Of a stretch of DNA of 64,000 nt, positions 1 to 64,000 are shown in pieces. The position numbers and the translations under genes were made by a program. How positions within the stretch are numbered: the stretch's first letter is position 1; every line of letters starts with the position of its first letter. The stretch is from assembly GCA_964291625.2 (NCBI GenBank), contig OZ220090.1, positions 896,001 to 960,000 of the forward strand, given 5' to 3'. Below the pieces are notes generated by a model. It was not told where the DNA came from, did no database searches, and worked only from the letters and a program-made list of their open reading frames with translations. The stretch is from Candidatus Latescibacterota bacterium. GTDB lineage: Bacteria; Latescibacterota; UBA2968; UBA8231.

Positions 1-978
1 CACCTGCACCGAGGAGACCAGGTCGTCCACCTGCCCCCGGCGGGGGCTCACGCCGCGGGGCGGCTTCAGGAGGAAGGGCACGCGGTAGAGCTCGTCGTAC
101 GGCAGGGTCCCCTTCAGGCGCATGCCGTGGCCGGCCATCATGTCGCCGTGGTCGCTGACCACCGCCACGAGGGTGTCCTCCCACAGGCCGAGGCGGCGGA
201 ACTCGCCGGCGACCTCGGCGAACTGGGCGTCGGTCCGGGCGATCATCGAGTAGTACCGGGCCAGCATGTCCCGCGCCTCGGCCTCGGAGCCGGCCCCGTG
301 GGACCCGTCGGCCGCGTGGGCGGCCTGGAAGGCGGGCTTGTTCTCGAAGCTCTCCCCGTGGTAGCTGGCCGGCAGTTCCATCGAGTCGGCGTCGAAGCGG
401 CCGCGGAAGGCGGGCTCGTGGAAGAAGGGCGGGTGCGGGAGGTTGGTCGAGAAGGTGAGGAACAGGGGCCGGCCGTCGGGCTCGTACTCGCGCAGCCAGG
501 CCACCGTGTCCCGTGCGGCCACGTAGTCCCGGCGCAACCCCCGGGGCACGTCGGCGAGGCCGACCCGCTCCGCCTCGCCGTCGTCGACCCGGACCTCGTC
601 GTGGTCGATCCCCTCGTCATACCCCAGGTCGGGCAGGGGCACGCCGAAGTGGCACTTGCCGAACCAGGCGGTGCGGTAGCCGGCCTCCCGGAAGACCCGC
701 CCCAGGGTCGGGAACCGGGTCGGGGAGAGCCGGTTCTGGTGGCCGTGGAACCCGTAGTTGACGACCACGCCGCACTCGTGGGGGTAGCGGCCGGTGACGA
801 GAGAAGCCCGGGACGGCACGCACTGGCCGTGGGCGCTGATCATGTGGGTGAAGCGGACCCCCTCGCCGGCCAGGGAGTCGAGGAAGGGGGTGTGGGCCGC
901 CGGGTCGCCGGCGCAGCCCATGGGCGCCGCCTGCATCTGGTCGCAGATGAGGAGGAGGACGTTCGGGCGGCCGCTCAC
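1..978 (-). CDS. Sulfatase family protein (3' end runs off the window)
   Basis: Manual translation from GTG 978: SGRPNVLLLICDQMQ...HTPFLDSLAGEGVRF...QCVPSRASLVTGRYPH (CxPxR formylglycine motif)...GYRTAWFGKCH. Not in the ORF track because it is open to the window edge. Confidence 0.9.
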   Translation of the reverse strand, partial: MSGRPNVLLLICDQMQAAPMGCAGDPAAHTPFLDSLAGEGVRFTHMISAHGQCVPSRASLVTGRYPHECGVVVNYGFHGHQNRLSPTRFPTLGRVFREAGYRTAWFGKCHFGVPLPDLGYDEGIDHDEVRVDDGEAERVGLADVPRGLRRDYVAARDTVAWLREYEPDGRPLFLTFSTNLPHPPFFHEPAFRGRFDADSMELPASYHGESFENKPAFQAAHAADGSHGAGSEAEARDMLARYYSMIARTDAQFAEVAGEFRRLGLWEDTLVAVVSDHGDMMAGHGMRLKGTLPYDELYRVPFLLKPPRGVSPRRGQVDDLVSSVQV

Positions 979-979
979 C

Positions 980-1897
980 TCAGACCCGCAGCCGCTCGAG
1001 CTCGTCCTCGGAGAGCTCGTCGTCGCCGGCGGCGGCGTTCATGGCGGCCTGCTCCGGCGACCTGGCGCCCGGGATGGCCACGGGGTTCACGGGGTGGGAG
1101 ATGACGTAGCCCAGGGCCGTGGAGACCATGTCCTGCGGCTCCACCCGCTCCCGCAGGCGGTCGACCTGCCGCAGCTGCTCCAGGTACTGCTCGCGGCCGG
1201 CGCCCCCCTCGTTGTACCCGGAGCGGATGTCGTCGGTGAAGACGCTCTCGGGGGTGTAGCGCCCCGACAGCAGGCCCTTGGCCAGGGGCCCCCGCACCAT
1301 GACCGCGATCTGCTGGGCCCGGCAGTAGGGCAGGAACTCCGCCTCGCAGCGGCGCTGGATGATCGACCAGTCGACCTGCACCACCTTGCAGCCGCCGTCG
1401 TGGTTGAAGCGCCGGAGCGCCTCCAGGCTGTTGGTGGAGATACCGTAGCAGCGCAGGCGGCCCTCCTCCTGGAGGGCGCGGAAGCCCTCGAGATAGACCG
1501 ACGGGTCCTCGATATCACCCTCGTGGCAGAGGAGGACGTCGTGGTAGTCGGTGCGCAGCCGGTGGAGGGAGGCGTGGGCACAGAGGCGGATCATGTCGGC
1601 CGAGGTCTTGGGCACCTCCTGACCGGTGCGCTTGCCCCAGTTGCCGATCTTGCTGACCACGTGGACCCGGTGGCGGATGCCGGCCAGGGCCCGTCCCAGC
1701 CGCTCCTCGGAGAGGCCGTTGGGGAGGCCGTAGGACTCGGCCGCGTCGAAGAGGTTCATGCCGTGGTCGAAGGCGGCGCGCACCGTGGCGAAGGCGGTGG
1801 GCTCGTCCACCGGCCCCCACTGATTGCCGATGTTCCAGGTCCCGAGGCCGATGGCCGAGACCTTCCATCCCGTGCGTCCGAAGTCCCGGTACAGCAT
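980..1897 (-). CDS. Aldo/keto reductase
   Basis: GRTGWKVSAIGLGTW, FDAAESYG, SEERLGRAL, SLHRLRTDYHD, GPLAKGLLSG, AIPGARS motifs. Confidence 0.92.
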   Translation of the reverse strand: MLYRDFGRTGWKVSAIGLGTWNIGNQWGPVDEPTAFATVRAAFDHGMNLFDAAESYGLPNGLSEERLGRALAGIRHRVHVVSKIGNWGKRTGQEVPKTSADMIRLCAHASLHRLRTDYHDVLLCHEGDIEDPSVYLEGFRALQEEGRLRCYGISTNSLEALRRFNHDGGCKVVQVDWSIIQRRCEAEFLPYCRAQQIAVMVRGPLAKGLLSGRYTPESVFTDDIRSGYNEGGAGREQYLEQLRQVDRLRERVEPQDMVSTALGYVISHPVNPVAIPGARSPEQAAMNAAAGDDELSEDELERLRV

Positions 1898-2034
1898 CAG
1901 AGCCTCTCCCCCGAGGTATATTCCCTGGTCATGGAAGCGCGATCCGAAGGCCGCGTCACCCGCCCCCGGGGCGCCGTGGCCGGCTCGAATCTAACGCCGC
2001 CCCCGGGCGGGCACCACGACGGCGGCGGCGCCCC

Positions 2035-3093
2035 GTGAAGGTCGCCCTCCTGCTCTCGGGCGGCGTCGACAGCTCCGTCGCCCTGCGCCTGCTCCAGGAG
2101 TCGGGGGAGCACGAGATCACCGCCTTCTACCTGAAGGTCTGGCTCGAGGACGAGGTCCACACCTTCGGCGGCGGCTGCCCCTGGGAGGAGGACCTGCGCT
2201 ACGTGCGCGCCACCTGCGAGGCCGCCGGCGTGCCCCTGCGGATCGTGCCCCTCCAGGCGGAGTACCGCGAGCGCGTCGTCGAGCAGGTCCTGGCCGAGCT
2301 GCGCCGCGGCGGCACCCCGAGTCCGGACATCCTCTGCAACCGGCGGGTCAAGTTCGGCGCCTTTCTGGACCACCTGGGCGGCGGCGGCGGGCGGGTCGCC
2401 TCCGGTCACTACGCCCGCGTCGAGCGGGGGCCCGAGGGCCGCTGCCGCCTCCTGCGCGGGGCCGACCCGGTCAAGGACCAGACCTACTTCCTCTCCCACG
2501 TCACCCAGGACCAGCTCTCGCGCCTGCTCTTCCCGGTGGGCCACCTGGCCAAGAGCGAGGTCCGCCGCCTGGCCCGCGACTTCGGCCTGCCGGCGCGCCG
2601 GCGCCCGGACAGCCAGGGGATCTGCTTCCTGGGCAAGATCGACTACCGGGAGTTCGTCGAATTCCACCTCGGACGGCGGCCGGGGGCGATCGTCGACGTT
2701 GACACGGGGCGCCGCCTCGGCGAGCACCAGGGGTACTGGTTCTACACCATCGGCCAGCGCTTCGGCCTCGGCCTGGGCGGCGGCCCCTGGTACGTGGTGG
2801 GCAAGGAGATCGAGGAGAACGTGATCCGCGTCGTCCACGGCGACCGCCGGCGGCAGCGCAGCCGCCGCGTCCTCGAGGTGGCCGGGGCCAACTGGATCGA
2901 CGGGCCTCCGTCCGCGGAGAGACTGCAGGTCCGGCTCCGCCACGGCCCCGGCAGCCCCGGCTGCCTCCTGGAGCCGCTCGGCCCCGGCCGCTGGCGCCTC
3001 ACCCTCGACGAGGCCGACCCGGGTGTGGCCCCCGGCCAGCACGCCGTCCTCTACGACGGCGAGGTCTGCCTCGGCGGCGCCGTCATCTGCTGA
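2035..3093 (+). CDS. mnmA: tRNA-specific 2-thiouridylase
   Basis: SGGVDSSVA PP-loop, TPSPDILCNRRVKFG, SGHYAR, DPVKDQTYFL, DSQGICFLG, YTIGQR, PGQHAVLY. Confidence 0.96.
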   Translation: MKVALLLSGGVDSSVALRLLQESGEHEITAFYLKVWLEDEVHTFGGGCPWEEDLRYVRATCEAAGVPLRIVPLQAEYRERVVEQVLAELRRGGTPSPDILCNRRVKFGAFLDHLGGGGGRVASGHYARVERGPEGRCRLLRGADPVKDQTYFLSHVTQDQLSRLLFPVGHLAKSEVRRLARDFGLPARRRPDSQGICFLGKIDYREFVEFHLGRRPGAIVDVDTGRRLGEHQGYWFYTIGQRFGLGLGGGPWYVVGKEIEENVIRVVHGDRRRQRSRRVLEVAGANWIDGPPSAERLQVRLRHGPGSPGCLLEPLGPGRWRLTLDEADPGVAPGQHAVLYDGEVCLGGAVIC

Positions 3094-3095
3094 CC

Positions 3096-3875
3096 ATGGC
3101 GGCCTCGGAGGGGACCGGCCCCGAGCGGCTGGCGGCGCTCCTGCGCCCGGCGTCGCGGATCTTCCTGTTCACCGGGGCCGGCATCTCCACGGGCAGCGGC
3201 ATCCCCGACTTCCGCGGACCCCGGGGGGTGTGGAGGACCCGGCGCCCCGTGTACTACCAGGACTTCCTGCGCTCCGAGGAGGCCCGCGTCGAGCACTGGG
3301 ACTTCAAGCTCGAGGGCTGGGCGGTCTTCCGCGACGCCGAGCCGACCCCCGCCCACGAGGCGGTCGCCTCCCTGGAGCGGGCCGGCAAGGTCGGCCTCGT
3401 GGTCACCCAGAACGTGGACGGCCTCCACGCCCGGGCCGGCACCTCCCGGGAGCGCCTCGTGGAGATCCACGGCACCAACACCGAGGTCGAGTGCCTCACC
3501 TGCGGGGCCCGCTCCGACCCGGAGCCGCACCTCGAGGCCTTCCGGAGCACCCGGGTGCCGCCCCGCTGTGCCTGCGGCGGCCTGCTGAAGTCGGCCACCA
3601 TCAGCTTCGGCCAGGACCTGGTCGCCGCCGATCTCGAGCGCGCCGGCGCCGGCGCCCGCAGCGCGGACCTGGCCGTCTCCCTCGGCTCGACCCTGTCCGT
3701 GTACCCCGCCGCCTCCCTGCCCCTGGCGGCGGCTGCCGGCGGGGCTCCCTACGCCGTCGTCAACCGCGGCGGGACCGAGCACGACGGCCGTCCCGAGGTC
3801 ACCCTGCGCCTGGAAGGCGACGTGCAGGAGCTGTTCCCGCCGGCGGTGGAGGCGGCCCTCGCCGTCGGCGGCTGA
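3096..3875 (+). CDS. cobB: Sir2-family NAD-dependent protein deacylase
   Basis: TGAGISTGSGIPDFRG, TQNVDGLH, EIHG, CxxC...CxCGG zinc site, GSTLSVYPAA. Confidence 0.92.
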   Translation: MAASEGTGPERLAALLRPASRIFLFTGAGISTGSGIPDFRGPRGVWRTRRPVYYQDFLRSEEARVEHWDFKLEGWAVFRDAEPTPAHEAVASLERAGKVGLVVTQNVDGLHARAGTSRERLVEIHGTNTEVECLTCGARSDPEPHLEAFRSTRVPPRCACGGLLKSATISFGQDLVAADLERAGAGARSADLAVSLGSTLSVYPAASLPLAAAAGGAPYAVVNRGGTEHDGRPEVTLRLEGDVQELFPPAVEAALAVGG

Positions 3876-3896
3876 TCCGGGGACGCGGTCCGGCCA

Positions 3897-4250
3897 CCCC
3901 GGGCCCGGTCTCTCCGCGGGGAGCGGGTCACGCAGATTGGCGGGCCTCCGGGGGGGCACTTGGCCCCGGGGCCATGGGGCACCGTCCGGCATCCCGGATC
4001 CCGGGGCCATGGAGGCTTCCTCGCTCCCCGTTCCCTGTCTGGTTTCCGCCAGGTTCCCCGGCGCCCACCTCGCGCCCGTCTCCGGCCACCTCCGCCGATT
4101 CTCTGGCACCTCCCCGGCGCCCAACTGGCGCGCCTCCCGTGTCCTGTCTCCCGACGCCTCCCTGGCGGAAGCTTCCCGACACCACCAGGCATCCCCGGGC
4201 CGCGGTCTCTCCGCCGGCAGCGGGTCCCGCAGATTGCCGGCCCCTGGGGG
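3897..4250. repeat. Imperfect ~58-bp direct repeat (3897-3956 and 4193-4250) enclosing shorter internal repeats
   Basis: ccccgggcccggtctctccgcggggagcgggtcacgcagattggcgggcctccggggg versus ccccgggccgcggtctctccgccggcagcgggtcccgcagattgccggcccctggggg. Inside, cccggggccatgg occurs twice and ccccggcgccca occurs twice. Confidence 0.65.
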
Positions 4251-4332
4251 CCCTGGATGGAGCCAAGCCAACCCGAGCCTTGTCCTCCGGCCTCCCGGGA
4301 CGGGCGACCGGCGCCGCCCTATCTTCCCCGCC

Positions 4333-5082
4333 ATGGAACAGTCAGAGACCCAGGAGACCCCCTACCGCGCCCTCACGGCGACACAGGTCGAGAGCTTCCG
4401 GCGGCAGGGGTTCGTGATCCCCGGCCTCCAGCTGGAGGCCGAGGAGGTGGAGTCCCTCGGCCGCGAGTACGACCGCGTCTTCGCCGAGGCCCGCGAGTCC
4501 GAGCGCTTCCGCAATCTCTCCGGCGAGGACGCCGGCGACGAGATGCTGCAGATCACCCAGGTCTGCGAGCGCAGCCTCGACTTCCGCCGCCTCCTGTACC
4601 ACCCGCGGATCCTCGACGTGGCGGAGGACCTGATCGGCCCCAACATCCAGCTCTTCCACGACCAGGCCCTCTACAAGCCGGCCCACCACGGCGGGCCCAT
4701 CCACTGGCACCAGGACAACGCCTACTGGCAGTGCCTGCCCGCGGACCTGGTGAGCTGCTGGCTCACCTTCGACGACGTGGACGCCGACAACGGCGCCATG
4801 CACGTGATCCCGGGCTCGCACATGGCGCCGGTCGAGCACCAGCGCGGAGACGTGCTCCTCGACGCCGGCGGCGACGACGCCGACTCCGCCTTCGTCGCCG
4901 AGCTGCCGGCGGGGGGGATCATGTTCCACCACTGCCAGACCCTGCACCACACCCGGCCGAACCGCACCGGCCGCCGGCGACGCGCCTTCGCCATCCACTA
5001 CATGCGGCCGGGGACCCGTTCCGCCCACGCGGGAGAGATGCCGATCAGCTTCTCCCGGCCGCTGTTACGCTGCCGGATCTGA
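4333..5082 (+). CDS. Phytanoyl-CoA dioxygenase (PhyH) family protein
   Basis: QVESFRRQGF, WHQDNAYW (HxD), NGAMHVIPGSH, FHHCQTLHHT, RRRAFAIHY. Start moved to ATG 4333. Confidence 0.9.
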   Translation: MEQSETQETPYRALTATQVESFRRQGFVIPGLQLEAEEVESLGREYDRVFAEARESERFRNLSGEDAGDEMLQITQVCERSLDFRRLLYHPRILDVAEDLIGPNIQLFHDQALYKPAHHGGPIHWHQDNAYWQCLPADLVSCWLTFDDVDADNGAMHVIPGSHMAPVEHQRGDVLLDAGGDDADSAFVAELPAGGIMFHHCQTLHHTRPNRTGRRRRAFAIHYMRPGTRSAHAGEMPISFSRPLLRCRI

Positions 5083-5148
5083 TTCTTTCTGTGAAGTCGC
5101 ACGGCGCCGCCCCCGCCCTCCGTTACGCTGCTGGATCCAACCCTTGAC

Positions 5149-6603
5149 ATGAGATTCCGCGGCGCCCCTCCCGGACCCGCTCTCGAGGACCTGCGGGAGA
5201 TCCTCGGGGACCGCCTGAGCACCTCCGCCGCCGACCGCGGGGCCCGCGCCCGGGACGCCTCCCACCACCGCCCGGAGGCGCCCGACGCCGTCGCCTTCCC
5301 TACCTCCACCGAAGAGGTCGCCCGCGTCCTGGCCGTCTGCCACGCCCACCGCTTCCCCGTCATCCCCCACGGGGCCGGCACCGCCGTCGAAGGCGGGATC
5401 GTCGCCGTCCACGGCGGCCTCTGCCTGGACCTGCGGCGCATGGACCGCATCGTCGAGGTCAACGGCGCCGACATGGACGCCCGCGTCGAGGCCGGCGTGC
5501 GCCGCAAGCAGCTCAACCGCCACCTCGAGGAGACCGGCACCGGGCTGCACTTCCCCGTCGATCCCGGGGCCGACGCCACCCTGGGCGGGATGGCCGCCAC
5601 CCGCGCCTCCGGCACCGAGGCCGTGGGCTACGGCACCATGCGCGAGAACGTCCTCGGCCTGACAGCGGTCCTCGCCGACGGCCGCGTGGTGCGCACCGGC
5701 ACGCGGGCCCGCAAGTCCTCCGCCGGGTACGATCTGACCCGCCTCCTCGTCGGCTCCGAGGGCACCCTCGCCGTGATCACCGAGGTCGGTCTGCGCCTGG
5801 CGCCGGTGCCGCCGGCCACGGCGGCCGCCGTCTGCCCCTTCCCCACGGTGGCGGCGGCCGTGGACTGCGCCCTCGAGCTGCTGCCGGGTCCGGCGCCGGC
5901 CCGCTGCGAGCTGCTCGACGAGGTGCAGATGGAGGCCACCCGCCGCTACGCCGGGCTCGACCACGAGCCGCTGCCGACCCTGTTCCTGGAGTTCCACGGC
6001 ACCGCCGGGCGGGTCGAGGAGGCCGCCCGGGCCGCGGACGGGATCGCCTCCCGCTTCGGCGGCGGGCCCTTCCGCTGGGCCACCGAGCGGGCCGAGCGCG
6101 AGCGCCTCTGGCAGGCGCGGCACGACGGCTATTACGCCAGCCTGGCCCTGCGCCCGGGCTCGGTGGGCTACGTCACCGACGTCTGCGTGCCGGTGTCGAG
6201 CCTGGCCGAGTGCATCGAGCGCACCCGGCGCGAGATCGACGCCTGCGGCCTGACGGCGCCCCTCTACGGCCACGTGGGGGACGGCAACTTCCACGTGGTG
6301 GTCCTCATCGACCCGGACGATCCCGGGGAGCTGGCCGTGGCCCGCGGCCTCGGCGAACGGATCGTCGATCACGCCCTCGACCTGGGCGGCACCTGCAGCG
6401 GCGAGCACGGCATCGGCCTCGGCAAGGTCGACGCCCTGGAGCGCGAGTGCGGCGAGGCCGTGGAGGTCATGGCCGCCATCAAGTCGGCCCTCGACCCGGC
6501 GGGCATCCTCAACCCCGGCAAGGTGCTGCGGCCCCGGGGGGATTGTGCTATCGTAGGCCGCCCCGAACCGCCCCCGAACCCCATTCAGGCCACGAATCCA
6601 TGA
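5149..6603 (+). CDS. FAD-linked oxidase (D-lactate dehydrogenase/GlcD-like)
   Basis: PDAVAFP, VDPGADATLGGMAAT, GYDLTRLLVGSEGTL, GHVGDGNFH, SGEHGIGLGK, DPAGILNPGK. Confidence 0.92.
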   Translation: MRFRGAPPGPALEDLREILGDRLSTSAADRGARARDASHHRPEAPDAVAFPTSTEEVARVLAVCHAHRFPVIPHGAGTAVEGGIVAVHGGLCLDLRRMDRIVEVNGADMDARVEAGVRRKQLNRHLEETGTGLHFPVDPGADATLGGMAATRASGTEAVGYGTMRENVLGLTAVLADGRVVRTGTRARKSSAGYDLTRLLVGSEGTLAVITEVGLRLAPVPPATAAAVCPFPTVAAAVDCALELLPGPAPARCELLDEVQMEATRRYAGLDHEPLPTLFLEFHGTAGRVEEAARAADGIASRFGGGPFRWATERAERERLWQARHDGYYASLALRPGSVGYVTDVCVPVSSLAECIERTRREIDACGLTAPLYGHVGDGNFHVVVLIDPDDPGELAVARGLGERIVDHALDLGGTCSGEHGIGLGKVDALERECGEAVEVMAAIKSALDPAGILNPGKVLRPRGDCAIVGRPEPPPNPIQATNP

Positions 6604-7817
6604 AGATCACCGACGTCGAGACGATCCTCATCAACCCGAAGCTGGCGGCGCGCAACGCCGGCCAGAAACCCCGCTTCACCGGCATCGACACGCAGACGAT
6701 CTACAAGGTCGTCCTCGATAACGGCGTCGTCGGCTGGGGCGACACGCGCGGCCACGCCCCCATCTCCGACGACGGCAGGGCGGCCCTGGTGGGGACGAAC
6801 CCGGTCCTGCACCTCTCCGCCGACCATCCCACCGGGCTTCACGGCGCCCTCTACGACGCCGTCGGCAAGAGCCTGGAGGTGCCCGCCTGGGCGCTGATGG
6901 GCCGCAAGCACCGGGACCGGGTCCCCGTCGCCGCCTGGACCCGCCCCGCCTCCCCCGAGGACCTGGCCGCCGAGGTGCAGCGCTCGGTGGACGAGGGCTA
7001 CATGTACTTCAAGATCCACACCTGCGACTACTACTGCGTCATCGAGCAGACCCGGGCCGTGGAGGACGTGGCGCCCGCCGGCTTCAAGATGCACTACGAC
7101 TTCAACCACAACCGCACCTCGACGTCGGTGATGCGCCTCGTCGACGAGATCGAGAAGTCGTGGGTCGTGGGGGTGCTGGAGGACCCCCTCGTCTGGCGCG
7201 ACGTCGACGGCTGGCGGCGGCTCCGGGAGAAGACCTCCCTGCCCCTGCTCATGCACGTGCCCGCCCTCGGCGCCGGCCCCGAGATCATCAACGGCTGCGC
7301 CGACCTCTACATGGTCGGCGAGCACGGCATCCCCCTCTCCATCCGCCGAGGCTACGCCTGCGCCGAGGCCAACGTCTCCACCGTCATCCAGCTCACCGGG
7401 GGCACCCTGAGCAAGGCGATGGGCCTGCACCTGGCGGCGGTCCTGCCCAACGTGAGCCACATGACCAACCTCGACGACCAGTACGACGAGGACGTCACCG
7501 GGGGCCGCATCGAGGTCGCCGAGGGCAGCTCCCCGATCCCCGACGGACCCGGCCTCGGCGTCGAGGTGGACGAGTCCGAGCTCGAGCGCATCCGCCGGAA
7601 CCCGAAGACCGTGATCCCGCAGCACATCTGCGTCCTCCACATGCCGCGGGGCGGCCGCTACTACACGCGGGGCTACCCCGGCGTCGAGAGGATGACCGGC
7701 TTCCCCGAGGGCAACGTCCGCGGGATCCGCCTCGAGGTGTGGGAGGAAGACGGCTCCGAGGAGTGGCAGCGGAGGTGGGAGGGCCTGGCCGGCGGCTGGG
7801 TGCTGGAGCGGAGCTGA
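6600..7817 (+). CDS. Mandelate racemase/muconate lactonizing enzyme (enolase superfamily)
   Basis: MKITDVET, GVVGWG, ALYDAVGKSLEVPAWALMG, YFKIH, LEDP, PDGPGLGVEVDE. Confidence 0.85.
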   Translation: MKITDVETILINPKLAARNAGQKPRFTGIDTQTIYKVVLDNGVVGWGDTRGHAPISDDGRAALVGTNPVLHLSADHPTGLHGALYDAVGKSLEVPAWALMGRKHRDRVPVAAWTRPASPEDLAAEVQRSVDEGYMYFKIHTCDYYCVIEQTRAVEDVAPAGFKMHYDFNHNRTSTSVMRLVDEIEKSWVVGVLEDPLVWRDVDGWRRLREKTSLPLLMHVPALGAGPEIINGCADLYMVGEHGIPLSIRRGYACAEANVSTVIQLTGGTLSKAMGLHLAAVLPNVSHMTNLDDQYDEDVTGGRIEVAEGSSPIPDGPGLGVEVDESELERIRRNPKTVIPQHICVLHMPRGGRYYTRGYPGVERMTGFPEGNVRGIRLEVWEEDGSEEWQRRWEGLAGGWVLERS

Positions 7818-7837
7818 CGGGGCCCGCCCAGGACCTC

Positions 7838-8674
7838 GTGACGCACGGGCCCCGCTTCGAGCCGGAGGTCTTCCCGCCCGGGGGCGACCTCGGCCGTTGC
7901 CTGTTCTTCGCCTTCCGCGGCGACCGCCTCCTCTTCCGCCCGGAGCCGGCCGACGGCGACGGCCTGCTGCCGAGGGCGGCCTCCTTCGACGAGATCGGCG
8001 CCGCCGCCGGGGACCCCCACTACCTCGGCCGGCGCGGCGGCCTCCACAGCTTCGCGGTGGATCTCGGCGACGACGCCGAGCCGCCGGCGGGCATGGACCT
8101 GCAGGGCCTGCGCAGCCTCTACGGCGCCCTCGACGAGGAGACCTTCCGCCTCGCCGGGCGCGCCTTCCAGATCCTCGACTGGGACCGCACCCACCGGTTC
8201 TGCGGCCGCTGCGGCGCCGCCACCCGCCCCCACGAGCGTGACCGCGCCCGCCAGTGCCCGGACTGCGGCCTCCTCTGCTTCCCGCGGGTGGCGCCGGCGG
8301 TGATCACCCTGATCCACAAGGGCGACGAGTTCCTGCTGGCGCGCAACGCCCGCTTCCCCCGGGGCCGCTACTCGATCATCGCCGGCTTCGTCGAGCCCGG
8401 CGAGACCCTGGAGGAGGCCGTGGCCCGCGAGATCCGCGAGGAGGTGGGCCTCGAGGTCACGGAGATCGCCTACCAGTCGAGCCAGCCCTGGCCCTTCCCG
8501 CACTCGCTCATGGTGGGGTTCCGGGCGCGCTGGGCCGGCGGCGAGATCGCCGTCGACGACGACGAGATCGTCGACGCCGGCTGGTACAGCGCCCGCCGCC
8601 TGCCGCCGTCGCTGCCCGACCCGATCAGCATCTCCCGGCGCCTGATCGACGCCTTCCTCGCCGAGCATCCGTGA
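7838..8674 (+). CDS. nudC: NADH pyrophosphatase
   Basis: HRFCGRCG...CPDCG zinc ribbon, Nudix box AGFVEPGETLEEAVAREIREEVG, SQPWPFPHSLM. Confidence 0.94.
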   Translation: MTHGPRFEPEVFPPGGDLGRCLFFAFRGDRLLFRPEPADGDGLLPRAASFDEIGAAAGDPHYLGRRGGLHSFAVDLGDDAEPPAGMDLQGLRSLYGALDEETFRLAGRAFQILDWDRTHRFCGRCGAATRPHERDRARQCPDCGLLCFPRVAPAVITLIHKGDEFLLARNARFPRGRYSIIAGFVEPGETLEEAVAREIREEVGLEVTEIAYQSSQPWPFPHSLMVGFRARWAGGEIAVDDDEIVDAGWYSARRLPPSLPDPISISRRLIDAFLAEHP

Positions 8675-9327
8675 TGGCCGCGGCCCGGACGCTGACCAAG
8701 GCGGAGAAGGCGGCCGTCATCCTGGAAACCCTCGACGGCCTCTACCCGATGCCGCCGATCCCCCTCTCCCACCGCAGCCCCTACGAGCTGCTCATCGCCG
8801 TCCTGCTCTCGGCGCAGACCACGGACGTCAAGGTCAACGAGGTGACGCCCGTCCTCTTCGCCCGCGCCGACACGCCGGAGAAGATGGTGAAGCTCGAGGT
8901 GGAGGAGATCCTGGAGATCGTGCGCACCGTGGGGCTGGCCCCGGGCAAGTCGAAGAACATCCACCGCCTCTCCGAGCTGCTCCTGGAGCGCCACGGCGGG
9001 CGCGTGCCCGAGAGCCTGGAGGAGCTGGAGGCCCTGCCCGGCGTCGGCCACAAGACCGCCTCCGTCGTCGTCGCCCAGGCCTTCGGGAAGCCCGCCTTCC
9101 CCGTGGACACCCACATCCACCGCCTCGCCTGGCGCTGGGGGCTGTCGAGCGGCCGCAACGTGGAGCAGACCGAGAAGGACCTGAAGCGCGCCTTCCCCGA
9201 GGAGACCTGGAACCGCCTCCACCTGCAGATCATCTACTTCGGCCGCGAGCACTGCCCGGCCCGCGGCCACGACCTGGCCTCCTGCCCGCTGTGCAGCGTC
9301 GTGGGTCGGCGGAGCCTGCTCAAGTAG
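8674..9327 (+). CDS. nth: Endonuclease III
   Basis: LLIAVLLSAQTTDVKVN, HhH motif LPGVGHKTA, VDTHIHR, C-terminal Cys cluster. Confidence 0.94.
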   Translation: MAAARTLTKAEKAAVILETLDGLYPMPPIPLSHRSPYELLIAVLLSAQTTDVKVNEVTPVLFARADTPEKMVKLEVEEILEIVRTVGLAPGKSKNIHRLSELLLERHGGRVPESLEELEALPGVGHKTASVVVAQAFGKPAFPVDTHIHRLAWRWGLSSGRNVEQTEKDLKRAFPEETWNRLHLQIIYFGREHCPARGHDLASCPLCSVVGRRSLLK

Positions 9328-9392
9328 CCTGGGCGAGACTGCCCCGACCTGCCCGTCCGGCCCGGGGGGCGCCGGCATCGGCAGGAGCGGGC

Positions 9393-9421
9393 TTGCCCTT
9401 CAGGGAGTAGTGATTGACAAT
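9393..9421 (+). promoter_or_regulatory. Putative sigma70 promoter of the nucleotidyltransferase/HTH pair
   Basis: TTGCCC-17 bp-GACAAT just upstream of ATG 9432. Confidence 0.35.
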
Positions 9422-9431
9422 CCCTATCGAC

Positions 9432-10091
9432 ATGGAAACCCGGGGAATGGACGATGTCTTCGTGGCCGCGGCCCGGCTGCAGGAGCTGGTGCACGACGCC
9501 GTTCTGGTCGACGGTTCCGCGGGCGTTCACCACGCCGCTCACCGGATCTCGCTCGACGACGACCACGTCGTCCGGGACCTGCGCGATCGCTTCGACGATG
9601 TGCTGGCCGATCTCGAGGCCACCGAGGGCTGGATCACGGCGCGAGTGCAGCGGCCGGTGCTGATCCTCGGCCGTCTCGACGGTGTGGAAACGGGGATCCG
9701 GAACCTCATCCGCCAGCGGCCACTGGAGGTCGAAGAGGTGTCGGTCGGGGAACGCATCCTGCGGGTACCGACCCTGTCCGAGATCGCCCGCATCAAGGCG
9801 TGGCTCTGCCTGATGCGGAATGCCACCCGCGACTATCTCGACTTCGCCGCCCTCGCCGACCGACTTGGCGACCGGGAGGCGGTCGGCGTCATCGTGGGGA
9901 TGGACCGCTACTACGCCGATCAGCTCGGTCCCGGAGGCCGCCGTGTCGCCACCCAAGTCGCCAGGCAACTGGCCGAACCCCGTCCCGACGACCTGTCGGA
10001 ACACCGATGGCGCGACTGGCGGACCGTCGTCGACGCCTGCCGCCGGATCGCCGTCGGGGTCCTCGATCGGCTCGCGGAGGATTCGCGGTGA
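9432..10091 (+). CDS. AbiEii/MenT-like nucleotidyltransferase (putative toxin)
   Basis: AVLVDGSAGVHHAAHRISLDDDH resembles the GG[S/T]A...HRxSxDxD motif. VPTLSEIARIK...RNATRDYLD resembles the C-terminal K...RDxxD motif. Confidence 0.6.
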   Translation: METRGMDDVFVAAARLQELVHDAVLVDGSAGVHHAAHRISLDDDHVVRDLRDRFDDVLADLEATEGWITARVQRPVLILGRLDGVETGIRNLIRQRPLEVEEVSVGERILRVPTLSEIARIKAWLCLMRNATRDYLDFAALADRLGDREAVGVIVGMDRYYADQLGPGGRRVATQVARQLAEPRPDDLSEHRWRDWRTVVDACRRIAVGVLDRLAEDSR

Positions 10092-10579
10092 ACCATCGCC
10101 ACCTGGAGGTCGTCACCGGCACTCCGCCCGAGGCGCAACCGCTGGCTGCCATCGTCGATATTCTCCAGCGGGGCGATCTCGAGGAGTGGCGGCCGATCGC
10201 CCAAGCCATTCGCCGGGATCCGATGGGTGAGTTCGCCGGCAAGGTGCTGCACCTGTTGGACGCCTACCCGATGTACGGGACCTCCTCCCTCTGGCGGTCG
10301 TGGATCGACCGTTGCCGGGCGCGCGCCGAGGGTGCCGCGCCGTCGAAGGAGGTGGCACCCGCGGCCCTCCGGCGGCGGCTGGGGATGACCCAGGTGGAGG
10401 TCGCCGGGCGGATGGGCATCTCCCAGTCCGACCTGTCCAAGCTGGAGCGGCGGCGCGATCTGCGGCTGTCCACGCTGCGGTCGTACGCGCAGGCCCTCGG
10501 CGGCAGGATTCGAGTTCTCTTTGTCGCGGGCGACGGCACGACGGCCATCCGGTTGGACGACGCGGACGTCAGGAGCTGA
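10088..10579 (+). CDS. XRE-family HTH protein (putative antitoxin/regulator)
   Basis: GTGA overlap with the upstream gene. LRRRLGMTQVEVAGRMGISQSDLSKLERRRDLRLSTLRSYAQALGG. Confidence 0.8.
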   Translation: MNHRHLEVVTGTPPEAQPLAAIVDILQRGDLEEWRPIAQAIRRDPMGEFAGKVLHLLDAYPMYGTSSLWRSWIDRCRARAEGAAPSKEVAPAALRRRLGMTQVEVAGRMGISQSDLSKLERRRDLRLSTLRSYAQALGGRIRVLFVAGDGTTAIRLDDADVRS

Positions 10580-10818
10580 CCGCAGGGCGCCGGTTCAGAC
10601 TGTGCTGATTGCTCCGGGCCTATAGCCATGACGATTCCTACAGAGGATCCCGACGCCGGTCTGGAGATACGCGAAGGATTCGCAGGCAAGTTGCAGGCGT
10701 CACTGAAGAGAGTGGCAAATGGGGGCCGCACTCGTTCGGCCGACCAAGTAGCGAAGAGGCAGGACCTGTCCTGGGGACGTGCCGGGTCGAGTTCACCGGC
10801 ATAGTGGAAGGGGGTGGC

Positions 10819-12492
10819 TCACCGAACGCGTCTCGCGCCCTGCCTCAGCACGTCCTCCGCTATCCTTGCCCCGGTCCTGTTCGGTCCGGCGAATATCAGA
10901 CAATACAGAGCCCGGCCATTGGTGCTCTGAATCTCCCGGGCAGTGGAAACGTAGCCGAAAACATCCTTGAGCCGTCTGCGATACCACTTGACCAGGATAT
11001 CGCCAGAGTCTCCTACCTTGCTGATGTTGTCGCTGCCGAACATATCGTGACCCTGCTCGTAGAGCAGATCGTACCACTCACTCGTCCCGAAGTATCGGTC
11101 GAGCTTGTTGCGTTCGCTGGCGCTGAACTGCCCGCTTCTCTTTAGCAACCGCTGGATGGCCATGCCTACGGGGAAGTTCAGGAAGACCTCCATGGCCTCC
11201 GTCCTTCCCATTTCAACAAGGGTGTCCCAACGAACCTGCATGCCGAAGGGATCCAGGAAAACGACGCCGCGCCACTTCTTCCAATCGACCTTCGAGATCA
11301 GCCTGCGCAAGTACTCATTGCAGTCTTGCGACCGCACATGGATTCTCCGTTCCGACTTTCTGTAGCCTTGCTTCAGGCTCCTGAGTTGCGAGCGACGACT
11401 CTCATCGATCTCGATAAACACGTAGTCCGTAAAGGGCTTCTCCAGTTCCAGAGCGACACGGGGTGAACCGCCGATGTACTCTTCGGTGCCGCTGTCCTGC
11501 TCTACGTGAGCGGAGAAGCCAAGCAGCAGTTCCTGAGCGGCATCTCTCTCTTCCTGGCGACGGACGCGCAGGGTTCCCGGCCCTGCAAAGGCATCGATGT
11601 AGAAGTATCCCTCGAACCGCTGCTTGCTGAGAATCGTTGTGTATGCGTGGAGGTACTTGCGGAGACACTCCAGCTGCTCCGTCGCCCAAGGGCCGACATC
11701 CGGCGGGTCTTCCGCACCATCGCCGGGTGCGCCTGCCGCTTGCAGCGACGCTCCGGCCCGGCGGCGGGCATCCACTTCCGGGTACTCCAGCCACTGTCGT
11801 CCATCGAGGGTGTTCCCCCCCGCCTTGGGAGTGCGTCCTCCCCATTGCTTGAAGAAGAAGGCAACACCCTGAGCCTGACATTGGTCGCGCAGGGAGCGGG
11901 CCCATCCGGGCTGCATCGGCCGGGCTTCCGGACCGCTCTCGCCTCCCGCGATGACCCAGTGGATGTGCTGCAGATCCACCTCACCCAGGGGACCGATCAG
12001 AGGCTCGAAGGAAACGAAGCGCACCGAGGCCCTGGTCTGCTGCAAGTGCCGAAGTCGAGTCAAGGCCGCGGCGTCCTCGACGGACACGCCCAACCAGATA
12101 TGAGGGGGAGCCTCCCCGCCCCGGTAGCGATCCCGGACGAACCGACGCATGAGAGAGCTGCGCTTGGTGAGCACTTGGTAGATGTGCCAGTCGGCGCGCT
12201 CCATGGTGTCGAACACGCGCCGGATGTACTCGATGGGAATGTCCTTGTGAAAGAGGTCGCTCATCGAGTTGACGAAGATGAGCTGCGGGCGCCGCCAGTG
12301 GGTGGGTTGATCCAGGCGCCTGGGGCGCAGGGTCAGATCGAAGCCGGACTCGAAGGGGTGCCCTTCAACGCCTCGGAAGCGCTCGGAGAGGCGCTCGGCA
12401 TAGCAGTGATCGCAGCCCGTGCTGACCTTTGTGCAGCCCGTCACCGGGTTCCAGGTGCTGTTGGTCCACTCGATCGTGCTCTTGAGAGCCAT
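10819..12492 (-). CDS. Fusion of DUF5131 (phage Gp37/Gp68 family) and three-Cys-motif partner TcmP-like methyltransferase
   Basis: N-terminus: IEWTNSTWNPVTGCTKVSTGCDHCYAE, FVNSMSDLFH, GGESGP, FFFKQWGG. C-terminus: GPWATEQLECLRKY, YIDAFAGPG, FLDPFGMQ, EVFLNFP. One continuous 557-aa ORF. Confidence 0.85.
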   Translation of the reverse strand: MALKSTIEWTNSTWNPVTGCTKVSTGCDHCYAERLSERFRGVEGHPFESGFDLTLRPRRLDQPTHWRRPQLIFVNSMSDLFHKDIPIEYIRRVFDTMERADWHIYQVLTKRSSLMRRFVRDRYRGGEAPPHIWLGVSVEDAAALTRLRHLQQTRASVRFVSFEPLIGPLGEVDLQHIHWVIAGGESGPEARPMQPGWARSLRDQCQAQGVAFFFKQWGGRTPKAGGNTLDGRQWLEYPEVDARRRAGASLQAAGAPGDGAEDPPDVGPWATEQLECLRKYLHAYTTILSKQRFEGYFYIDAFAGPGTLRVRRQEERDAAQELLLGFSAHVEQDSGTEEYIGGSPRVALELEKPFTDYVFIEIDESRRSQLRSLKQGYRKSERRIHVRSQDCNEYLRRLISKVDWKKWRGVVFLDPFGMQVRWDTLVEMGRTEAMEVFLNFPVGMAIQRLLKRSGQFSASERNKLDRYFGTSEWYDLLYEQGHDMFGSDNISKVGDSGDILVKWYRRRLKDVFGYVSTAREIQSTNGRALYCLIFAGPNRTGARIAEDVLRQGARRVR

Positions 12493-12529
12493 CTCGGCCG
12501 CCCTTGTTCAGTGTGGTATTAGATGCTCA

Positions 12530-12558
12530 AATGTATACATATCTTACTCTGCAATCAA
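12530..12558 (-). promoter_or_regulatory. Putative sigma70 promoter overlapping the palindrome ATGTATACAT
   Basis: Minus strand TTGATT-17 bp-TACATT in an AT-rich patch upstream of ATG 12492. Confidence 0.5.
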
Positions 12559-12653
12559 CCCGGCTCCTCGACGGAGAATAGGGCAATCGCTCTATCGTCG
12601 CCGATCCCCCGGGTCTGGTGCCTCGCAACCAGTCAAGGGCTATCTTGAGCCCA

Positions 12654-14027
12654 ATGCCCACTTCCCTCGCCTTCCGCGACAGCCGGCTGCCGCAGGAGCC
12701 GTCCCAGGACGACCTGCGGGCGGCCGCCGCCGACTACGAGGCCGTCTGCCTGGCCAACATGCGCGCCGTGGTCGAGCGCTTCGAACGCCACGGCGGCGCC
12801 TATCCCTTCGTCGACACCAAGCTCGACCTGCGCTCCGGGCGGGACCACCCGGCCGGCGACCCGGTCCGGGGCCGCGACACGATCTACGGCTGGATCCAGG
12901 GCCGGGGGCTGGAGGCCGTGGCCGGTCACGCCCTCTGGGCCGAGGCGGACCCGCGCCCGCCGCTGCAGGAACTGGCGCCGCGGCTACGGGCCATGGCCGC
13001 GGCCGTCCTCGACTCGGTGCGGCGTCTGCGGGCCCGCAACGAGGGCCACCTGTTCTTCTTCATGTCCCCCGACGGCTCCCCCTTCATCATCGGCCCCGGG
13101 GACCGCCGCGAGCCGGTGGAGGTCACCGCCGCCACGCCGAGCGGCTTCAGCGACCTCTTCGGCGCCAAGGGCCTCTTCGCCGCTGCCCGCCTCCTCGGGG
13201 ACTCCGCCGCCGCAGCCGAGGCCGTGGAGTGGATGGGGCGGGTCTCGGCCGACATCTGGTCGAGGCGCTTCGCCAGCGACCAGCAGCCCCTGGACCCGAC
13301 GAACCCGATCGAGACCCTCCCCGGCCGCCACGGCCACGGGCCGTACATGATCCAGCTCGGCGCCGCCTCCCTCGGCGCCCGGGCCGGGCTTGCCGGCGCC
13401 GCCGAGGACGGGCTGCGCATGGTCCGCCACGTCCTCGACAACCACGCCAACCTGGACGGCCGCGCCGGGTTCCGGAAAGGCGACTTCTGGGAGTTCGTCG
13501 ACGACGAGGGGCAGCCCCTGCTCGACGAGGGCCTGATCCTCTCCGACCCGGGCCACGCCCTGGAGTTCGTGGGACTCGCCTTCAAGCTCCTGGGGGAGGC
13601 GGGAAACCGGTCCGAGGCCGCCGCTCTCACAGGCCCCCTCTTCCGGGTGATGGACCGGGTCTTCGGCTACGGCTTCCAGCCGGGGCCGGGCGGGATCTGC
13701 AAGGCCTACGACCTCGTGGCCCGCCGCCCCATCCACACGGACATGCCCTGGTGGAGCCTGCCCGAGACGATCCGGACGGCGGCCCTGGCCTGGCGGGCCC
13801 TGGACGACGACGGGGAGAGGCGGCGCTGCCTGCGCATCTGGGCCGCCTGCCACAACGCCTTCTTCGAGCACTTCCTGCGGCCCGAGGTTCACCTGATGGC
13901 GGTGCAGATGCGCGCCGCCGACGGCTCCGTCTCCCCGGCGATCCCGGCCACGGCCGACGCCGACCCCGGGTACCACACGGGGCTGAGCCTCCTCGACGTG
14001 GTCGAGGCCGTGAGGACCGCCCCGTGA
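12654..14027 (+). CDS. AGE-family (N-acylglucosamine 2-epimerase-like) sugar epimerase/isomerase
   Basis: GWIQGR, DPGHALEF, PWWSLPE, DPGYH motifs of the alpha6/alpha6 AGE fold. Confidence 0.7.
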   Translation: MPTSLAFRDSRLPQEPSQDDLRAAAADYEAVCLANMRAVVERFERHGGAYPFVDTKLDLRSGRDHPAGDPVRGRDTIYGWIQGRGLEAVAGHALWAEADPRPPLQELAPRLRAMAAAVLDSVRRLRARNEGHLFFFMSPDGSPFIIGPGDRREPVEVTAATPSGFSDLFGAKGLFAAARLLGDSAAAAEAVEWMGRVSADIWSRRFASDQQPLDPTNPIETLPGRHGHGPYMIQLGAASLGARAGLAGAAEDGLRMVRHVLDNHANLDGRAGFRKGDFWEFVDDEGQPLLDEGLILSDPGHALEFVGLAFKLLGEAGNRSEAAALTGPLFRVMDRVFGYGFQPGPGGICKAYDLVARRPIHTDMPWWSLPETIRTAALAWRALDDDGERRRCLRIWAACHNAFFEHFLRPEVHLMAVQMRAADGSVSPAIPATADADPGYHTGLSLLDVVEAVRTAP

Positions 14028-15571
14028 GCTGGGACACCGTCCTCGTCGGCGCCGGCGCCGCCGGCTGCGTCCTCGCCGCGCGTCTGTCGGAGGCCGGGCG
14101 GCGGGTGCTGCTGCTCGAGGCGGGCCCCGACTTCCCCGACCCGGAGGAGATGCCCTCGGAGGTGCGGCGGGCCTACGGCGAGCGGGGCATCTGGTCCCGG
14201 GCCTTCGGCTACAACACCCGCTTGGGATGGGGCTACCGGGCGCGCGCCACCGACACGCACCCGGACATGTACGTCCCCCGGGGCCGCCTGGTGGGCGGCT
14301 CCAGCGCCGTCAACGCCCAGATCTTCCTCCGCGGCCTGCCCGAGGACTACGACGGCTGGGCCGCCGCCGGCAACCCGGCGTGGGCCTGGGAGAAGGTCCT
14401 GCCCTGCCTGAAGCGGATCGAGGCCGACCCGGACTTCGACGACGACTTCCACGGCGCCGAGGGGCCGATCCCGGTGCAGCGGTTCTCCTACCAGGAGTGC
14501 GCGGCCGAGCAGAAGGCCTTCTACGACGTCCTGCGCGACCGGGGACAGCCCGACTGCCCCGACCACAACGACCCGGACTCCACCGGCGTCGGGCCCCTGC
14601 CCCTGAACAACGCCGGCGGCATCCGCTGGAGCGCCGCCCTCGGCTACCTGACCCCCGAGGTCAGGGCGCGCCCCAACCTGGAGATCCGGGCCCGGGCCCC
14701 GGCGGGGCGGATCGTCGTCGAAGGGGGCCGCGCCGCGGCCGTGGAGATGCGGGGTCCCGCCGGCGTGGAGCGCGTCGACGCCGGGGAGATCATCCTCACG
14801 GGCGGCGCCATCGGCTCCCCGCAGCTGCTGCTGCTCTCCGGGATCGGGCCCGCCGGCGACCTGGAGGCCCTGGGCATTCCCGTGCAGGCCGACCTGCCGG
14901 GGGTGGGCGGCAACCTGCGCTGCCACGCCCAGTGCGGCCTCAGCGTCGAGGCGCAACCCGCCTTCCTCGGCACCGGGGAGGGACCGCCCCTCCAGATGGC
15001 CTGCCGGTACACGGCCGCCGGCTCCGGCCTGCGCAACGACATGTTCCTCCACCCCGGCTCCGCCGCCCCCCGGGGCGGGTACTACCACGACACCGAGGTC
15101 GTCGGCTTCAACCTGGTGGCCTCCATCTATCTGGCCGCAGGCGCGGGAAGTCTGCGCCTGGCGTCCACCGATCCCGGACGGCAGCCGCTGCTCGACTACA
15201 ACTACCTCGGGGACTCCGCCGACCTCGACCGCATGCGCGAGGGCGTGCGGATCCTCCTCGACATGCTCGACCAGGAGGCCTTCCGCCGAATCACCCGGGG
15301 GCCGCTGAACATCTCCCCCGCCGACACCGCCTCCGACGCCGCCCTCGACGACTGGATGCGCCGCGTCGTGGCCACCAGCCACCACGTCTCCGGCACCTGC
15401 AAGATGGGCCCCGACAGCGACCCGGCGGCCGTCGTCGACGAGTGCGGCCGGGTGAAGGGGGTGGAGGGGCTGCGGGTGGCCGACGCCTCGATCATGCACG
15501 ACTGCATCCGAGCCAACACCAACCTGGCGACCATGATGATCGCCGAGCGCCTGGCCGAGCTGATGGCCTAG
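14024..15571 (+). CDS. GMC oxidoreductase (choline dehydrogenase-like)
   Basis: VGAGAAGCVLAARLSE, PRGRLVGGSSAVN, GAIGSPQLLLLSGIG, HVSGTCKMG, LRVADASIM, NTNLATMMIAER. Confidence 0.93.
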   Translation: MSWDTVLVGAGAAGCVLAARLSEAGRRVLLLEAGPDFPDPEEMPSEVRRAYGERGIWSRAFGYNTRLGWGYRARATDTHPDMYVPRGRLVGGSSAVNAQIFLRGLPEDYDGWAAAGNPAWAWEKVLPCLKRIEADPDFDDDFHGAEGPIPVQRFSYQECAAEQKAFYDVLRDRGQPDCPDHNDPDSTGVGPLPLNNAGGIRWSAALGYLTPEVRARPNLEIRARAPAGRIVVEGGRAAAVEMRGPAGVERVDAGEIILTGGAIGSPQLLLLSGIGPAGDLEALGIPVQADLPGVGGNLRCHAQCGLSVEAQPAFLGTGEGPPLQMACRYTAAGSGLRNDMFLHPGSAAPRGGYYHDTEVVGFNLVASIYLAAGAGSLRLASTDPGRQPLLDYNYLGDSADLDRMREGVRILLDMLDQEAFRRITRGPLNISPADTASDAALDDWMRRVVATSHHVSGTCKMGPDSDPAAVVDECGRVKGVEGLRVADASIMHDCIRANTNLATMMIAERLAELMA

Positions 15572-15725
15572 GGGCCCAGGTACACCGTCTTCCGCACGCT
15601 CTCCAGTCTGCCCTCGAGATACAGGTAGACTCCCGATCCCCTCTCCCGGGGTCCCACCTGAGCCGGCTCGCTCCCGGCCCGAGGACTTCGTCCACCAGTA
15701 CTTCCTCAAGTTGGCCGATGGCAGG
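15568..15725 (-). pseudogene. Relic C-terminal sorting-domain fragment paralogous to the CotH C-terminus
   Basis: Reads IGQLEEVLVDEVLGPGASRLRWDPG-(shift)-RGSGVYL-YLEGRLESVRKTVYLGP*. Compare LGQYEGVLVDAAVPAGRSRFTWTPGDRGAGIYLFALEVDGRLEAVRKAAYLRE of the adjacent gene. Confidence 0.7.
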
Positions 15726-15777
15726 AGTGTTGCCAATCGACCCGGTTGGTACCGCCGGCTCAGAGCCTCCGAGCAAC

Positions 15778-18474
15778 TCACTCTCTCAGGTACGCCGCTT
15801 TCCGCACGGCTTCCAGCCGTCCGTCCACCTCCAGGGCGAAAAGGTAGATTCCAGCCCCCCTATCCCCGGGCGTCCATGTGAACCGGCTGCGGCCAGCGGG
15901 CACGGCCGCGTCGACCAGAACCCCCTCATACTGGCCCAGGGTGTTGTAGACCTTGAGGGTAGCCCACGCCGTCCTGCCCAGATCGAGGTTGAATGCGACC
16001 GTTGAGGAGAAGGGATTGGGAGTCGACTCCGACAGAACGAAGGGCACCCAGGAGTCGCCCGTGCCACGATGGGTGTAGACACTGTTGGCCGCGCCCGGGG
16101 TTCCACCCGCCTCAAGGGAAGCCATCCAGCTCGCGGGGTCTTCGTTGTCCAGATCGTAGTGGCGCAGTTCCAGGGTGGGGCCGTCCCCGTCGGCCTCCTC
16201 CGGCCAGGGCGGATCATCGCCATAGACGACCGAGTCGACCAGCAAGCCGTGACGGTCGTACAGGCGAATCGATTCTCCGCTGTTCCTCAATCCGAAATCG
16301 AAGTCTCCGAGGCAAGCGGCTTGGGACAGGAACTGCAGGGCCCTTCGGTCCTGACAGAGCACGAGGAATCCACCCGGCTGAACGAGGGTTCGATCGGGCA
16401 ACACGAAGGAGTGCTCATCGTTGCCGTCCCTGAAGAACCAGCCGGACAGATCGGCCGGGTTGTCACCCGCATGGTACAGCTCGACCCAGTCCCCCGTATC
16501 CCGGCCATCGGAGGAGTGGTAGTTTATCTCGTTGATCACGACCTCCGGGGAGGGAAGGGAGATCCTGGAGTAAACCCAGTCTGCGCGAGATGTCAGCGTT
16601 GCCAGGGCAGGGTCCAGCAGCTTCAATGTATCGCCGGAGGAAATCTCAAAGAAGAGATCACCGAATACCGGTGTTCGGGGGAAGAGATGCTGGGCGACAT
16701 CTCTCTTCGAGGAGAGTACCAGGGTGTCCCCCGCGGCAAGGCGGGTCCCCGGGGGGAACATGAAGCGGTTGAAGTACTCCCCGGACTGGAAGCTGCAGTA
16801 GGCGAGGTTCAGCTCTGATCCACCGGCGTTTGCGATTTCGACGAAGTACTCATTCCGCATCTCATGGACCTCGCCAATCCTCAGCCGCTCATACTCCTTC
16901 CTGGTGGCGCCACTTGCATTCAGGGCCAGGGTCTTGGTGGCCTTGTAGTTGATGTAGAACAGGCCGTTGGGCGGATAGCTGTAGGCCCCGGCCCGGAAGG
17001 CATAGGGTACGAGGCCGAGGAAGTTGGCGGGAAGAAGGAGGCGGTTGCCGTACACCAGGTCCCCCGCCTGCAGATCGTCGTGCTGTCCGTCGTCAAAGAG
17101 GGGGAGCTTCCTGATCTCCATGGCCTCTCCCCAGGTGTAGGAAGTCAGGTCGGTAGTGTACTCGACGACTACCGATTGGGGAACGGGAGAAGTTGCGCGA
17201 AAGATGACGCCCCGATCGTCCCCCATGGTTACAGGGAATGGAGTAGAGCAGTACAGATTCGACAGGGGTTCCTTTTCGAAGAAGGTAGAGTTGGTGAGAG
17301 AGGATCTCCTGGCGCTCAAGAACCCTTTCAGGCGGGAGATCTCCCGATCAAAATCCTCGTTTGTGCCTCTCTTGAAATCATCCAGGTATACGTCAGATCT
17401 GATCAGTCCGTAAGTCGAATCGATCTGAGCCTCCACCAATTCAAAACCCCGGCCTGTAACCGTATGGACCATCTTCCAGAAGGCTCGTCGAAGAGTCTCG
17501 TACTCCATCAGCCTTTGGAACAATAGATGGTATCGAAAGGAGTAAGTCAGGTAGGTAGTTTCGAAATAGGGTCGGTATTCGCCAGTCCAGTGGTTGCCGA
17601 AAGAAGCGTCATGATCCCACGGCAGAATCTGCTCCAGCCTTCCCTCGGGGTTGAAATAGAGCAAGGTGTTCTTTACCACCGAGTCAAAGCTGGAGATCGC
17701 ATAGGCAACGGCGAAATAGTGGAGAGCACCCTCTACGTTCACAATGTGAGGCAACCGCGCCTGAAGATCCTCGTGGGACAGGTAGAAGACCTGATTGAAC
17801 AGGCGCTGCAAGTCCGTGTAGTCCGATTCTGTCCCTGCCTTCTTGTTCCATGCGACAGCATAGTTGGTGAAGTCCAGCAAGGGCGCGGTGCTCCCGGCGT
17901 TGTTCTCGGACTTGAAGAGACTGCCGGGCTGCAGATGGTAACGCTCCAGGAACTCCTCTCCAGGCTCTTCCACCTGAACGAAGACGCCCATGAACATGTC
18001 GTTGACCATGAGGCTGATGTGCCGGACAGCAGGCGCCGGATGTCCAAGGGACCGAAAGAGCATCATGGCCAGGGCGTTGCGCATCAGGGAGAGGTCGGTG
18101 TACTCGGCGTTGAGATTGAGTTCTCTCACTCCGAGTGGATTCCGGCGGTTCTCAAACCAGACTTTCCAGCTCTTCTTCCGGTGCTTGCGGGCCGTGGCTC
18201 CCCTGAACCTCACCTCGCACGCCTGCCTCTGACCGGCAAAGGAGAATCGGGCGGGGAATCGAGTCTCTTCGTGGGGTGACTGATTCAGAGCGTCCAGGTC
18301 CTGGGGATCGATGGTCAGGTGATACACGGGGAGTCTGAGCTGTTCCTCGCTGGCGAGGACAGGGATGACCGTGACGGAGACCAGGACCAGGATTGGTGCG
18401 AGGAAGGGAAGGGCCCATGTGCCATGGTCCGACTTGGCGCCGAACCGTGCATCACGCCGCAACGTCATCGCCAC
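15778..18474 (-). CDS. Secreted CotH-family kinase with lamin-tail domains and T9SS-type C-terminal domain
   Basis: Hydrophobic signal, EVRFRG...KKSWKV, DLSLMRN, LPWDHDASFG (CotH). LFDDGQHDDLQAGDLVYG (choice-of-anchor X-like). VVINEINY...DWVELY (LTD). PNPFS...LKVYNTLGQ...GIYL tail. Confidence 0.88.
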   Translation of the reverse strand: MAMTLRRDARFGAKSDHGTWALPFLAPILVLVSVTVIPVLASEEQLRLPVYHLTIDPQDLDALNQSPHEETRFPARFSFAGQRQACEVRFRGATARKHRKKSWKVWFENRRNPLGVRELNLNAEYTDLSLMRNALAMMLFRSLGHPAPAVRHISLMVNDMFMGVFVQVEEPGEEFLERYHLQPGSLFKSENNAGSTAPLLDFTNYAVAWNKKAGTESDYTDLQRLFNQVFYLSHEDLQARLPHIVNVEGALHYFAVAYAISSFDSVVKNTLLYFNPEGRLEQILPWDHDASFGNHWTGEYRPYFETTYLTYSFRYHLLFQRLMEYETLRRAFWKMVHTVTGRGFELVEAQIDSTYGLIRSDVYLDDFKRGTNEDFDREISRLKGFLSARRSSLTNSTFFEKEPLSNLYCSTPFPVTMGDDRGVIFRATSPVPQSVVVEYTTDLTSYTWGEAMEIRKLPLFDDGQHDDLQAGDLVYGNRLLLPANFLGLVPYAFRAGAYSYPPNGLFYINYKATKTLALNASGATRKEYERLRIGEVHEMRNEYFVEIANAGGSELNLAYCSFQSGEYFNRFMFPPGTRLAAGDTLVLSSKRDVAQHLFPRTPVFGDLFFEISSGDTLKLLDPALATLTSRADWVYSRISLPSPEVVINEINYHSSDGRDTGDWVELYHAGDNPADLSGWFFRDGNDEHSFVLPDRTLVQPGGFLVLCQDRRALQFLSQAACLGDFDFGLRNSGESIRLYDRHGLLVDSVVYGDDPPWPEEADGDGPTLELRHYDLDNEDPASWMASLEAGGTPGAANSVYTHRGTGDSWVPFVLSESTPNPFSSTVAFNLDLGRTAWATLKVYNTLGQYEGVLVDAAVPAGRSRFTWTPGDRGAGIYLFALEVDGRLEAVRKAAYLRE

Positions 18475-19222
18475 GGCCCCTTCCTTCGAGACAGCTGTCG
18501 ATGACGTAGCGGTACTTCGAGTATCCGCGCTGCACCAGACAGAAGCGCTTGATCAGGTCCAGGGCCCAGAACGGCACCAGGGACTCGGTCTTGATCTCCA
18601 GGACGACGGGAGAGTCCGTCCACTGCGCGGTGACCTCGTCGTCGTAGTAGCTCATCTCCCCGTCAGGGCTCCACAGGTCGTATGAACCGCGCATCAGGCG
18701 GTAGCGCATGGCGCGGTCGAAGGTGATGCGGCCGTAAGCGTCGACCTCGCTGACGAAGGGCTCCCGTTCGTAGCGCACGTGCAGGACTGGTTCGGTACCG
18801 TACAGATGGTGCAGGTCGACGAAGGTGCGGGGCATGGCCTCGCGCCGGGGCGGTGTGCGGTCCCGCCGGCGGACTTGAAGCACCTCGGGCCACTCGCTCG
18901 CGGCGATGCGCTCGCGGACCTTCCAGACGGTGCGGCTGTGCCGGTACTTGACCTCGAGGGTGGCGGACTCGACGCGGCCGGTGCCGTAGTAGCGGACCCT
19001 CGGCTTGAAGCGCAACAGCTGGCGTAGTCGGGTGTCGTGGTAGAAGCGCAACCCGGGCGTGTCCATGTAGACGCTGTTGACCGTGTAGCCTGGCTCCTCC
19101 GCGGGGAGGTTGGCGTCGAGGGAGAACAGGGGCTGGATGAACTCGCGGATCTCCGCGGCCAGCTCTTCGGTCACCGTGTACTTCAGCTCGTACCGGTGGA
19201 TGGGGGCGAGGTCAACCGCCAT
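18452..19222 (-). CDS. VTC/polyphosphate polymerase domain protein
   Basis: HRYELKY, YTVNSVYMDTP, FKPRVRYY, LEVKYR, YEREPF, RITFD, VLEIK, YSKY (TTM tunnel-fold signature). Confidence 0.88.
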   Translation of the reverse strand: MAVDLAPIHRYELKYTVTEELAAEIREFIQPLFSLDANLPAEEPGYTVNSVYMDTPGLRFYHDTRLRQLLRFKPRVRYYGTGRVESATLEVKYRHSRTVWKVRERIAASEWPEVLQVRRRDRTPPRREAMPRTFVDLHHLYGTEPVLHVRYEREPFVSEVDAYGRITFDRAMRYRLMRGSYDLWSPDGEMSYYDDEVTAQWTDSPVVLEIKTESLVPFWALDLIKRFCLVQRGYSKYRYVIDSCLEGRGRGDDVAA

Positions 19223-20528
19223 GGCCCCTCTCCTGCGGCGGCAGCGGCGGCAGCGACTGCGGACCGTCGATCCCCAGCTTGTAGTACAGGAAGTAGAGGG
19301 CGTGGGACAGATCGCGCTCGCCCTCGGCGATGGCGACCTGGGCATCCAGGATCGTGCGCTCCAGTTCGAGGATCTCGTCCGCCGGCACCGTGGGGTGGTC
19401 GTACGTCCGGACGACCACGAGCGACGCGGCCTGGATGACGGCCTCCCCCTCCCGTCGAGTCAGGTTGCGGGCGAGCAGTGCCTCGGCGTAGTCGGAAAGC
19501 CCTTCGCAGACCTCGTCGGCAATGCGCTGCCGAACCGCTGCGGCCTCCAGCCCGCTCTCGGACACCGCAAGGGAGAGGCCGGCCAGGTTGTCCGCATTGC
19601 GGTTGAACAGAGGGAGCTCCACCCCGAAGGCCAGCTCGTGCCAGTCGTCTTCACCCCCCTCGACATGTCGCGACATCTCCAGGAAGGACAACTGCGGCAG
19701 GAGTCGCCGCCTCTCGAAGTCGTGCCTGTCGAGGGCGAGCTGGTGCCTCTCCTCGGCCAGACGAAGCTCCGGGCGGTTGGCGTAGGCGAGGGTCACGAGC
19801 TCTTCCTCGTTCCCGACGATCCCGGGAAGGGGCTCGGCGGCCAGCTGGATCCGCGCCGAGACGCCCGTCAGACGCCGCAACCTGCGCTCCTCCTCCCGCA
19901 GCGCATGCAGACTTCGAAGGTGGACCTGCCGCGCCTCGGCGACGGCCGTCCTGGCCTTGGTGAGGTACACGATCGACCGCCGGCCATGATCGACCATGGT
20001 CTCGATCTGGGAGATCCGCCGGCTCTCGTTCTCGATCCGCATCGCTGCCAGGCGCGCCAGCTCGGCGTACATGGTGAGGTCGGCGCAGGACCGGCGCACC
20101 CGCGAGGCCAGCCAGTGCCGCTCGCGTATGGCCTCGGCCCTGCGCTCCCACATCGTCACTTGCCTCCGCTGTCTGCGCACCCTCGCTTCGCCGAGTGCCG
20201 GCGGACGCCAGCGGATGCCGATCTCGTACTCGTCGATCCGGGCCCTCCTGCGCCGGGCGGCCAAGTTGCGCACGCGGATCTCGGGATTGTCGATCCAGTC
20301 GAGGGAGCGCATGCGGTGAGTGCGGAGATCGGCCTCTGACTCGAGCAGGCCGATCCTGGGGTTGTTGCGCAGACCGATGGCCACCGTCTCTTCGATGGTC
20401 AGGGGCAGCTCCTGTCCCTCGCCGCCGGCAGCCCCCGCGTCCTGGCCGCCCTCGCTCGGGGCCGCAGTCGAGCAGAGGCCGACGCCGAGGGGGACCAGCA
20501 CGGCTGCGAGAGACCGGCCGCAGCTCAT
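19212..20528 (-). CDS. TolC-family outer membrane efflux protein
   Basis: Signal peptide, LTIEETVAIGLRNNP, AYANRPEL, LLPQLS, VELPLFNRN. Confidence 0.75.
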   Translation of the reverse strand: MSCGRSLAAVLVPLGVGLCSTAAPSEGGQDAGAAGGEGQELPLTIEETVAIGLRNNPRIGLLESEADLRTHRMRSLDWIDNPEIRVRNLAARRRRARIDEYEIGIRWRPPALGEARVRRQRRQVTMWERRAEAIRERHWLASRVRRSCADLTMYAELARLAAMRIENESRRISQIETMVDHGRRSIVYLTKARTAVAEARQVHLRSLHALREEERRLRRLTGVSARIQLAAEPLPGIVGNEEELVTLAYANRPELRLAEERHQLALDRHDFERRRLLPQLSFLEMSRHVEGGEDDWHELAFGVELPLFNRNADNLAGLSLAVSESGLEAAAVRQRIADEVCEGLSDYAEALLARNLTRREGEAVIQAASLVVVRTYDHPTVPADEILELERTILDAQVAIAEGERDLSHALYFLYYKLGIDGPQSLPPLPPQERGHGG

Positions 20529-21613
20529 GGCCCGGCTCTCCCCTCGGCCGCGCCGCGCCCTGCGCCAGTAGCCGCGAAGATCACGGAGGATCGATCGACG
20601 AGGCCCACGCGCACCGACTCGCCAGGCAGCAGAAGGTGACCGGCCTCGAGGACGACGCGCACCTTGCGGGCCCACAGCATCTGCCCGCGAAGCCACAGCC
20701 GCTCCGGCATCGGTGAGTACCCTGGATGGACGAAGTCGATCCGCCCCCTGGCGTCGAAATCGCTCGACCGTCTCGACATCACTTCCACCGCCTGTCCGAC
20801 CCGCCACTGCAGGTCCTCGGTCTCCGGCACGTAGACCTCCACCACGGAGACCTCGGCGCTCTCCACGGTGATGATGGGCAGGAAGGCGTCGACCGTACTG
20901 CCCGGCCGAGCCAGGATCCGGGAGACCAGGCCCGCAGAGGGCGACCTGACCGTTCGATACTCGATGCGCTGGTCTATCCGCGTGATCGACTGGCGGACCT
21001 CGTGGATGCGCTGCATGCGGTCTCCGAGAAGGGAGGTCAGGACGCTGTCGCCGAAGGCCGGATCGTCGCTGCCGAGCTGCACCACCTCGGGCCGGAGGAG
21101 CGCCGACCGTTCGGCGACGGACCGCGCCAGGGCATCGCGGCGAATGGTCATGCGGGTCAGGTCCCGGTCATGGCCCAGGCCGGCCTTCTCCGCGGCCACC
21201 AGGGCGTCGATCTCCCGGCCGAGGGCGTCGAGCTCCGCCTCCTCGGCCTGTACCTCGGCGTATTCCCCGGAGACGCGCAGCCGCAGCAGGTCGTACTCGA
21301 CGTGGTGGCGGCGCCGGTCCGCCGCCGCGATCGACTCCAGGACGGTCAGCTCTTCCGCACGCAGTCGCCTCTCCGCCGACAGGTCCGACACGTCCAGGCG
21401 AGCCAGGACCTGTCCGGCCACGACGGTCTCGCCCACTGCGGCGTGGATCTCGTGGATGGTCCCCCCTTCGCGCGCACCCACCGACTGCTCCGTCGACACG
21501 ACGGTACCCAACAGATACGGATCGACCTGCCACTGCCAGTAGCCGCAGACGGCAGCGATCACGGCCGCGACCCACAGGCCACGGAAGGAGTTCTTCGTCA
21601 GCCAACGCTTCAT
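20525..21613 (-). CDS. HlyD-family periplasmic adaptor
   Basis: N-terminal TM, lipoyl-like half motifs (GTIHEIHAAVGETVVAGQVLARLD; VRSPSAGLVSRILARPG), coiled coil, LLPGESVRV. Confidence 0.82.
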   Translation of the reverse strand: MKRWLTKNSFRGLWVAAVIAAVCGYWQWQVDPYLLGTVVSTEQSVGAREGGTIHEIHAAVGETVVAGQVLARLDVSDLSAERRLRAEELTVLESIAAADRRRHHVEYDLLRLRVSGEYAEVQAEEAELDALGREIDALVAAEKAGLGHDRDLTRMTIRRDALARSVAERSALLRPEVVQLGSDDPAFGDSVLTSLLGDRMQRIHEVRQSITRIDQRIEYRTVRSPSAGLVSRILARPGSTVDAFLPIITVESAEVSVVEVYVPETEDLQWRVGQAVEVMSRRSSDFDARGRIDFVHPGYSPMPERLWLRGQMLWARKVRVVLEAGHLLLPGESVRVGLVDRSSVIFAATGAGRGAAEGRAGP

Positions 21614-21616
21614 GGA

Positions 21617-22300
21617 CTACACCTCGACTGCCGAAGTGTGGTTCATGAAGGTCAGCCCGCGAATGCCTTCGATCTCTCCCAGGGCCTCGATCAGTCGCGT
21701 CGCATCCGCCTCCCGGACGAGCTTGACCTGGTAGGTGCAGTCCACCAGGTCGCCCTGGGCCACGTCGCGCATCGTCACCAGGCCGAAGGTCCGCGGTATC
21801 TGCTGCAGTACCTGGGCTACCTGGGCGGCGAAGTCGGGCGCCGCCGGGATCTGGAAGCGCACGAGTCCATCGTATTTCATGCGCGTGCCGAAACGAGAGG
21901 AATGCATGACCACGGCGATGGTACAGAACAGGGCCGTGGCGAAGGCGGCAGCGATGTAGCTCTGCACCCCGCTGGCCACGCCCGCACCGAGAGCGGCGAA
22001 GAGGAAGACCAGGTCCCGGGGATCGCGCAGGTTGGTGCGGAAACGTATGATCGCCAGCGATCCCACGATGCCGATGCCCCGGGCCACGTTGTCGCCGATG
22101 GCGATCATCAGCAGACAGGTGACGAGGCTGCCCAGGACCATGGTCTCCATCAAGCCCCGCGACCAGGAGAGGCCCTGGAACGTCCACTCGTAGACCACGG
22201 CGATCGTGCTCGACAGGCAGAAGGCGACTACCAGGGAGAGCAGCACCGTGTTCCAGTGGAGCTTGATCGTCCCGAAATCGAGCAACAGGCTGTCCATCAT
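21617..22300 (-). CDS. DUF4956-family membrane protein
   Basis: IGDNVARGIGIVGSLAIIRFRTNLRDPRDLVFLFAALGAGVASG signature. AGGAGA RBS before ATG 22300. Confidence 0.88.
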   Translation of the reverse strand: MMDSLLLDFGTIKLHWNTVLLSLVVAFCLSSTIAVVYEWTFQGLSWSRGLMETMVLGSLVTCLLMIAIGDNVARGIGIVGSLAIIRFRTNLRDPRDLVFLFAALGAGVASGVQSYIAAAFATALFCTIAVVMHSSRFGTRMKYDGLVRFQIPAAPDFAAQVAQVLQQIPRTFGLVTMRDVAQGDLVDCTYQVKLVREADATRLIEALGEIEGIRGLTFMNHTSAVEV

Positions 22301-22333
22301 CCGATCTCCTTCATTTGGACACAGCGCCACACG

Positions 22334-22349
22334 TGCAAGAATTGTGCCG
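22334..22349 (-). promoter_or_regulatory. sigma54 (-24/-12) promoter of the DUF4956-HlyD-TolC-VTC-CotH operon
   Basis: Minus strand CGGCAC-AATTC-TTGCA (consensus TGGCAC-N5-TTGCW), 34 bp upstream of the ATG. Confidence 0.8.
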
Positions 22350-22436
22350 TCCACGAGGCCCCGGCCGCGGTACCGCCCCGGCCTGTCTCTGGCTGCACCC
22401 CGGACCACTGGCAGGAGACAGTCCCATCGGTGGTCC

Positions 22437-22520
22437 GTCCGGTTCTCCGGGACGACTCCGTCTTTCCGCTTTCCTGGACGGGCCTTCGGCCCGGTCGGCG
22501 CTCCGTCCGATTCTCCGGAC
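22437..22520. promoter_or_regulatory. Putative enhancer (UAS) palindromes GTCC-N8-GGAC
   Basis: TTCC-GCTTTCCT-GGAC (22464-22479) and GTCC-GATTCTCC-GGAC (22505-22520), 41 bp apart. Weaker copy at 22437-22453. Confidence 0.65.
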
Positions 22521-22652
22521 CGGGGCAGCAGCCGGCCCGGGGCATGGCAGACCGCCGGCCCCACCGGTGCCGGCGCGGCCGACTTGCAGACGATCAGGGT
22601 GCTGAGGGGGCGAGGGAGACGCAGAGGCCGCGTCTCCCCGGGACGCGGCGGG

Positions 22653-25600
22653 CTACTCGCGGGAGGCCGGGATCACCTGGAGGAGCTGGCGCTGCCGCAG
22701 CTCTCCATCCTCCAGGTACACACAGACGTACAGTCCAGGAGACACCAAGCGGCCGCCGCGGTCGGTTCCATCCCAGGCGAGGGTGCGGCTCTCCGGACCT
22801 GCGGTCAGTCTCTCCACCAGCTCGCCCGCCGTGTTGAAGATCCGTATCTCGACTCTTCCCGAGCCACGGAACCAGAAGGTCGCGGGCTGCCCCCGCGAAA
22901 CCGGATTGGGATAGCTGTAGACGGCGATCTGCTCGTCGATCACCTGCGCCGTCAGGATCACGGTGCGGGTGCCCCCGTCCCCGGTCAGGCTCAGGGTCTC
23001 CTCGATCCTCTCCGACTCCCCCGACAGACCGCCGTCGATCCCCGACCGGAAGAGGATCCACACCTCCGCCGTATCCCCGGGCGCCAGGCTGAAGGACGAC
23101 AGTTCCGCGGCGAACTGCCGGGTGTCGTCGACTGTCCGGGGATCGAGATTGAGCCGTGCATCGCCGCGGTTGTGCACCGGCAGGCTCTTCCACAGGGAGT
23201 CGCCCACGGAGACGGCGCCGAAGTCCAGGGTATCGGCAAGGACTTCCAGCACGGGCGCCACTCCTGTGATCGTGAACGACACCTGGATTGTCGGCTGGTC
23301 GGGATCGCTGCTGTCTATGGTCAGGACACTCGAGTCCGGGCCGAGCCGATCGGGAGAGACACGGATCGTGATCTCGCTGGTCTCCCCGGGTTCCAGGGGC
23401 CAGGGAAAGCGGTCCTCCAGAGCCTCCATGGGCTCACCGTCCCAGAGGAATCCCTCGATGACCAGCTCTGCCTCACCCGTGTTGGCAAGGGTCAGGACCA
23501 CCGGGACGGCCTGATCTGCCCGGACCTCGCCCAGTTCCACCAGGCGCGGCTCGACTTCCAGGCGCGGCTTGATTCCCCGCCCCCTCAGCGGCACGTCGAG
23601 GAAGCTCTTGTCAGGGTCGTTGCTGGTCAGGCCCAACGATGCCTCCACAATACTGGCGTCGCGAGGACTGAAGGTGACCACCACGGTCGTATCCCTCCCC
23701 GGTTCCAGGTCGAAGGACTCGGGCGATACCTGGAATTGCTCATCCGTCGTCGCTGCGCCCACACCCAGCAGACCTGTGCCGCTGTTTTCCACGACCAGGG
23801 TCTCTTCGCCGGACTTGCTCACGGCCACTTCTCCGAAGAAGACCGTATCGGAGACGGATACCTGGATCTGCGGCTTCTGGCTGCCGGCTTTGAGATCGAC
23901 GATGATCACCGGCGCATTCGGATCGTTGGTCGTGAGCACCAGCGCCGCCTCAATCCTCGGGTAGTTGGCCGAAGGATCGAATTTCAGCTCCATGACCAGA
24001 CTGTCACCCGGACTGATGCTGACCCCGGGGCCGGGGCGCTCCACCTCGAACTCCGGTTTGGTGGTGATGAGCTGGTTGATCACCAGATCGGCCTCGCCCC
24101 GGTTGTAGAGCGTCAATTCCCTGTGGACGGGCTCGCCGGAGATGCCGAAGTCGACGCGATCGGAGGACAGACCGATCTCGGGGATCAGCTGGGACATGAC
24201 AATGCTCACGCTGTCGCTCTCGAGCCCCGGGGCGGCGACCTTCACCGTGGCGATTCCGGGCAGGGTGCCCGCGGTAAAGGAGACGCTGGCCATGCCCTCC
24301 ACCACCACGGCGCTGGACACCTCCAGGTCGCCCAGATCCTCGGGACCTTCGACAATCGAGAAGGAGATCTCCGTACTGTTGTCGGTCTTGAGCCGCCCCC
24401 CGAGGGAGTCCTGCACCACGGCGGTCAGGATCGACGTGTCCTCGCCGTTGGCCCGGATGCTCGCAGGTGAGGCGGTGAGGACGATCTTGAACCGGGTCAG
24501 GACGATACCGAAGGCCCCTCCCCCGACGGTGCCGGCGTAGACTTGCCGGGGACGAGAGAGCCCCATGGCCACGGAGAGCACATCGGGGTGGGTCAGACCC
24601 GGCTCGATGGGCTGCCAGCTGTCGCCGCCGTCCAGGCTGCGGAAGACCCCGCCGCGGGTGCCGGCGTACAGGTGTGATGAATCGGCCGGGTCCGCGACCA
24701 GGGCGCGAATCGACGAAGAGGTCAGCCCCGCGTTGATCCCCTCCCAGGTGAGGCCGTCGTCCAGGCTGCGGAAGATCCCGCCGTCGGTTCCGGCAAAGAC
24801 GGCACGGCCCGCCCCATCCAGGGCCAGGGCCCGCACCGCCAGCCCCCCCATGCCGGCGCTCGAGGGCGTCCAGGTCGAGCCCCCGTCCCCGCTGCGGTAG
24901 ACCCCCTCCCCGGTGCCGGCAAAGACAACCTGCCCCCCCGGATGCAGGGCCAGGGCCCGCACCGACAGGGCAGCCAGCCCCTGGCCGTCGGACGGCCAGC
25001 TCAATCCCCCGTCGAGGCTGCGGAAGACCCCCTTCTCCGTGCCCGCAAAGACGGTCGTCCCCGTCGCCCCCGCCGCCAGGGACTGCACGGTCAGGGTATC
25101 CAGCGCCTCGGCCGCTGACGACCAGGTCGAGCCGCCATCGAGGCTGCGGAAGACTCCGCTGCGAGTGCCGGCGAACATCCGCAGAGGCGAACCCGGGTCG
25201 ACCAGGAGCGCATGGACGTCCAGCTCGGCCTGACTGCGCGTCCAGGAAGCGCCCCCGTCGAAGCTGCGGAAGATCCCGGACTCCCCCCCCGCGTGCAGGC
25301 GCAGTGCGTCGGAAGGATCGACGGCCAGGGTGCGCACCGACATGGCTGACAGACCGGTGTTCGCCTCCTCCCACCTCGTCCCCCCGGCGAGGCGGAACAC
25401 CCCGGCCCGGGTACCCGCATACAGCCGCGAGCCGTCGAGGGAATCCAGCCACAGGGCACGCACGGGTACCGTGGGCAGGCCCTCGTCGAGAGCGGTCCAG
25501 GAAGCGCCCCCGTCGAGGCTGCGGAAGACCCCGGACCCGCCCGCCGCGTAGAGCCGCAGGTCGTCGGAGGGGTCGACGGCCAGTGCCTCGACCGCTGACA

Positions 25601-26336
25601 GCCGGGACCCCTCGCCGGCCGGCTCCCAGCTGGCGCCCCGGTCGCCGCTGCGGAAGAGGCCGGCGTCCGTGCCCGCGTACACCCATGCCAGGCCGCCGTC
25701 CACGGCCAGGACCGATACCCCGGCCCCGTCCAGCCCCTCGCCGGCGTCGCTCCACGTCTGCCCCCTGTCCTCGCTCAGGAAGACGCCGGCCTCCGTACCC
25801 GCGTACAGCCGCAGGGTATCGGCGGCCTCCACGGCCAGGGCATGCACGGGACCCGCCAGCCCCTGGCTGGGGTTGTTCCACGTCACCCCCCCGTCCGTCG
25901 TCGACAGAAAGCCGGCGTCCGTACCCGCGTACGCGCGCAGGGGGTCGCGGGGATCGATGGCCAGGGCCGCCACCGACAGAGGCTCCGACTCCTCCCCGGA
26001 GGACCACGTCGCGCCGCCGTCCAGGCTGCGGAACAACCCGGCATCGGTGCCGGCCAACAGGTAGGAGGGGCGGTCCGGGTGCACCGCGAGACTCCGCACG
26101 ACCCGGCCGGCGATGCCGGAGGCGGTCCAGGTCGCGCCCCCGTCGAGGCTGCGGAAGACCCCATCCATGGTGCCGGCATACACGACCTGCCCGTCGCCCG
26201 GCCGCGTGGCCAGGGCCTGGACCGGCCCCCCGTAGAGACCGAGCGGACTCCAGAGATTGTCGGCGCTCCAGGCCCTCGGCGCGGCTCCGAGCAGCATCAC
26301 GCCCGCCAGCAGGCTTCGCCTCCCCCGCGCCGTCAC
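22653..26336 (-). CDS. Secreted BNR/VPS10-like beta-propeller with Big_1, several ASH/choice-of-anchor D Ig domains and FlgD-type C-terminal domain
   Basis: About 14 repeats of YAGT.GGVFRSLDGG.SW. LTASPASIRANGEDTS (Big_1). DFG...N.G...L....SNDP repeats. YSYPNP...IFNTAGELVE...WDGTDRGGRLVSPGLY tail. Confidence 0.88.
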   Translation of the reverse strand: MTARGRRSLLAGVMLLGAAPRAWSADNLWSPLGLYGGPVQALATRPGDGQVVYAGTMDGVFRSLDGGATWTASGIAGRVVRSLAVHPDRPSYLLAGTDAGLFRSLDGGATWSSGEESEPLSVAALAIDPRDPLRAYAGTDAGFLSTTDGGVTWNNPSQGLAGPVHALAVEAADTLRLYAGTEAGVFLSEDRGQTWSDAGEGLDGAGVSVLAVDGGLAWVYAGTDAGLFRSGDRGASWEPAGEGSRLSAVEALAVDPSDDLRLYAAGGSGVFRSLDGGASWTALDEGLPTVPVRALWLDSLDGSRLYAGTRAGVFRLAGGTRWEEANTGLSAMSVRTLAVDPSDALRLHAGGESGIFRSFDGGASWTRSQAELDVHALLVDPGSPLRMFAGTRSGVFRSLDGGSTWSSAAEALDTLTVQSLAAGATGTTVFAGTEKGVFRSLDGGLSWPSDGQGLAALSVRALALHPGGQVVFAGTGEGVYRSGDGGSTWTPSSAGMGGLAVRALALDGAGRAVFAGTDGGIFRSLDDGLTWEGINAGLTSSSIRALVADPADSSHLYAGTRGGVFRSLDGGDSWQPIEPGLTHPDVLSVAMGLSRPRQVYAGTVGGGAFGIVLTRFKIVLTASPASIRANGEDTSILTAVVQDSLGGRLKTDNSTEISFSIVEGPEDLGDLEVSSAVVVEGMASVSFTAGTLPGIATVKVAAPGLESDSVSIVMSQLIPEIGLSSDRVDFGISGEPVHRELTLYNRGEADLVINQLITTKPEFEVERPGPGVSISPGDSLVMELKFDPSANYPRIEAALVLTTNDPNAPVIIVDLKAGSQKPQIQVSVSDTVFFGEVAVSKSGEETLVVENSGTGLLGVGAATTDEQFQVSPESFDLEPGRDTTVVVTFSPRDASIVEASLGLTSNDPDKSFLDVPLRGRGIKPRLEVEPRLVELGEVRADQAVPVVLTLANTGEAELVIEGFLWDGEPMEALEDRFPWPLEPGETSEITIRVSPDRLGPDSSVLTIDSSDPDQPTIQVSFTITGVAPVLEVLADTLDFGAVSVGDSLWKSLPVHNRGDARLNLDPRTVDDTRQFAAELSSFSLAPGDTAEVWILFRSGIDGGLSGESERIEETLSLTGDGGTRTVILTAQVIDEQIAVYSYPNPVSRGQPATFWFRGSGRVEIRIFNTAGELVERLTAGPESRTLAWDGTDRGGRLVSPGLYVCVYLEDGELRQRQLLQVIPASRE

Positions 26337-27934
26337 GGCGGTTCCGTCCGTCCCCTCAGCAGCTCGAAGAGGCGGTTGCTCCCCTGTGCCTTCCGCAGAT
26401 ACTCCAGCTGCGCCAGTCCGGCCAGGTCGACCCGGCGGCCGGCCAGGTCGATGGGACCGCCGCGGCTGAGGCGGGCCGCTTCGCGATAGCAGTTGGCGGC
26501 GCCGGCGAAGTCGCCGGAGAACTCCGACAGCAGGCCGGCCACGTAGTAGGTGTGGGGGTAGCTGGGATCCAGCCGCGCGGCGGTCAACAGCCCCTGCTCC
26601 GAGTAGGGGGGCTCCCGGCTCCGCAACCGGCTGTAGACCCTCGCCACCGCGGCGACGGCCTCGGGGTGGTGCTCCAGGGAAAAGGAGCCGCGCAGCCGCA
26701 CCCGGCCTTCCAGGAGAATCTCGAAGAGATAGGGCCCCTCGAGCAGGTAGCCAGTGCCTTCAAGCCAGTCCGCGGCGGGCTGGAAGGGAAACGCCACCCC
26801 GTGGTCGGAGAGGTGCAGATCATCCGTACCGACCTCTTCGAGGACCACCCCGTCGGGACCGTAGAGGATCAGCTTCGGACGTCGATCGGCCCAGTCCTGC
26901 CCCGAGGCGGGGTAGCGAAGCTCGATCTGCAGCAGGGCTTCATCCACCGGCCACAGACGGGCCTCGGGGGCCGGCTCTCCGTCGCGCTGCAGGCGCCAGC
27001 CGTCGAAGTGGAGGGGAAACTGGTACCGCCCCCAGGAGGCGGCCACCCCCAGGGTCCTGGTGTCGCCCAGGAAGGGCCGATCCTCCACGACGTACTGGGC
27101 GGTGCCGCGGCCCGAGCCGACCGTCAGACCCAGGCGCCAGCCCGTGCCCACGCCCGAGGTCCGCTCGACGGCACCGCTCAGGCCCAGGTCGAGAGGCCCC
27201 GGCGCCAGAAGCGCGTTGGCACCGAGGGTCCAGCGTCCGCTGCGAGGCTGGTAGCCGAATGACAGGAACGGGCGTCCCCGTACCACGGCGGCGCTCAGAA
27301 CCGGGTTCCAGGAGGCTCCTTCCAAGGTCGACCAGGCATTGCGCACCGTCGCTCCGAGGCGCAGCTCGAAGGCCTTGTCGACGGCCAGGGCCGCCAGTCC
27401 TCCGAGGTCCAGCCCGACGTCGCTCCAGCTCTGGCTGCCGGTATCGACCCGGAGCCAGTGGATCCCCAGGCCGAGCTGGGGCGGGCCTGCATCGCTCCAG
27501 GGCCGCAGCCCCTCAAACGCCTTGCCCGCTGCCATCACGACACGGGCTTCGCCATGGGAACCGTACCCCTCGATGTTCCCCTGGGCGTCCGACCGCAGCA
27601 CGCGGCCGGTGCCCAGGCGGTCCAGGCCGACTCCCGCGCCCCACGAGTTGGTGCTGCGCACGAGACTGACCAGGTCGTGGCCGAGGTCCAGCCCATCGAA
27701 CAACTCGGCGTGGGAAAAGGCCGCGTGGTACCGTCGCTCCAGCCGTGCCAGACCCGCCGGGTTCCAGTAGAGCGCCCCCTGGTCCGCGGCCACCGCCACC
27801 GAGGCCGGCCCCAGCACCGCGGCCCGTCCCCAGGCCGCGGGATGGGCGAAGGCCCCCTCGACCTGGCCCTGGACCCGCTCGGCGCCCGCCAGCAGGAGCG
27901 GCCAGGCCCACGCCAGGCTCCTGGCGCACTTCAT
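26333..27934 (-). CDS. PorV/PorQ (UPF0164)-like outer-membrane beta-barrel with C-terminal TPR-like extension
   Basis: Signal peptide, then GRAAVLGPASVAVAADQGALYWNPAGLA. Amphipathic strands (GLDLGGL, LRLGATVRN). C-terminal LDPSYPHTYYVAGLLSEFSGDFAGAANCYREA. Confidence 0.7.
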   Translation of the reverse strand: MKCARSLAWAWPLLLAGAERVQGQVEGAFAHPAAWGRAAVLGPASVAVAADQGALYWNPAGLARLERRYHAAFSHAELFDGLDLGHDLVSLVRSTNSWGAGVGLDRLGTGRVLRSDAQGNIEGYGSHGEARVVMAAGKAFEGLRPWSDAGPPQLGLGIHWLRVDTGSQSWSDVGLDLGGLAALAVDKAFELRLGATVRNAWSTLEGASWNPVLSAAVVRGRPFLSFGYQPRSGRWTLGANALLAPGPLDLGLSGAVERTSGVGTGWRLGLTVGSGRGTAQYVVEDRPFLGDTRTLGVAASWGRYQFPLHFDGWRLQRDGEPAPEARLWPVDEALLQIELRYPASGQDWADRRPKLILYGPDGVVLEEVGTDDLHLSDHGVAFPFQPAADWLEGTGYLLEGPYLFEILLEGRVRLRGSFSLEHHPEAVAAVARVYSRLRSREPPYSEQGLLTAARLDPSYPHTYYVAGLLSEFSGDFAGAANCYREAARLSRGGPIDLAGRRVDLAGLAQLEYLRKAQGSNRLFELLRGRTEPP

Positions 27935-29825
27935 TCGAACAGTCCCACCAGGTCGTCCCTCCCCAGCATTCCCGCCAGGACGGCCGCCCTGCGGGCATTC
28001 TCCGCGGACAGCCCGCCGCGCCGCGCGATGCGCAACATCTCCGCCCACGCCTCGCCGGCCGTCACCGGCACCAGCACTTCGACCTCGGCGCCGGGATCGA
28101 CCTGCAGACGCTCGACGTAGTCGGCCTGGCCGGGACGCTGGACGTGCAGCGTGTAGGCCCCGGGAAGGAGCGGCGAGAAACGGATGGGAAGACGGTCACC
28201 GAGGCGGTTCTCCTCGGTCGCCTCCTGCAGGAAGAGCCGGGCCCGAAAGGCGACCTCGTCCCCCAGGTCGAGGGTATCGACCTGCGCTCTGACGCGCAGT
28301 CCGGCCGGCTCCTGCTCGAGGGAAACCCGCACCGTGGTCTCGTCGACCACCTCGATGCGTTCGGGGGCGACCGGACAGCCGACCCCGTACCGGGCCGCTC
28401 GCAACTCCAGCTGCCTCAGGTTGGCCCGACCACGGATCAGGCGCTCGTCGAAGACCACGAGGCCCTCCGAGTCCGCCCGGCCCAGCAGGAGGTCCGCGGC
28501 CCACAGGTCGATGCCGGGCCAGGGTACCCCTTGCCCGTCGACCACGGTCACGGCTACGGGCTTGGGCTCGAACACGACCCGCAGATCGTAGACGCCGGGC
28601 CCGGGAGACTCGGCGGCAAGCGGCCCCGCTCGAAGACGAGCCCCAACTGGACGAGGCTGATCCGTTCGAGCTCGTCGGGGGCCAGTCGCTTTCTCACCTG
28701 CACACGTCCCCGGCGGTTCGTGGTGCCGGCCGCCGCGGCGTCGAGCAGGACGTCGACGCCGGGGAAGGGCCGCCCGGAGGTGTCCAGCACCTCGATGGTG
28801 AACAGGTTCTCGGCCGGGCGCAGCAGGACCGACTTGCGGATGCGGCCCGGACGGAGCATCTCCACCACGGGCGAGGTCGGACTGGCTTCGTACCCGGGCC
28901 GCACCACGGCGAAGGTGTGGCGGCCAGGCTCCACGGGGAAGACCCCCGGGGTCACTCCGAGAGTGTCGCCGTCGAGCACGACGATCGAGCCAGGGGGATC
29001 GGAGTCCACCTGGAGGAGGGGCGGCACGATCGAGAATCCGCGCACGGCCTCCTCGTTCCAAAGCCGGGGCTCCCCGCCGGCGGCGTCGGTCACCCGGACC
29101 GCGACCTCCCCGAGGCCGACGTGGCCATCGCCGTCTTCGTCGCGGCCCGTCTCCAGCTCCTGGAGCAGGCGAGCAGTGAACCCGCCGTCCACGGCGCGCC
29201 GGCTGCCGACCTCGACCACGCCGGCGCTCTCCGGAAGGAAGTCCCCCCGATGCGCGCCGGGTGTGAATCCGTCGTACTCCCGGTCGTCGGCGGGCGAATC
29301 GGGGCCGGTGAACCCCTTGCCGCCCTCCCCGCTGTACGAGGCGTCGATGACCGCGCAGGTCCGGGTCGTTCTCAGGCGCTGGAGGAACTGGCCGATCTCG
29401 TCGTCGCGCAGGAAGCTCTCCCCCGTCGCCCCCTGGGCGTCAAAGGGCAGGAGGCACTCGTCGTACTGATCGACCTGCTCGTCGAGAAAGAGATCGTCCT
29501 CGAGGCGGGAACCGCGTCCCGAGAAGTAGAACAGGAACAGATCGTCCCCGCCCACCTGGCTGATGAGCGCCTGAAAGGCCCGATGGATGCCCTCGTAGGT
29601 GGCGGCCGAATCGGTGAGGGCCACGATGCGGTCGAACCCGCCTTCCACGGTCAGGAAGCGCTGCAGGGCGCCGACTTCGGAGACCGGGTGCTGCAGGGTC
29701 GGCACCCCCGAACTCTCGGGATAGGCCGCCACGCCCACCAGCAGGGCCCAGCGTTGGGCGCTCCAGGAGGCTTGACACAGACCCAGGAGCAGGACCGCCA
29801 CAGCCAACCCCGTCCGCCGGCCCAT
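27931..29825 (-). CDS. Exported caspase-like (C14) plus PEGA protein, catalytically substituted, with one frameshift near 28600-28650
   Basis: RWALLVGVAAY, FYFSGRG (H>R), DECLLPFD, VIDASYSG (C>S), PEGA LQVDSDPPGS. Continues in the 27931..29061 frame (GVYDLRVVFEPKP...LLPGAYTLHVQRPG). Confidence 0.75.
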
Positions 29826-39016: not shown

Positions 39017-40766
39017 TCCGATCACGCGCGAGATCGTCAAGAACGCCCTGGCCTCGGCCGCCGACGAGATGGCCGTCGCCCTCTACCGGACCGCCTACTC
39101 CACGGTGGTGCGCGACTGCCTCGACTACTCCACCTCCCTGTGCGACGCCGACGGCGAGATGATCGCCCAGGGGGTGACGATCCCCCTGCACCTCGGGGCG
39201 GTGCCGTACGCCATGGAGACCCTCTTCGCCCGCTTCGGCGACGACATGGAGCCCGGCGACGTCTTCATCCTCAACGACCCCTTCGACGGCGGCATGCACA
39301 TCCCCGACATCTTCGTGGTGCAGCCCGTCTTCCGGGAGGAGGAGCGGGTCGCCTTCGCCGTGAGCACCGCCCACCACCTCGACCTTGGCGGCCGTCTGCC
39401 CGGCAGCTCGGCGTGCGACAACACCGAGATCTTCCAGGACGGGCTGCGCATCCCCTGGCTCAAGCTCTACCGCCGCGGCGTGCCGGACGAGAGCCTCTTC
39501 ACCCTCCTGAGGGCGAACGTGCGGGTGCCGCACATGACGATCGGCGACCTGCGGGCCCAGCTCGCCGCCTGCCACATGGGCGAGCGCGCCATCCACGAGC
39601 TGATCGACCGCTACGGGCGCGAGACCTTCCGGCGCTGCGCCGCCGACCTCATCGACTACACCGAGCGCCTGGTGCGCGCCGAGATCGCCTCCTGGCCCGA
39701 CGGCAGCCGGACCTTCGTCGACCACATGGACGACGACGGCGTCGGCGGCGGGTCCGTGCGCCTGCAGGTGAAGATCACCATCGACGGCGACCGCCTGACG
39801 GCCGACTTCACCGGCTCGGCGCCCCAGGTGCGCGGCGCCCTCAACAACACCCTCTCCTTCACCGCCTCGGTGGTGGGCCTGTGCGTGCGCTCGGTCCTGC
39901 GCGGGGAGGTGCCGAACACGGCGGGCATGTTCCGGCCCCTCCAGATCATCGCCCCCGAGGGGACGGTGGTGCACGGCGCCATGCCGGCGGCGTCGTCCAT
40001 GCGCGGGGTCACCGGCTTCCGCCTCGTGGACACGGTCCTGGGGGCCCTCTCCGGCCTGCTGCCCGACCGGGTGATGGCCGCCGGCGAGGGCGGCAACTCC
40101 CTCGTCGTCTTCGGCGGCGCCCGCGACGACGGCGCGCCCTACGTCTACTACGAGCTGATGTCGGGGACCTGGGGCGGGCGGCCGGACCGCGACGGCAACG
40201 ACGGCCTGTGCAACCCCGCCAACGTGGCCAGCAACATCCCCGTGGAGCAGGCCGAGTCGGAGTACCCCATCCGCATCGAGCGCTACGGGTACGTGCCCGA
40301 CAGCGGCGGCGCCGGCACCTTCCGCGGCGGCCTGGGCCTGGAGCGGGAGTGGCGCCTGCTGGCGGGCGAGGCCCACCTGGCGATCCGCTCCGACCGCCGC
40401 CGGCACCCGCCGTACGGCCTCTACGGCGGCGGGCCCGGCCGGCCCTCCCACACGGTGCTGCACCGCGAGGAGGGCGAGGAGGTGCTGCCGACGATGATCT
40501 CCACGAGGGTCCGCGCCGGCGAGCGGGTCCACCACCGCCAGGCCGGGGGCGGCGGCTGGGGCGACCCCCTGGGCCGGGACCCGCGGGCGGTGGCCGACGA
40601 CGTGCGCAACGGCAAGGTCACGGCCGAGGCGGCGCGGCGCGACCACGGGGTGGTGCTCGACGGGGAGACCGGCGAGGTCGAGACGGAGGCCACCGAGGCC
40701 CTGCGCCGGCGGATGGCGGAGGAGGGGAGACGCCCCAGGCAGGTCCCTTCCGGCGAGGAGGGATAG
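39003..40766 (+). CDS. Hydantoinase/oxoprolinase subunit B
   Basis: RTAYSTVVRDCLDYS, NDPFDGGMHIPD, HHLDLGG, DSGGAGTFRGG, GGGGWGDP. Confidence 0.92.
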   Translation: MSRVDPITREIVKNALASAADEMAVALYRTAYSTVVRDCLDYSTSLCDADGEMIAQGVTIPLHLGAVPYAMETLFARFGDDMEPGDVFILNDPFDGGMHIPDIFVVQPVFREEERVAFAVSTAHHLDLGGRLPGSSACDNTEIFQDGLRIPWLKLYRRGVPDESLFTLLRANVRVPHMTIGDLRAQLAACHMGERAIHELIDRYGRETFRRCAADLIDYTERLVRAEIASWPDGSRTFVDHMDDDGVGGGSVRLQVKITIDGDRLTADFTGSAPQVRGALNNTLSFTASVVGLCVRSVLRGEVPNTAGMFRPLQIIAPEGTVVHGAMPAASSMRGVTGFRLVDTVLGALSGLLPDRVMAAGEGGNSLVVFGGARDDGAPYVYYELMSGTWGGRPDRDGNDGLCNPANVASNIPVEQAESEYPIRIERYGYVPDSGGAGTFRGGLGLEREWRLLAGEAHLAIRSDRRRHPPYGLYGGGPGRPSHTVLHREEGEEVLPTMISTRVRAGERVHHRQAGGGGWGDPLGRDPRAVADDVRNGKVTAEAARRDHGVVLDGETGEVETEATEALRRRMAEEGRRPRQVPSGEEG

Positions 40767-40962
40767 AGCTGCCGTGGCAGCCCATCCGGCCGCCGCGGAG
40801 TTCGCGCTGCGCCAGCGAGCGCCGGACGCGGTCAACCCCGACGCCGCCGGCTCAGCCCGCGGTGCCAAGGCCGACCTCCATGCTGCGCCGAGGCGGGCAC
40901 CGTCGGAGGGCACAGGGGCCGTGCCGGTGTCGACGCCCCCGAGGACCAGAGGTAGACCCGGC

Positions 40963-42576
40963 TTGACAGGCTCATCCGGCCGCCGGGCGGACCTCGTGCT
41001 GCGGGGCGGCACCGTCGTGGACGGCACCGGGGCGCCGCCGGCCATCGCCGACGTGGCCGTGACGGGCGGACGCATCCTCGATGTCGGGCCGGCCATCGGG
41101 CTGACCGCCGCCGAGACCCTGGACGTCTCCGGCCTCCTCGTGACGCCCGGGTTCATCGACATCCACAGCCACTCCGACTTCACCCTCACCGTCGATCCGA
41201 GGGCCGTCAGCTCCATCGCCCAGGGGGTGACCCTGGAGGTGGTGGGCAACTGCGGCCACGGCTGCGCCCCCGTGGTCGACCCGAAGGCCGTCAAGGGCAA
41301 CGTCTACGGGTACTCGGAGGAGCATCCCATCCGCTGGGGCACGGTGGCCGAGTACCTCGACGTCCTCGAGGCCGGAGGGCCGGCGGTCAACGTGCTGACC
41401 CTGGTGCCCAACGGCAACCTGCGCCTGGCCGCCGCCGCCGACCTCGACCGTCCGAGCACCGCCGCCGAGCTGGCCCGCATGGAGAGCCTGTTGGAGCAGG
41501 GGCTGGAGGAGGGCGCCTTCGGGTTCTCCACCGGCCTGGAGTACGGCCCCGAGCAGGCCTGCTCCGAGGAGGAGGTGACCCGCCTGTGCCGGGTCGCGGC
41601 CCGGGCCTGGGGCTTCTACGCCACCCACACCCGCAACCGCGCCGGTCAGGCGCGGGAGACCGTGGCCGAGGCGGTCCGCACGGCCGAGGCCGCCGGCGTG
41701 CCGCTGCAGATCTCCCACATCTCGGTCGTGGCGCGGCTGGCCGAGGACGGGGGCCGGGCGGTGGCTGAGGCGGTCGAGCAGGTCGAGGCGGCGCGGCGCC
41801 GGGGGGTGGACGCCGGCTTCGACATGCACACCCGCCTCTTCGGCACGACCAACCTGAGCGCGGTGCTCCCCCCGGAGGCCCTGGCCGGCTCACGGGGCGA
41901 GATCGCCGGGCGGCTGTCCGGGGTCTCCGCCCGCCGGGAGCTGAAGCGCTACCCGAGCATCGTCCACGCCCTCGCCCGCGGCGACTGGAGCCGCATCCTG
42001 CTGGCCGAGTGCCGGGATCCGGCGCTGGCCCACCGGAGCGTGGCCGAGGTCGCCGAGGCCCGCGGCCAGGAGCCCCTCGACGCCGTCTACGACCTGCTCC
42101 TGGAGGAGATCGACGACCTCCACCGGCCGATGATCCTCGCCTTCTGCTACCGCGAGGAGGAGATCCGCCCCGCCTTCCAGCACCCGGACTGCATGGTCGG
42201 CTCCGACGCCACCGCCCTGGCCCCGGACGGGCCGCTGGCGGGGTCCGTCTTCCACGGCGCCTACACCTGGGCCGCCTGGTTCTACCGCCACTTCGTCACC
42301 GACCTCGGGCTGCTGCGGCCCGAGGAGGCGGTCCGGCGCCTCACCTCCCTGCCGGCGGAGCGCCTGGGGCTGTCCGACCGTGGCCGCATCCGCCCCGGGG
42401 CCTGGGCCGACCTGGCGGTGCTGGAGCCGGAGGGCTTCGCCGAGCGGGGCACCACCCGCGACCCGAACCGCACCGCCGCCGGCGTGCGCCACGTCTTGGT
42501 CAACGGCCGCTTGGCCCTGCGCGACGGCGCCCTCACCGCCGAGCGCGCGGGTCGGGTCCTGCGCCGGGTGGCTTGA
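40963..42576 (+). CDS. N-acyl-D-amino-acid deacylase (amidohydrolase)
   Basis: GGTVVDGTG, PGFIDIHSHSD, GNCG, GFSTGLEY, VGSD, GAWADL. Start uncertain (TTG 40963 chosen). Confidence 0.88.
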   Translation: MTGSSGRRADLVLRGGTVVDGTGAPPAIADVAVTGGRILDVGPAIGLTAAETLDVSGLLVTPGFIDIHSHSDFTLTVDPRAVSSIAQGVTLEVVGNCGHGCAPVVDPKAVKGNVYGYSEEHPIRWGTVAEYLDVLEAGGPAVNVLTLVPNGNLRLAAAADLDRPSTAAELARMESLLEQGLEEGAFGFSTGLEYGPEQACSEEEVTRLCRVAARAWGFYATHTRNRAGQARETVAEAVRTAEAAGVPLQISHISVVARLAEDGGRAVAEAVEQVEAARRRGVDAGFDMHTRLFGTTNLSAVLPPEALAGSRGEIAGRLSGVSARRELKRYPSIVHALARGDWSRILLAECRDPALAHRSVAEVAEARGQEPLDAVYDLLLEEIDDLHRPMILAFCYREEEIRPAFQHPDCMVGSDATALAPDGPLAGSVFHGAYTWAAWFYRHFVTDLGLLRPEEAVRRLTSLPAERLGLSDRGRIRPGAWADLAVLEPEGFAERGTTRDPNRTAAGVRHVLVNGRLALRDGALTAERAGRVLRRVA

Positions 42577-43081
42577 GGCCGGGGAGCACCGATCCAAGAG
42601 GGAGGAAGAGCCTGCTTCGCTGTCCCACCAATGGCTTGAAGCCGAAGCTCCGGTAGAACCGCGAGGCCCGCTCGTCCTTGGCATCGACGACCAGAGCATA
42701 GATGGCGATCTCTTCACTGACCGCCAGCGACCGCTTGACGGCATCGGCGAGGAGCAGCCTGCCGATGCCTTGTCCCTGGACGCCTTCAGACACAGCCAGC
42801 CGGCCGATCAGGGCGGCGGGAACCGGATGCCGGGGCAACCTGCGCGCCTTGTCCTCGGGCAGGCCGCTGAGCGCGATCGACAGCGAACTCAGGGTGTAGT
42901 AGCCGAGGACCGCCTCGGAGCCCTGCTCACAGCACACGAAGACGCGAGCGACACGGCGCCGCTGGTCTTGTCCGGCCTGCGTTCGGAGGTAGGAATCGAG
43001 GGCCTCGACCCCGCAGGAGAACGCCGCCCGGTCATGGACTCTGGCGAGCGGCGAGATGGCAAGTGGGGTGGAGGGCGTCAC
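42533..43081 (-). CDS. GNAT acetyltransferase toxin (TacT/AtaT type)
   Basis: HDRAAFSCGVEALDSYL, GYYTLS, LIGRLAV...QGQGIGRLLL, VVDAKDERASRFY. Confidence 0.9.
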   Translation of the reverse strand: MTPSTPLAISPLARVHDRAAFSCGVEALDSYLRTQAGQDQRRRVARVFVCCEQGSEAVLGYYTLSSLSIALSGLPEDKARRLPRHPVPAALIGRLAVSEGVQGQGIGRLLLADAVKRSLAVSEEIAIYALVVDAKDERASRFYRSFGFKPLVGQRSRLFLPLGSVLPGLKPPGAGPDPRARR

Positions 43082-43365
43082 TCCGGGGAAACGCGGAGGG
43101 CATGCTCCTTCAGGGCCGCGGCAAGCCTGGAGTTCATCGCGGACGGCTGAAGGAGAGCATCGAAGAACACCTCCGCATCCCGACGTTTCAACACCATGGT
43201 CTCGTGTTTCCGGATCGTCTGCTCCGCCTGGGCCAGCGCACTTGACAGAATGAAGCTGCTCGTGGTCTTGCCCTCGAAGCTGGCTGCCTGCTCGATCCGC
43301 TCCTTGGCCGCCGGGTCCAGGCGAATGTTGAAACGCTCGCTCTTGGCTGTGGACGTCTGCGACAT
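43078..43365 (-). CDS. DUF1778 RHH antitoxin (TacA/AtaR type)
   Basis: KSERFNIRL...IEQAA...SSFILSSA...FFDALLQP. Overlaps the toxin start. Confidence 0.9.
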   Translation of the reverse strand: MSQTSTAKSERFNIRLDPAAKERIEQAASFEGKTTSSFILSSALAQAEQTIRKHETMVLKRRDAEVFFDALLQPSAMNSRLAAALKEHALRVSPE

Positions 43366-43407
43366 GTGAATCCTCCCGTCGGTGACCCCGAGTTGGTCCG
43401 TGGTGGC

Positions 43408-43436
43408 AGTGTACGTCGATATGGTGCCTTGGTCAA
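43408..43436 (-). promoter_or_regulatory. sigma70 promoter of the TA operon
   Basis: Minus strand TTGACC-17 bp-TACACT, with GGAGG RBS before ATG 43365. Confidence 0.65.
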
Positions 43437-43642
43437 CAGCCCGCCATTCAGCCGGCCGTTCTCGGAGGCCGTGGGTCAGCCGTCGTCGCCCCCCAACGAC
43501 CTGCGCAGCGGCAGCAGGTCCGGCGCAGGAACGCTGGACGGAGCCTCACCGTGCCTGTAGAGTGTCCCGTGAAGGCGGCAGAGTTGATCGGATCTCCCTA
43601 CCCGCGCGGTGGCCGGAGCCCGGCGGCGAGGCGGAGGACGAG

Positions 43643-43810
43643 GTGACCACTGGACGGATCATTCGGGATCGCATCTCGCGCACCGACCTGGCGAGCCTGG
43701 CCGAGGAGCAGTTCGGGGACTGGATCGAGTTCGACTCGATGACCAACCTGCGGCCGAGCCAGGGCAACCGAGGCCGAATCCGGGAGGTCGTCGAATCCCT
43801 GGTTCCATGA
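43643..43810 (+). pseudogene. Internally deleted DUF5674-like gene
   Basis: IIRDRISRTDLASLAEEQFGD is joined directly to WIEFDSMTNLRPSQGNR. From recall of this family, the middle portion is missing. Confidence 0.5.
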
Positions 43811-44196
43811 CCAGAGTCCTGCACAGGAACGCCGCGGAGGGCTGGGCGCGGCTGGAGCTGGTGGAGCAGCTCGGGAACGTGGGCAGCGAGGTGGAGCGCG
43901 CGATCCGGGCCCACGAGGCCGGCCGCACTGCCCGGTTCGAGAGCGCCCTCGAGCGGGCCCTGGAGCTGTTCGATCTGACCGCCACCGACCCCCGCTGGCG
44001 AGGTCACCGGTGCCAGGAAATCCTGCGCGCACGCGAGCAGTTCTGCCGCCTCTTCTTCGATCCCCACGTGCCGCCCGACTCGGCCCCAGGGCTCAGACGC
44101 TACTTCTTCGGATTCGCTTGGGCGGCCCGGGCGCTTCATCATCGCCGGCAGTCCGGGGATTCCCGGGTCGAAGGCCAAGCCGGCCCCGGGGCATAG
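43807..44196 (+). CDS. Conserved hypothetical helical protein
   Basis: ATGA overlap. W..L.L.EQLGNVGSEVERA...ERALELFDLT..DPRW...EILRARE pattern. Confidence 0.65.
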   Translation: MTRVLHRNAAEGWARLELVEQLGNVGSEVERAIRAHEAGRTARFESALERALELFDLTATDPRWRGHRCQEILRAREQFCRLFFDPHVPPDSAPGLRRYFFGFAWAARALHHRRQSGDSRVEGQAGPGA

Positions 44197-44198
44197 AG

Positions 44199-45713
44199 GT
44201 GTCCGGCAGCCCGACAGGGGGGGAAGGCGGTCCAGGCGGCGCCGGCCTGCTCCGGCCCGCCGCCGTGACCCTGCTCGCGGCCGGCTTCTACCGCCTCCTG
44301 CAGCAGCTCCTCACCGTTCCGGGTCTGGACCCGTCGGTCCTGGCCGAGTACGGACTGGACCGCCCCTCAGGGCTGCCCGGGGGCGGTCCGGTGCACCTCG
44401 TGGCGCCGTGGATGCCCCACGCCGTCTCGGGGACCGCGGCCATCGGCACCTATGTCAGCGCCTCCGTCCTCGTCGTCCTCCTGAGCGGCCTGATCCCCTC
44501 CCTGCGGCGCCTGCGGGAGGCGGGCGTCTCGAACCAGGCCGGCTTCCAGTGGGTCATCGCCGCGGCCACCGCCCTCCTGGCCGCGGGCCACGCGCTGGTG
44601 ACGGCCCTCTACCTCGAGGGAATCCAAGGCCCGCTGTCCGGGCTGCCCGCGGTCCCGGCCCCGGGGTGGGCCTTCCGCGCGGGGACGATGCTGACCGCGA
44701 CCGCCGCCGCCCTGCTGGTCCTGTGGCTGGCCCGGCAGGTCACCGCCCGGGGTCTCGGCAACGGCGTGGTCATGCTGCTGGCGGCCGACATCCTCGGACG
44801 GTGGTACGCGGCTGCGCCGGCCCAGTGGCTGGACTGGACCGGGGCCATCGATCCCGTCCATCAGGGAGTTCGGGCGGCCCTGTTCCTCCTGGCCCTGCTG
44901 GTGCTGGCCATAGTCCTGCTGAAGGCGCGGCGCCTCGTGCCCCTGGAGCGGACCTCCGGCCCCGCCGGAGCGGAGGCGGAAGCGGCTCCGTCCCTGCCTC
45001 TGCGGATCAATCCCTGCGGCGCACTGCCCGCGGTGGCGGCCCCTGTGTGGCTCTTCACCGGCTTCGACCTGGCCGCGGGTCCGTCCCTGGTTGCCGCCGC
45101 CATCGCCACCTGCCTGCTCGTGGTGCTGGCCGCCCACCTCTACGCTGTCGAGGTCTTCCATCCCCGCGACGCCGTCGAGCGCCTCGGGTGGCTCGGGTTC
45201 CGCCTCACCGAGGCCGCTTCCCCCGAAGACGCCGTCCGTCGTCTGCGCGGCGCCCAGCAGCGTGTCATGGTGCCCGGCACGCTCGGACTCTGCGCGCTGG
45301 CCCTGGCCCCCTGGATCGCCGGCAGCGGACTGGACCTGCCCCCGGACTGGAGCTTCATGTGCGGTCTCGACGCCCTCGTCCTGGCAGCCGCGGGCCTCCA
45401 CCTGCGGCAGCAGATCCGCAGCCGGAGGTCCCTCGCCGGCCGCGAGGTTGCCCCGGTGCTGGTTGCCGAGACCCGGTTCGAGCTCGACCTCGCCGCCGAC
45501 GTCCTGCGCCGGGCCGGCATCGACAGCCGGATCCGCGACGACCGGGTGATCGCCGCCACCGGCACCCACGCCCTCTGGGAGGTCAGCCGGCCGCGGTGGC
45601 CGAGCCTGGCCGTGTACCCGCACCTCGGCGGCGGCCAGGCCCTGCTGCTGGTGGACGCCGCCGAGGCCGAGGCGGCCGAGGGAGTGCTGCGGGAGGCCGG
45701 GCAGGAGGTTTAG
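44199..45713 (+). CDS. Divergent SecY-like membrane protein with C-terminal DUF2007-like domain
   Basis: VPGLD, AIGTYVSASVLVVLL..LIPSLRRLREAG, LTATAAALLVLWLARQVTARGLGNGVVMLL, LPLRINPCGALPAVAA, FHPRDAVERL. Tail EL.LAADVLRRAGIDSRIRD...LLVDAAEAEAAEGVL. Confidence 0.75.
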   Translation: MSGSPTGGEGGPGGAGLLRPAAVTLLAAGFYRLLQQLLTVPGLDPSVLAEYGLDRPSGLPGGGPVHLVAPWMPHAVSGTAAIGTYVSASVLVVLLSGLIPSLRRLREAGVSNQAGFQWVIAAATALLAAGHALVTALYLEGIQGPLSGLPAVPAPGWAFRAGTMLTATAAALLVLWLARQVTARGLGNGVVMLLAADILGRWYAAAPAQWLDWTGAIDPVHQGVRAALFLLALLVLAIVLLKARRLVPLERTSGPAGAEAEAAPSLPLRINPCGALPAVAAPVWLFTGFDLAAGPSLVAAAIATCLLVVLAAHLYAVEVFHPRDAVERLGWLGFRLTEAASPEDAVRRLRGAQQRVMVPGTLGLCALALAPWIAGSGLDLPPDWSFMCGLDALVLAAAGLHLRQQIRSRRSLAGREVAPVLVAETRFELDLAADVLRRAGIDSRIRDDRVIAATGTHALWEVSRPRWPSLAVYPHLGGGQALLLVDAAEAEAAEGVLREAGQEV

Positions 45714-45845
45714 ACGCCGGCCGAGGCTGGGGCGCGGCGCGAGGACCGCGTTCGATTCGTCGGCGATCGCGCGGCGCGGGACTGACAGCCGTTCGCTGGG
45801 GGCGAGCCACCACAGCAAGGCATGGGTGTCCAGCAGGACACGCAC
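45714..45845 (-). pseudogene. Truncated VapC/PIN toxin
   Basis: MRVLLDTHALLWWLAPSERLS...AIADESN, then PIN similarity is lost at the 3' end of the SecY-like gene. Confidence 0.75.
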
Positions 45846-45846
45846 G

Positions 45847-46082
<236 letters not shown>

Positions 46083-46195
46083 TCAGATTGCCAGGATCGA
46101 CAGGGTCAAGGCCAGCGTCCCACATCGCCCGGACATCCATCGCCAGGCACGGGGATTGGCCCGCTCCGTCCGATGGCCTATGATGAGCCACCCCC

Positions 46196-46564
46196 ATGCA
46201 AGCCCGATCTCCCCTCTTCATCCACTACGTCGCCGACATGGACAGGGCGATCCGGTTCTACACCGGCGTCTTCAAGGCCCCCGTCGCCTTCCGGTCCTCC
46301 GGCTGGACGACCCTGGAGTTCGACGGCTTCCAGCTCGCCCTGCACGTCTGGTCCGCGGACCGGCTGCAGGAGGTGCTCCTGCCGAACGCCGGACTCTGCC
46401 TGCTGGTCGACTCGATCGAGGAGTTCCAGCGGTCGATCGAGTCCCACGGCGGCTCGATGGAGAGCCTCCGGGAGCCCAAGGAGGGCGTGCCGGTGCGGGT
46501 CGCTTCCTTCCTCGATCCGGAAGGCAACGGCTTCGACCTCCGGCAGGAGGTCCGCTCCGGCTGA
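46196..46564 (+). CDS. VOC/glyoxalase family protein
   Basis: YVADMDRAIRFY...FLDPEGNGFDL. Confidence 0.85.
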   Translation: MQARSPLFIHYVADMDRAIRFYTGVFKAPVAFRSSGWTTLEFDGFQLALHVWSADRLQEVLLPNAGLCLLVDSIEEFQRSIESHGGSMESLREPKEGVPVRVASFLDPEGNGFDLRQEVRSG

Positions 46565-47592
46565 TGTCCCGGGTGCGACTGGCCCTCGTCGGGTGCGGCG
46601 GCATGTCGAGGTCGCACCTGCGCCGCTTCCACGTCCTCTCCGACCGCCTGGAGCTGGTCGCCGCGGTCGACGTCGACGCCGGCAAGGCCGCCGCCGTGGC
46701 CGAGATGATGCCCGGTGTGCACTCGGCCGCCGACTACCGCGAGGTCCTCGACGAGGTCGACGCCGTCCTCCTCGTCCTCCCCCACCACGAGCACCACCCC
46801 GTGGGGCTCGCCTGCCTGCGGGCCGGCAAGCACGTCCTGTTGGAGAAGCCGATGGCCATCGGCGAGGCCGCCTGCCTGGAGCTGATCGACGCCAGCCGCG
46901 CCGCCGGGCGGGTGCTGATGATCGCCTACTGCATGCGCTTCCACCCCCTCGTGTCGGGCATGAAGCGGCTCATCGACGACGGCGCCTGCGGCGACGTCTT
47001 CCAGGTCTCCATCTGGACCGAGCAGCTCACCCGCTACCACGAGGGGCACTGGGCCCTGAAGGAGGCCACCCTCGGCGGCGGCCAGTTCTTCAGCCACGGC
47101 TGCCACTACGTCGACATCCTGCTGTGGTACCTGGGACGGCCGGTGCGCGGCGTGCACTTGGGCACCAACCGGGGCACCCCCTGGATGGAGCGCGAGGGGA
47201 CGAGCAACGCCGTCCTCGAGTTCGAGGGCGGCCGCCTGGGCTACCACTTCGGCACCTGGGGCGCCCGCGGCACGCGCCTGGGCTACGCCTTCCACGCCCA
47301 CGGCACCGAGGGCATGATCGAGGCCGACATCCGGGGCGGCGAGCTGCGCCTGCTGAAGGGCGGGGAGACGGAGGTCGTGGCCCGCCACGAGACCGGCAAG
47401 CACACGGAGAACGAGATGGCTCACTTCCTCGACTGCATCGAGAGCGGCACCGAGCCCCTCACGGGCGGGCCGGCGAGCCTGCAGAGCCTGCGGGCGATCT
47501 GGCGCATGTACGAGGCCGAGGTCGCCGGCGGCATGGCCGACCTGAGGGGCCTGGGCCTGGACCAGGTCGACGACCGCGGGAGGCTGACGTGA
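46564..47592 (+). CDS. Gfo/Idh/MocA oxidoreductase
   Basis: LVGCGGM, GKHVLLEKPM, GGG...HGCHYVD. Confidence 0.92.
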   Translation: MSRVRLALVGCGGMSRSHLRRFHVLSDRLELVAAVDVDAGKAAAVAEMMPGVHSAADYREVLDEVDAVLLVLPHHEHHPVGLACLRAGKHVLLEKPMAIGEAACLELIDASRAAGRVLMIAYCMRFHPLVSGMKRLIDDGACGDVFQVSIWTEQLTRYHEGHWALKEATLGGGQFFSHGCHYVDILLWYLGRPVRGVHLGTNRGTPWMEREGTSNAVLEFEGGRLGYHFGTWGARGTRLGYAFHAHGTEGMIEADIRGGELRLLKGGETEVVARHETGKHTENEMAHFLDCIESGTEPLTGGPASLQSLRAIWRMYEAEVAGGMADLRGLGLDQVDDRGRLT

Positions 47593-48863
47593 GAGTCGGA
47601 GCCGCCCGCGTCGACATCACCCCCCGGGAGCCGGTGTGGCTCACCGGGTACGCGAACCGCGACCACCGCTCGGAGGGCTCGTACGCCCCCCTCTTCGCCG
47701 GCGCCCTCTACCTGGAGGGGGATGGGGACCGCGCCCTGGTGATCACCGCCGACGTCATCGGCTTCTCGCCGCCCTGCGACGCCGAGGCCCGGCAGGCGGT
47801 CTGCGACGCCACGGGCCTGCTGCCGCGGCAGGTGGTGCTCACCGCCACCCACACCCACTGCGCGCCCTTCCTCTCGCCCTGGAACATGCCCGGCGAGGTC
47901 GAGGCCGGGTACGCCGACTGGCTGATCGGGCGTCTCCAGGGGGCCGCGGTCACCGCCGCCGGCGCCGCCGTCGAGGGGCGGGTCGAGTTCTCCCGGGGGC
48001 GCTCGACCTTCGGCGTCAACCGCCGCCTTCCCGACGGCCACGGCGGCGTCAGCTTCGCGCCGAACCCCGACGGACCGATCGACCGCGACCTGGACACCCT
48101 GTGGTTCCGCGGCGCGGGGGGAGACCTGCTCGCCTCGCTCACCGTGTACGGGTGCCACCCCACCAGCATCGGCGGCTACCTCGTGGGCCCGGACTATCCC
48201 GGCTTCCTCTGCCGGCACCTGGGGGCGCGCACCGGGGCCCCCGCCCTCTTCGCCACCGGCTGCGCCGGCGACGTGCGGCCCTGGTTCGGCGCCGGCGACC
48301 ACGACGGCTTCGCGCGGCCCACGCTGGAGGAGCTGGAGGAGGCCGGGGCGGGCATGGCGGCCGAGGTCCTGGAGACGCTCCCCGCGGCCGAGGCCGTGGC
48401 CGCCGACGGGCTGTGCGTAGACCACCTCCACCACCGGCTGCCCTACGCCGGGCTGCCGTCGATGGAACAACTGGAGGAAGCGGCGGGCAGCGGCGACGAC
48501 CACTGGCGCCGCTGGGGCGAGATGATGCTGCCCCGGGCCCGCGCCGGCGGCCTGGCCGACGCCTGCGTCCACGAGATCCAGATGCTGCAGCTCAACCCCG
48601 ACTTCCGCGTCGTCTTCCTCGGCGGCGAGGTGCTCTCCGAGATCGGCCTGCACATCAAGAAGGCCCTCGCCCCCGCCACGACGGTGACCGTGGCCTACGC
48701 CAACGGCCTGATCGCCTACGTCCCCAGCGCCGCCGCCGTCCCCCTCGGGGGCTACGAGGTGGACGGATCCTTCCACTACTTCCAGAGGCCCGCCCCCTTC
48801 ACCGCCGACTGCGAGAGGCTCCTCGTCGAGGGGACCGCCTCCCTGGCCGCCCGCCTGAGCTGA
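47589..48863 (+). CDS. Neutral/alkaline ceramidase-like hydrolase
   Basis: VGAARVDITP, TATHTHCAP, VNRR, YGCHPT, DYPG, TGCAGD, GGYE. Confidence 0.8.
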   Translation: MRVGAARVDITPREPVWLTGYANRDHRSEGSYAPLFAGALYLEGDGDRALVITADVIGFSPPCDAEARQAVCDATGLLPRQVVLTATHTHCAPFLSPWNMPGEVEAGYADWLIGRLQGAAVTAAGAAVEGRVEFSRGRSTFGVNRRLPDGHGGVSFAPNPDGPIDRDLDTLWFRGAGGDLLASLTVYGCHPTSIGGYLVGPDYPGFLCRHLGARTGAPALFATGCAGDVRPWFGAGDHDGFARPTLEELEEAGAGMAAEVLETLPAAEAVAADGLCVDHLHHRLPYAGLPSMEQLEEAAGSGDDHWRRWGEMMLPRARAGGLADACVHEIQMLQLNPDFRVVFLGGEVLSEIGLHIKKALAPATTVTVAYANGLIAYVPSAAAVPLGGYEVDGSFHYFQRPAPFTADCERLLVEGTASLAARLS

Positions 48864-48867
48864 GGAC

Positions 48868-49776
48868 ATGCGCTACGACCCGGAGAACCGCACCTTCGAC
48901 TGCGACCCCACCCTGAACGACTCCCAGGTCCTCGAGTTCTGCCGCGAGGGCTACCTGATGCTCCACGGCGCCGTCCCCGACGAGATCAACGAGCGCACCT
49001 GCCGGTACCTGAACGGCGAGATCCCCGTCAGTCCGTCGTGGTTGCCGGAGGGTGTGACCATCGCGGAGGTCGAGCGCATGCGCGAGACCCACGAGCCGAG
49101 CGGGATCCTGCTCGAGGACTGGTTCGTCGAGCACGTGCTGCTGAACCCGGCCCTGGCCGGGGCCATGCGCTCCCTCCTCGGCGCCCATACGGGGCTGCCC
49201 GTGCTGGTGAGCAACCACCGGGTCGAGTGTCCCGCCGAGGCCCAGGGCTGGCACCACGACGCCGACCGGGTCTTCGGCCCGGAGCTGGAGTTCGCCGAGG
49301 TCTTCTACTTCCCCCAGGACACGCCGCCGGAGCTGGGGCCCACCGAGATCGCCCCCCGCACCCACATCTCCCGCAGCGACGGCGACTTCACCGGCGAGAG
49401 CGTCCTCGCCGGAGGGCCCGCCGGCACCCTCGGCATCCACCACCAGAGCATCCTGCACCGCCGCGGCGCCTCCACCGCCTCGGGGGTGCGCCACATGCTC
49501 AAGTACAACTACTGGCGCACCTCGCCCCCCTGCCGCGACTGGATCGAGGACCCGGCCTTCGACCCGCGCACCGCCTGGTACGGCGGCCACGCCCACTGCC
49601 AGTACGTGGCCCACATGCTCTGGTGGCTGCAGGGCCGGGGGGACGAGTACCGCATCCTCGGGGGCCAGGGCTGGCCCTTCCGCACCCCGAACCAGATCGG
49701 CCCGTCCTACGGGTACGGACGGCCGGACGGGTACCAGCCCGACTGGCGCCGGAACCCGGACGGGTACTCGCGCTGA
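48868..49776 (+). CDS. PhyH-like Fe(II)/2OG dioxygenase
   Basis: FCREGY, WHHDAD, FPQDTPPELGPTEIAPRTH, ILHRRG, RHMLKY. Confidence 0.75.
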   Translation: MRYDPENRTFDCDPTLNDSQVLEFCREGYLMLHGAVPDEINERTCRYLNGEIPVSPSWLPEGVTIAEVERMRETHEPSGILLEDWFVEHVLLNPALAGAMRSLLGAHTGLPVLVSNHRVECPAEAQGWHHDADRVFGPELEFAEVFYFPQDTPPELGPTEIAPRTHISRSDGDFTGESVLAGGPAGTLGIHHQSILHRRGASTASGVRHMLKYNYWRTSPPCRDWIEDPAFDPRTAWYGGHAHCQYVAHMLWWLQGRGDEYRILGGQGWPFRTPNQIGPSYGYGRPDGYQPDWRRNPDGYSR

Positions 49777-49913
49777 GGCTGGACAATCCCGCGCCTCTGC
49801 GCGACAACTCTTCCCCAGCCGGGTAACTCGACACGGAGACCCCGGGGCGTCCCGAACTGACGACTCCGGGGCTGTGTCTACGAGATCAGGCGCCGTGGCA
49901 CGAGCGGCGCTCC

Positions 49914-52900
49914 CTACCGGATCAGGGCGATCTTGCCGACGCGGACCTGGCCGCCGGCGATCAGCCGGTAGAGATAGAGGCCGGAGGCCGCCGGCCGGCC
50001 GTGCTCGTCGATGCCGTACCATTCCCGGGCGTGCCGCCCGGCCTCCAGGATCTCGCCTCCCACCAGCTCGGCCACGACCTGGCCGGCCACGTTGTAGACG
50101 GTCAGGGTCACCGGGCCCGCCTCCGGCAGCTGGAAGTGCAGGGTGGTGCTCGGGTTGAAGGGGTTGGGCGCAGGCCGACCGCCAAGGAGCCGGCCGGCCC
50201 CAGTCCGTCCATCCCGCCGACGGCCACCGGCTTGGCGACGACCACCACTTCGTCTTCGCCGGGCTCGGGGACCTCGCCCTCGGGCATCAGTTCGTCCTCG
50301 GTCTCTTCGTGGACCCCCCGGGCTCCTCCGGAGGCGCCGGGACCCAGGGCCGACGCCGAGACCTGGGCGGTGGTGCCGTAGCCGACAGCGTTACGGGCCC
50401 GCACGTGGAAGACGTACGAGGCGCCGTCGTCGAAGTTGCTCCACGACTTGCTGCGGGCGTCGGCCCCGCCGGCGCGGCGGTACCAGCCGCGCCAGTTCTC
50501 GTCCCCGGTCTTCTTGTAGCGGTAGTAGTAGTGCAGGACGGGCGAGCCATTGGCCGGCGCCGCGCCCCAGGTCAGCTCCATGAATCCGTTGCCGCCCTGC
50601 CGGTCGGTGGCCAGGTTCGTCGGCGCCCCGGGCAAGGTGGCCGGCGTCGCCGAGGCGCTGGAGGCGGCCCCGTCGCCGACGCTGTTGTGGCCCCGCACCT
50701 CGAAGGCGTACGACGTGCCGTTGGTCAGCCCGGTCACCGTCGTGTCGCGGGCGCTGCCGGCGCCGGGCACGGCCGTCCAGCCCGCGCCCGCGCGGCGGAT
50801 GTCATAGCGGTCGACGGCGGCGCCCCGGCCGTCGGCCGCCCCCCAGGAGAGGGCGACCTGCGCGTTGCCGCGCACGGCGCGGAAGCTTGGCGGCGCCTTG
50901 GGCGTGTTCGCCCGCACGACGCCGGACCGGCCGGCCGCGCTCTTGCCCGAGCCGTGGTTGTCCGTGTAGCTGACCGACGCCTCCAGACGCTTGCCGACAT
51001 CGGAAGCCGGCACGGTGTAGCGGTACGACTGCACCGAGGAGGCCTGGCCGGCGGCGCCGCTTTCGGTACTCCAGGACCAGGTCGGCCCGGTGATGCCTCC
51101 GTCCTCGTCGGTGAGGGTGGCCGTGACATGCTCTCCCACCTTGGGACGGCCGCGATCCAGGGTGACGACCCCCGGGTCGTCGGCGTTGGTCACCGTCACC
51201 GTCACCGGACGACTCGCCGACGCCGACCCGTCGGTGACCTGCACGGTCACGCTGTAGGAACTCTTGGCCTCGAAGTTGGGCGCACTGTTGAATCTCAGCG
51301 ATCGGGACGACCCGGTACCGGACAGCTCGCGGAAGTCACTGGCGTCGGTCCCCGCCCGCGACCACGTGAGCGGGAGCGTCGCATCGCAGGCGCTCGAACG
51401 CGTGACCCTGTAGGTGCCCACCGATCCGGTGCCGTTCTCGGCGTAGTTCACATCGGTCGAGCCCGACAGAGACAGGACACAGGGCACCGGGGTCCCGTCG
51501 ATGCCCGCCGCCAGGCTCCGGCCGGCGCCGTTGGCGGCCCGGATCTCGAAGCGGTAGGGCACGTCGTTGTCGAGCCCCGGAACCGTCACCGACGTACCCG
51601 CCGCGCCCCCGCTGTCCTCCCACGCCGTCTGCGACTTTTTCCGGTACCAATACCGATACCCCGTGATCGTCGAGCCGCAGTTGTCCGGGGCTCTCCAGGA
51701 CAGCGAGACCCGCCGGTCGGCCCCCGTCGATCTCAGACCGGTCGGCGTTCGCGGGGTGTTGGCGGCCACCGCCGCCGAGGTCAGGGTGGCCGTATTCCGG
51801 TCCGAGGCCCGATCCCCGTACCTCACGGTCACCCGCAGGGTCTTCCCCACGCTCGAATTGGCCGGCAGGTAGCTCCGGGTCGTGGAGGTCCCGGCCGAAC
51901 CGCTGGCCGCCGCGACCTGCGGCTCCCACTCCCATCCGTAGGTGAAAGTCGGCGGAGTCGTCGGAGATGCGGAAGCCTCCGTATTGATCCCGGCGTCCTC
52001 GTCCTTGAGGGTGGCGTTCACATGGGCGCACGTCATCGGCGTGGATGGGGACAGGGTGATCGTGCCCGCCTCGGGCCGGTTGGTCACCGTCACCGTCACC
52101 GGCTTGCTCGAGGACGCCTCCGGCGAGCCGTCGTCGGTGGCCACGACCGTGACCTTGTAGCTGTTGTCGGTGTCCGCATCGTCGGCCGACTCGAAGTTTG
52201 GTATCGAGCCGAAGCGCAAAGCGCCGCTGTCGGAGGGATCCTGGAAGTCGGCGGCGTCCGCGCCCAAGAGACTCCAGGTGACGCTGTCCTCTTCCGGGTC
52301 GGTGGCGGTGTAGCTGGCCACCGTAGCCGTGGTGGGGGTGTTCTCGGGCACCGACTTGCTGGACGGCCCCGTGATCACCGGCGGCTCGTTGACGTCGGTC
52401 ACCCGCACCGACCTCGGGAAAGTGCCCGCGCTGCCGGACGGATCGCTCACCCGGATCGTGACGGAATAGATGCGCTTCGCCTCGTAGTTGGGCGCCGAGA
52501 CGAAGTGCAGGGACCTCTGGTTGGGGTGCCCGGTCACAGCGCGCAGCTCCTTGAAGCTGCTGGCGTCCGAGCCCGTCCGGCTCCACGTCAGAGGGCCGCA
52601 GAGGGAACTGGCCGACGCCTCGTACACCCCGACCGTGGGCGTCGAGTTCTCCGGTACGTCCGTCTTTGAGACTTCCGAGACCGTGATCACGCATTCCGGG
52701 TCCGCCTCCGGCGTGGCCGAGGCCGGGCTCGAGGCCGGCCCTTCGCCCACCGGATTGACGGCCCGCACCTCGAAGGTGTACCCGGTGCCGTTGTCCAGCC
52801 CCGTGACGGGGTGGCTCGTGGCATCGCCGGCGATCGGCGGGGTCTCGGGCCACGCCGACCAGGTGGACCCGGCCGTGTGGGCGCTGTCCCGGTAGGCATA

Positions 52901-55900
52901 CCCGGTGATCCACGCCCCGTTGCTGTCGGCCGCGGTCCAGCGCAGGGTCACCCGGCCGTCGCCGGCCGTCGCCTGCAGAGACCCAGGCGCCCCCGGCACG
53001 TTGGCCCGCACCGCCGCCGTGGTGTCGCTGACCGCCCGGTCCGGACCATGCCCGTCGGTATAGGTGACCTTGGCCAGCAGGCGCTGGCCCTTGACCCGGT
53101 CCTCCACCGTGTAGCGCTGGCTCTGCGCCGGGGCCTGCCTCCGCTGCCGGGTGGACGACGCGCCGTCCAGCTCTTCCCAGCTCCAGCGGTCGTTGGTCAC
53201 GCCTTGGTCCGGGTCGGTCAGGGTGGCCGTCAGGTGCATGCCCACCCTCGGCTCCATCGTGTTCAGGGTCACCCGCCCCGCCTCCGGCGCGTTGGTCACC
53301 GCCACCGTCATGTCGTGGGAAGCCGAGGCCGCCGGCTCCCCGTCGTCTTTGACCGTGAGCGTCACCTCGTAGAAGTTGTCCTCGTCCGCGTCGTCCGGCG
53401 CCTCGAAGTCGGGCGCCGTCTCGAAGTAGAGGGTGTCCCCCCGCACCTTGAACAACCCGACATCGGCCCCCGCGTGCGACCAGGCGATGGCCTGGCCTTC
53501 CGGGTCCGTGGCCGACAGCGTGGCCACCGAGTCGGTGCGGTGTTCGGCGAACCACACCGTGTCAGGTTCCGTGATCACCGGGGGCCGGTTGCCGCGGTTG
53601 CCCTGCGGCGTCGCCCGGACACTGTCCGCCCGGCCGTAGCCCTCGCCATTGTGGGCCCACACCTGGAACACGTACTCGATGTCGTTGTCCAGAGCCGTCA
53701 CCGTCGTGTCCCGGGCGCTGCCCCCGCCCGGGACCGCCGACGAGTCGCGGCCGGCCCAGTTCGGGCCGCTGCGGTAGCGCAACTCGTAGCGGTCGATGGC
53801 CGAACCGTGGGCCGCCGCCGCCGTCCAGGTCAGCTCCACCTGCCCGTCGCCCGCCTCGGCCTGCAGGTCGCCTGGAGGGCCCGGCACGTTGGCCCGCACC
53901 GCCGCCGTGGTGTCGCTGACCGCCTGGTCCGGACCATGCCCGTCGGTATAGGTGACCTTGGCCAGCAGGCGCCGGCCCTTGACCCGGTCCTCCACCGTGT
54001 AGCGCTGGCTCTGCGCCGGGGCCCGCGTCCGCTGCCGGGCGGACGAGGCGCCGTCCAGCTCCTCCCAGCTCCAGCGGTCGTGGGCCACGCCTTGGTCCGG
54101 GTCGGTCAGGGTGGCCGTCAGGTGCATGCCCACCCTCGGCTCCATCGTGTTCAGGGTCACCCGGCCCGCCTCCGGCGCGTTGGTCACCGCCACCGTCATG
54201 GCGTGGGAGGCCGAGGCCGCCGGCTCCCCGTCGTCGGTGGCCGTGAGCGTCACCTGGTAGAAGTTGTCCTCGTCCGCGTCCGCCGGCGCCTCGAAGTCGG
54301 GCGCCCTGAAGGCGGGCGTCATCTTGAAGGAAAGGGTGTCCCCCCGCACCTTGAACAACCCGACATCGGCCCCCGCGTGCGACCAGGCGACGGCGTCGTC
54401 TTCCGGGTCGGAGGCCGACAGCGTGGCCACCGAGTCGGTCCGGTTTCGGCGAACCACACCGTGTCCGGCGCCGTGATCACCGGGGGCCGGTTGCCCCGGT
54501 TGCCCTGCGGCGTCGCCTCCTTCTCGGCCGGGGTCCCGAGGTTCACCCGGTTCCGGGCGGCCACCCGAAACCCATACGGCGTGCCGTTGCTCAGCTCGGT
54601 GATCGTCGTGTCCCGCGCTGTCGAATCCCCCGGCACCACCGACCAGGTCACGTCCGACCAGTCCACCTCGGCCCCCGAGTGGCTCTTGGGGGCATACTGA
54701 ACCTCGTAGGCGGTGATCGGTGCGCCGTTGGAGTCGGCCGCGGTCCAACTCAACGCCAACTGCCCGTCGCCGGGCTCCGCCGTGAAGTCCCCCGGCGCCC
54801 GAGGCGCCCCCGCCGGCGTGACCGTCGTGTCCACCGACGCCCCCGCCGCCGCCCCGGTGTAGGCCCGCACCTCGAAGGTGTGGGCCACCCCGTTGCTCAG
54901 TTCCTGGGGCAGATAGCGAGTCCAGCCCTTCAGGAAATCGAACCAGGCCGTCGTGTCCCCGGGGACGATCTCGCGGTAGTGATAACCCAGCAGAGGCGAC
55001 CCGCCTGTCGTCCCCGCCGCCGCCCAGGTCAACAATACCTGTCCGTCGCCAGCCTCCGCTTTGAAATTCCGCGGCGCCGACGGCCCCACCGGGATGTCCG
55101 TCGACCAGGCCCCCGCCGGGCGCGACCGCACCCGGTACCGGTAGCGGTACTTCACGTCCAGGGGGTGGCGCTCCGTGGACGGGGTGTGCTGGAAAGTGAC
55201 TCTCATGTCGGCCGACGGCAGGCTCTCGTTGGCCAGCGTGGCCAGCCAGGCATACTCCGACCATCCGGACGTCCCTCTGACCAATTGCCGCTGGAACTCC
55301 AGCCGGTACCCGGCCGCGGCCGGGACCGCCTTCCAACGGACCTCGATCCCTTCGGCGCTTGCGTGAGCGCTCCCCTCTTTCGGGGCCGCAACCGGCGGCG
55401 GCAGCTTGGCGAAGCCGTGGCCCCAGGTGTTGTCCGGACTAGAGTGACGATCTGCCTTGGACTTCAGGTAATCGGCGATCTTCTTCGGGGTATCGTGGAT
55501 GTCGCCCAGCTCCTGGATCACCAGCGCCGCCAGACCCGCCACCCGGGGGGCGGCGATGCTCGTGCCCGACTCACCGCTCTCCAGGCCGCCGACGAGGTCA
55601 GGCTTGATGCGGCCGTCGGGTGTGGGCTCGGGGGCGGGGCCTCGGGCGCTGTAGGCCTTGATTCCAGGGGGATCGGACAGGTCGGCGGCCCCCACGGCCA
55701 GCATGCCCGTATTGGCGCTCTCCGCGGGATTGCCGATGCTGCCGGTCATACTGGCGTCCTGCCAGGGATCGGATCGACCCGAGAAATCTTGCAGTTGAAC
55801 CCATCCGGGAGAGCTGCCACGGAGTCTCCTCACACTCAACCAGTATTGGCCCGCCGACCAGATGGGGGACTCGGTATCCATTAGAATCTCCATCGGAACG

Positions 55901-57558
55901 GCACGATCTCCGGTCTGGGAGCCCGTTGCACTCCCAGCCAATCGCAGCCCCGATCCGGGTACATTGTGATACAGGAAGAGATCCAGATTGATCGCCGGGC
56001 CCGTCCAGGCGTCCTTCCAGCGCAACGCGAATCGGGGACCAGACGCATTCACGCGGATAGGGAGGCTGACTGTTGGTCCAGGAAACACCAGGTACCCGTC
56101 CGAGTCGAAGTTGGGTGAGTTCGAATACCAGGTGCGCTGAGCATCATTGCCCGCCGCGTTGACCCAGACGATCCCGGAGTTCACGGCGGTATCCACCAGC
56201 TTCAGGGGGCTGGCCATATTGGGCGACGTCCCATCTCCAGGTCCGTCCCAATGATTGTTGACCGAGTAATTGATCACCTGTACCCCATTCCGGATCATCC
56301 AATCAAGAGCCTGATTATTCTGAACTTGTCCCATTGTCTTGTGCGTCTTCGATATGTACAACTCCACATTGGGCGCAATGTCCAGAAGCGCTCGTGTGAC
56401 ACCTGTGCCATGTGGGTCCTCTCCGCAATCCCCAAGACCCGTGGAGTCAGCAACCGTATCTTCCTCGTTCGCATAGCAGTAGGTATGGTACGACGGGTTC
56501 AGGTCCTCCAACGCCTCCATCAGGTCGCCGAAGCCATGGAAGCCAATGTCGAGGACACCCACCTTGATGCCGTCACCCCGGATCCCGGCGGTGCGCCAGG
56601 CCGTGGCCCCGTGCGCCGTCGAGGCCGTCGTTGACGACGACCCCTCGGACCGGCTATGCTGGGGGACGGCCTCCAACACCTCCCGGAGACGGATCACACC
56701 GGGCTGTTCCGACAGACGCACGAGGAGCGACACCGGCACGCGGGCCCAGAGAAGTCCTTGCACGCCATCCCCGCCATCGCTCCGCCAGGTGTTCGAGGCG
56801 ATGCCCCGGCCCTTGAGAAAGCGGGCTACCGTGTCGACGCTGTCCCGACTGTTCGTTTGTATCCTCACCGGAACGGTTGGGGTCGACCCTGGCCCGCCCT
56901 GACCGCTGACCGCCGACTGCCCCCCCGGGGACGAGGCCTGGTAGCCCTCGACACGGCTGTTGAGGGAGGACCCGAGCTCGGGATACTGGAGAGGCCGGGG
57001 CAGATCGTGCACGCTGAGGCCGGTCAGACCCGACAGCGATGACGCGTCTCGAAGCGGGTTGAAGGCGAGATACAGATCAGCGAGGTCGGTCAGACCCGAC
57101 AGCGACGACACGTCCGCGACCTCGTTGACCTGGAGGTTCAGAAAGGTCAGGTCCGTCAGACCCGACAAGGGCGTCACGTCCGCCACCGAGTTGCCCGCCA
57201 GGTGCAGCCACGTCAAGCCGGTCAGCCCTGACAGCGGCGACAGGTCGGAGACGTCATTGCGGTTGGACCAGGGCAATTGCTCGGGCCTCGGCCCAAGGTG
57301 CAGCCGGGTCAGCCCGGTGGCGTGCTCCAGGCCGGTCAGGTCGACGATGCCCGCGTCCGGTGCTTCCAAGGTGGTCAGCTCCGCCAGGGAGGCCGCGGGG
57401 ATCGGGTCGCCCGACGACAGGCCGAGGCTGTCCTCCAGCACCGCCCGCAGGGCGGCGTCCGGGACGGTGACTTCGTCTGCAGGGTCGTCCTGCGCCCACC
57501 CGGCCGGCAGGCCCGTCCAGGTCAGCCCGAGGGCCAACAGAATCGCAAAGCAATGCAT
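49914..57558 (-). CDS. Giant secreted LRR, propeptide, S8 subtilase, FN3/cadherin repeat and FlgD-tail protein, with two frameshifts (~54445 and ~50180)
   Basis: Signal peptide, internalin-like LRR, catalytic triad VGVLDIG / PHGTGV / GTSIAAPRVAG, FN3 and cadherin (PDFE, PNYEAK) repeats. Tail PNPFNPST...VYNVAGQ...W.G.DE.GRPAASGLYLY lies in another frame. ORFs 54319..57594, 50108..55336 and 49914..50111 join up. Confidence 0.82.
52992..54516. repeat. Intragenic direct repeat of ~620 bp (about 52992-53612 and 53880-54516)
   Basis: Near-identical DNA encoding QGNRGNRPPVIT...SDTTAAVRANVPG twice. Confidence 0.85.
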
Positions 57559-57612
57559 GGTCTTCCTCTTCGGATGCATGTTGTGGATTCTCAACGGCAG
57601 CTGCTCCCCGCC

Positions 57613-58755
57613 CTACGGGAAGAGGCTCTTGATCGCGCCCCAGGACGATGCTTCCACTCCGGTGCCAGGAAGGTCGGAACCACACCCGTCCTGGCCACCC
57701 GCACCGGAATCACCGCTTTCGCCTCCAGTTGACGTGGCAGGAACCGACTCCAGTATCGTCTCGACGCGAGCCACGGAGGGCAGTTCGGACAAAGGCACCA
57801 GCAGCGGGATGGGTACACAGGCCCAGACCGTGTTGCGCACCCAGTCGGCGTCTTCGCTGCTGCGACGGCCGATGTGCACTCTGGTGATACAGTGGTCCTC
57901 CAGGAAACGGACGGCTCGGTCGATGCTGCTCTCTTCCGTGCCCAACAGAATACCCACGGGGACTGAATGGGGGGGCTTCGACGGGTCCCAGCTGTAGAAA
58001 TCCGGCTTTGACGGGTCCCAGTCGTCGGAAGTCGGAAATCGCGAGACGCAGCGACCTGGATCGATTTCGTCCGTCGTCCGGCCCCACCGGAGCGCCTCCT
58101 TGTAGCTATAGACAAGACCGTTCAAGGAACTATCCAGCTTCGGCCACAGGTTGGGACCCGCGAAAATGGGATAGATCCACAGCGTTCCCGTTCCCGTCCG
58201 CGGCAGCCAATCGTCCAACTCCAACGTCGGGATGAGATTGTACCCCATATGCAACTCCCTGAGCCTGGTCAGGCCCGACAGCGACCTCAGGTCCGAGATC
58301 CTGTTTACTTCCACGTTCAGCGACCTCAGGTTGACCAGGCCCGACAGGGGCGTCACGTCCTCCACCGAGTTGCCCGCCAGGTCCAGCCAGGTGAGGCCGG
58401 TCAGTCCCGACAGCGGCGACAGGTCGGAGACGGCGTTGGTGTTGGTCCAGGGGTCTCCGTTGGTGTTGGTCCAGGGGTCTCTCGTGATGGCCCCCGGCCC
58501 CAGGTCCAGCCGGGTCAGCCCGGTGGCGTGCTCCAGCCCGGTCAGGTCGACGATGCCCAAATCGGGCGCCTCCAGAACGATCAGCTTCGCCAAGGAGGAC
58601 GCCGTGATCGAGTCGCCCGCCGCCAGACCGAGGCTGTCCTCCAGCACCGCCCGCAGGGCGGCGTCGGGCACCGTCACCTCGGCCGGGGAGTCGTCCTGCG
58701 CCCAAGCGGCCGGCAGGGCCGTCAAGATCGTCAGGAGACAGATGCGGATACGCAT
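57613..58755 (-). CDS. Secreted LRR protein, type A (WDPSKP), SWGAIK tail
   Basis: Signal peptide, VPDAALRAVLEDSLGL cap, LRRs, C-terminal VEASSWGAIKSLFP. GGAGG RBS. Confidence 0.85.
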   Translation of the reverse strand: MRIRICLLTILTALPAAWAQDDSPAEVTVPDAALRAVLEDSLGLAAGDSITASSLAKLIVLEAPDLGIVDLTGLEHATGLTRLDLGPGAITRDPWTNTNGDPWTNTNAVSDLSPLSGLTGLTWLDLAGNSVEDVTPLSGLVNLRSLNVEVNRISDLRSLSGLTRLRELHMGYNLIPTLELDDWLPRTGTGTLWIYPIFAGPNLWPKLDSSLNGLVYSYKEALRWGRTTDEIDPGRCVSRFPTSDDWDPSKPDFYSWDPSKPPHSVPVGILLGTEESSIDRAVRFLEDHCITRVHIGRRSSEDADWVRNTVWACVPIPLLVPLSELPSVARVETILESVPATSTGGESGDSGAGGQDGCGSDLPGTGVEASSWGAIKSLFP

Positions 58756-60146
58756 GGGATCATCCTCCCGGGGCAAGGACAGTCGTGGGACCCACTTGCC
58801 GGGCCCTTGAATGGTGCGTCACAAGCAAGACCATCGCCGCGCTCCCCTACCGGATGAGGCCCAGCTTGCCGAATGTACAGCTCCACGTCCGGGGCGATGT
58901 CGAGCAGGGCTTGCGTCACATTCGTGCCATGCTCGTTCCTCAAGCGTACACCTTCCATGGCTCCGCAGTTGGCAAGACTCGCGTTGTTCCCGTCGAATGC
59001 CTGAGCATCCGGGCCCGAAAAGCAGTAGGTATGCCACGACGTACTCTGCTTGCCGAGTTGCGTCATCCGCGCTTGGAAGTCATCGAAGCCGCCGACATCG
59101 ATCACACCCACCTTGATACCGGCGCCACGGATCCCGGCCTCGCGCCACGCGGTGGCCCCGTGCGCCGGGGCGGCCGTGATCGTCGACGGCGTCGACGGCG
59201 GCGTCCCGGATCCGCCCTGGTGAGGGATGGCCTCCAGCACTTCCCTGACACTGATCACCCCCGGCTGCTCCGACAGACGCACCAGAAGCCGCAAGGGCAC
59301 ATGGGCCCAGAGAAGTCCCTGCACGCCGCTTCCTCCATCGCTCCGCCAGGTGTCCGAGGAGATACCCTGGCCATCGAGAAAGCGGGCGACCGTATCGACG
59401 CTGTCCCGGCTGTTCGTGCGGATTCTCACCGGGACAACGGAGTCCGACCCTTGGTGACCCTGGCCCCGGGCGGACCTTCCCTCGGATGACGAGCCCTCGC
59501 TCTCCCCCACCTGACGGCTGAGCGAGGAACCCAACTTGGGATGCCGGGGAGGCCGGGGGAGGTCATACACGGTGACGTCGGTCAGGCCCGACAGCGACGA
59601 CGCATCCTGCAAAGGATTGAAGGCGAGATACAGATCGGTGAGGCCGGTCAGACCGGACAGCGAGTCAGCGTCCGTAATTTCGTTGACCTGGAGGTTCAGA
59701 AAGGTCAGACCGGTCAGGCCCGACAGGGGCGTCACGTCCGCCACCGAGTTGCCCGCCAGGTGCAGCCACGTCAGACCGGTCAGGCCGGACAACGGCGACA
59801 GGTCGGAGATGGCGTTGCGGTTGGCCCAAGGGTCCCCCGTGTCGACCGGCCCCAGGTTCAGCCGCGTCAGCCCGGTGGCCGAGTCCAGCCCGGTCAGGTC
59901 GACGATGCCCTTGTCCGGCGCCTCCAGGGCGGTCAGCTTCGACAGCGAGGCCGCAGTTATGGGCTCGCCCGCCGACAGGCCGAGGCTGTCCTCCAGCACC
60001 GCACGAAGAGAGGCGTCCGGGACCGTCACCTCGTCCTGGGATTCGCTTTGCGCCCAACTGGCCGGCAGGCCGGTCAAGCTCAGCCCAAGAGTCACCACAA
60101 TCCAGAAAGCGTGCATGATCTTCGTATGCTGATTCATCATCTTCAT
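58731..60146 (-). pseudogene. Truncated paralog of the LRR-subtilase
   Basis: LRR, propeptide, VGVIDVG and EHGTNVTQALLDIAPDVELYI, then homology breaks at ~58870. Catalytic Ser region is absent. Confidence 0.75.
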
Positions 60147-61256
60147 CTATAGCGGGTGAGGGTGGGCAATTCGGTCCGGCCTACCGGAAAACGGTCCTTG
60201 AGCGCGCCCCAGGACGCCCCTCCGACCGAGGAGATATCAGGGGGAGCGTCCCCGGAGGGGTAGACGGAATTGTGCACGTACTCGATCAGTGCGACCTGGG
60301 ACAGTTCGGACAAGGGCTCCACCAGGGGCAGGGGCAAGCAAGCCCAGACGTGGTGGGAGTAGCGGGGGGGGGCCGTGGATGAGGAAGCGAGTGATGCCGT
60401 GGTCCTCGAGCCAGCGGACGATCACGTCGACGCTCTCCTGCGTCTCTGGATCTACGAAAATGTCCGTGGCGAGCGAGGGGGCCGGCTTCGAGAAGTCCCA
60501 AGGAGGGAATCTTGTGACGCAGGGCCCCTCGGGATCGACCCGGTCCGTCACCCAGCCCAAGCGGAGCGCGTTCTTGTATTCATGGACCGCGTTTTCGCAA
60601 CGGCCGGACAGCTTGGGATTCAGTCGGACACGGGGGAGAATCCAGCGCCCGGAGAAAATCAGATAGGTTGTTCCTGCCACCCGCGCCATGCGATCCTCCG
60701 GCAAGGGCCACTCGTACAGAATCGGGTTGAAAGCGACAAACAGATCCCTGAGCTTTCTCAGGCCGGACAACGACGAGAAATCCGAGATGTAGTTGACTTC
60801 CAGGTTCAGCCACCTCAGCTCGCTCAGGCCGGCCAGCGGCGTCACGTCCGCCACCGAGTTGCCCGCCAGGTCCAGCCAGGTCAGAGCGGCCAAACCTGAC
60901 AGCGGCGACAGGTCGGAGACGGCGTTGGTGTTGGCCCAGGGATCCGCCATGGCCCCCGGCCCCAGGTTCAGCCGCGTCAGCCCGGTGGCCGAGGCCAATC
61001 CGGTCAGGTCGACGATGCCCTTGTCCGTGGCCTCCAGCGCGGTCAGCGTCGCCAGCTCGGACGCAGTGATCGGATCGCCCGCCGACAGGCCGAGGCTGTC
61101 CTCCAGCATCGCACGAAGAGAGGCGTCCGGGACCGTCACCTCGTCCTGGGATTCAGGTTGCGCCCACCCCGGCGCCAAGCCTGTCAAGGTCAGCCCAAGG
61201 GTCACGGCAATCCAGAAAGCGAGCATGGTCGTCGTATGCTGATTCATCATCTTCAT
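60143..61256 (-). CDS. Secreted LRR protein, type B, frameshifted at a G9 tract (60364-60372)
   Basis: Near-identical to 61296..62336. With C8 or C11 it reads HGPPRYSHHVWACLPLPLVEPLSEL...SWGALKDRF. Confidence 0.78.
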
Positions 61257-61295
61257 TCTTCATCAGAGTGGGTGAGGGAGTAGACGGGGTCCGGC

Positions 61296-62336
61296 CTATT
61301 GGGAACGGTGCTTGATTGCGCCCCAAGACACCCCTCCGAGGGAGGAGGGAACGGGGTAGAAGTACGGAGACCAATAGATCAGGGCGACGCTGGGCAGTTC
61401 GGACAAGGGCTCCACCAGCGGCAGGGGCAAGCAAGGCGAGACCCAGGGGGAATCGGGGTATCTGCGCCTGGGCTCGTGGATGACAAAGTCCGTGATGCCG
61501 TGGTCCTCGAGCCAACCGACGACCACGTCGACGTTCTCCTGCGGACCCGGGTCTACATAGATCTCCAAGGAGAGCGCCGGGGCCGGCTTCGAGAGGTCCC
61601 AGGCAGGGAAACTGCCGAGGGCGGTGACGCAGGGCGCCTCCAGATCCACCCGGTCCGTCACCCAGCCCAAGCGGAGCGCGTTCTTGTATTCGTGGACTAC
61701 GTTTTCGCAACCCTCGGACAGCTTGGGATTCAGTCGGACACGGGGGAGAATCCAGCGCCCGGAGAAAATCAGATAGGTTGTTCCTGCCACCCGCGCCATG
61801 CGATCCTCCGGCAAGGGCCACTCGTACAGAATCGGGTTGAAAGCGACAAACAGATCCCTGAGCTTTCTCAGGCCGGACAACGTCGAGAAATCCGAGATAT
61901 AGTTGACTTCCAGGTTCAGCCACCTCAGCTCGCTCAGGCGGGCCAGCGGCGTCACGTCCTCGATCGAGTTGCCCGCCAGGTCCAGCCAGGTGAGAGCGGC
62001 CAAACCTGACAGCGGCGACAGGTCGGAGATGGCGTTGGTGTTGGCCCAGGGATCCGCCATGGCCCCCGGCCCCAGGTTCAGCCGCGTCAGCCCGGTGGCC
62101 GAGGCCAATCCGGTCAGGTCGACGATGCCCTTGTCCGTCGCCTCCAGCGCGGTCAGCTCCGCCAGGGAGGCCGCGGGGATCGAGTCGCCCGACGACAGGC
62201 CGAGGCTGTCCTCTATCACCGCCCGCAACGAGGCGTCCGGGACGGTGACTTCGTCTGCAGGGTCGTCCTGCGCCCACCCGGCCGGCAGGCCCGTCCAGGT
62301 CAGCCCGAGGGCCAACAGAATCGCAAAGCAATGCAT
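61296..62336 (-). CDS. Secreted LRR protein, type B, SWGAIK tail
   Basis: MHCFAILLALG signal, LRRs, C-terminal GGVSWGAIKHRSQ. Confidence 0.85.
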   Translation of the reverse strand: MHCFAILLALGLTWTGLPAGWAQDDPADEVTVPDASLRAVIEDSLGLSSGDSIPAASLAELTALEATDKGIVDLTGLASATGLTRLNLGPGAMADPWANTNAISDLSPLSGLAALTWLDLAGNSIEDVTPLARLSELRWLNLEVNYISDFSTLSGLRKLRDLFVAFNPILYEWPLPEDRMARVAGTTYLIFSGRWILPRVRLNPKLSEGCENVVHEYKNALRLGWVTDRVDLEAPCVTALGSFPAWDLSKPAPALSLEIYVDPGPQENVDVVVGWLEDHGITDFVIHEPRRRYPDSPWVSPCLPLPLVEPLSELPSVALIYWSPYFYPVPSSLGGVSWGAIKHRSQ

Positions 62337-62390
62337 GGTCTTCCTCTTCGGATGCATGTTGTGGATTCTCAACGGCAACTGCTCCCCGCC

Positions 62391-63532
62391 CTACCGGAAA
62401 AGACTCTTGATCGCGCCCCAGGACGACGCTTCCACTCCGGTGCCAGGAAGGTCGGAACCACACCCGTTCTGGCCACCCGCACCGGAATCACCGCTTTCGC
62501 TTCCAGTAGAGGTTTGAGGAAAGGACTCCGATGGCGGCCAGACCCGAGCCACGGAGGGCAGTTCGGACACGGGCACCAGCAGCGGGATGGGTAGGCAGGC
62601 GTATACTGCAGTGCGCACCCAGTCGGCGTCTTCGCTGCTGGGTCGGCCGATGCGCACTCTGGTGATACAGTGGTCCTCCAAGAAACGGACGACCATGTCG
62701 ATGCTGCTCTCTATGTCGATGCTGCTCTCTTCCGTGTGTAACAGACGGATGCGCACGGGGACTGAATGGGGTGGCTTCGACGGGTCCCAGACGTAGAAGT
62801 CCGGCTTCGACGGGTCCCAGTCGTCGGAAGTCGGAAATCGCGAGACGCAGCGACCTGGATCGACCTCGTCCGCGTCCGGCCCCACCGGAGCGCCTCCTTG
62901 TAGCTATAGACAAGATCGTTCAAGGAACTATCCAGCTTCGGCCACAGGTTGGGACCCGCGAAAATGGGACAAATCCACATCGACGTTCCCGTCCGCGGCA
63001 GCCAATCGGCCGACTCCAACCTCGGGATGAGGTTGTACCCCATATGCAGATCCCTGAGCCTGGTCAGGCCCGACAGCGACCTCAGGTCCGAGATCTTGTT
63101 GACTTCCACGTTCAACCACCTCAGGTTGACCAGGCCCGACAGGGGCGTCACGTCCTCCACCGAGTTGCCCGCCAGGTCCAGCCAGGTGAGTGCGGTCAGG
63201 CCCGACAGCGGCGAGAGGTCGGAAACGTCATTGCTGTTGGTCCAGGGGTCTCTCGTGATGGCCCCCGGCCCCAAGTCCAGCCGGGTCAGCCCGGTGGCGT
63301 GCTCCAGCCCGGTCAGGTCGACGATGCCCGCGTCCGGTGCTTCCAATGAGGTCAGCTTCGCCAGGGAGGACGCCGTGATCGGGTCGCCAGCCGACAGGCC
63401 GAGGCTGTCCTCCAGCACCGCCCGCAACGAGGCGTCCGGCACCGTCACTTCTGGGGTGTCGTCCTGCGCCCAACCGGCCGGCAAACCCAGCAGGGTCAGC
63501 CCAAGGGCCAGCAGTATCGTACTGCAGTGCAT
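62391..63532 (-). CDS. Secreted LRR protein, type A, 1-bp frameshift near 62873
   Basis: Paralog of 57613..58755. The two frames join at WGRT/ADEVDPGRC and end in SSWGAIKSLFR. Confidence 0.78.
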
Positions 63533-63599
63533 TTTCTTCCTCTTCGGTTGCATTGTGTGGAGTTCCAAAGGGCAGCTGCCCGCCCTACCGGAAAAGACT

Positions 63600-64000
63600 C
63601 TAGATCGCGCCCCAAGACGACACCTCCACTCCGGTGCCAGGAAGGTCGGAACCGCACCCTTCCTGGCCACCAGCACTAGCATCGCTGCTCTCGCTTCCAG
63701 TGGAGCTGGCAGGAAAGGAGCCCGGTGGCATCCTGACGCGAGCCACGGAGGGCAGGTCGGACAGAGGCACCAGCAGGGGCACCGGCACACAAGCGTAGAC
63801 TGTGTTCCAGCCCTGCTCTCCGCTGGGGACTCGGGAGATGAAGAAGTCCCTGACGATGATGCAGTAGCCCTCGAGGAAGGCGACGACTCTGTCGATGCTG
63901 CTCTCTTCCCTGTCAAGCAGATTCTTGATGCGGACCGAAGCTGAATGGGGTGGCTTCGATGGGTCCCAGATGAAGAAATCCGGCTTCGACGGGTCCCAGT
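63600..64000 (-). CDS. C-terminal part of another type A LRR protein (5' end off the window)
   Basis: WDPSKPDFFIWDPSKPPHSASVRI...VYACVPVPLLVPLSDLPSVARV...SSWGAI*. The K codon AAG is replaced by TAG. Confidence 0.8.
   Translation of the reverse strand, partial: WDPSKPDFFIWDPSKPPHSASVRIKNLLDREESSIDRVVAFLEGYCIIVRDFFISRVPSGEQGWNTVYACVPVPLLVPLSDLPSVARVRMPPGSFPASSTGSESSDASAGGQEGCGSDLPGTGVEVSSWGAI

What the first reader, a model, noticed from the sequence alone, without database searches (positions are those of the whole stretch)
44199..45713. Orphan, highly divergent SecY paralog fused to a DUF2007-like domain
Seen: SecY-order motifs are degenerate (GI.PYI.ASI appears as AIGTYVSASV; WLGE.IT..GIGNG.S as WLARQVTARGLGNGVV; PLK.N..GV.P.IFA as PLRINPCGALPAVAA; F.P...A..L as FHPRDAVERL). 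The C5 IPG.RPG loop is lost and an ~90-aa soluble tail is added. It lies among TA relics, not in the spc ribosomal operon and without secA2/asp genes. Known: the C5 arginine loop binds SecA and the ribosome. Inference: a repurposed SecY-fold channel or sensor.
Basis: partly seen in the sequence, partly recalled or inferred. Interest (0 to 1): 0.75.

Follow-up and report, generated by a model that had tools for sequence, protein, structure and literature searches.

The report
Self-plugging SecY paralog with DUF2007-like tail
This is an intact second copy of the protein-export channel SecY that has lost the usual docking loops for the ribosome and SecA and carries a built-in cytosolic domain predicted to sit inside the channel mouth; it belongs to a sizeable, apparently undescribed family.

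Summary
Window 44199-45713 (+) encodes a 504-aa protein that matches Pfam SecY (103 bits, cut-off 32). A confident model (pLDDT 90) aligns to solved SecY at Z 25.7. The genome also has a canonical secY about 194 kb away, beside ribosomal-protein genes, and only one secA, secE and secG.

The gene is not an orphan. Twenty-nine homologs are 54-96% identical, and dozens of 22-37% identical metagenomic proteins share the architecture: a 10-TM SecY domain plus a ~90-aa C-terminal domain (CTD). Five of 34 aligned members also carry an N-terminal zinc ribbon.

The CTD is a remote DUF2007 relative (hhalign 88%) with a family-specific 21-residue insertion holding invariant W, E and P. None of 57 family members keeps the C5 PGxRPG motif, and the C4 loop has lost its positive charge.

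A controlled complex prediction (0.74; best control 0.00) puts the CTD loop in the cytoplasmic vestibule, touching four pore-ring-equivalent residues.

No gene neighbour is conserved across the family. The CTD occurs in 9 of 168 genomes of the phylum. dN/dS is 0.3-0.4, against 0.02-0.03 for the canonical secY.

Best reading: an accessory, self-plugged or gated SecY channel. Its function is inferred, not shown.

The parts
44199..45713 (+). Whole gene: SecY-family paralog of 504 aa plus stop codon, GTG start
   Evidence: ORF. (Pfam SecY 103.2 bits). (AF2 pLDDT 90.2, pTM 0.90). (Z 25.7 to SecY chain 8ya3_Y).
44199..45440 (+). SecY-type 10-TM domain, residues 1-414
   Evidence: Model residues 1..418 align to whole SecY chains. 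Ten long helices in the model. Residues I82, V86, V190, L194 and V279 align to E. coli 82, 86, 187, 191 and 278.
44379..44432 (+). Plug (TM2a) region, residues 61-78: degenerate and modelled with low confidence
   Evidence: pLDDT below 50 for residues 61-78. Five of 18 close homologs (P0025-P0029) have a 12-residue gap in this stretch of the alignment.
44484..44522 (+). End of TM2b and C2 loop, residues 96-108 (S-G...L-R-R-L-R-x-G): a family-specific conserved cytosolic motif
   Evidence: S96, G97, R103, R104, R106 and G108 are conserved at 76-98% in the family but at 17-54% in other SecYs. Residues 96-98, 103 and 106 lie in the predicted CTD interface.
44925..45008 (+). C4 loop (between TM6 and TM7), residues 243-270: positive charge lost
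   Evidence: Median net charge is +1 in 57 family members and +5 in 60 other SecY-like sequences. Here the hairpin tip reads ERTSGPAGAEAEAAPS.
45156..45242 (+). C5 loop (between TM8 and TM9), residues 320-348: PGxRPG motif replaced
   Evidence: PGx[RK]PG is present in 0 of 57 family members and in 19 of 60 others. Pairwise alignment to the genome's own canonical SecY.
45441..45710 (+). C-terminal cytosolic domain (CTD), residues 415-504: DUF2007-like beta-alpha-beta ... beta-alpha
   Evidence: Secondary structure with pLDDT 94-97. hhalign against DUF2007 proteins of related genomes gives 88.4%, E 2.8e-6. Pfam DUF2007 E 0.014.
45543..45635 (+). CTD loop and insertion, residues 449-479 (R-V-I-x-x-T-G-T...W-E-x-x-R-P...L-G-G-G): predicted to enter the vestibule
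   Evidence: G455, W460, E461, P465 and L476 are invariant in 34 diverse members. Residues 460-480 are the insertion relative to DUF2007. Residues 444-459, 461-473 and 475-481 lie in the interface, and 450-453 touch V190, V191, L194 and A397.
43807..44196 (+). Upstream 129-aa ORF of no known family; its stop lies 2 nt before the paralog's start. A genus-level neighbour only
   Evidence: 88-90% aa identity in 4 of 4 same-genus loci (L033-L036). Not found in the other 7 loci searched, including L037-L039 and L047. No Pfam, NCBIfam or PADLOC hit.

Best explanation
The gene encodes an intact accessory member of the SecY/Sec61-alpha family. It belongs to a widespread, apparently undescribed subfamily: a complete 10-TM SecY channel with a hydrophobic pore ring, followed directly after TM10 by a ~90-aa cytosolic DUF2007-type domain (CTD).

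The cytosolic face is remodelled. The basic C4 hairpin and the C5 PGxRPG motif, which in canonical SecY bind the ribosome, SecA and FtsY, are gone. A family-specific basic C2 motif (L-R-R-L-R-D-G) has appeared.

The CTD's conserved loop and insertion (R449...G455...W460-E461...P465...G479) are predicted to fold into the cytoplasmic vestibule and reach the pore ring. That is the site where SecA's two-helix finger or a nascent chain would normally enter.

Most likely mechanism (inferred): a self-plugged, auto-inhibited SecY-type channel. It cannot be driven by SecA or ribosomes in the usual way. It would open, or be used through its lateral gate, only when the CTD is displaced by an unknown signal, partner or substrate.

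Shown by computation: family membership, fold, loss of the motifs, the existence and conservation of the family, a canonical secY elsewhere in the genome, and purifying selection.

Predicted only: the docking of the CTD.

Inferred: gating and any physiological role.
For: Family and fold
- Pfam SecY 103.2 bits against a cut-off of 32.2.
- AF2 model on a 117-row alignment: pLDDT 90.2, pTM 0.90.
- Foldseek: 54 matches at E <= 1e-3, and the 50 listed are all SecY or Sec61.
- VIA-align: Z 25.7, rmsd 3.4 over 377 residues.
- Residues aligned to E. coli pore-ring positions 82, 86, 187, 191 and 278 are I, V, V, L and V.

A second copy
- The canonical secY scores 384.8 bits, lies about 194 kb away, and is 26% identical to the paralog.

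A real family
- 29 homologs at 54-96% identity.
- 1621 hits at E <= 1e-3 and 27 at E <= 1e-30 among cluster representatives. Members 22-55% identical align through the CTD.
- 38 of 39 longer proteins found with the CTD profile carry PF00344; the 39th is a 185-aa fragment.
- In a tree of the TM domain alone, 43 of 46 CTD-bearing rows lie on one side of a branch, away from the phylum's canonical SecYs. Support is 91, FastTree only.

Remodelled cytosolic face
- PGxRPG in 0 of 57 family members against 19 of 60 others. C4 net charge +1 against +5.
- Passages of PMC4602035 state that C4/C5 and residue 357 contact the ribosome, SecA and FtsY.

CTD identity
- hhalign to DUF2007 gives 88.4%, with a 21-residue insertion.

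CTD docking
- ipSAE 0.74 (runs 0.75, 0.65, 0.74), best of 3 controls 0.00. The mark was reached by 58 of 80 solved complexes and 2 of 110 mismatched pairs, and these counts hold only roughly because my own alignment was used.
- Runs agree in at least 86% of contacts; partner pLDDT at least 75.
- The tightest pairs join residues 450-453 to V190, V191, L194 and A397. Residues 85-86 and 393-394 are also in the interface.
- Eight of the 10 positions that are conserved in the family but not in other SecYs lie in that interface.

Selection
- dN/dS is 0.29-0.42 overall and 0.16-0.35 for the CTD, in 4 same-genus pairs (my ratios from the dN and dS values).
Against: - The docking is a prediction only, from ESMFold2 with my own alignments. 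The short TM10-CTD linker forces the CTD to sit near the vestibule in any case.
- I could not inspect model coordinates, so openness of the lateral gate and the state of the plug were not measured.
- No partner, substrate, regulator or conserved neighbour was found in roughly seven independent genomic contexts.
- dN is about 10-50 times that of the canonical secY in the same genome pairs. One copy is split by a DDE transposase. Only 9 of 168 genomes in the phylum have the CTD. The gene is therefore dispensable and under relaxed constraint.
- Evidence of transcription is weak: pieces appear in contigs of three metatranscriptome runs from one study, and such libraries can also contain DNA.
- The better fit to substrate-engaged than to resting SecY structures (Z 25.7 against 20.5) compares different species and may mean little.
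Confidence: 0.5

Rival explanations
1. A permanently sealed SecY-fold protein that no longer conducts polypeptides through its pore. It would serve as a scaffold or lateral-gate insertase, as a small-molecule or ion channel, or as a membrane-anchored sensor whose DUF2007-type domain is the signalling part.
For: The CTD is the best conserved part of the family: five of the nine invariant columns (G455, W460, E461, P465, L476) lie in its loop and insertion. The ribosome/SecA docking motifs are lost. The plug region is degenerate here and shortened in 5 of 18 close homologs. The CTD is predicted to fill the vestibule. Pfam describes DUF2007 as a 'putative prokaryotic signal transducing protein'.
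Against: The pore-ring-equivalent positions stay hydrophobic, and G-N-G, P-Y and other channel motifs stay conserved across the family. That is what one expects if polypeptide conduction still matters. No ligand-binding motif or signalling output domain was found.
Confidence: 0.2
2. An alternative, still conventional translocon subunit. It would pair with the housekeeping SecE and SecG and be driven by SecA or ribosomes, with the CTD as a peripheral accessory such as a stabiliser or a localisation or assembly module.
For: The SecY fold is complete with a hydrophobic ring. The genome has only one SecE, SecG and SecA, which would have to be shared. No dedicated partner genes lie nearby.
Against: The C5 motif is absent in 57 of 57 members and the C4 charge is lost. 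These loops are major SecA, FtsY and ribosome sites according to passages of PMC4602035 and PMC8082313. The predicted CTD position overlaps the vestibule that SecA's two-helix finger enters.
Confidence: 0.12
3. A decaying, functionless duplicate in a region of genomic flux, in effect a relic like the toxin-antitoxin remnants beside it.
For: dN/dS of 0.3-0.4 is 10-20 times that of the canonical secY. The distribution is patchy, 9 of 168 genomes. The copy in G042 is split by a transposase. Synteny breaks beside the gene in same-genus genomes that lack it.
Against: The 504-codon frame is intact. dN/dS is below 1, and lowest in the CTD. The architecture and invariant residues persist across members only 22-37% identical, from contigs of 38-72% G+C. 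The protein is modelled with high confidence.
Confidence: 0.06
4. A SecY2-type accessory Sec system like that of Gram-positive cocci, exporting a dedicated glycoprotein together with SecA2 and Asp proteins.
For: It is a second, divergent SecY outside the spc operon.
Against: The SecY2 models score 15.8 and 14.7 bits against cut-offs of 249.6 and 353. The genome has a single SecA. The window's neighbours are hydantoinase, amidohydrolase, a GNAT/TacA pair, glyoxalase, a GFO/IDH/MocA oxidoreductase and a PhyH-like protein, with no Asp or glycosyltransferase genes.
Confidence: 0.02

Closest known systems
Canonical bacterial SecY (PF00344; TIGR00967)
   Same: Ten-TM hourglass fold (Z 25.7). Shared P-Y-x-S-A-S, G-N-G and L-P-L-R-x-N motifs. 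Hydrophobic residues at the positions aligned to the E. coli pore ring.
   Different: Scores 69.9 bits against the 253.6-bit equivalog cut-off. Only 26% identical to the genome's own SecY. Not in the ribosomal spc operon. C5 PGxRPG absent and C4 not basic. Family-specific C2 motif. Extra C-terminal domain. Dispensable, present in 9 of 168 genomes.
SecY2 of the accessory Sec (aSec) system of streptococci and staphylococci (TIGR02920)
   Same: A second, divergent SecY copy that coexists with the housekeeping one.
   Different: No significant match to the SecY2 models. No SecA2. No asp or glycosyltransferase neighbours. SecY2 has no fused cytosolic domain; this last point is my recollection, not a call.
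Syd, the cytosolic SecY-binding protein of E. coli
   Same: A small cytosolic protein reported to bind the C4/C5 face of SecY and to exclude SecA (passages of review PMC8082313). The CTD is predicted to occupy the same face.
   Different: Syd acts in trans and, as far as I recall, is not a DUF2007 protein. Here the domain is covalently fused to TM10 and is predicted to reach the pore ring.
SecA two-helix finger in the SecY vestibule (for example PDB 3DIN, 5EUL)
   Same: [quoted passage not shown] The model's TM domain fits SecA-bound, substrate-engaged SecY best.
   Different: The finger belongs to an ATPase motor and moves the substrate. The CTD has no ATPase and is part of the channel polypeptide.
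DUF2007 (PF09413) stand-alone proteins
   Same: Profile-profile match of 88.4% over 58 columns, with the same order of secondary-structure elements.
   Different: Below Pfam's gathering score: 16 against 25.7 bits, and only 7 of 34 members reach E <= 0.01. Carries a 21-residue insertion with invariant W-E...P. Always found fused to SecY: 38 of 39 longer hits. The only 2 short hits are close relatives (69% and 91% identical to this CTD); one is a C-terminal fragment and the other covers the CTD alone.

Membership tests
SecY/Sec61-alpha (PF00344) | Profile match above the curated cut-off | tested here: met
   103.2 bits against 32.2, residues 82-382. All 34 of 34 diverse family members match.
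SecY/Sec61-alpha (PF00344) | Ten-TM SecY fold | tested here: met
   AF2 pLDDT 90.2. Z 25.7, rmsd 3.4 over 377 aligned residues to 8ya3_Y, with model residues 1..418 covering the chain.
SecY/Sec61-alpha (PF00344) | Hydrophobic pore ring (E. coli I82, I86, I187, I191, I278, I408; the full list is recalled, while I86, I191 and I278 are named as ring isoleucines in PMC4148884) | tested here: met
   The alignment to 5abb_A gives I82, V86, V190, L194 and V279. The sixth position (about V394) is my own reading, because that alignment stops at residue 287.
SecY/Sec61-alpha (PF00344) | Periplasmic plug helix (TM2a) | tested here: inconclusive
   Residues 61-78 have pLDDT below 50 and no predicted helix. 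Five of 18 close homologs have a 12-residue gap here. The wider family keeps the L-G-I-x-P-Y motif that follows the plug.
Housekeeping SecY (TIGR00967 equivalog) | Equivalog score | tested here: not met
   69.9 bits against a cut-off of 253.6.
Housekeeping SecY (TIGR00967 equivalog) | C5 loop PGxRPG with the conserved arginine (E. coli R357), plus a basic C4 hairpin | tested here: not met
   Motif in 0 of 57 family members. C4 median net charge +1 against +5. Alignment to the genome's own SecY.
Housekeeping SecY (TIGR00967 equivalog) | Location in the spc ribosomal-protein operon; sole essential copy | tested here: not met
   The canonical copy lies about 194 kb away among ribosomal-protein genes. 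The CTD-bearing paralog is absent from 159 of 168 genomes of the phylum.
Accessory SecY2 (TIGR02920 / NF009082) | Model score | tested here: not met
   15.8 and 14.7 bits against cut-offs of 249.6 and 353.
Accessory SecY2 (TIGR02920 / NF009082) | Co-occurring secA2 and asp/gtf genes | tested here: not met
   One SecA_DEAD match in the genome. The window's neighbours belong to unrelated families. Asp models were not searched genome-wide.
DUF2007 (PF09413) | Pfam gathering score | tested here: not met
   16 bits against 25.7, E 0.014. Seven of 34 members reach E <= 0.01, best 7e-4.
DUF2007 (PF09413) | Remote homology by profile-profile comparison | tested here: met
   hhalign probability 88.4%, E 2.8e-6 over 58 columns, against 11 DUF2007 domains from related genomes.
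DUF2007 (PF09413) | Fold match to a solved DUF2007 structure | not testable with these tools
Whole-model fold searches are dominated by SecY. The CTD profile found no PDB sequence at E < 0.1.

The most novel reading that the evidence does not exclude
This family would be the first SecY channel with a built-in cytosolic gate. A DUF2007-type domain fused to TM10 inserts a conserved loop into the vestibule as a pseudo-substrate or plug. The channel would then be independent of SecA and ribosomes and would open only on a signal. By extension, free-standing DUF2007 proteins might be trans-acting binders of the SecY vestibule.
Probability: 0.25. Interest if true: 0.85.

Novelty: new variant of a known kind. 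Interest (0 to 1): 0.68.

Why it matters
The only well-studied second SecY in bacteria is SecY2 of Gram-positive cocci. I know of no described SecY with a fused regulatory domain. Four full-text searches found no description of one: 'SecY'+'DUF2007' (0 papers), 'SecY paralog' (1), 'SecY-like' (4) and 'DUF2007' (6). I judged these from listings only, and subscription journals are not covered.

If the CTD really occupies the vestibule, the family offers three things:
- a natural experiment in how a protein-conducting channel can be sealed or gated from the cytosolic side;
- a first functional context for the uncharacterised DUF2007 domain;
- a way for bacteria to run a second translocon that does not compete for SecA or ribosomes.

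It is directly testable with a cultured carrier or by heterologous expression.

Tried and rejected
Structure
- The first AF2 run, on 18 close homologs, gave an unusable model (pLDDT 55.2). It was replaced by the run on 117 rows.
- The CTD profile against PDB sequences gave only two chance-level hits, E 0.16 and 1.1.

Atlas searches (leads only)
- With the CTD alone the best score was 0.78, and a DUF2007 cluster appeared at rank 5 with 0.77.
- For the whole protein the nearest clusters carry SecY plus DUF2007 on 11-17% of members, and their commonest phyla are Acidobacteriota and Myxococcota. I did not verify those taxa.

Conserved partners
- Flanks are shared only within the genus.
- Neighbours in the other contexts (L037/L038, L039, L047) are unrelated metabolic genes.
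- A GFO/IDH/MocA oxidoreductase lies near the gene in the window, in L047 and, about 5 kb away, in L039. I treat this as chance, given how common that family is.

Defence role
- P0001 and two upstream ORFs have no PADLOC hit.

RNA elements
- No Rfam family in the window.
- No terminator-like site, and no promoter-like site directly upstream of the gene.

Collection scans
- The scans found few loci, 6 and 5, because they depend on one or two exact peptide patterns. They say little about the family's true range.

Empty site
- In same-genus genomes without the gene, homology starts only at window position ~46550. No clean insertion or deletion boundary was seen.

Read laying
- All runs were contigs, so depth and uncovered stretches cannot rank expression.

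Free-standing CTD
- The 'near'-length search found only 2 short proteins. P0187 begins inside the TM domain, and P0188 is the CTD alone at 91% identity. I do not take either as evidence of a free-standing CTD.

Supplementary files of papers were not consulted.
Full report
THE OBJECT

Window 44199-45713 (+) is an open frame of 504 codons in a region of about 73% G+C. It starts with GTG, 2 nt after the stop of an upstream ORF.

The protein matches Pfam SecY at E 2.3e-29 (103.2 bits, cut-off 32.2) over residues 82-382. It matches 16 distinct solved SecY sequences, the best being 3dl8_G at E 2.6e-23 over residues 24-407. It falls far below NCBI's housekeeping SecY equivalog (69.9 against 253.6 bits), and the SecY2 models score about 15 bits.

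A SECOND COPY

The assembly holds two PF00344 matches (5.9 Mb, 2 contigs, 95% complete). One is this gene (104.6 bits). The other is a canonical secY (384.8 bits) about 194 kb upstream.

By my reading of the neighbouring translations, the canonical gene (444 aa) lies between L15/S5 and L36/S13/S11 genes. It keeps the C5 sequence GGFIPGVRPGKRT. The two proteins are 26% identical over 403 residues. The genome has a single SecE (next to nusG), a single SecA and a single SecG.

NOT AN ORPHAN

A word-indexed search found 31 proteins. Twenty-nine of them (P0002-P0030) are 54-96% identical to this one. One is labelled Gemmatimonadaceae by its source.

An exhaustive HMMER scan of cluster representatives gave 1621 hits at E <= 1e-3 and 27 at E <= 1e-30. 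Many proteins of 450-570 aa, only 22-37% identical, align from TM1 through the very C-terminus.

In an alignment of 34 diverse members, nine columns are invariant: N188, G189, G274, G455, W460, E461, P465, L476 and V485. Six of the nine lie in the C-terminal domain.

Five of the 34 carry an N-terminal CPxC...CPxC extension by my reading of that alignment. Pfam zinc-ribbon models hit 3 of them.

A profile of the C-terminal domain alone, searched against longer proteins, found 39 proteins. Thirty-eight carry PF00344, and the other is a 185-aa fragment. The same profile against short proteins found only two close relatives: one begins inside the TM domain and the other is the CTD alone.

In a FastTree of the TM domain only, with the CTD removed, 43 of 46 CTD-bearing rows sit on one side of a branch together with P0092, which carries a variant motif. 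Support is 91, which is not starred. The three outliers are on long branches. The phylum's canonical SecYs form a separate starred clade. The paralog is therefore an old lineage, not a recent duplicate of the host gene. This rests on a quick tree with long branches.

DISTRIBUTION AND CONTEXT

The CTD profile occurs in 9 of 168 genomes of the phylum:
- 5 of 10 in the window's genus, counting the window's own genome;
- 2 of 2 in a sister genus;
- one genome of another family of the same class (G042), where the gene is split by a DDE transposase;
- one genome outside the class, in another family of the phylum (G009).

All eight genomes with an intact copy also have a canonical SecY match.

Within the genus the flanks are shared: hydantoinase B and amidohydrolase on one side; glyoxalase, a GFO/IDH/MocA oxidoreductase, a weak ceramidase-like match and a weak PhyH-like match on the other. 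The TacA/GNAT pair at 42533-43365 is absent from the four same-genus loci compared.

Outside the genus the neighbours differ: 2-hydroxyacid dehydrogenase, Amidohydro_2, Kdo transferase and HIT. No partner gene is conserved.

In same-genus genomes without the paralog, homology to the window begins only at position ~46550. Public records of relatives are labelled Gemmatimonadaceae or Candidatus Latescibacterota. Family loci range from 38% to 72% G+C.

The stretch is held mainly by runs labelled sponge metagenome. Pieces of it occur in contigs of three metatranscriptome runs from one study. This is only a weak hint of transcription.

SELECTION

Against four same-genus orthologs the paralog has dN 0.09-0.12 and dS 0.23-0.37, so dN/dS is 0.29-0.42. 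The CTD alone gives 0.16-0.35.

The canonical secY of the same genome pairs has dN 0.002-0.012 and dN/dS 0.015-0.031. The paralog is therefore under purifying but much relaxed constraint, as expected for an accessory gene.

STRUCTURE

With a 117-row alignment AlphaFold2 gave pLDDT 90.2 and pTM 0.90. Only residues 1-10 and 61-78 (the plug region) are of low confidence.

Foldseek found 54 PDB matches at E <= 1e-3, and the 50 listed are all SecY or Sec61. VIA-align gave Z 25.7 (rmsd 3.4, 377 residues) to SecY in SecA-bound, substrate-engaged complexes, against Z 20.5 to resting T. thermophilus SecYEG. Model residues 1..418 cover the whole SecY chain.

The alignment to full-length E. coli SecY (5abb_A) places I82, V86, V190, L194 and V279 at E. 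coli positions 82, 86, 187, 191 and 278. Passages of PMC4148884 name I86, I191 and I278 as ring isoleucines and residues 60-74 as the plug. The full six-residue ring list is my recollection.

REMODELLED CYTOSOLIC FACE

The C5 motif PGx[RK]PG is present in 0 of 57 CTD-bearing sequences and in 19 of 60 other SecY-like sequences of the same alignment. That comparison set is itself biased towards divergent SecYs. Median net charge of the C4 loop is +1 in the family and +5 in the others.

Passages of PMC4602035 state that C4 and C5 are major ribosome and FtsY sites and that residue 357 contacts FtsY, SecA and uL23.

Ten positions in the TM domain are conserved in the family but not elsewhere: S96, G97, R103, R104, R106, G108, F116, A178, R269 and A397.

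THE C-TERMINAL DOMAIN

Residues 415-504 are modelled as beta (417-422), alpha (426-438), beta (443-447), a short helix (450-454), an ordered loop (455-480), beta (481-486) and alpha (487-499), at pLDDT 94-97.

Pfam DUF2007 scores only 16 bits here and reaches E <= 0.01 in 7 of 34 members. A profile-profile comparison with 11 DUF2007 domains taken from related genomes gives 88.4% probability and E 2.8e-6. Residues 460-480 form an insertion relative to DUF2007.

WHERE THE CTD SITS

A controlled complex prediction set the TM domain (1-414) against the CTD (415-504), both drawn from the 34-row alignment.
- Score: ipSAE 0.74 (runs 0.75, 0.65, 0.74), best of three controls 0.00.
- Calibration: 58 of 80 solved complexes and 2 of 110 mismatched pairs reached the mark. 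These counts hold only roughly, because my own alignment was used.
- Consistency: the runs agree in at least 86% of contacts, and partner pLDDT is at least 75.
- Precedent: no similar complex is solved, as far as the searches show.

The interface comprises:
- on the CTD, residues 444-459, 461-473 and 475-481;
- on the channel, the C2 region (92-120), the start of TM5 (187-194), C4 and the start of TM7 (261-274), TM8 and C5 (314-334), and the cytosolic half of TM10 (393-412);
- on the channel also residues 85-86 and 89-90 of TM2b.

The tightest pairs join residues 450-453 to V190, V191, L194 and A397. V86, V190, L194 and V394 are pore-ring equivalents, so the tip of the loop is predicted to reach the constriction from the cytosolic side.

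Eight of the ten family-specific conserved positions lie in this interface. Interface positions are also more conserved than the rest of the TM domain within the family (0.55 against 0.36). The same columns are somewhat more conserved in other SecYs too (0.56 against 0.45).

INTERPRETATION

The family keeps what a polypeptide channel needs. It has discarded the motor and ribosome docking motifs and has acquired a domain that fills the entry vestibule.

The simplest mechanism is an auto-inhibited accessory translocon, gated by displacement of the CTD.

The closest functional parallels are Syd and SecA's two-helix finger. Syd is reported to bind the C4/C5 face and exclude SecA. The finger inserts into the vestibule and partly opens the lateral gate (passages of PMC8082313).

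What triggers opening, what passes through, and whether the housekeeping SecE and SecG are shared all remain unknown.

Rivals, in order of weight:
- a permanently sealed scaffold, sensor or small-molecule channel;
- a conventional alternative translocon;
- a decaying duplicate;
- a SecY2-type system.

The last two are poorly supported.

NOVELTY

Full-text searches for 'SecY'+'DUF2007' (0 papers), 'SecY paralog' (1), 'SecY-like' (4) and 'DUF2007' (6) showed no description of this architecture in their listings. Subscription literature and supplements were not covered.

I class it as a new variant of a known kind.

Noticed in passing
window 42533-43365 (-): An apparently intact TacA-like antitoxin (Pfam TacA1, E 3.5e-21) and a GNAT acetyltransferase with 4-nt overlapping frames. 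The pair is absent from the four same-genus loci compared.
   Followed up: partly
window 43807-44196 (+) and 43382-43810 (+): The 129-aa ORF just upstream of the paralog is 88-90% identical in 4 of 4 same-genus loci, yet has no family hit. It contains an R-x4-H string that recalls HEPN toxins; that link is my recollection only. The stretch before it matches relatives in two frames, which suggests a frameshifted partner.
   Followed up: partly
window 45740-46221 (-): A remnant of a vapB-like C-terminus and about 35 residues of a PIN-like N-terminus abut the 3' end of the paralog. It is conserved in 3 same-genus loci. Recognition is by recalled motifs only, with no Pfam or NCBIfam hit. Contig depth spikes here in several runs.
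   Followed up: partly
L040 (G042:C1) 6680-10128 (-): The family member of this genome is split in two by an ORF with a DDE_Tnp_1 transposase domain, E 7.9e-15.
   Followed up: yes
P0079 (583 aa, metagenomic representative): A different SecY variant. It has a full SecY domain (217.8 bits) fused at its C-terminus to a SecE domain (36.3 bits), so it is a SecY-SecE fusion. It forms a starred clade with P0094, P0105, P0156 and P0168; none of these carries the CTD.
   Followed up: partly
P0041, P0044, P0052, P0057, P0067: Five of 34 family members have an N-terminal extension of about 60-100 aa with two CPxC pairs, read from the alignment. Pfam zinc-ribbon models hit 3 of the 34. This adds a second cytosolic domain to the channel.
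   Followed up: no
window 49914-55336 (-): A very long ORF (1742 aa in the raw list) is followed by a 65-aa ORF whose sequence recalls a C-terminal secretion-sorting domain. Neither was examined.
   Followed up: no
window 46825-47001: Contig depth in the main DNA run rises to about 515, against roughly 9-50 in most other bins, and many loose ends cluster at 46817-46859 inside the GFO/IDH/MocA gene. This is probably a segment conserved across many community members.
   Followed up: no

Follow-up and report, generated by a model that had tools for sequence, protein, structure and literature searches.

Short LRR proteins with a C-terminal domain homologous to subtilase prodomains, encoded in a tandem array upstream of a giant S8 gene in a Latescibacterota bacterium

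The window, that is the whole stretch of DNA analysed, comprises 64,000 nt of Candidatus Latescibacterota bacterium (contig OZ220090.1 of assembly GCA_964291625.2, positions 896,001-960,000). According to the list of open reading frames, all genes of its LRR array are carried by the minus strand. Whole-genome tblastn revealed eight LRR copies on this contig, called A to H here, with G straddling the window edge and H lying beyond it, and a ninth copy on another contig (C1). Copy A is a giant S8 gene, copy C is a truncated S8 gene, and the six remaining copies are of a short type, three of them intact (B, E, G) and three frameshifted (D, F, H). Coordinates below refer to the window unless another contig is named.

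49929-50168 (C2:945929-946168), minus strand: T9SS type-A C-terminal sorting domain (CTD) of the giant, TIGR04183 31.8 bits against a cut-off of 23, in a third frame
50108-55336, minus strand: second ORF of the giant, Fn3 and cadherin-like repeats (Pfam fn3 4.9e-48, Cadherin 7.7e-15)
54319-57594, minus strand: copy A, first ORF of the giant, 1091 aa, with signal peptide, LRR (~57058-57573), prodomain (56662-56982), S8 (~55384-56577) and two Fn3
57613-58776, minus strand: copy B, intact short, 387 aa, with signal peptide, LRR, prodomain-like domain (57739-58143), low-complexity linker and the tail SWGAIKSLFP
58731-60146, minus strand: copy C, 471 aa, with LRR, prodomain and an S8 cut off after the catalytic Asp and His
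60143-61256, minus strand: copy D, short type, disrupted at ~60368, where 8 bases present in E are deleted; tail SWGALKDRF out of frame, extended
61296-62378, minus strand: copy E, intact short, 360 aa, tail SWGAIKHRSQ
62391-63553, minus strand: copy F, short type, in two pieces (62711-63553 and 62391-62885) owing to the deletion, compared with B, of 1 base at ~62872
63600-64000, minus strand: 3' part of copy G (whole gene C2:959600-960775), intact, 391 aa, ending SWGAI-stop
L001 795-1989, outside the window: copy H, two 1-base shifts, both in C-runs

The domain order of the giant is LRR, prodomain, S8, Fn3/cadherin and T9SS CTD. Its S8 domain had been annotated at about 55400-56600, in agreement with the limits given above, which come from Pfam and TIGR03921, and the catalytic D, H, N and S are all present. 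Pfam recognises LRR_4, Peptidase_S8 (residues 340-488 and a second stretch) and fn3 in copy A, the TIGR03921 match extends to residue 737, and an AF2 model of residues 205-752 confirmed the subtilisin fold (subtilisin matches at Z 28-29.6). In the assembly the gene is frameshifted twice. The second ORF is reachable only via a 1-base frameshift near 54470, at a place where an internal repeat has one base more; four runs gave no indel row here, coverage of the exact place not being displayed. The other frameshift, at ~50176, puts the T9SS CTD out of frame in three-frame translation. In run X1, one contig (depth 6 of 26.1) carries an additional G behind 50176 that by our reading joins the frames, making this frameshift polymorphic in a metagenome run. 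The genome encodes T9SS machinery (SprA, 607.5 bits summed; two PorU, 571.7 and 536.7 bits). Only the giant qualifies as T9SS type-A cargo, with its CTD out of frame, and TIGR04183 was not found in the short proteins at E<=0.1.

As for the remaining copies, a catalytic-domain query matched the S8 of copy C in residues 1-89 only (50.5% identity), and the 3' end of this gene overlaps the start of copy B. Around copy D, an X1 contig covering 60015-60567 is identical to the window. The signal-peptide region of copy E is identical to that of A across 41 codons. At the deletion site of copy F no insertion is found in X1 (depth 17.1), and 7 extra bases are present in one RNA-library contig (depth 2.2). 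The copy on C1 is fused to YWTD-propeller repeats, with no S8 match nearby. Read joints between array copies have sides mostly of 21-24 letters, and repeats or relatives may be their source. Small contigs of one RNA library cover parts of A, B, F and G, which does not imply transcription. A promoter and terminator scan of 49500-64000 was uninformative: promoter-like sites numbered 2 against an expectation of 0.8, and terminator-like sites 3 against 5.8.

In the initial annotation, the C-terminal domain of the short proteins was aligned by eye with the segment between LRR and protease of the S8 proteins, and similarity searches bear this out. In whole-genome tblastn, the C-terminal 176 aa of copy B matched the LRR-S8 linker of copy A (39% over 79 aa, E 2.1e-7) and that of copy C (37% over 75 aa, E 1.7e-5); the reciprocal search, from the linker to the short C-terminal domain, gave E 7.5e-8. 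The short LRR proteins carry, as their C-terminal domain, a homologue of the subtilase prodomain situated between LRR and S8. Searched against 1.84 billion representatives, a profile built from eight paralogue segments matched 136 proteins at E<=1e-3. Pfam Peptidase_S8 was present in 10 of the 61 best profile matches scanned and, wherever both were mapped, the matched domain precedes the S8 catalytic domain, likewise in A and C. The consensus of 36 subfamily members retains the same region before the mature start. More than 1000 proteins make up the S8 subfamily of which this domain is the conserved prodomain, and its recognition is of value for annotation, as it is invisible to Pfam. Proteins with two to five prodomain hits and no S8 were considered as a new, tandem-prodomain architecture and rejected as probable gene-call fragments, since many of them end right after the prodomain or at the S8 start.

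An AF2 model of the C-terminal domain (pLDDT 81.8, pTM 0.78) contains strands at 60-67, 89-92, 105-111 and 124-129 and helices at 71-82 and 112-119. Of 48161 chains searched, Tk-SP ProN is structurally the best match, with Z 8.4 and an rmsd of 2.0 over 82 residues, followed by a next match of 6.5. The 50 matches listed also include the PCSK9 prodomain (Z 6.0), PAM protease chain B (5.9), the I9 inhibitor POIA1 (5.6), pro-subtilisin E (5.4), CspB (5.3), TKS propeptide (5.2), A. fumigatus alkaline protease (5.1), BPN' prosegment (5.0), cucumisin propeptide (4.7) and EpiP (4.7). Subtilase prodomains are thus the best and recurrent structural matches, as expected of an I9 fold. In the ESM Atlas, CspB_prodomain clusters make up 23 of 30 named feature hits with scores up to 0.95, a lead only. 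Foldseek of the domain model against PDB returned nothing at E<=0.001, the PCSK9 prodomain and Tk-SP ProN appearing in its rows alongside ferredoxin-like folds (S6, ACT/RAM), and a profile search of PDB sequences returned nothing below E 0.27. Inhibitor_I9 (PF05922) was not matched at E<=0.1 in eight proteins, at E<=10 in eight domain segments or at E<=1 genome-wide. Comparison of 151 family domains with 6 genuine I9 domains by hhalign gave P 0.0016 and a probability of 16%, in correct register. With Pfam and NCBIfam, the short proteins showed LRR matches only and no profile recognised their C-terminal domain; at E<=10 the eight segments gave scattered single Pfam matches, e.g. Propep_M14 at 0.029 in one member. 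The propeptide-like character originally proposed for the domain is upheld by fold and by position, and an Inhibitor_I9 profile match is not part of it.

The array lies directly upstream of copy A and is co-oriented with it, and the giant is the sole gene of its prodomain-bearing S8 subfamily in the genome. The stand-alone, diversified short genes are thus linked to a giant S8 gene as initially annotated, with the qualification that this supposedly cognate gene is twice frameshifted in the assembly. The same arrangement, with shorts directly upstream of a prodomain-bearing S8 on the same strand, was found at five loci in three genomes: this one (G000), a sister species (G153, contig C15) and three loci in a genome of another genus (G055). 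At all five, a separate gene adjoins a subtilase gene, and the adjoining S8 genes all retain their own prodomain. The distribution is patchy, with profile matches in 5 of 71 genomes of the family and in one of nine other genomes of the genus. Part of the locus DNA is contained in 22 of 24 listed runs, belonging to 11 studies, and some of these runs are labelled sponge metagenome.

The short form is a distinct conserved subtype rather than debris, recognisable by an insert, by two additional cysteines and by its WGxIK tail. Of 17 shorts from several genomes, 16 have the insert together with the cysteine pair, whereas none of 12 S8-linked prodomains do. The tail was found in 24 of 144 classified proteins, and all 24 have a single prodomain and no S8 (a label that in our classification also caught proteins matching only distal profile parts). 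One G055 short keeps insert, cysteines and tail, and its core is, by eye, far nearer to the prodomain of the neighbouring S8 than are the cores of the other G055 shorts. The tail itself is more widespread. The initial annotation had described SWGAIK as an addition to the short genes; it does end B, E and F, but G ends in SWGAI-stop, D has SWGALK out of frame, and the tail is not specific to the family. Genome-wide it is carried by 62 of 26431 ORFs, versus 0-4 in five control windows, and a WGxIK-type core motif stands at the extreme C-terminus of many unrelated exported proteins; the residues after its K vary in this genome (SLFP, HRSQ, DRFK, AALR and others). It is a genome-wide C-terminal tag and not a feature of the LRR-prodomain family. 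No curated family for it was found in NCBIfam, and the WGxIK tail is a candidate sorting signal, as yet uncurated.

Between copies, the LRR parts are 61-93% identical and not near-identical as had been stated; near-invariance is confined to the N-terminal cap and the first three repeats, and the last two repeats and the C-terminal cap differ by type. Identity in the prodomain-like core ranges from 26 to 84%. The short genes are diversified, as initially annotated, and half of the six are broken. In closer short pairs, pairwise core dN/dS was 0.37-0.59, i.e. relaxed purifying selection, and the constraint on the S8's own prodomain is much stronger (dN/dS 0.14). Positive selection, for which a per-domain dN/dS comparison had been suggested, was rejected: values above 1 were seen only in saturated, distant pairs (dS 0.5-1.3) and were therefore not counted. 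The tandem array demonstrably evolves by gene birth and death, that is by duplication, recombination and decay. The whole array might even be decaying debris, a by-product of duplications in which the 5' end of the S8 gene recombined unequally, with most copies devoid of function. The deletions in D and F, the two shifts in H, the truncation of C, the loss of the last tail residues in G, the two frameshifts of the giant and the patchy distribution would all fit. We nevertheless judge this unlikely, as intact shorts of the same architecture occur in several genomes with dN/dS below 1 and the short-specific characters are kept in nearly all sequences; moreover, the shifts in H could be assembly errors, lying both in C-runs, and one of those in the giant is polymorphic.

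We tentatively propose, at somewhat under an even chance, that the neighbouring protease is the target of the shorts, which would serve as trans-acting mimics of its prodomain. The protease would first cut off its own prodomain, and the short protein would then dock on the catalytic domain as the cleaved prodomain does, either holding the protease inactive or attaching a different LRR module to it. The site of action would be the envelope or surface of a sponge-associated bacterium, and recombination between copies would supply variants. Prodomain homology and fold, the conserved short subtype, the linkage, purifying selection and the eukaryotic and ASP precedents speak for such mimicry. Against it speak the retention of an own prodomain by every S8 adjoining the shorts, which makes a trans copy dispensable for folding, the cysteine and insert that may lie over the sheet face, the variable residues after strand 4, the weaker constraint on the shorts, the three frameshifted shorts of six, the twice frameshifted protease gene, the remoteness of the C1 copy from any S8 and the missing I9 profile match.

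Details of the domain surface bear on this point. Helix 2 and strand 4 (xCVPxPLLVPLSELPGV) are conserved in the shorts as in true prodomains. In solved I9 complexes, the open sheet face of the prodomain packs on the protease. The short-specific cysteine substitutes a residue of strand 3 which, judging from the alternation of conserved core residues, probably points to this face; were this cysteine and that of the insert joined by a disulfide, the insert would be drawn across the face, and the insert and cysteine pair may cover the protease-binding surface. Just after strand 4, the 12 S8-linked prodomains have R/E-E/K-like residues and the shorts are variable (ETIL, RMPP, IYWS, VGII); PMC6993865 describes this position as that of helix-capping residues in BPN' and SUB1. 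Complex prediction for the catalytic domain of A with the C-terminal domain of B gave 0.14 and 0.24 against a mark of 0.32, without controls, and argues neither for nor against binding.

A covered binding face and variable residues after strand 4 would also be expected if the shorts were host-interaction "eukaryotic-like" LRR surface proteins that bind ligands through the LRR, in which the prodomain module, capped by insert and disulfide, is no more than a stable stalk or spacer before the sorting tag and makes no contact with any protease, the adjacency to S8 stemming from partial 5' duplication. This we hold to be possible, if distinctly short of an even chance. The genome is LRR-rich, with dozens of LRR tblastn matches, the DNA is present in sponge-metagenome-labelled runs, and the repeats vary by type towards the C-terminal cap behind nearly invariant first ones. 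The C1 copy, with its YWTD-propeller, is far from any S8, and copy C demonstrates that partial duplication of the S8 gene does occur here. However, the order of short and S8 recurs at three separate loci of another genus, a pattern not readily produced by a single duplication history, helix 2 and strand 4 are as conserved as in true prodomains, and one G055 short has a core much nearer to the prodomain of its S8 neighbour than the other G055 shorts have, as seen by eye.

That the shorts are trans-acting foldases maturing the S8 catalytic domain, like ORF2 for Aeromonas ASP, we consider very improbable. A separately encoded, adjacent subtilase chaperone is known (PMC5638518), and the shorts share the prodomain fold. 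Yet every linked S8 keeps its own prodomain, strongly constrained, which makes a trans copy unnecessary for folding. ASP, unlike these S8s, is reportedly propeptide-deficient.

The mimicry outlined above could take a more elaborate form. PCSK9 keeps its prodomain for life; in a similar manner, shorts might be interchangeable protease subunits that dock on the T9SS-displayed S8 after its LRR-prodomain is shed and swap LRR heads, with recombination and frameshift switching yielding a variable, combinatorial protease/adhesin directed toward the sponge host. We regard this as doubtful.

To return to trans-acting prodomain mimics, PMC6993865 describes stand-alone proteins that resemble propeptides and inhibit their cognate subtilases, and places the gene of SUB1-ProM next to subtilase genes. 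By such precedent, inhibitor or chaperone action of the shorts is plausible, and they may regulate or steer the neighbouring giant surface protease. If this is true, bacterial LRR-fused, tagged and arrayed prodomain mimics tied to a giant surface protease would regulate or target an extracellular protease in a novel manner, and a concrete, testable function would be at hand for part of the LRR "eukaryotic-like" proteins that abound in sponge symbionts. LRR proteins of this kind are discussed for sponge symbionts; no description of such bacterial LRR-prodomain proteins was found in the literature searched, which includes few subscription journals.

Stand-alone propeptide-like inhibitors of subtilisins are a close parallel: from MEROPS I9, Pleurotus POIA1, itself among the fold matches (Z 5.6), yeast PBI2 and Arabidopsis SPI-1, and also Toxoplasma MIC5 and Plasmodium SUB1-ProM. 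The stand-alone mimics named in PMC6993865 are all eukaryotic, single small domains in single copy. Contrary to I9 inhibitors, the shorts carry their domain behind an LRR, with a two-cysteine insert and a sorting-type tail, exist in up to eight recombining arrayed copies and lack an I9 profile match. The nearest solved folds, the Tk-SP N-propeptide (PDB 3afg) and the PCSK9 prodomain, align over the N-terminal helix and core, but are covalent parts of protease precursors and just 13-16% identical to the short domain. The LRR part is internalin-like, with a period of 22 residues, Pfam LRR_4 and LRR_8 above cut-offs, and internalin models as the best NCBIfam matches; these matches, however, cover the LRR region only and reach 59.8-64.9 bits at best versus the 1600 of class 1 internalins (NF033189 and relatives). 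The shorts differ from internalins in lacking LPXTG and GW anchoring and in having a protease prodomain behind the LRR. In Aeromonas sobria, the separately encoded chaperone ORF2 adjoins the gene of serine protease ASP, as described in PMC5638518. The shorts are like ORF2 in being bacterial, separately encoded and adjacent to a subtilase gene. In their work of 2015, Kobayashi et al. are said to have found that ASP is propeptide-deficient and that the body of ORF2 resembles a propeptide. ORF2 lies downstream of this protease, said to be without a propeptide, whereas the shorts described here lie upstream, are several in number, and accompany a protease that keeps its prodomain.

The stretch under study holds an array of leucine-rich repeat (LRR) genes, in which two S8 proteases, one giant and one truncated, are accompanied by short secreted LRR proteins ("shorts") ending in a stand-alone prodomain-like domain. 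It lies in the 1.13-Mb contig (C2) of a genome of 5.9 Mb in 2 contigs, with 70% G+C. Parts of the window DNA occur in many sequencing runs labelled as sponge metagenome (22 of the 24 runs listed, 11 studies), and the source record of one homologue names Gemmatimonadaceae as its organism. All genes from 49.9 kb to the window end and 2 kb further are on the minus strand. Whole-genome tblastn with the LRR part of copy B as query found nine LRR copies, eight of them in tandem on C2 and the ninth on the second contig.

LRR copies of the tandem array (window coordinates)
Copy A: 54319-57594, minus strand; signal peptide, LRR, domain of ~100 residues, S8 catalytic domain, Fn3
Copy B: 57613-58776, minus strand; intact short protein
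Copy C: 58731-60146, minus strand; LRR, same ~100-residue domain as A, S8 domain ending after Asp and His
Copy D: 60143-61256, minus strand; short type, 8-base deletion relative to E
Copy E: 61296-62378, minus strand; intact short
Copy F: 62391-63553, minus strand; short type, 1-base deletion relative to B
Copy G: from 63600 across the window end, minus strand; intact short, ends SWGAI-stop
Copy H: beyond the window; two 1-base shifts relative to the intact relative P0020

In D and F the breaks have the support of contigs from X1, a metagenome sequencing run. Both shifts in H fall within C-runs (5 and 7 C; ~1187-1320 of the stretch L001 beyond the window end, C2:961187-961320) and reflect either errors of assembly at homopolymers or on/off switching by slipped strands. 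The irregular second LRR of B (~58420-58470) contains a tandem duplication of 8 residues (DPWTNTNG/DPWTNTNA), also found in its counterpart in G153, a sister species of the same genus. The ninth copy (L002 702-3608, C1:3998701-4001607), remote from any S8 gene, encodes in one open frame a stretch resembling a T9SS-CTD, then six propeller repeats of YWTD type, LRR and the short-type prodomain-like domain without tail, followed by the initial 25 residues of another LRR unit.

The initial annotation had aligned the C-terminal domain of the shorts by eye with the segment between LRR and protease in the S8 proteins, and tblastn bears this out: the C-terminal 176 residues of B match the linkers of both S8 proteins, with 39% identity over 79 aa for A (E 2.1e-7) and E 1.7e-5 for C. 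The reverse search gives E 7.5e-8, and alignments of the domains are consistent with these matches. None of the Pfam and NCBIfam profiles or PDB sequences recognizes the domain. Its AF2 model, built from an 8-row paralogue alignment, is confident (pLDDT 81.8, pTM 0.78). Foldseek with this model returned only weak, ferredoxin-like matches; in an exhaustive structural search the best match was the N-propeptide of Tk-SP (Z 8.4, rmsd 2.0, 82 residues; runner-up 6.5), and ten further entries with subtilase prodomains or prodomain-like inhibitors stood among the best 50 matches listed. The predicted fold thus resembles subtilase propeptides, as had been suspected, yet the domain was not matched when PF05922 was searched through the whole genome. 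Alignment by hhalign with six genuine I9 domains of the phylum has the correct register and is weak (P 0.0016, probability 16%); ESM Atlas features, with CspB_prodomain clusters making up 23 of 30 named matches, agree with the structural search but are a lead only.

Searched with a profile of the domain, 1.84 billion representatives yielded 136 proteins. Peptidase_S8 was present in 10 of the 61 best profile matches scanned, and wherever both were mapped the domain is N-terminal of it, often doubled; P0033, P0034, P0039, P0063 and P0070 are S8 relatives with two tandem copies ahead of the catalytic domain. The S8 part of A falls in a subfamily that counts more than 1000 proteins in the collection searched and whose consensus retains the domain region (YPNLxSxL ... 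ESVAVTIY ... YIEAYVPVSLL ... SEQPGVxRVREI) directly ahead of the mature start AHGAxAW. We conclude from sequence and model that the domain is the prodomain of this subfamily, with an I9-like predicted fold outside the I9 profile. In a sample of the subfamily (alignment A3, relatives of window 55339-56631), the catalytic Asp is missing in 5 of 36 and the catalytic Ser in 6 of 36 members, and some may be pseudo-proteases.

The claim that the LRR parts are near-identical and the domain variable proved half right. The prodomain-like core does vary (26-84% identity); the LRR parts are 61-93% identical, near-invariance being confined to the N-terminal cap and the first three repeats, and the C-terminal cap and last two repeats fall into three types. 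Synonymous divergence is ~0.42 in the LRR versus 0.5-1.3 in the core for distant pairs. E (61296-62378) and A (57470-57594) share 41 codons of the signal-peptide region without any synonymous change, the signal peptide of F is found on the S8 protein of G153, and E of this species and of G153 are base-identical over the C-terminal 117 codons, with an LRR dS of 0.088. Because LRR synonymous divergence is below that of the core and several blocks are mosaic, we infer that the 5' parts have probably been kept alike by recombination and gene conversion, rather than by stronger constraint alone. Signal-peptide and LRR modules are shuffled among copies and between the two species (E, A, F; loci L012, L013). 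The dN/dS of the short core is 0.37-0.59 in closer pairs; the prodomain belonging to the S8 itself has 0.14 when the two species are compared.

The short form stands apart when 17 domains of shorts are aligned with 12 S8-linked ones, taken from several genomes. Three features are common to 16 of the 17 shorts and to none of the S8-linked domains: an insert between N-helix and strand 1 (GRVTxxVxPGxC ... F..WDPSKPAPS), a cysteine inside it, and, at a strand-3 position that is R/Y/S/Q/H/D in S8-linked domains, a second cysteine (ACVP). The C-terminal WGxIK tail occurs in 24 of 144 classified proteins, all 24 with one prodomain and without S8. In G055, a genome of another genus, one short has a core that, by eye, resembles the prodomain of the adjoining S8 far more than the cores of the other G055 shorts do; since it retains insert, both cysteines and tail, these look selected. 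That the shorts are mere decay debris, as the broken copies D and F might suggest, is unlikely.

The tail is wider than the array. Of 26,431 ORFs (at least 100 aa), 62 have WG.[ILVM]K in their final 14 residues, versus 0-4 in each of five upstream control windows. Carriers of the motif belong to unrelated families, often arrayed too (six tandem paralogues on contig C2), and [ST]AVE..S often stands ahead of it.

Examples of the tail
window 57613-57640
L002 (stretch on the other contig) 4585-4614
C2:1083343-1087759

The tail is a candidate uncurated sorting tag, which would mark the shorts as exported and sorted by another route than the giant protease. The gene of the latter is in three frames, through two 1-base shifts in this assembly. 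Near 54470, where one base is short relative to an internal repeat, the S8-Fn3 ORF is parted from 1440 residues of Fn3/cadherin repeats; near 50176 the last piece, a T9SS type-A sorting domain (window 49929-50180), is set apart. At 50176 one X1 contig (depth 6 of 26.1) contains an additional G, which rejoins the frame on reading the sequence, and this break is therefore polymorphic or an assembly error. Given the sorting domain, and SprA, two PorU and 102 Por_Secre_tail matches in the genome, we read the giant as probable surface-displayed T9SS cargo. All four catalytic residues are present in copy A, and its predicted structure has a subtilisin fold (Z 28-29.6).

The association with S8 genes recurs elsewhere. 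Profile matches occur in 5 of 71 genomes of the family and, among the other genomes of the genus, in 1 of 9, namely G153. At all the loci inspected, on contig C15 of G153 and at three separate places in G055, shorts lie directly upstream of prodomain-S8 genes on the same strand (ORFs of 781, 1268 and 5092 aa in G055).

These data establish the architecture and homology of the shorts, the conservation of their subtype, their linkage to S8 genes and the way in which they evolve, as well as their fold at the level of a model. As to function, we tentatively propose, by analogy, that the shorts would dock on matured S8 in trans, mimicking its prodomain, and that the docked short would act as inhibitor, regulator or adaptor. 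Against this proposal, all linked S8 proteins carry a prodomain themselves, and the residues past strand 4 are not conserved among shorts; that the shorts are an obligatory foldase is very improbable. In known complexes, the open sheet face of the prodomain binds the protease. The short-specific strand-3 cysteine would be located on this face, and the insert, tethered by a disulfide, may cover it, both of which count against mimicry. For these reasons the main rival, to which we give serious though less than even credence, sees the shorts as LRR surface proteins whose prodomain has turned into a self-capped stalk.

The proposal of prodomain mimicry in trans draws on known systems. No description of bacterial LRR-prodomain proteins was found in the literature, searched mostly in non-subscription journals. 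Stand-alone prodomain mimics are known in eukaryotes, where the SUB1-ProM gene adjoins subtilase genes (PMC6993865), and the chaperone of Aeromonas ASP is encoded adjacent to it (PMC5638518).
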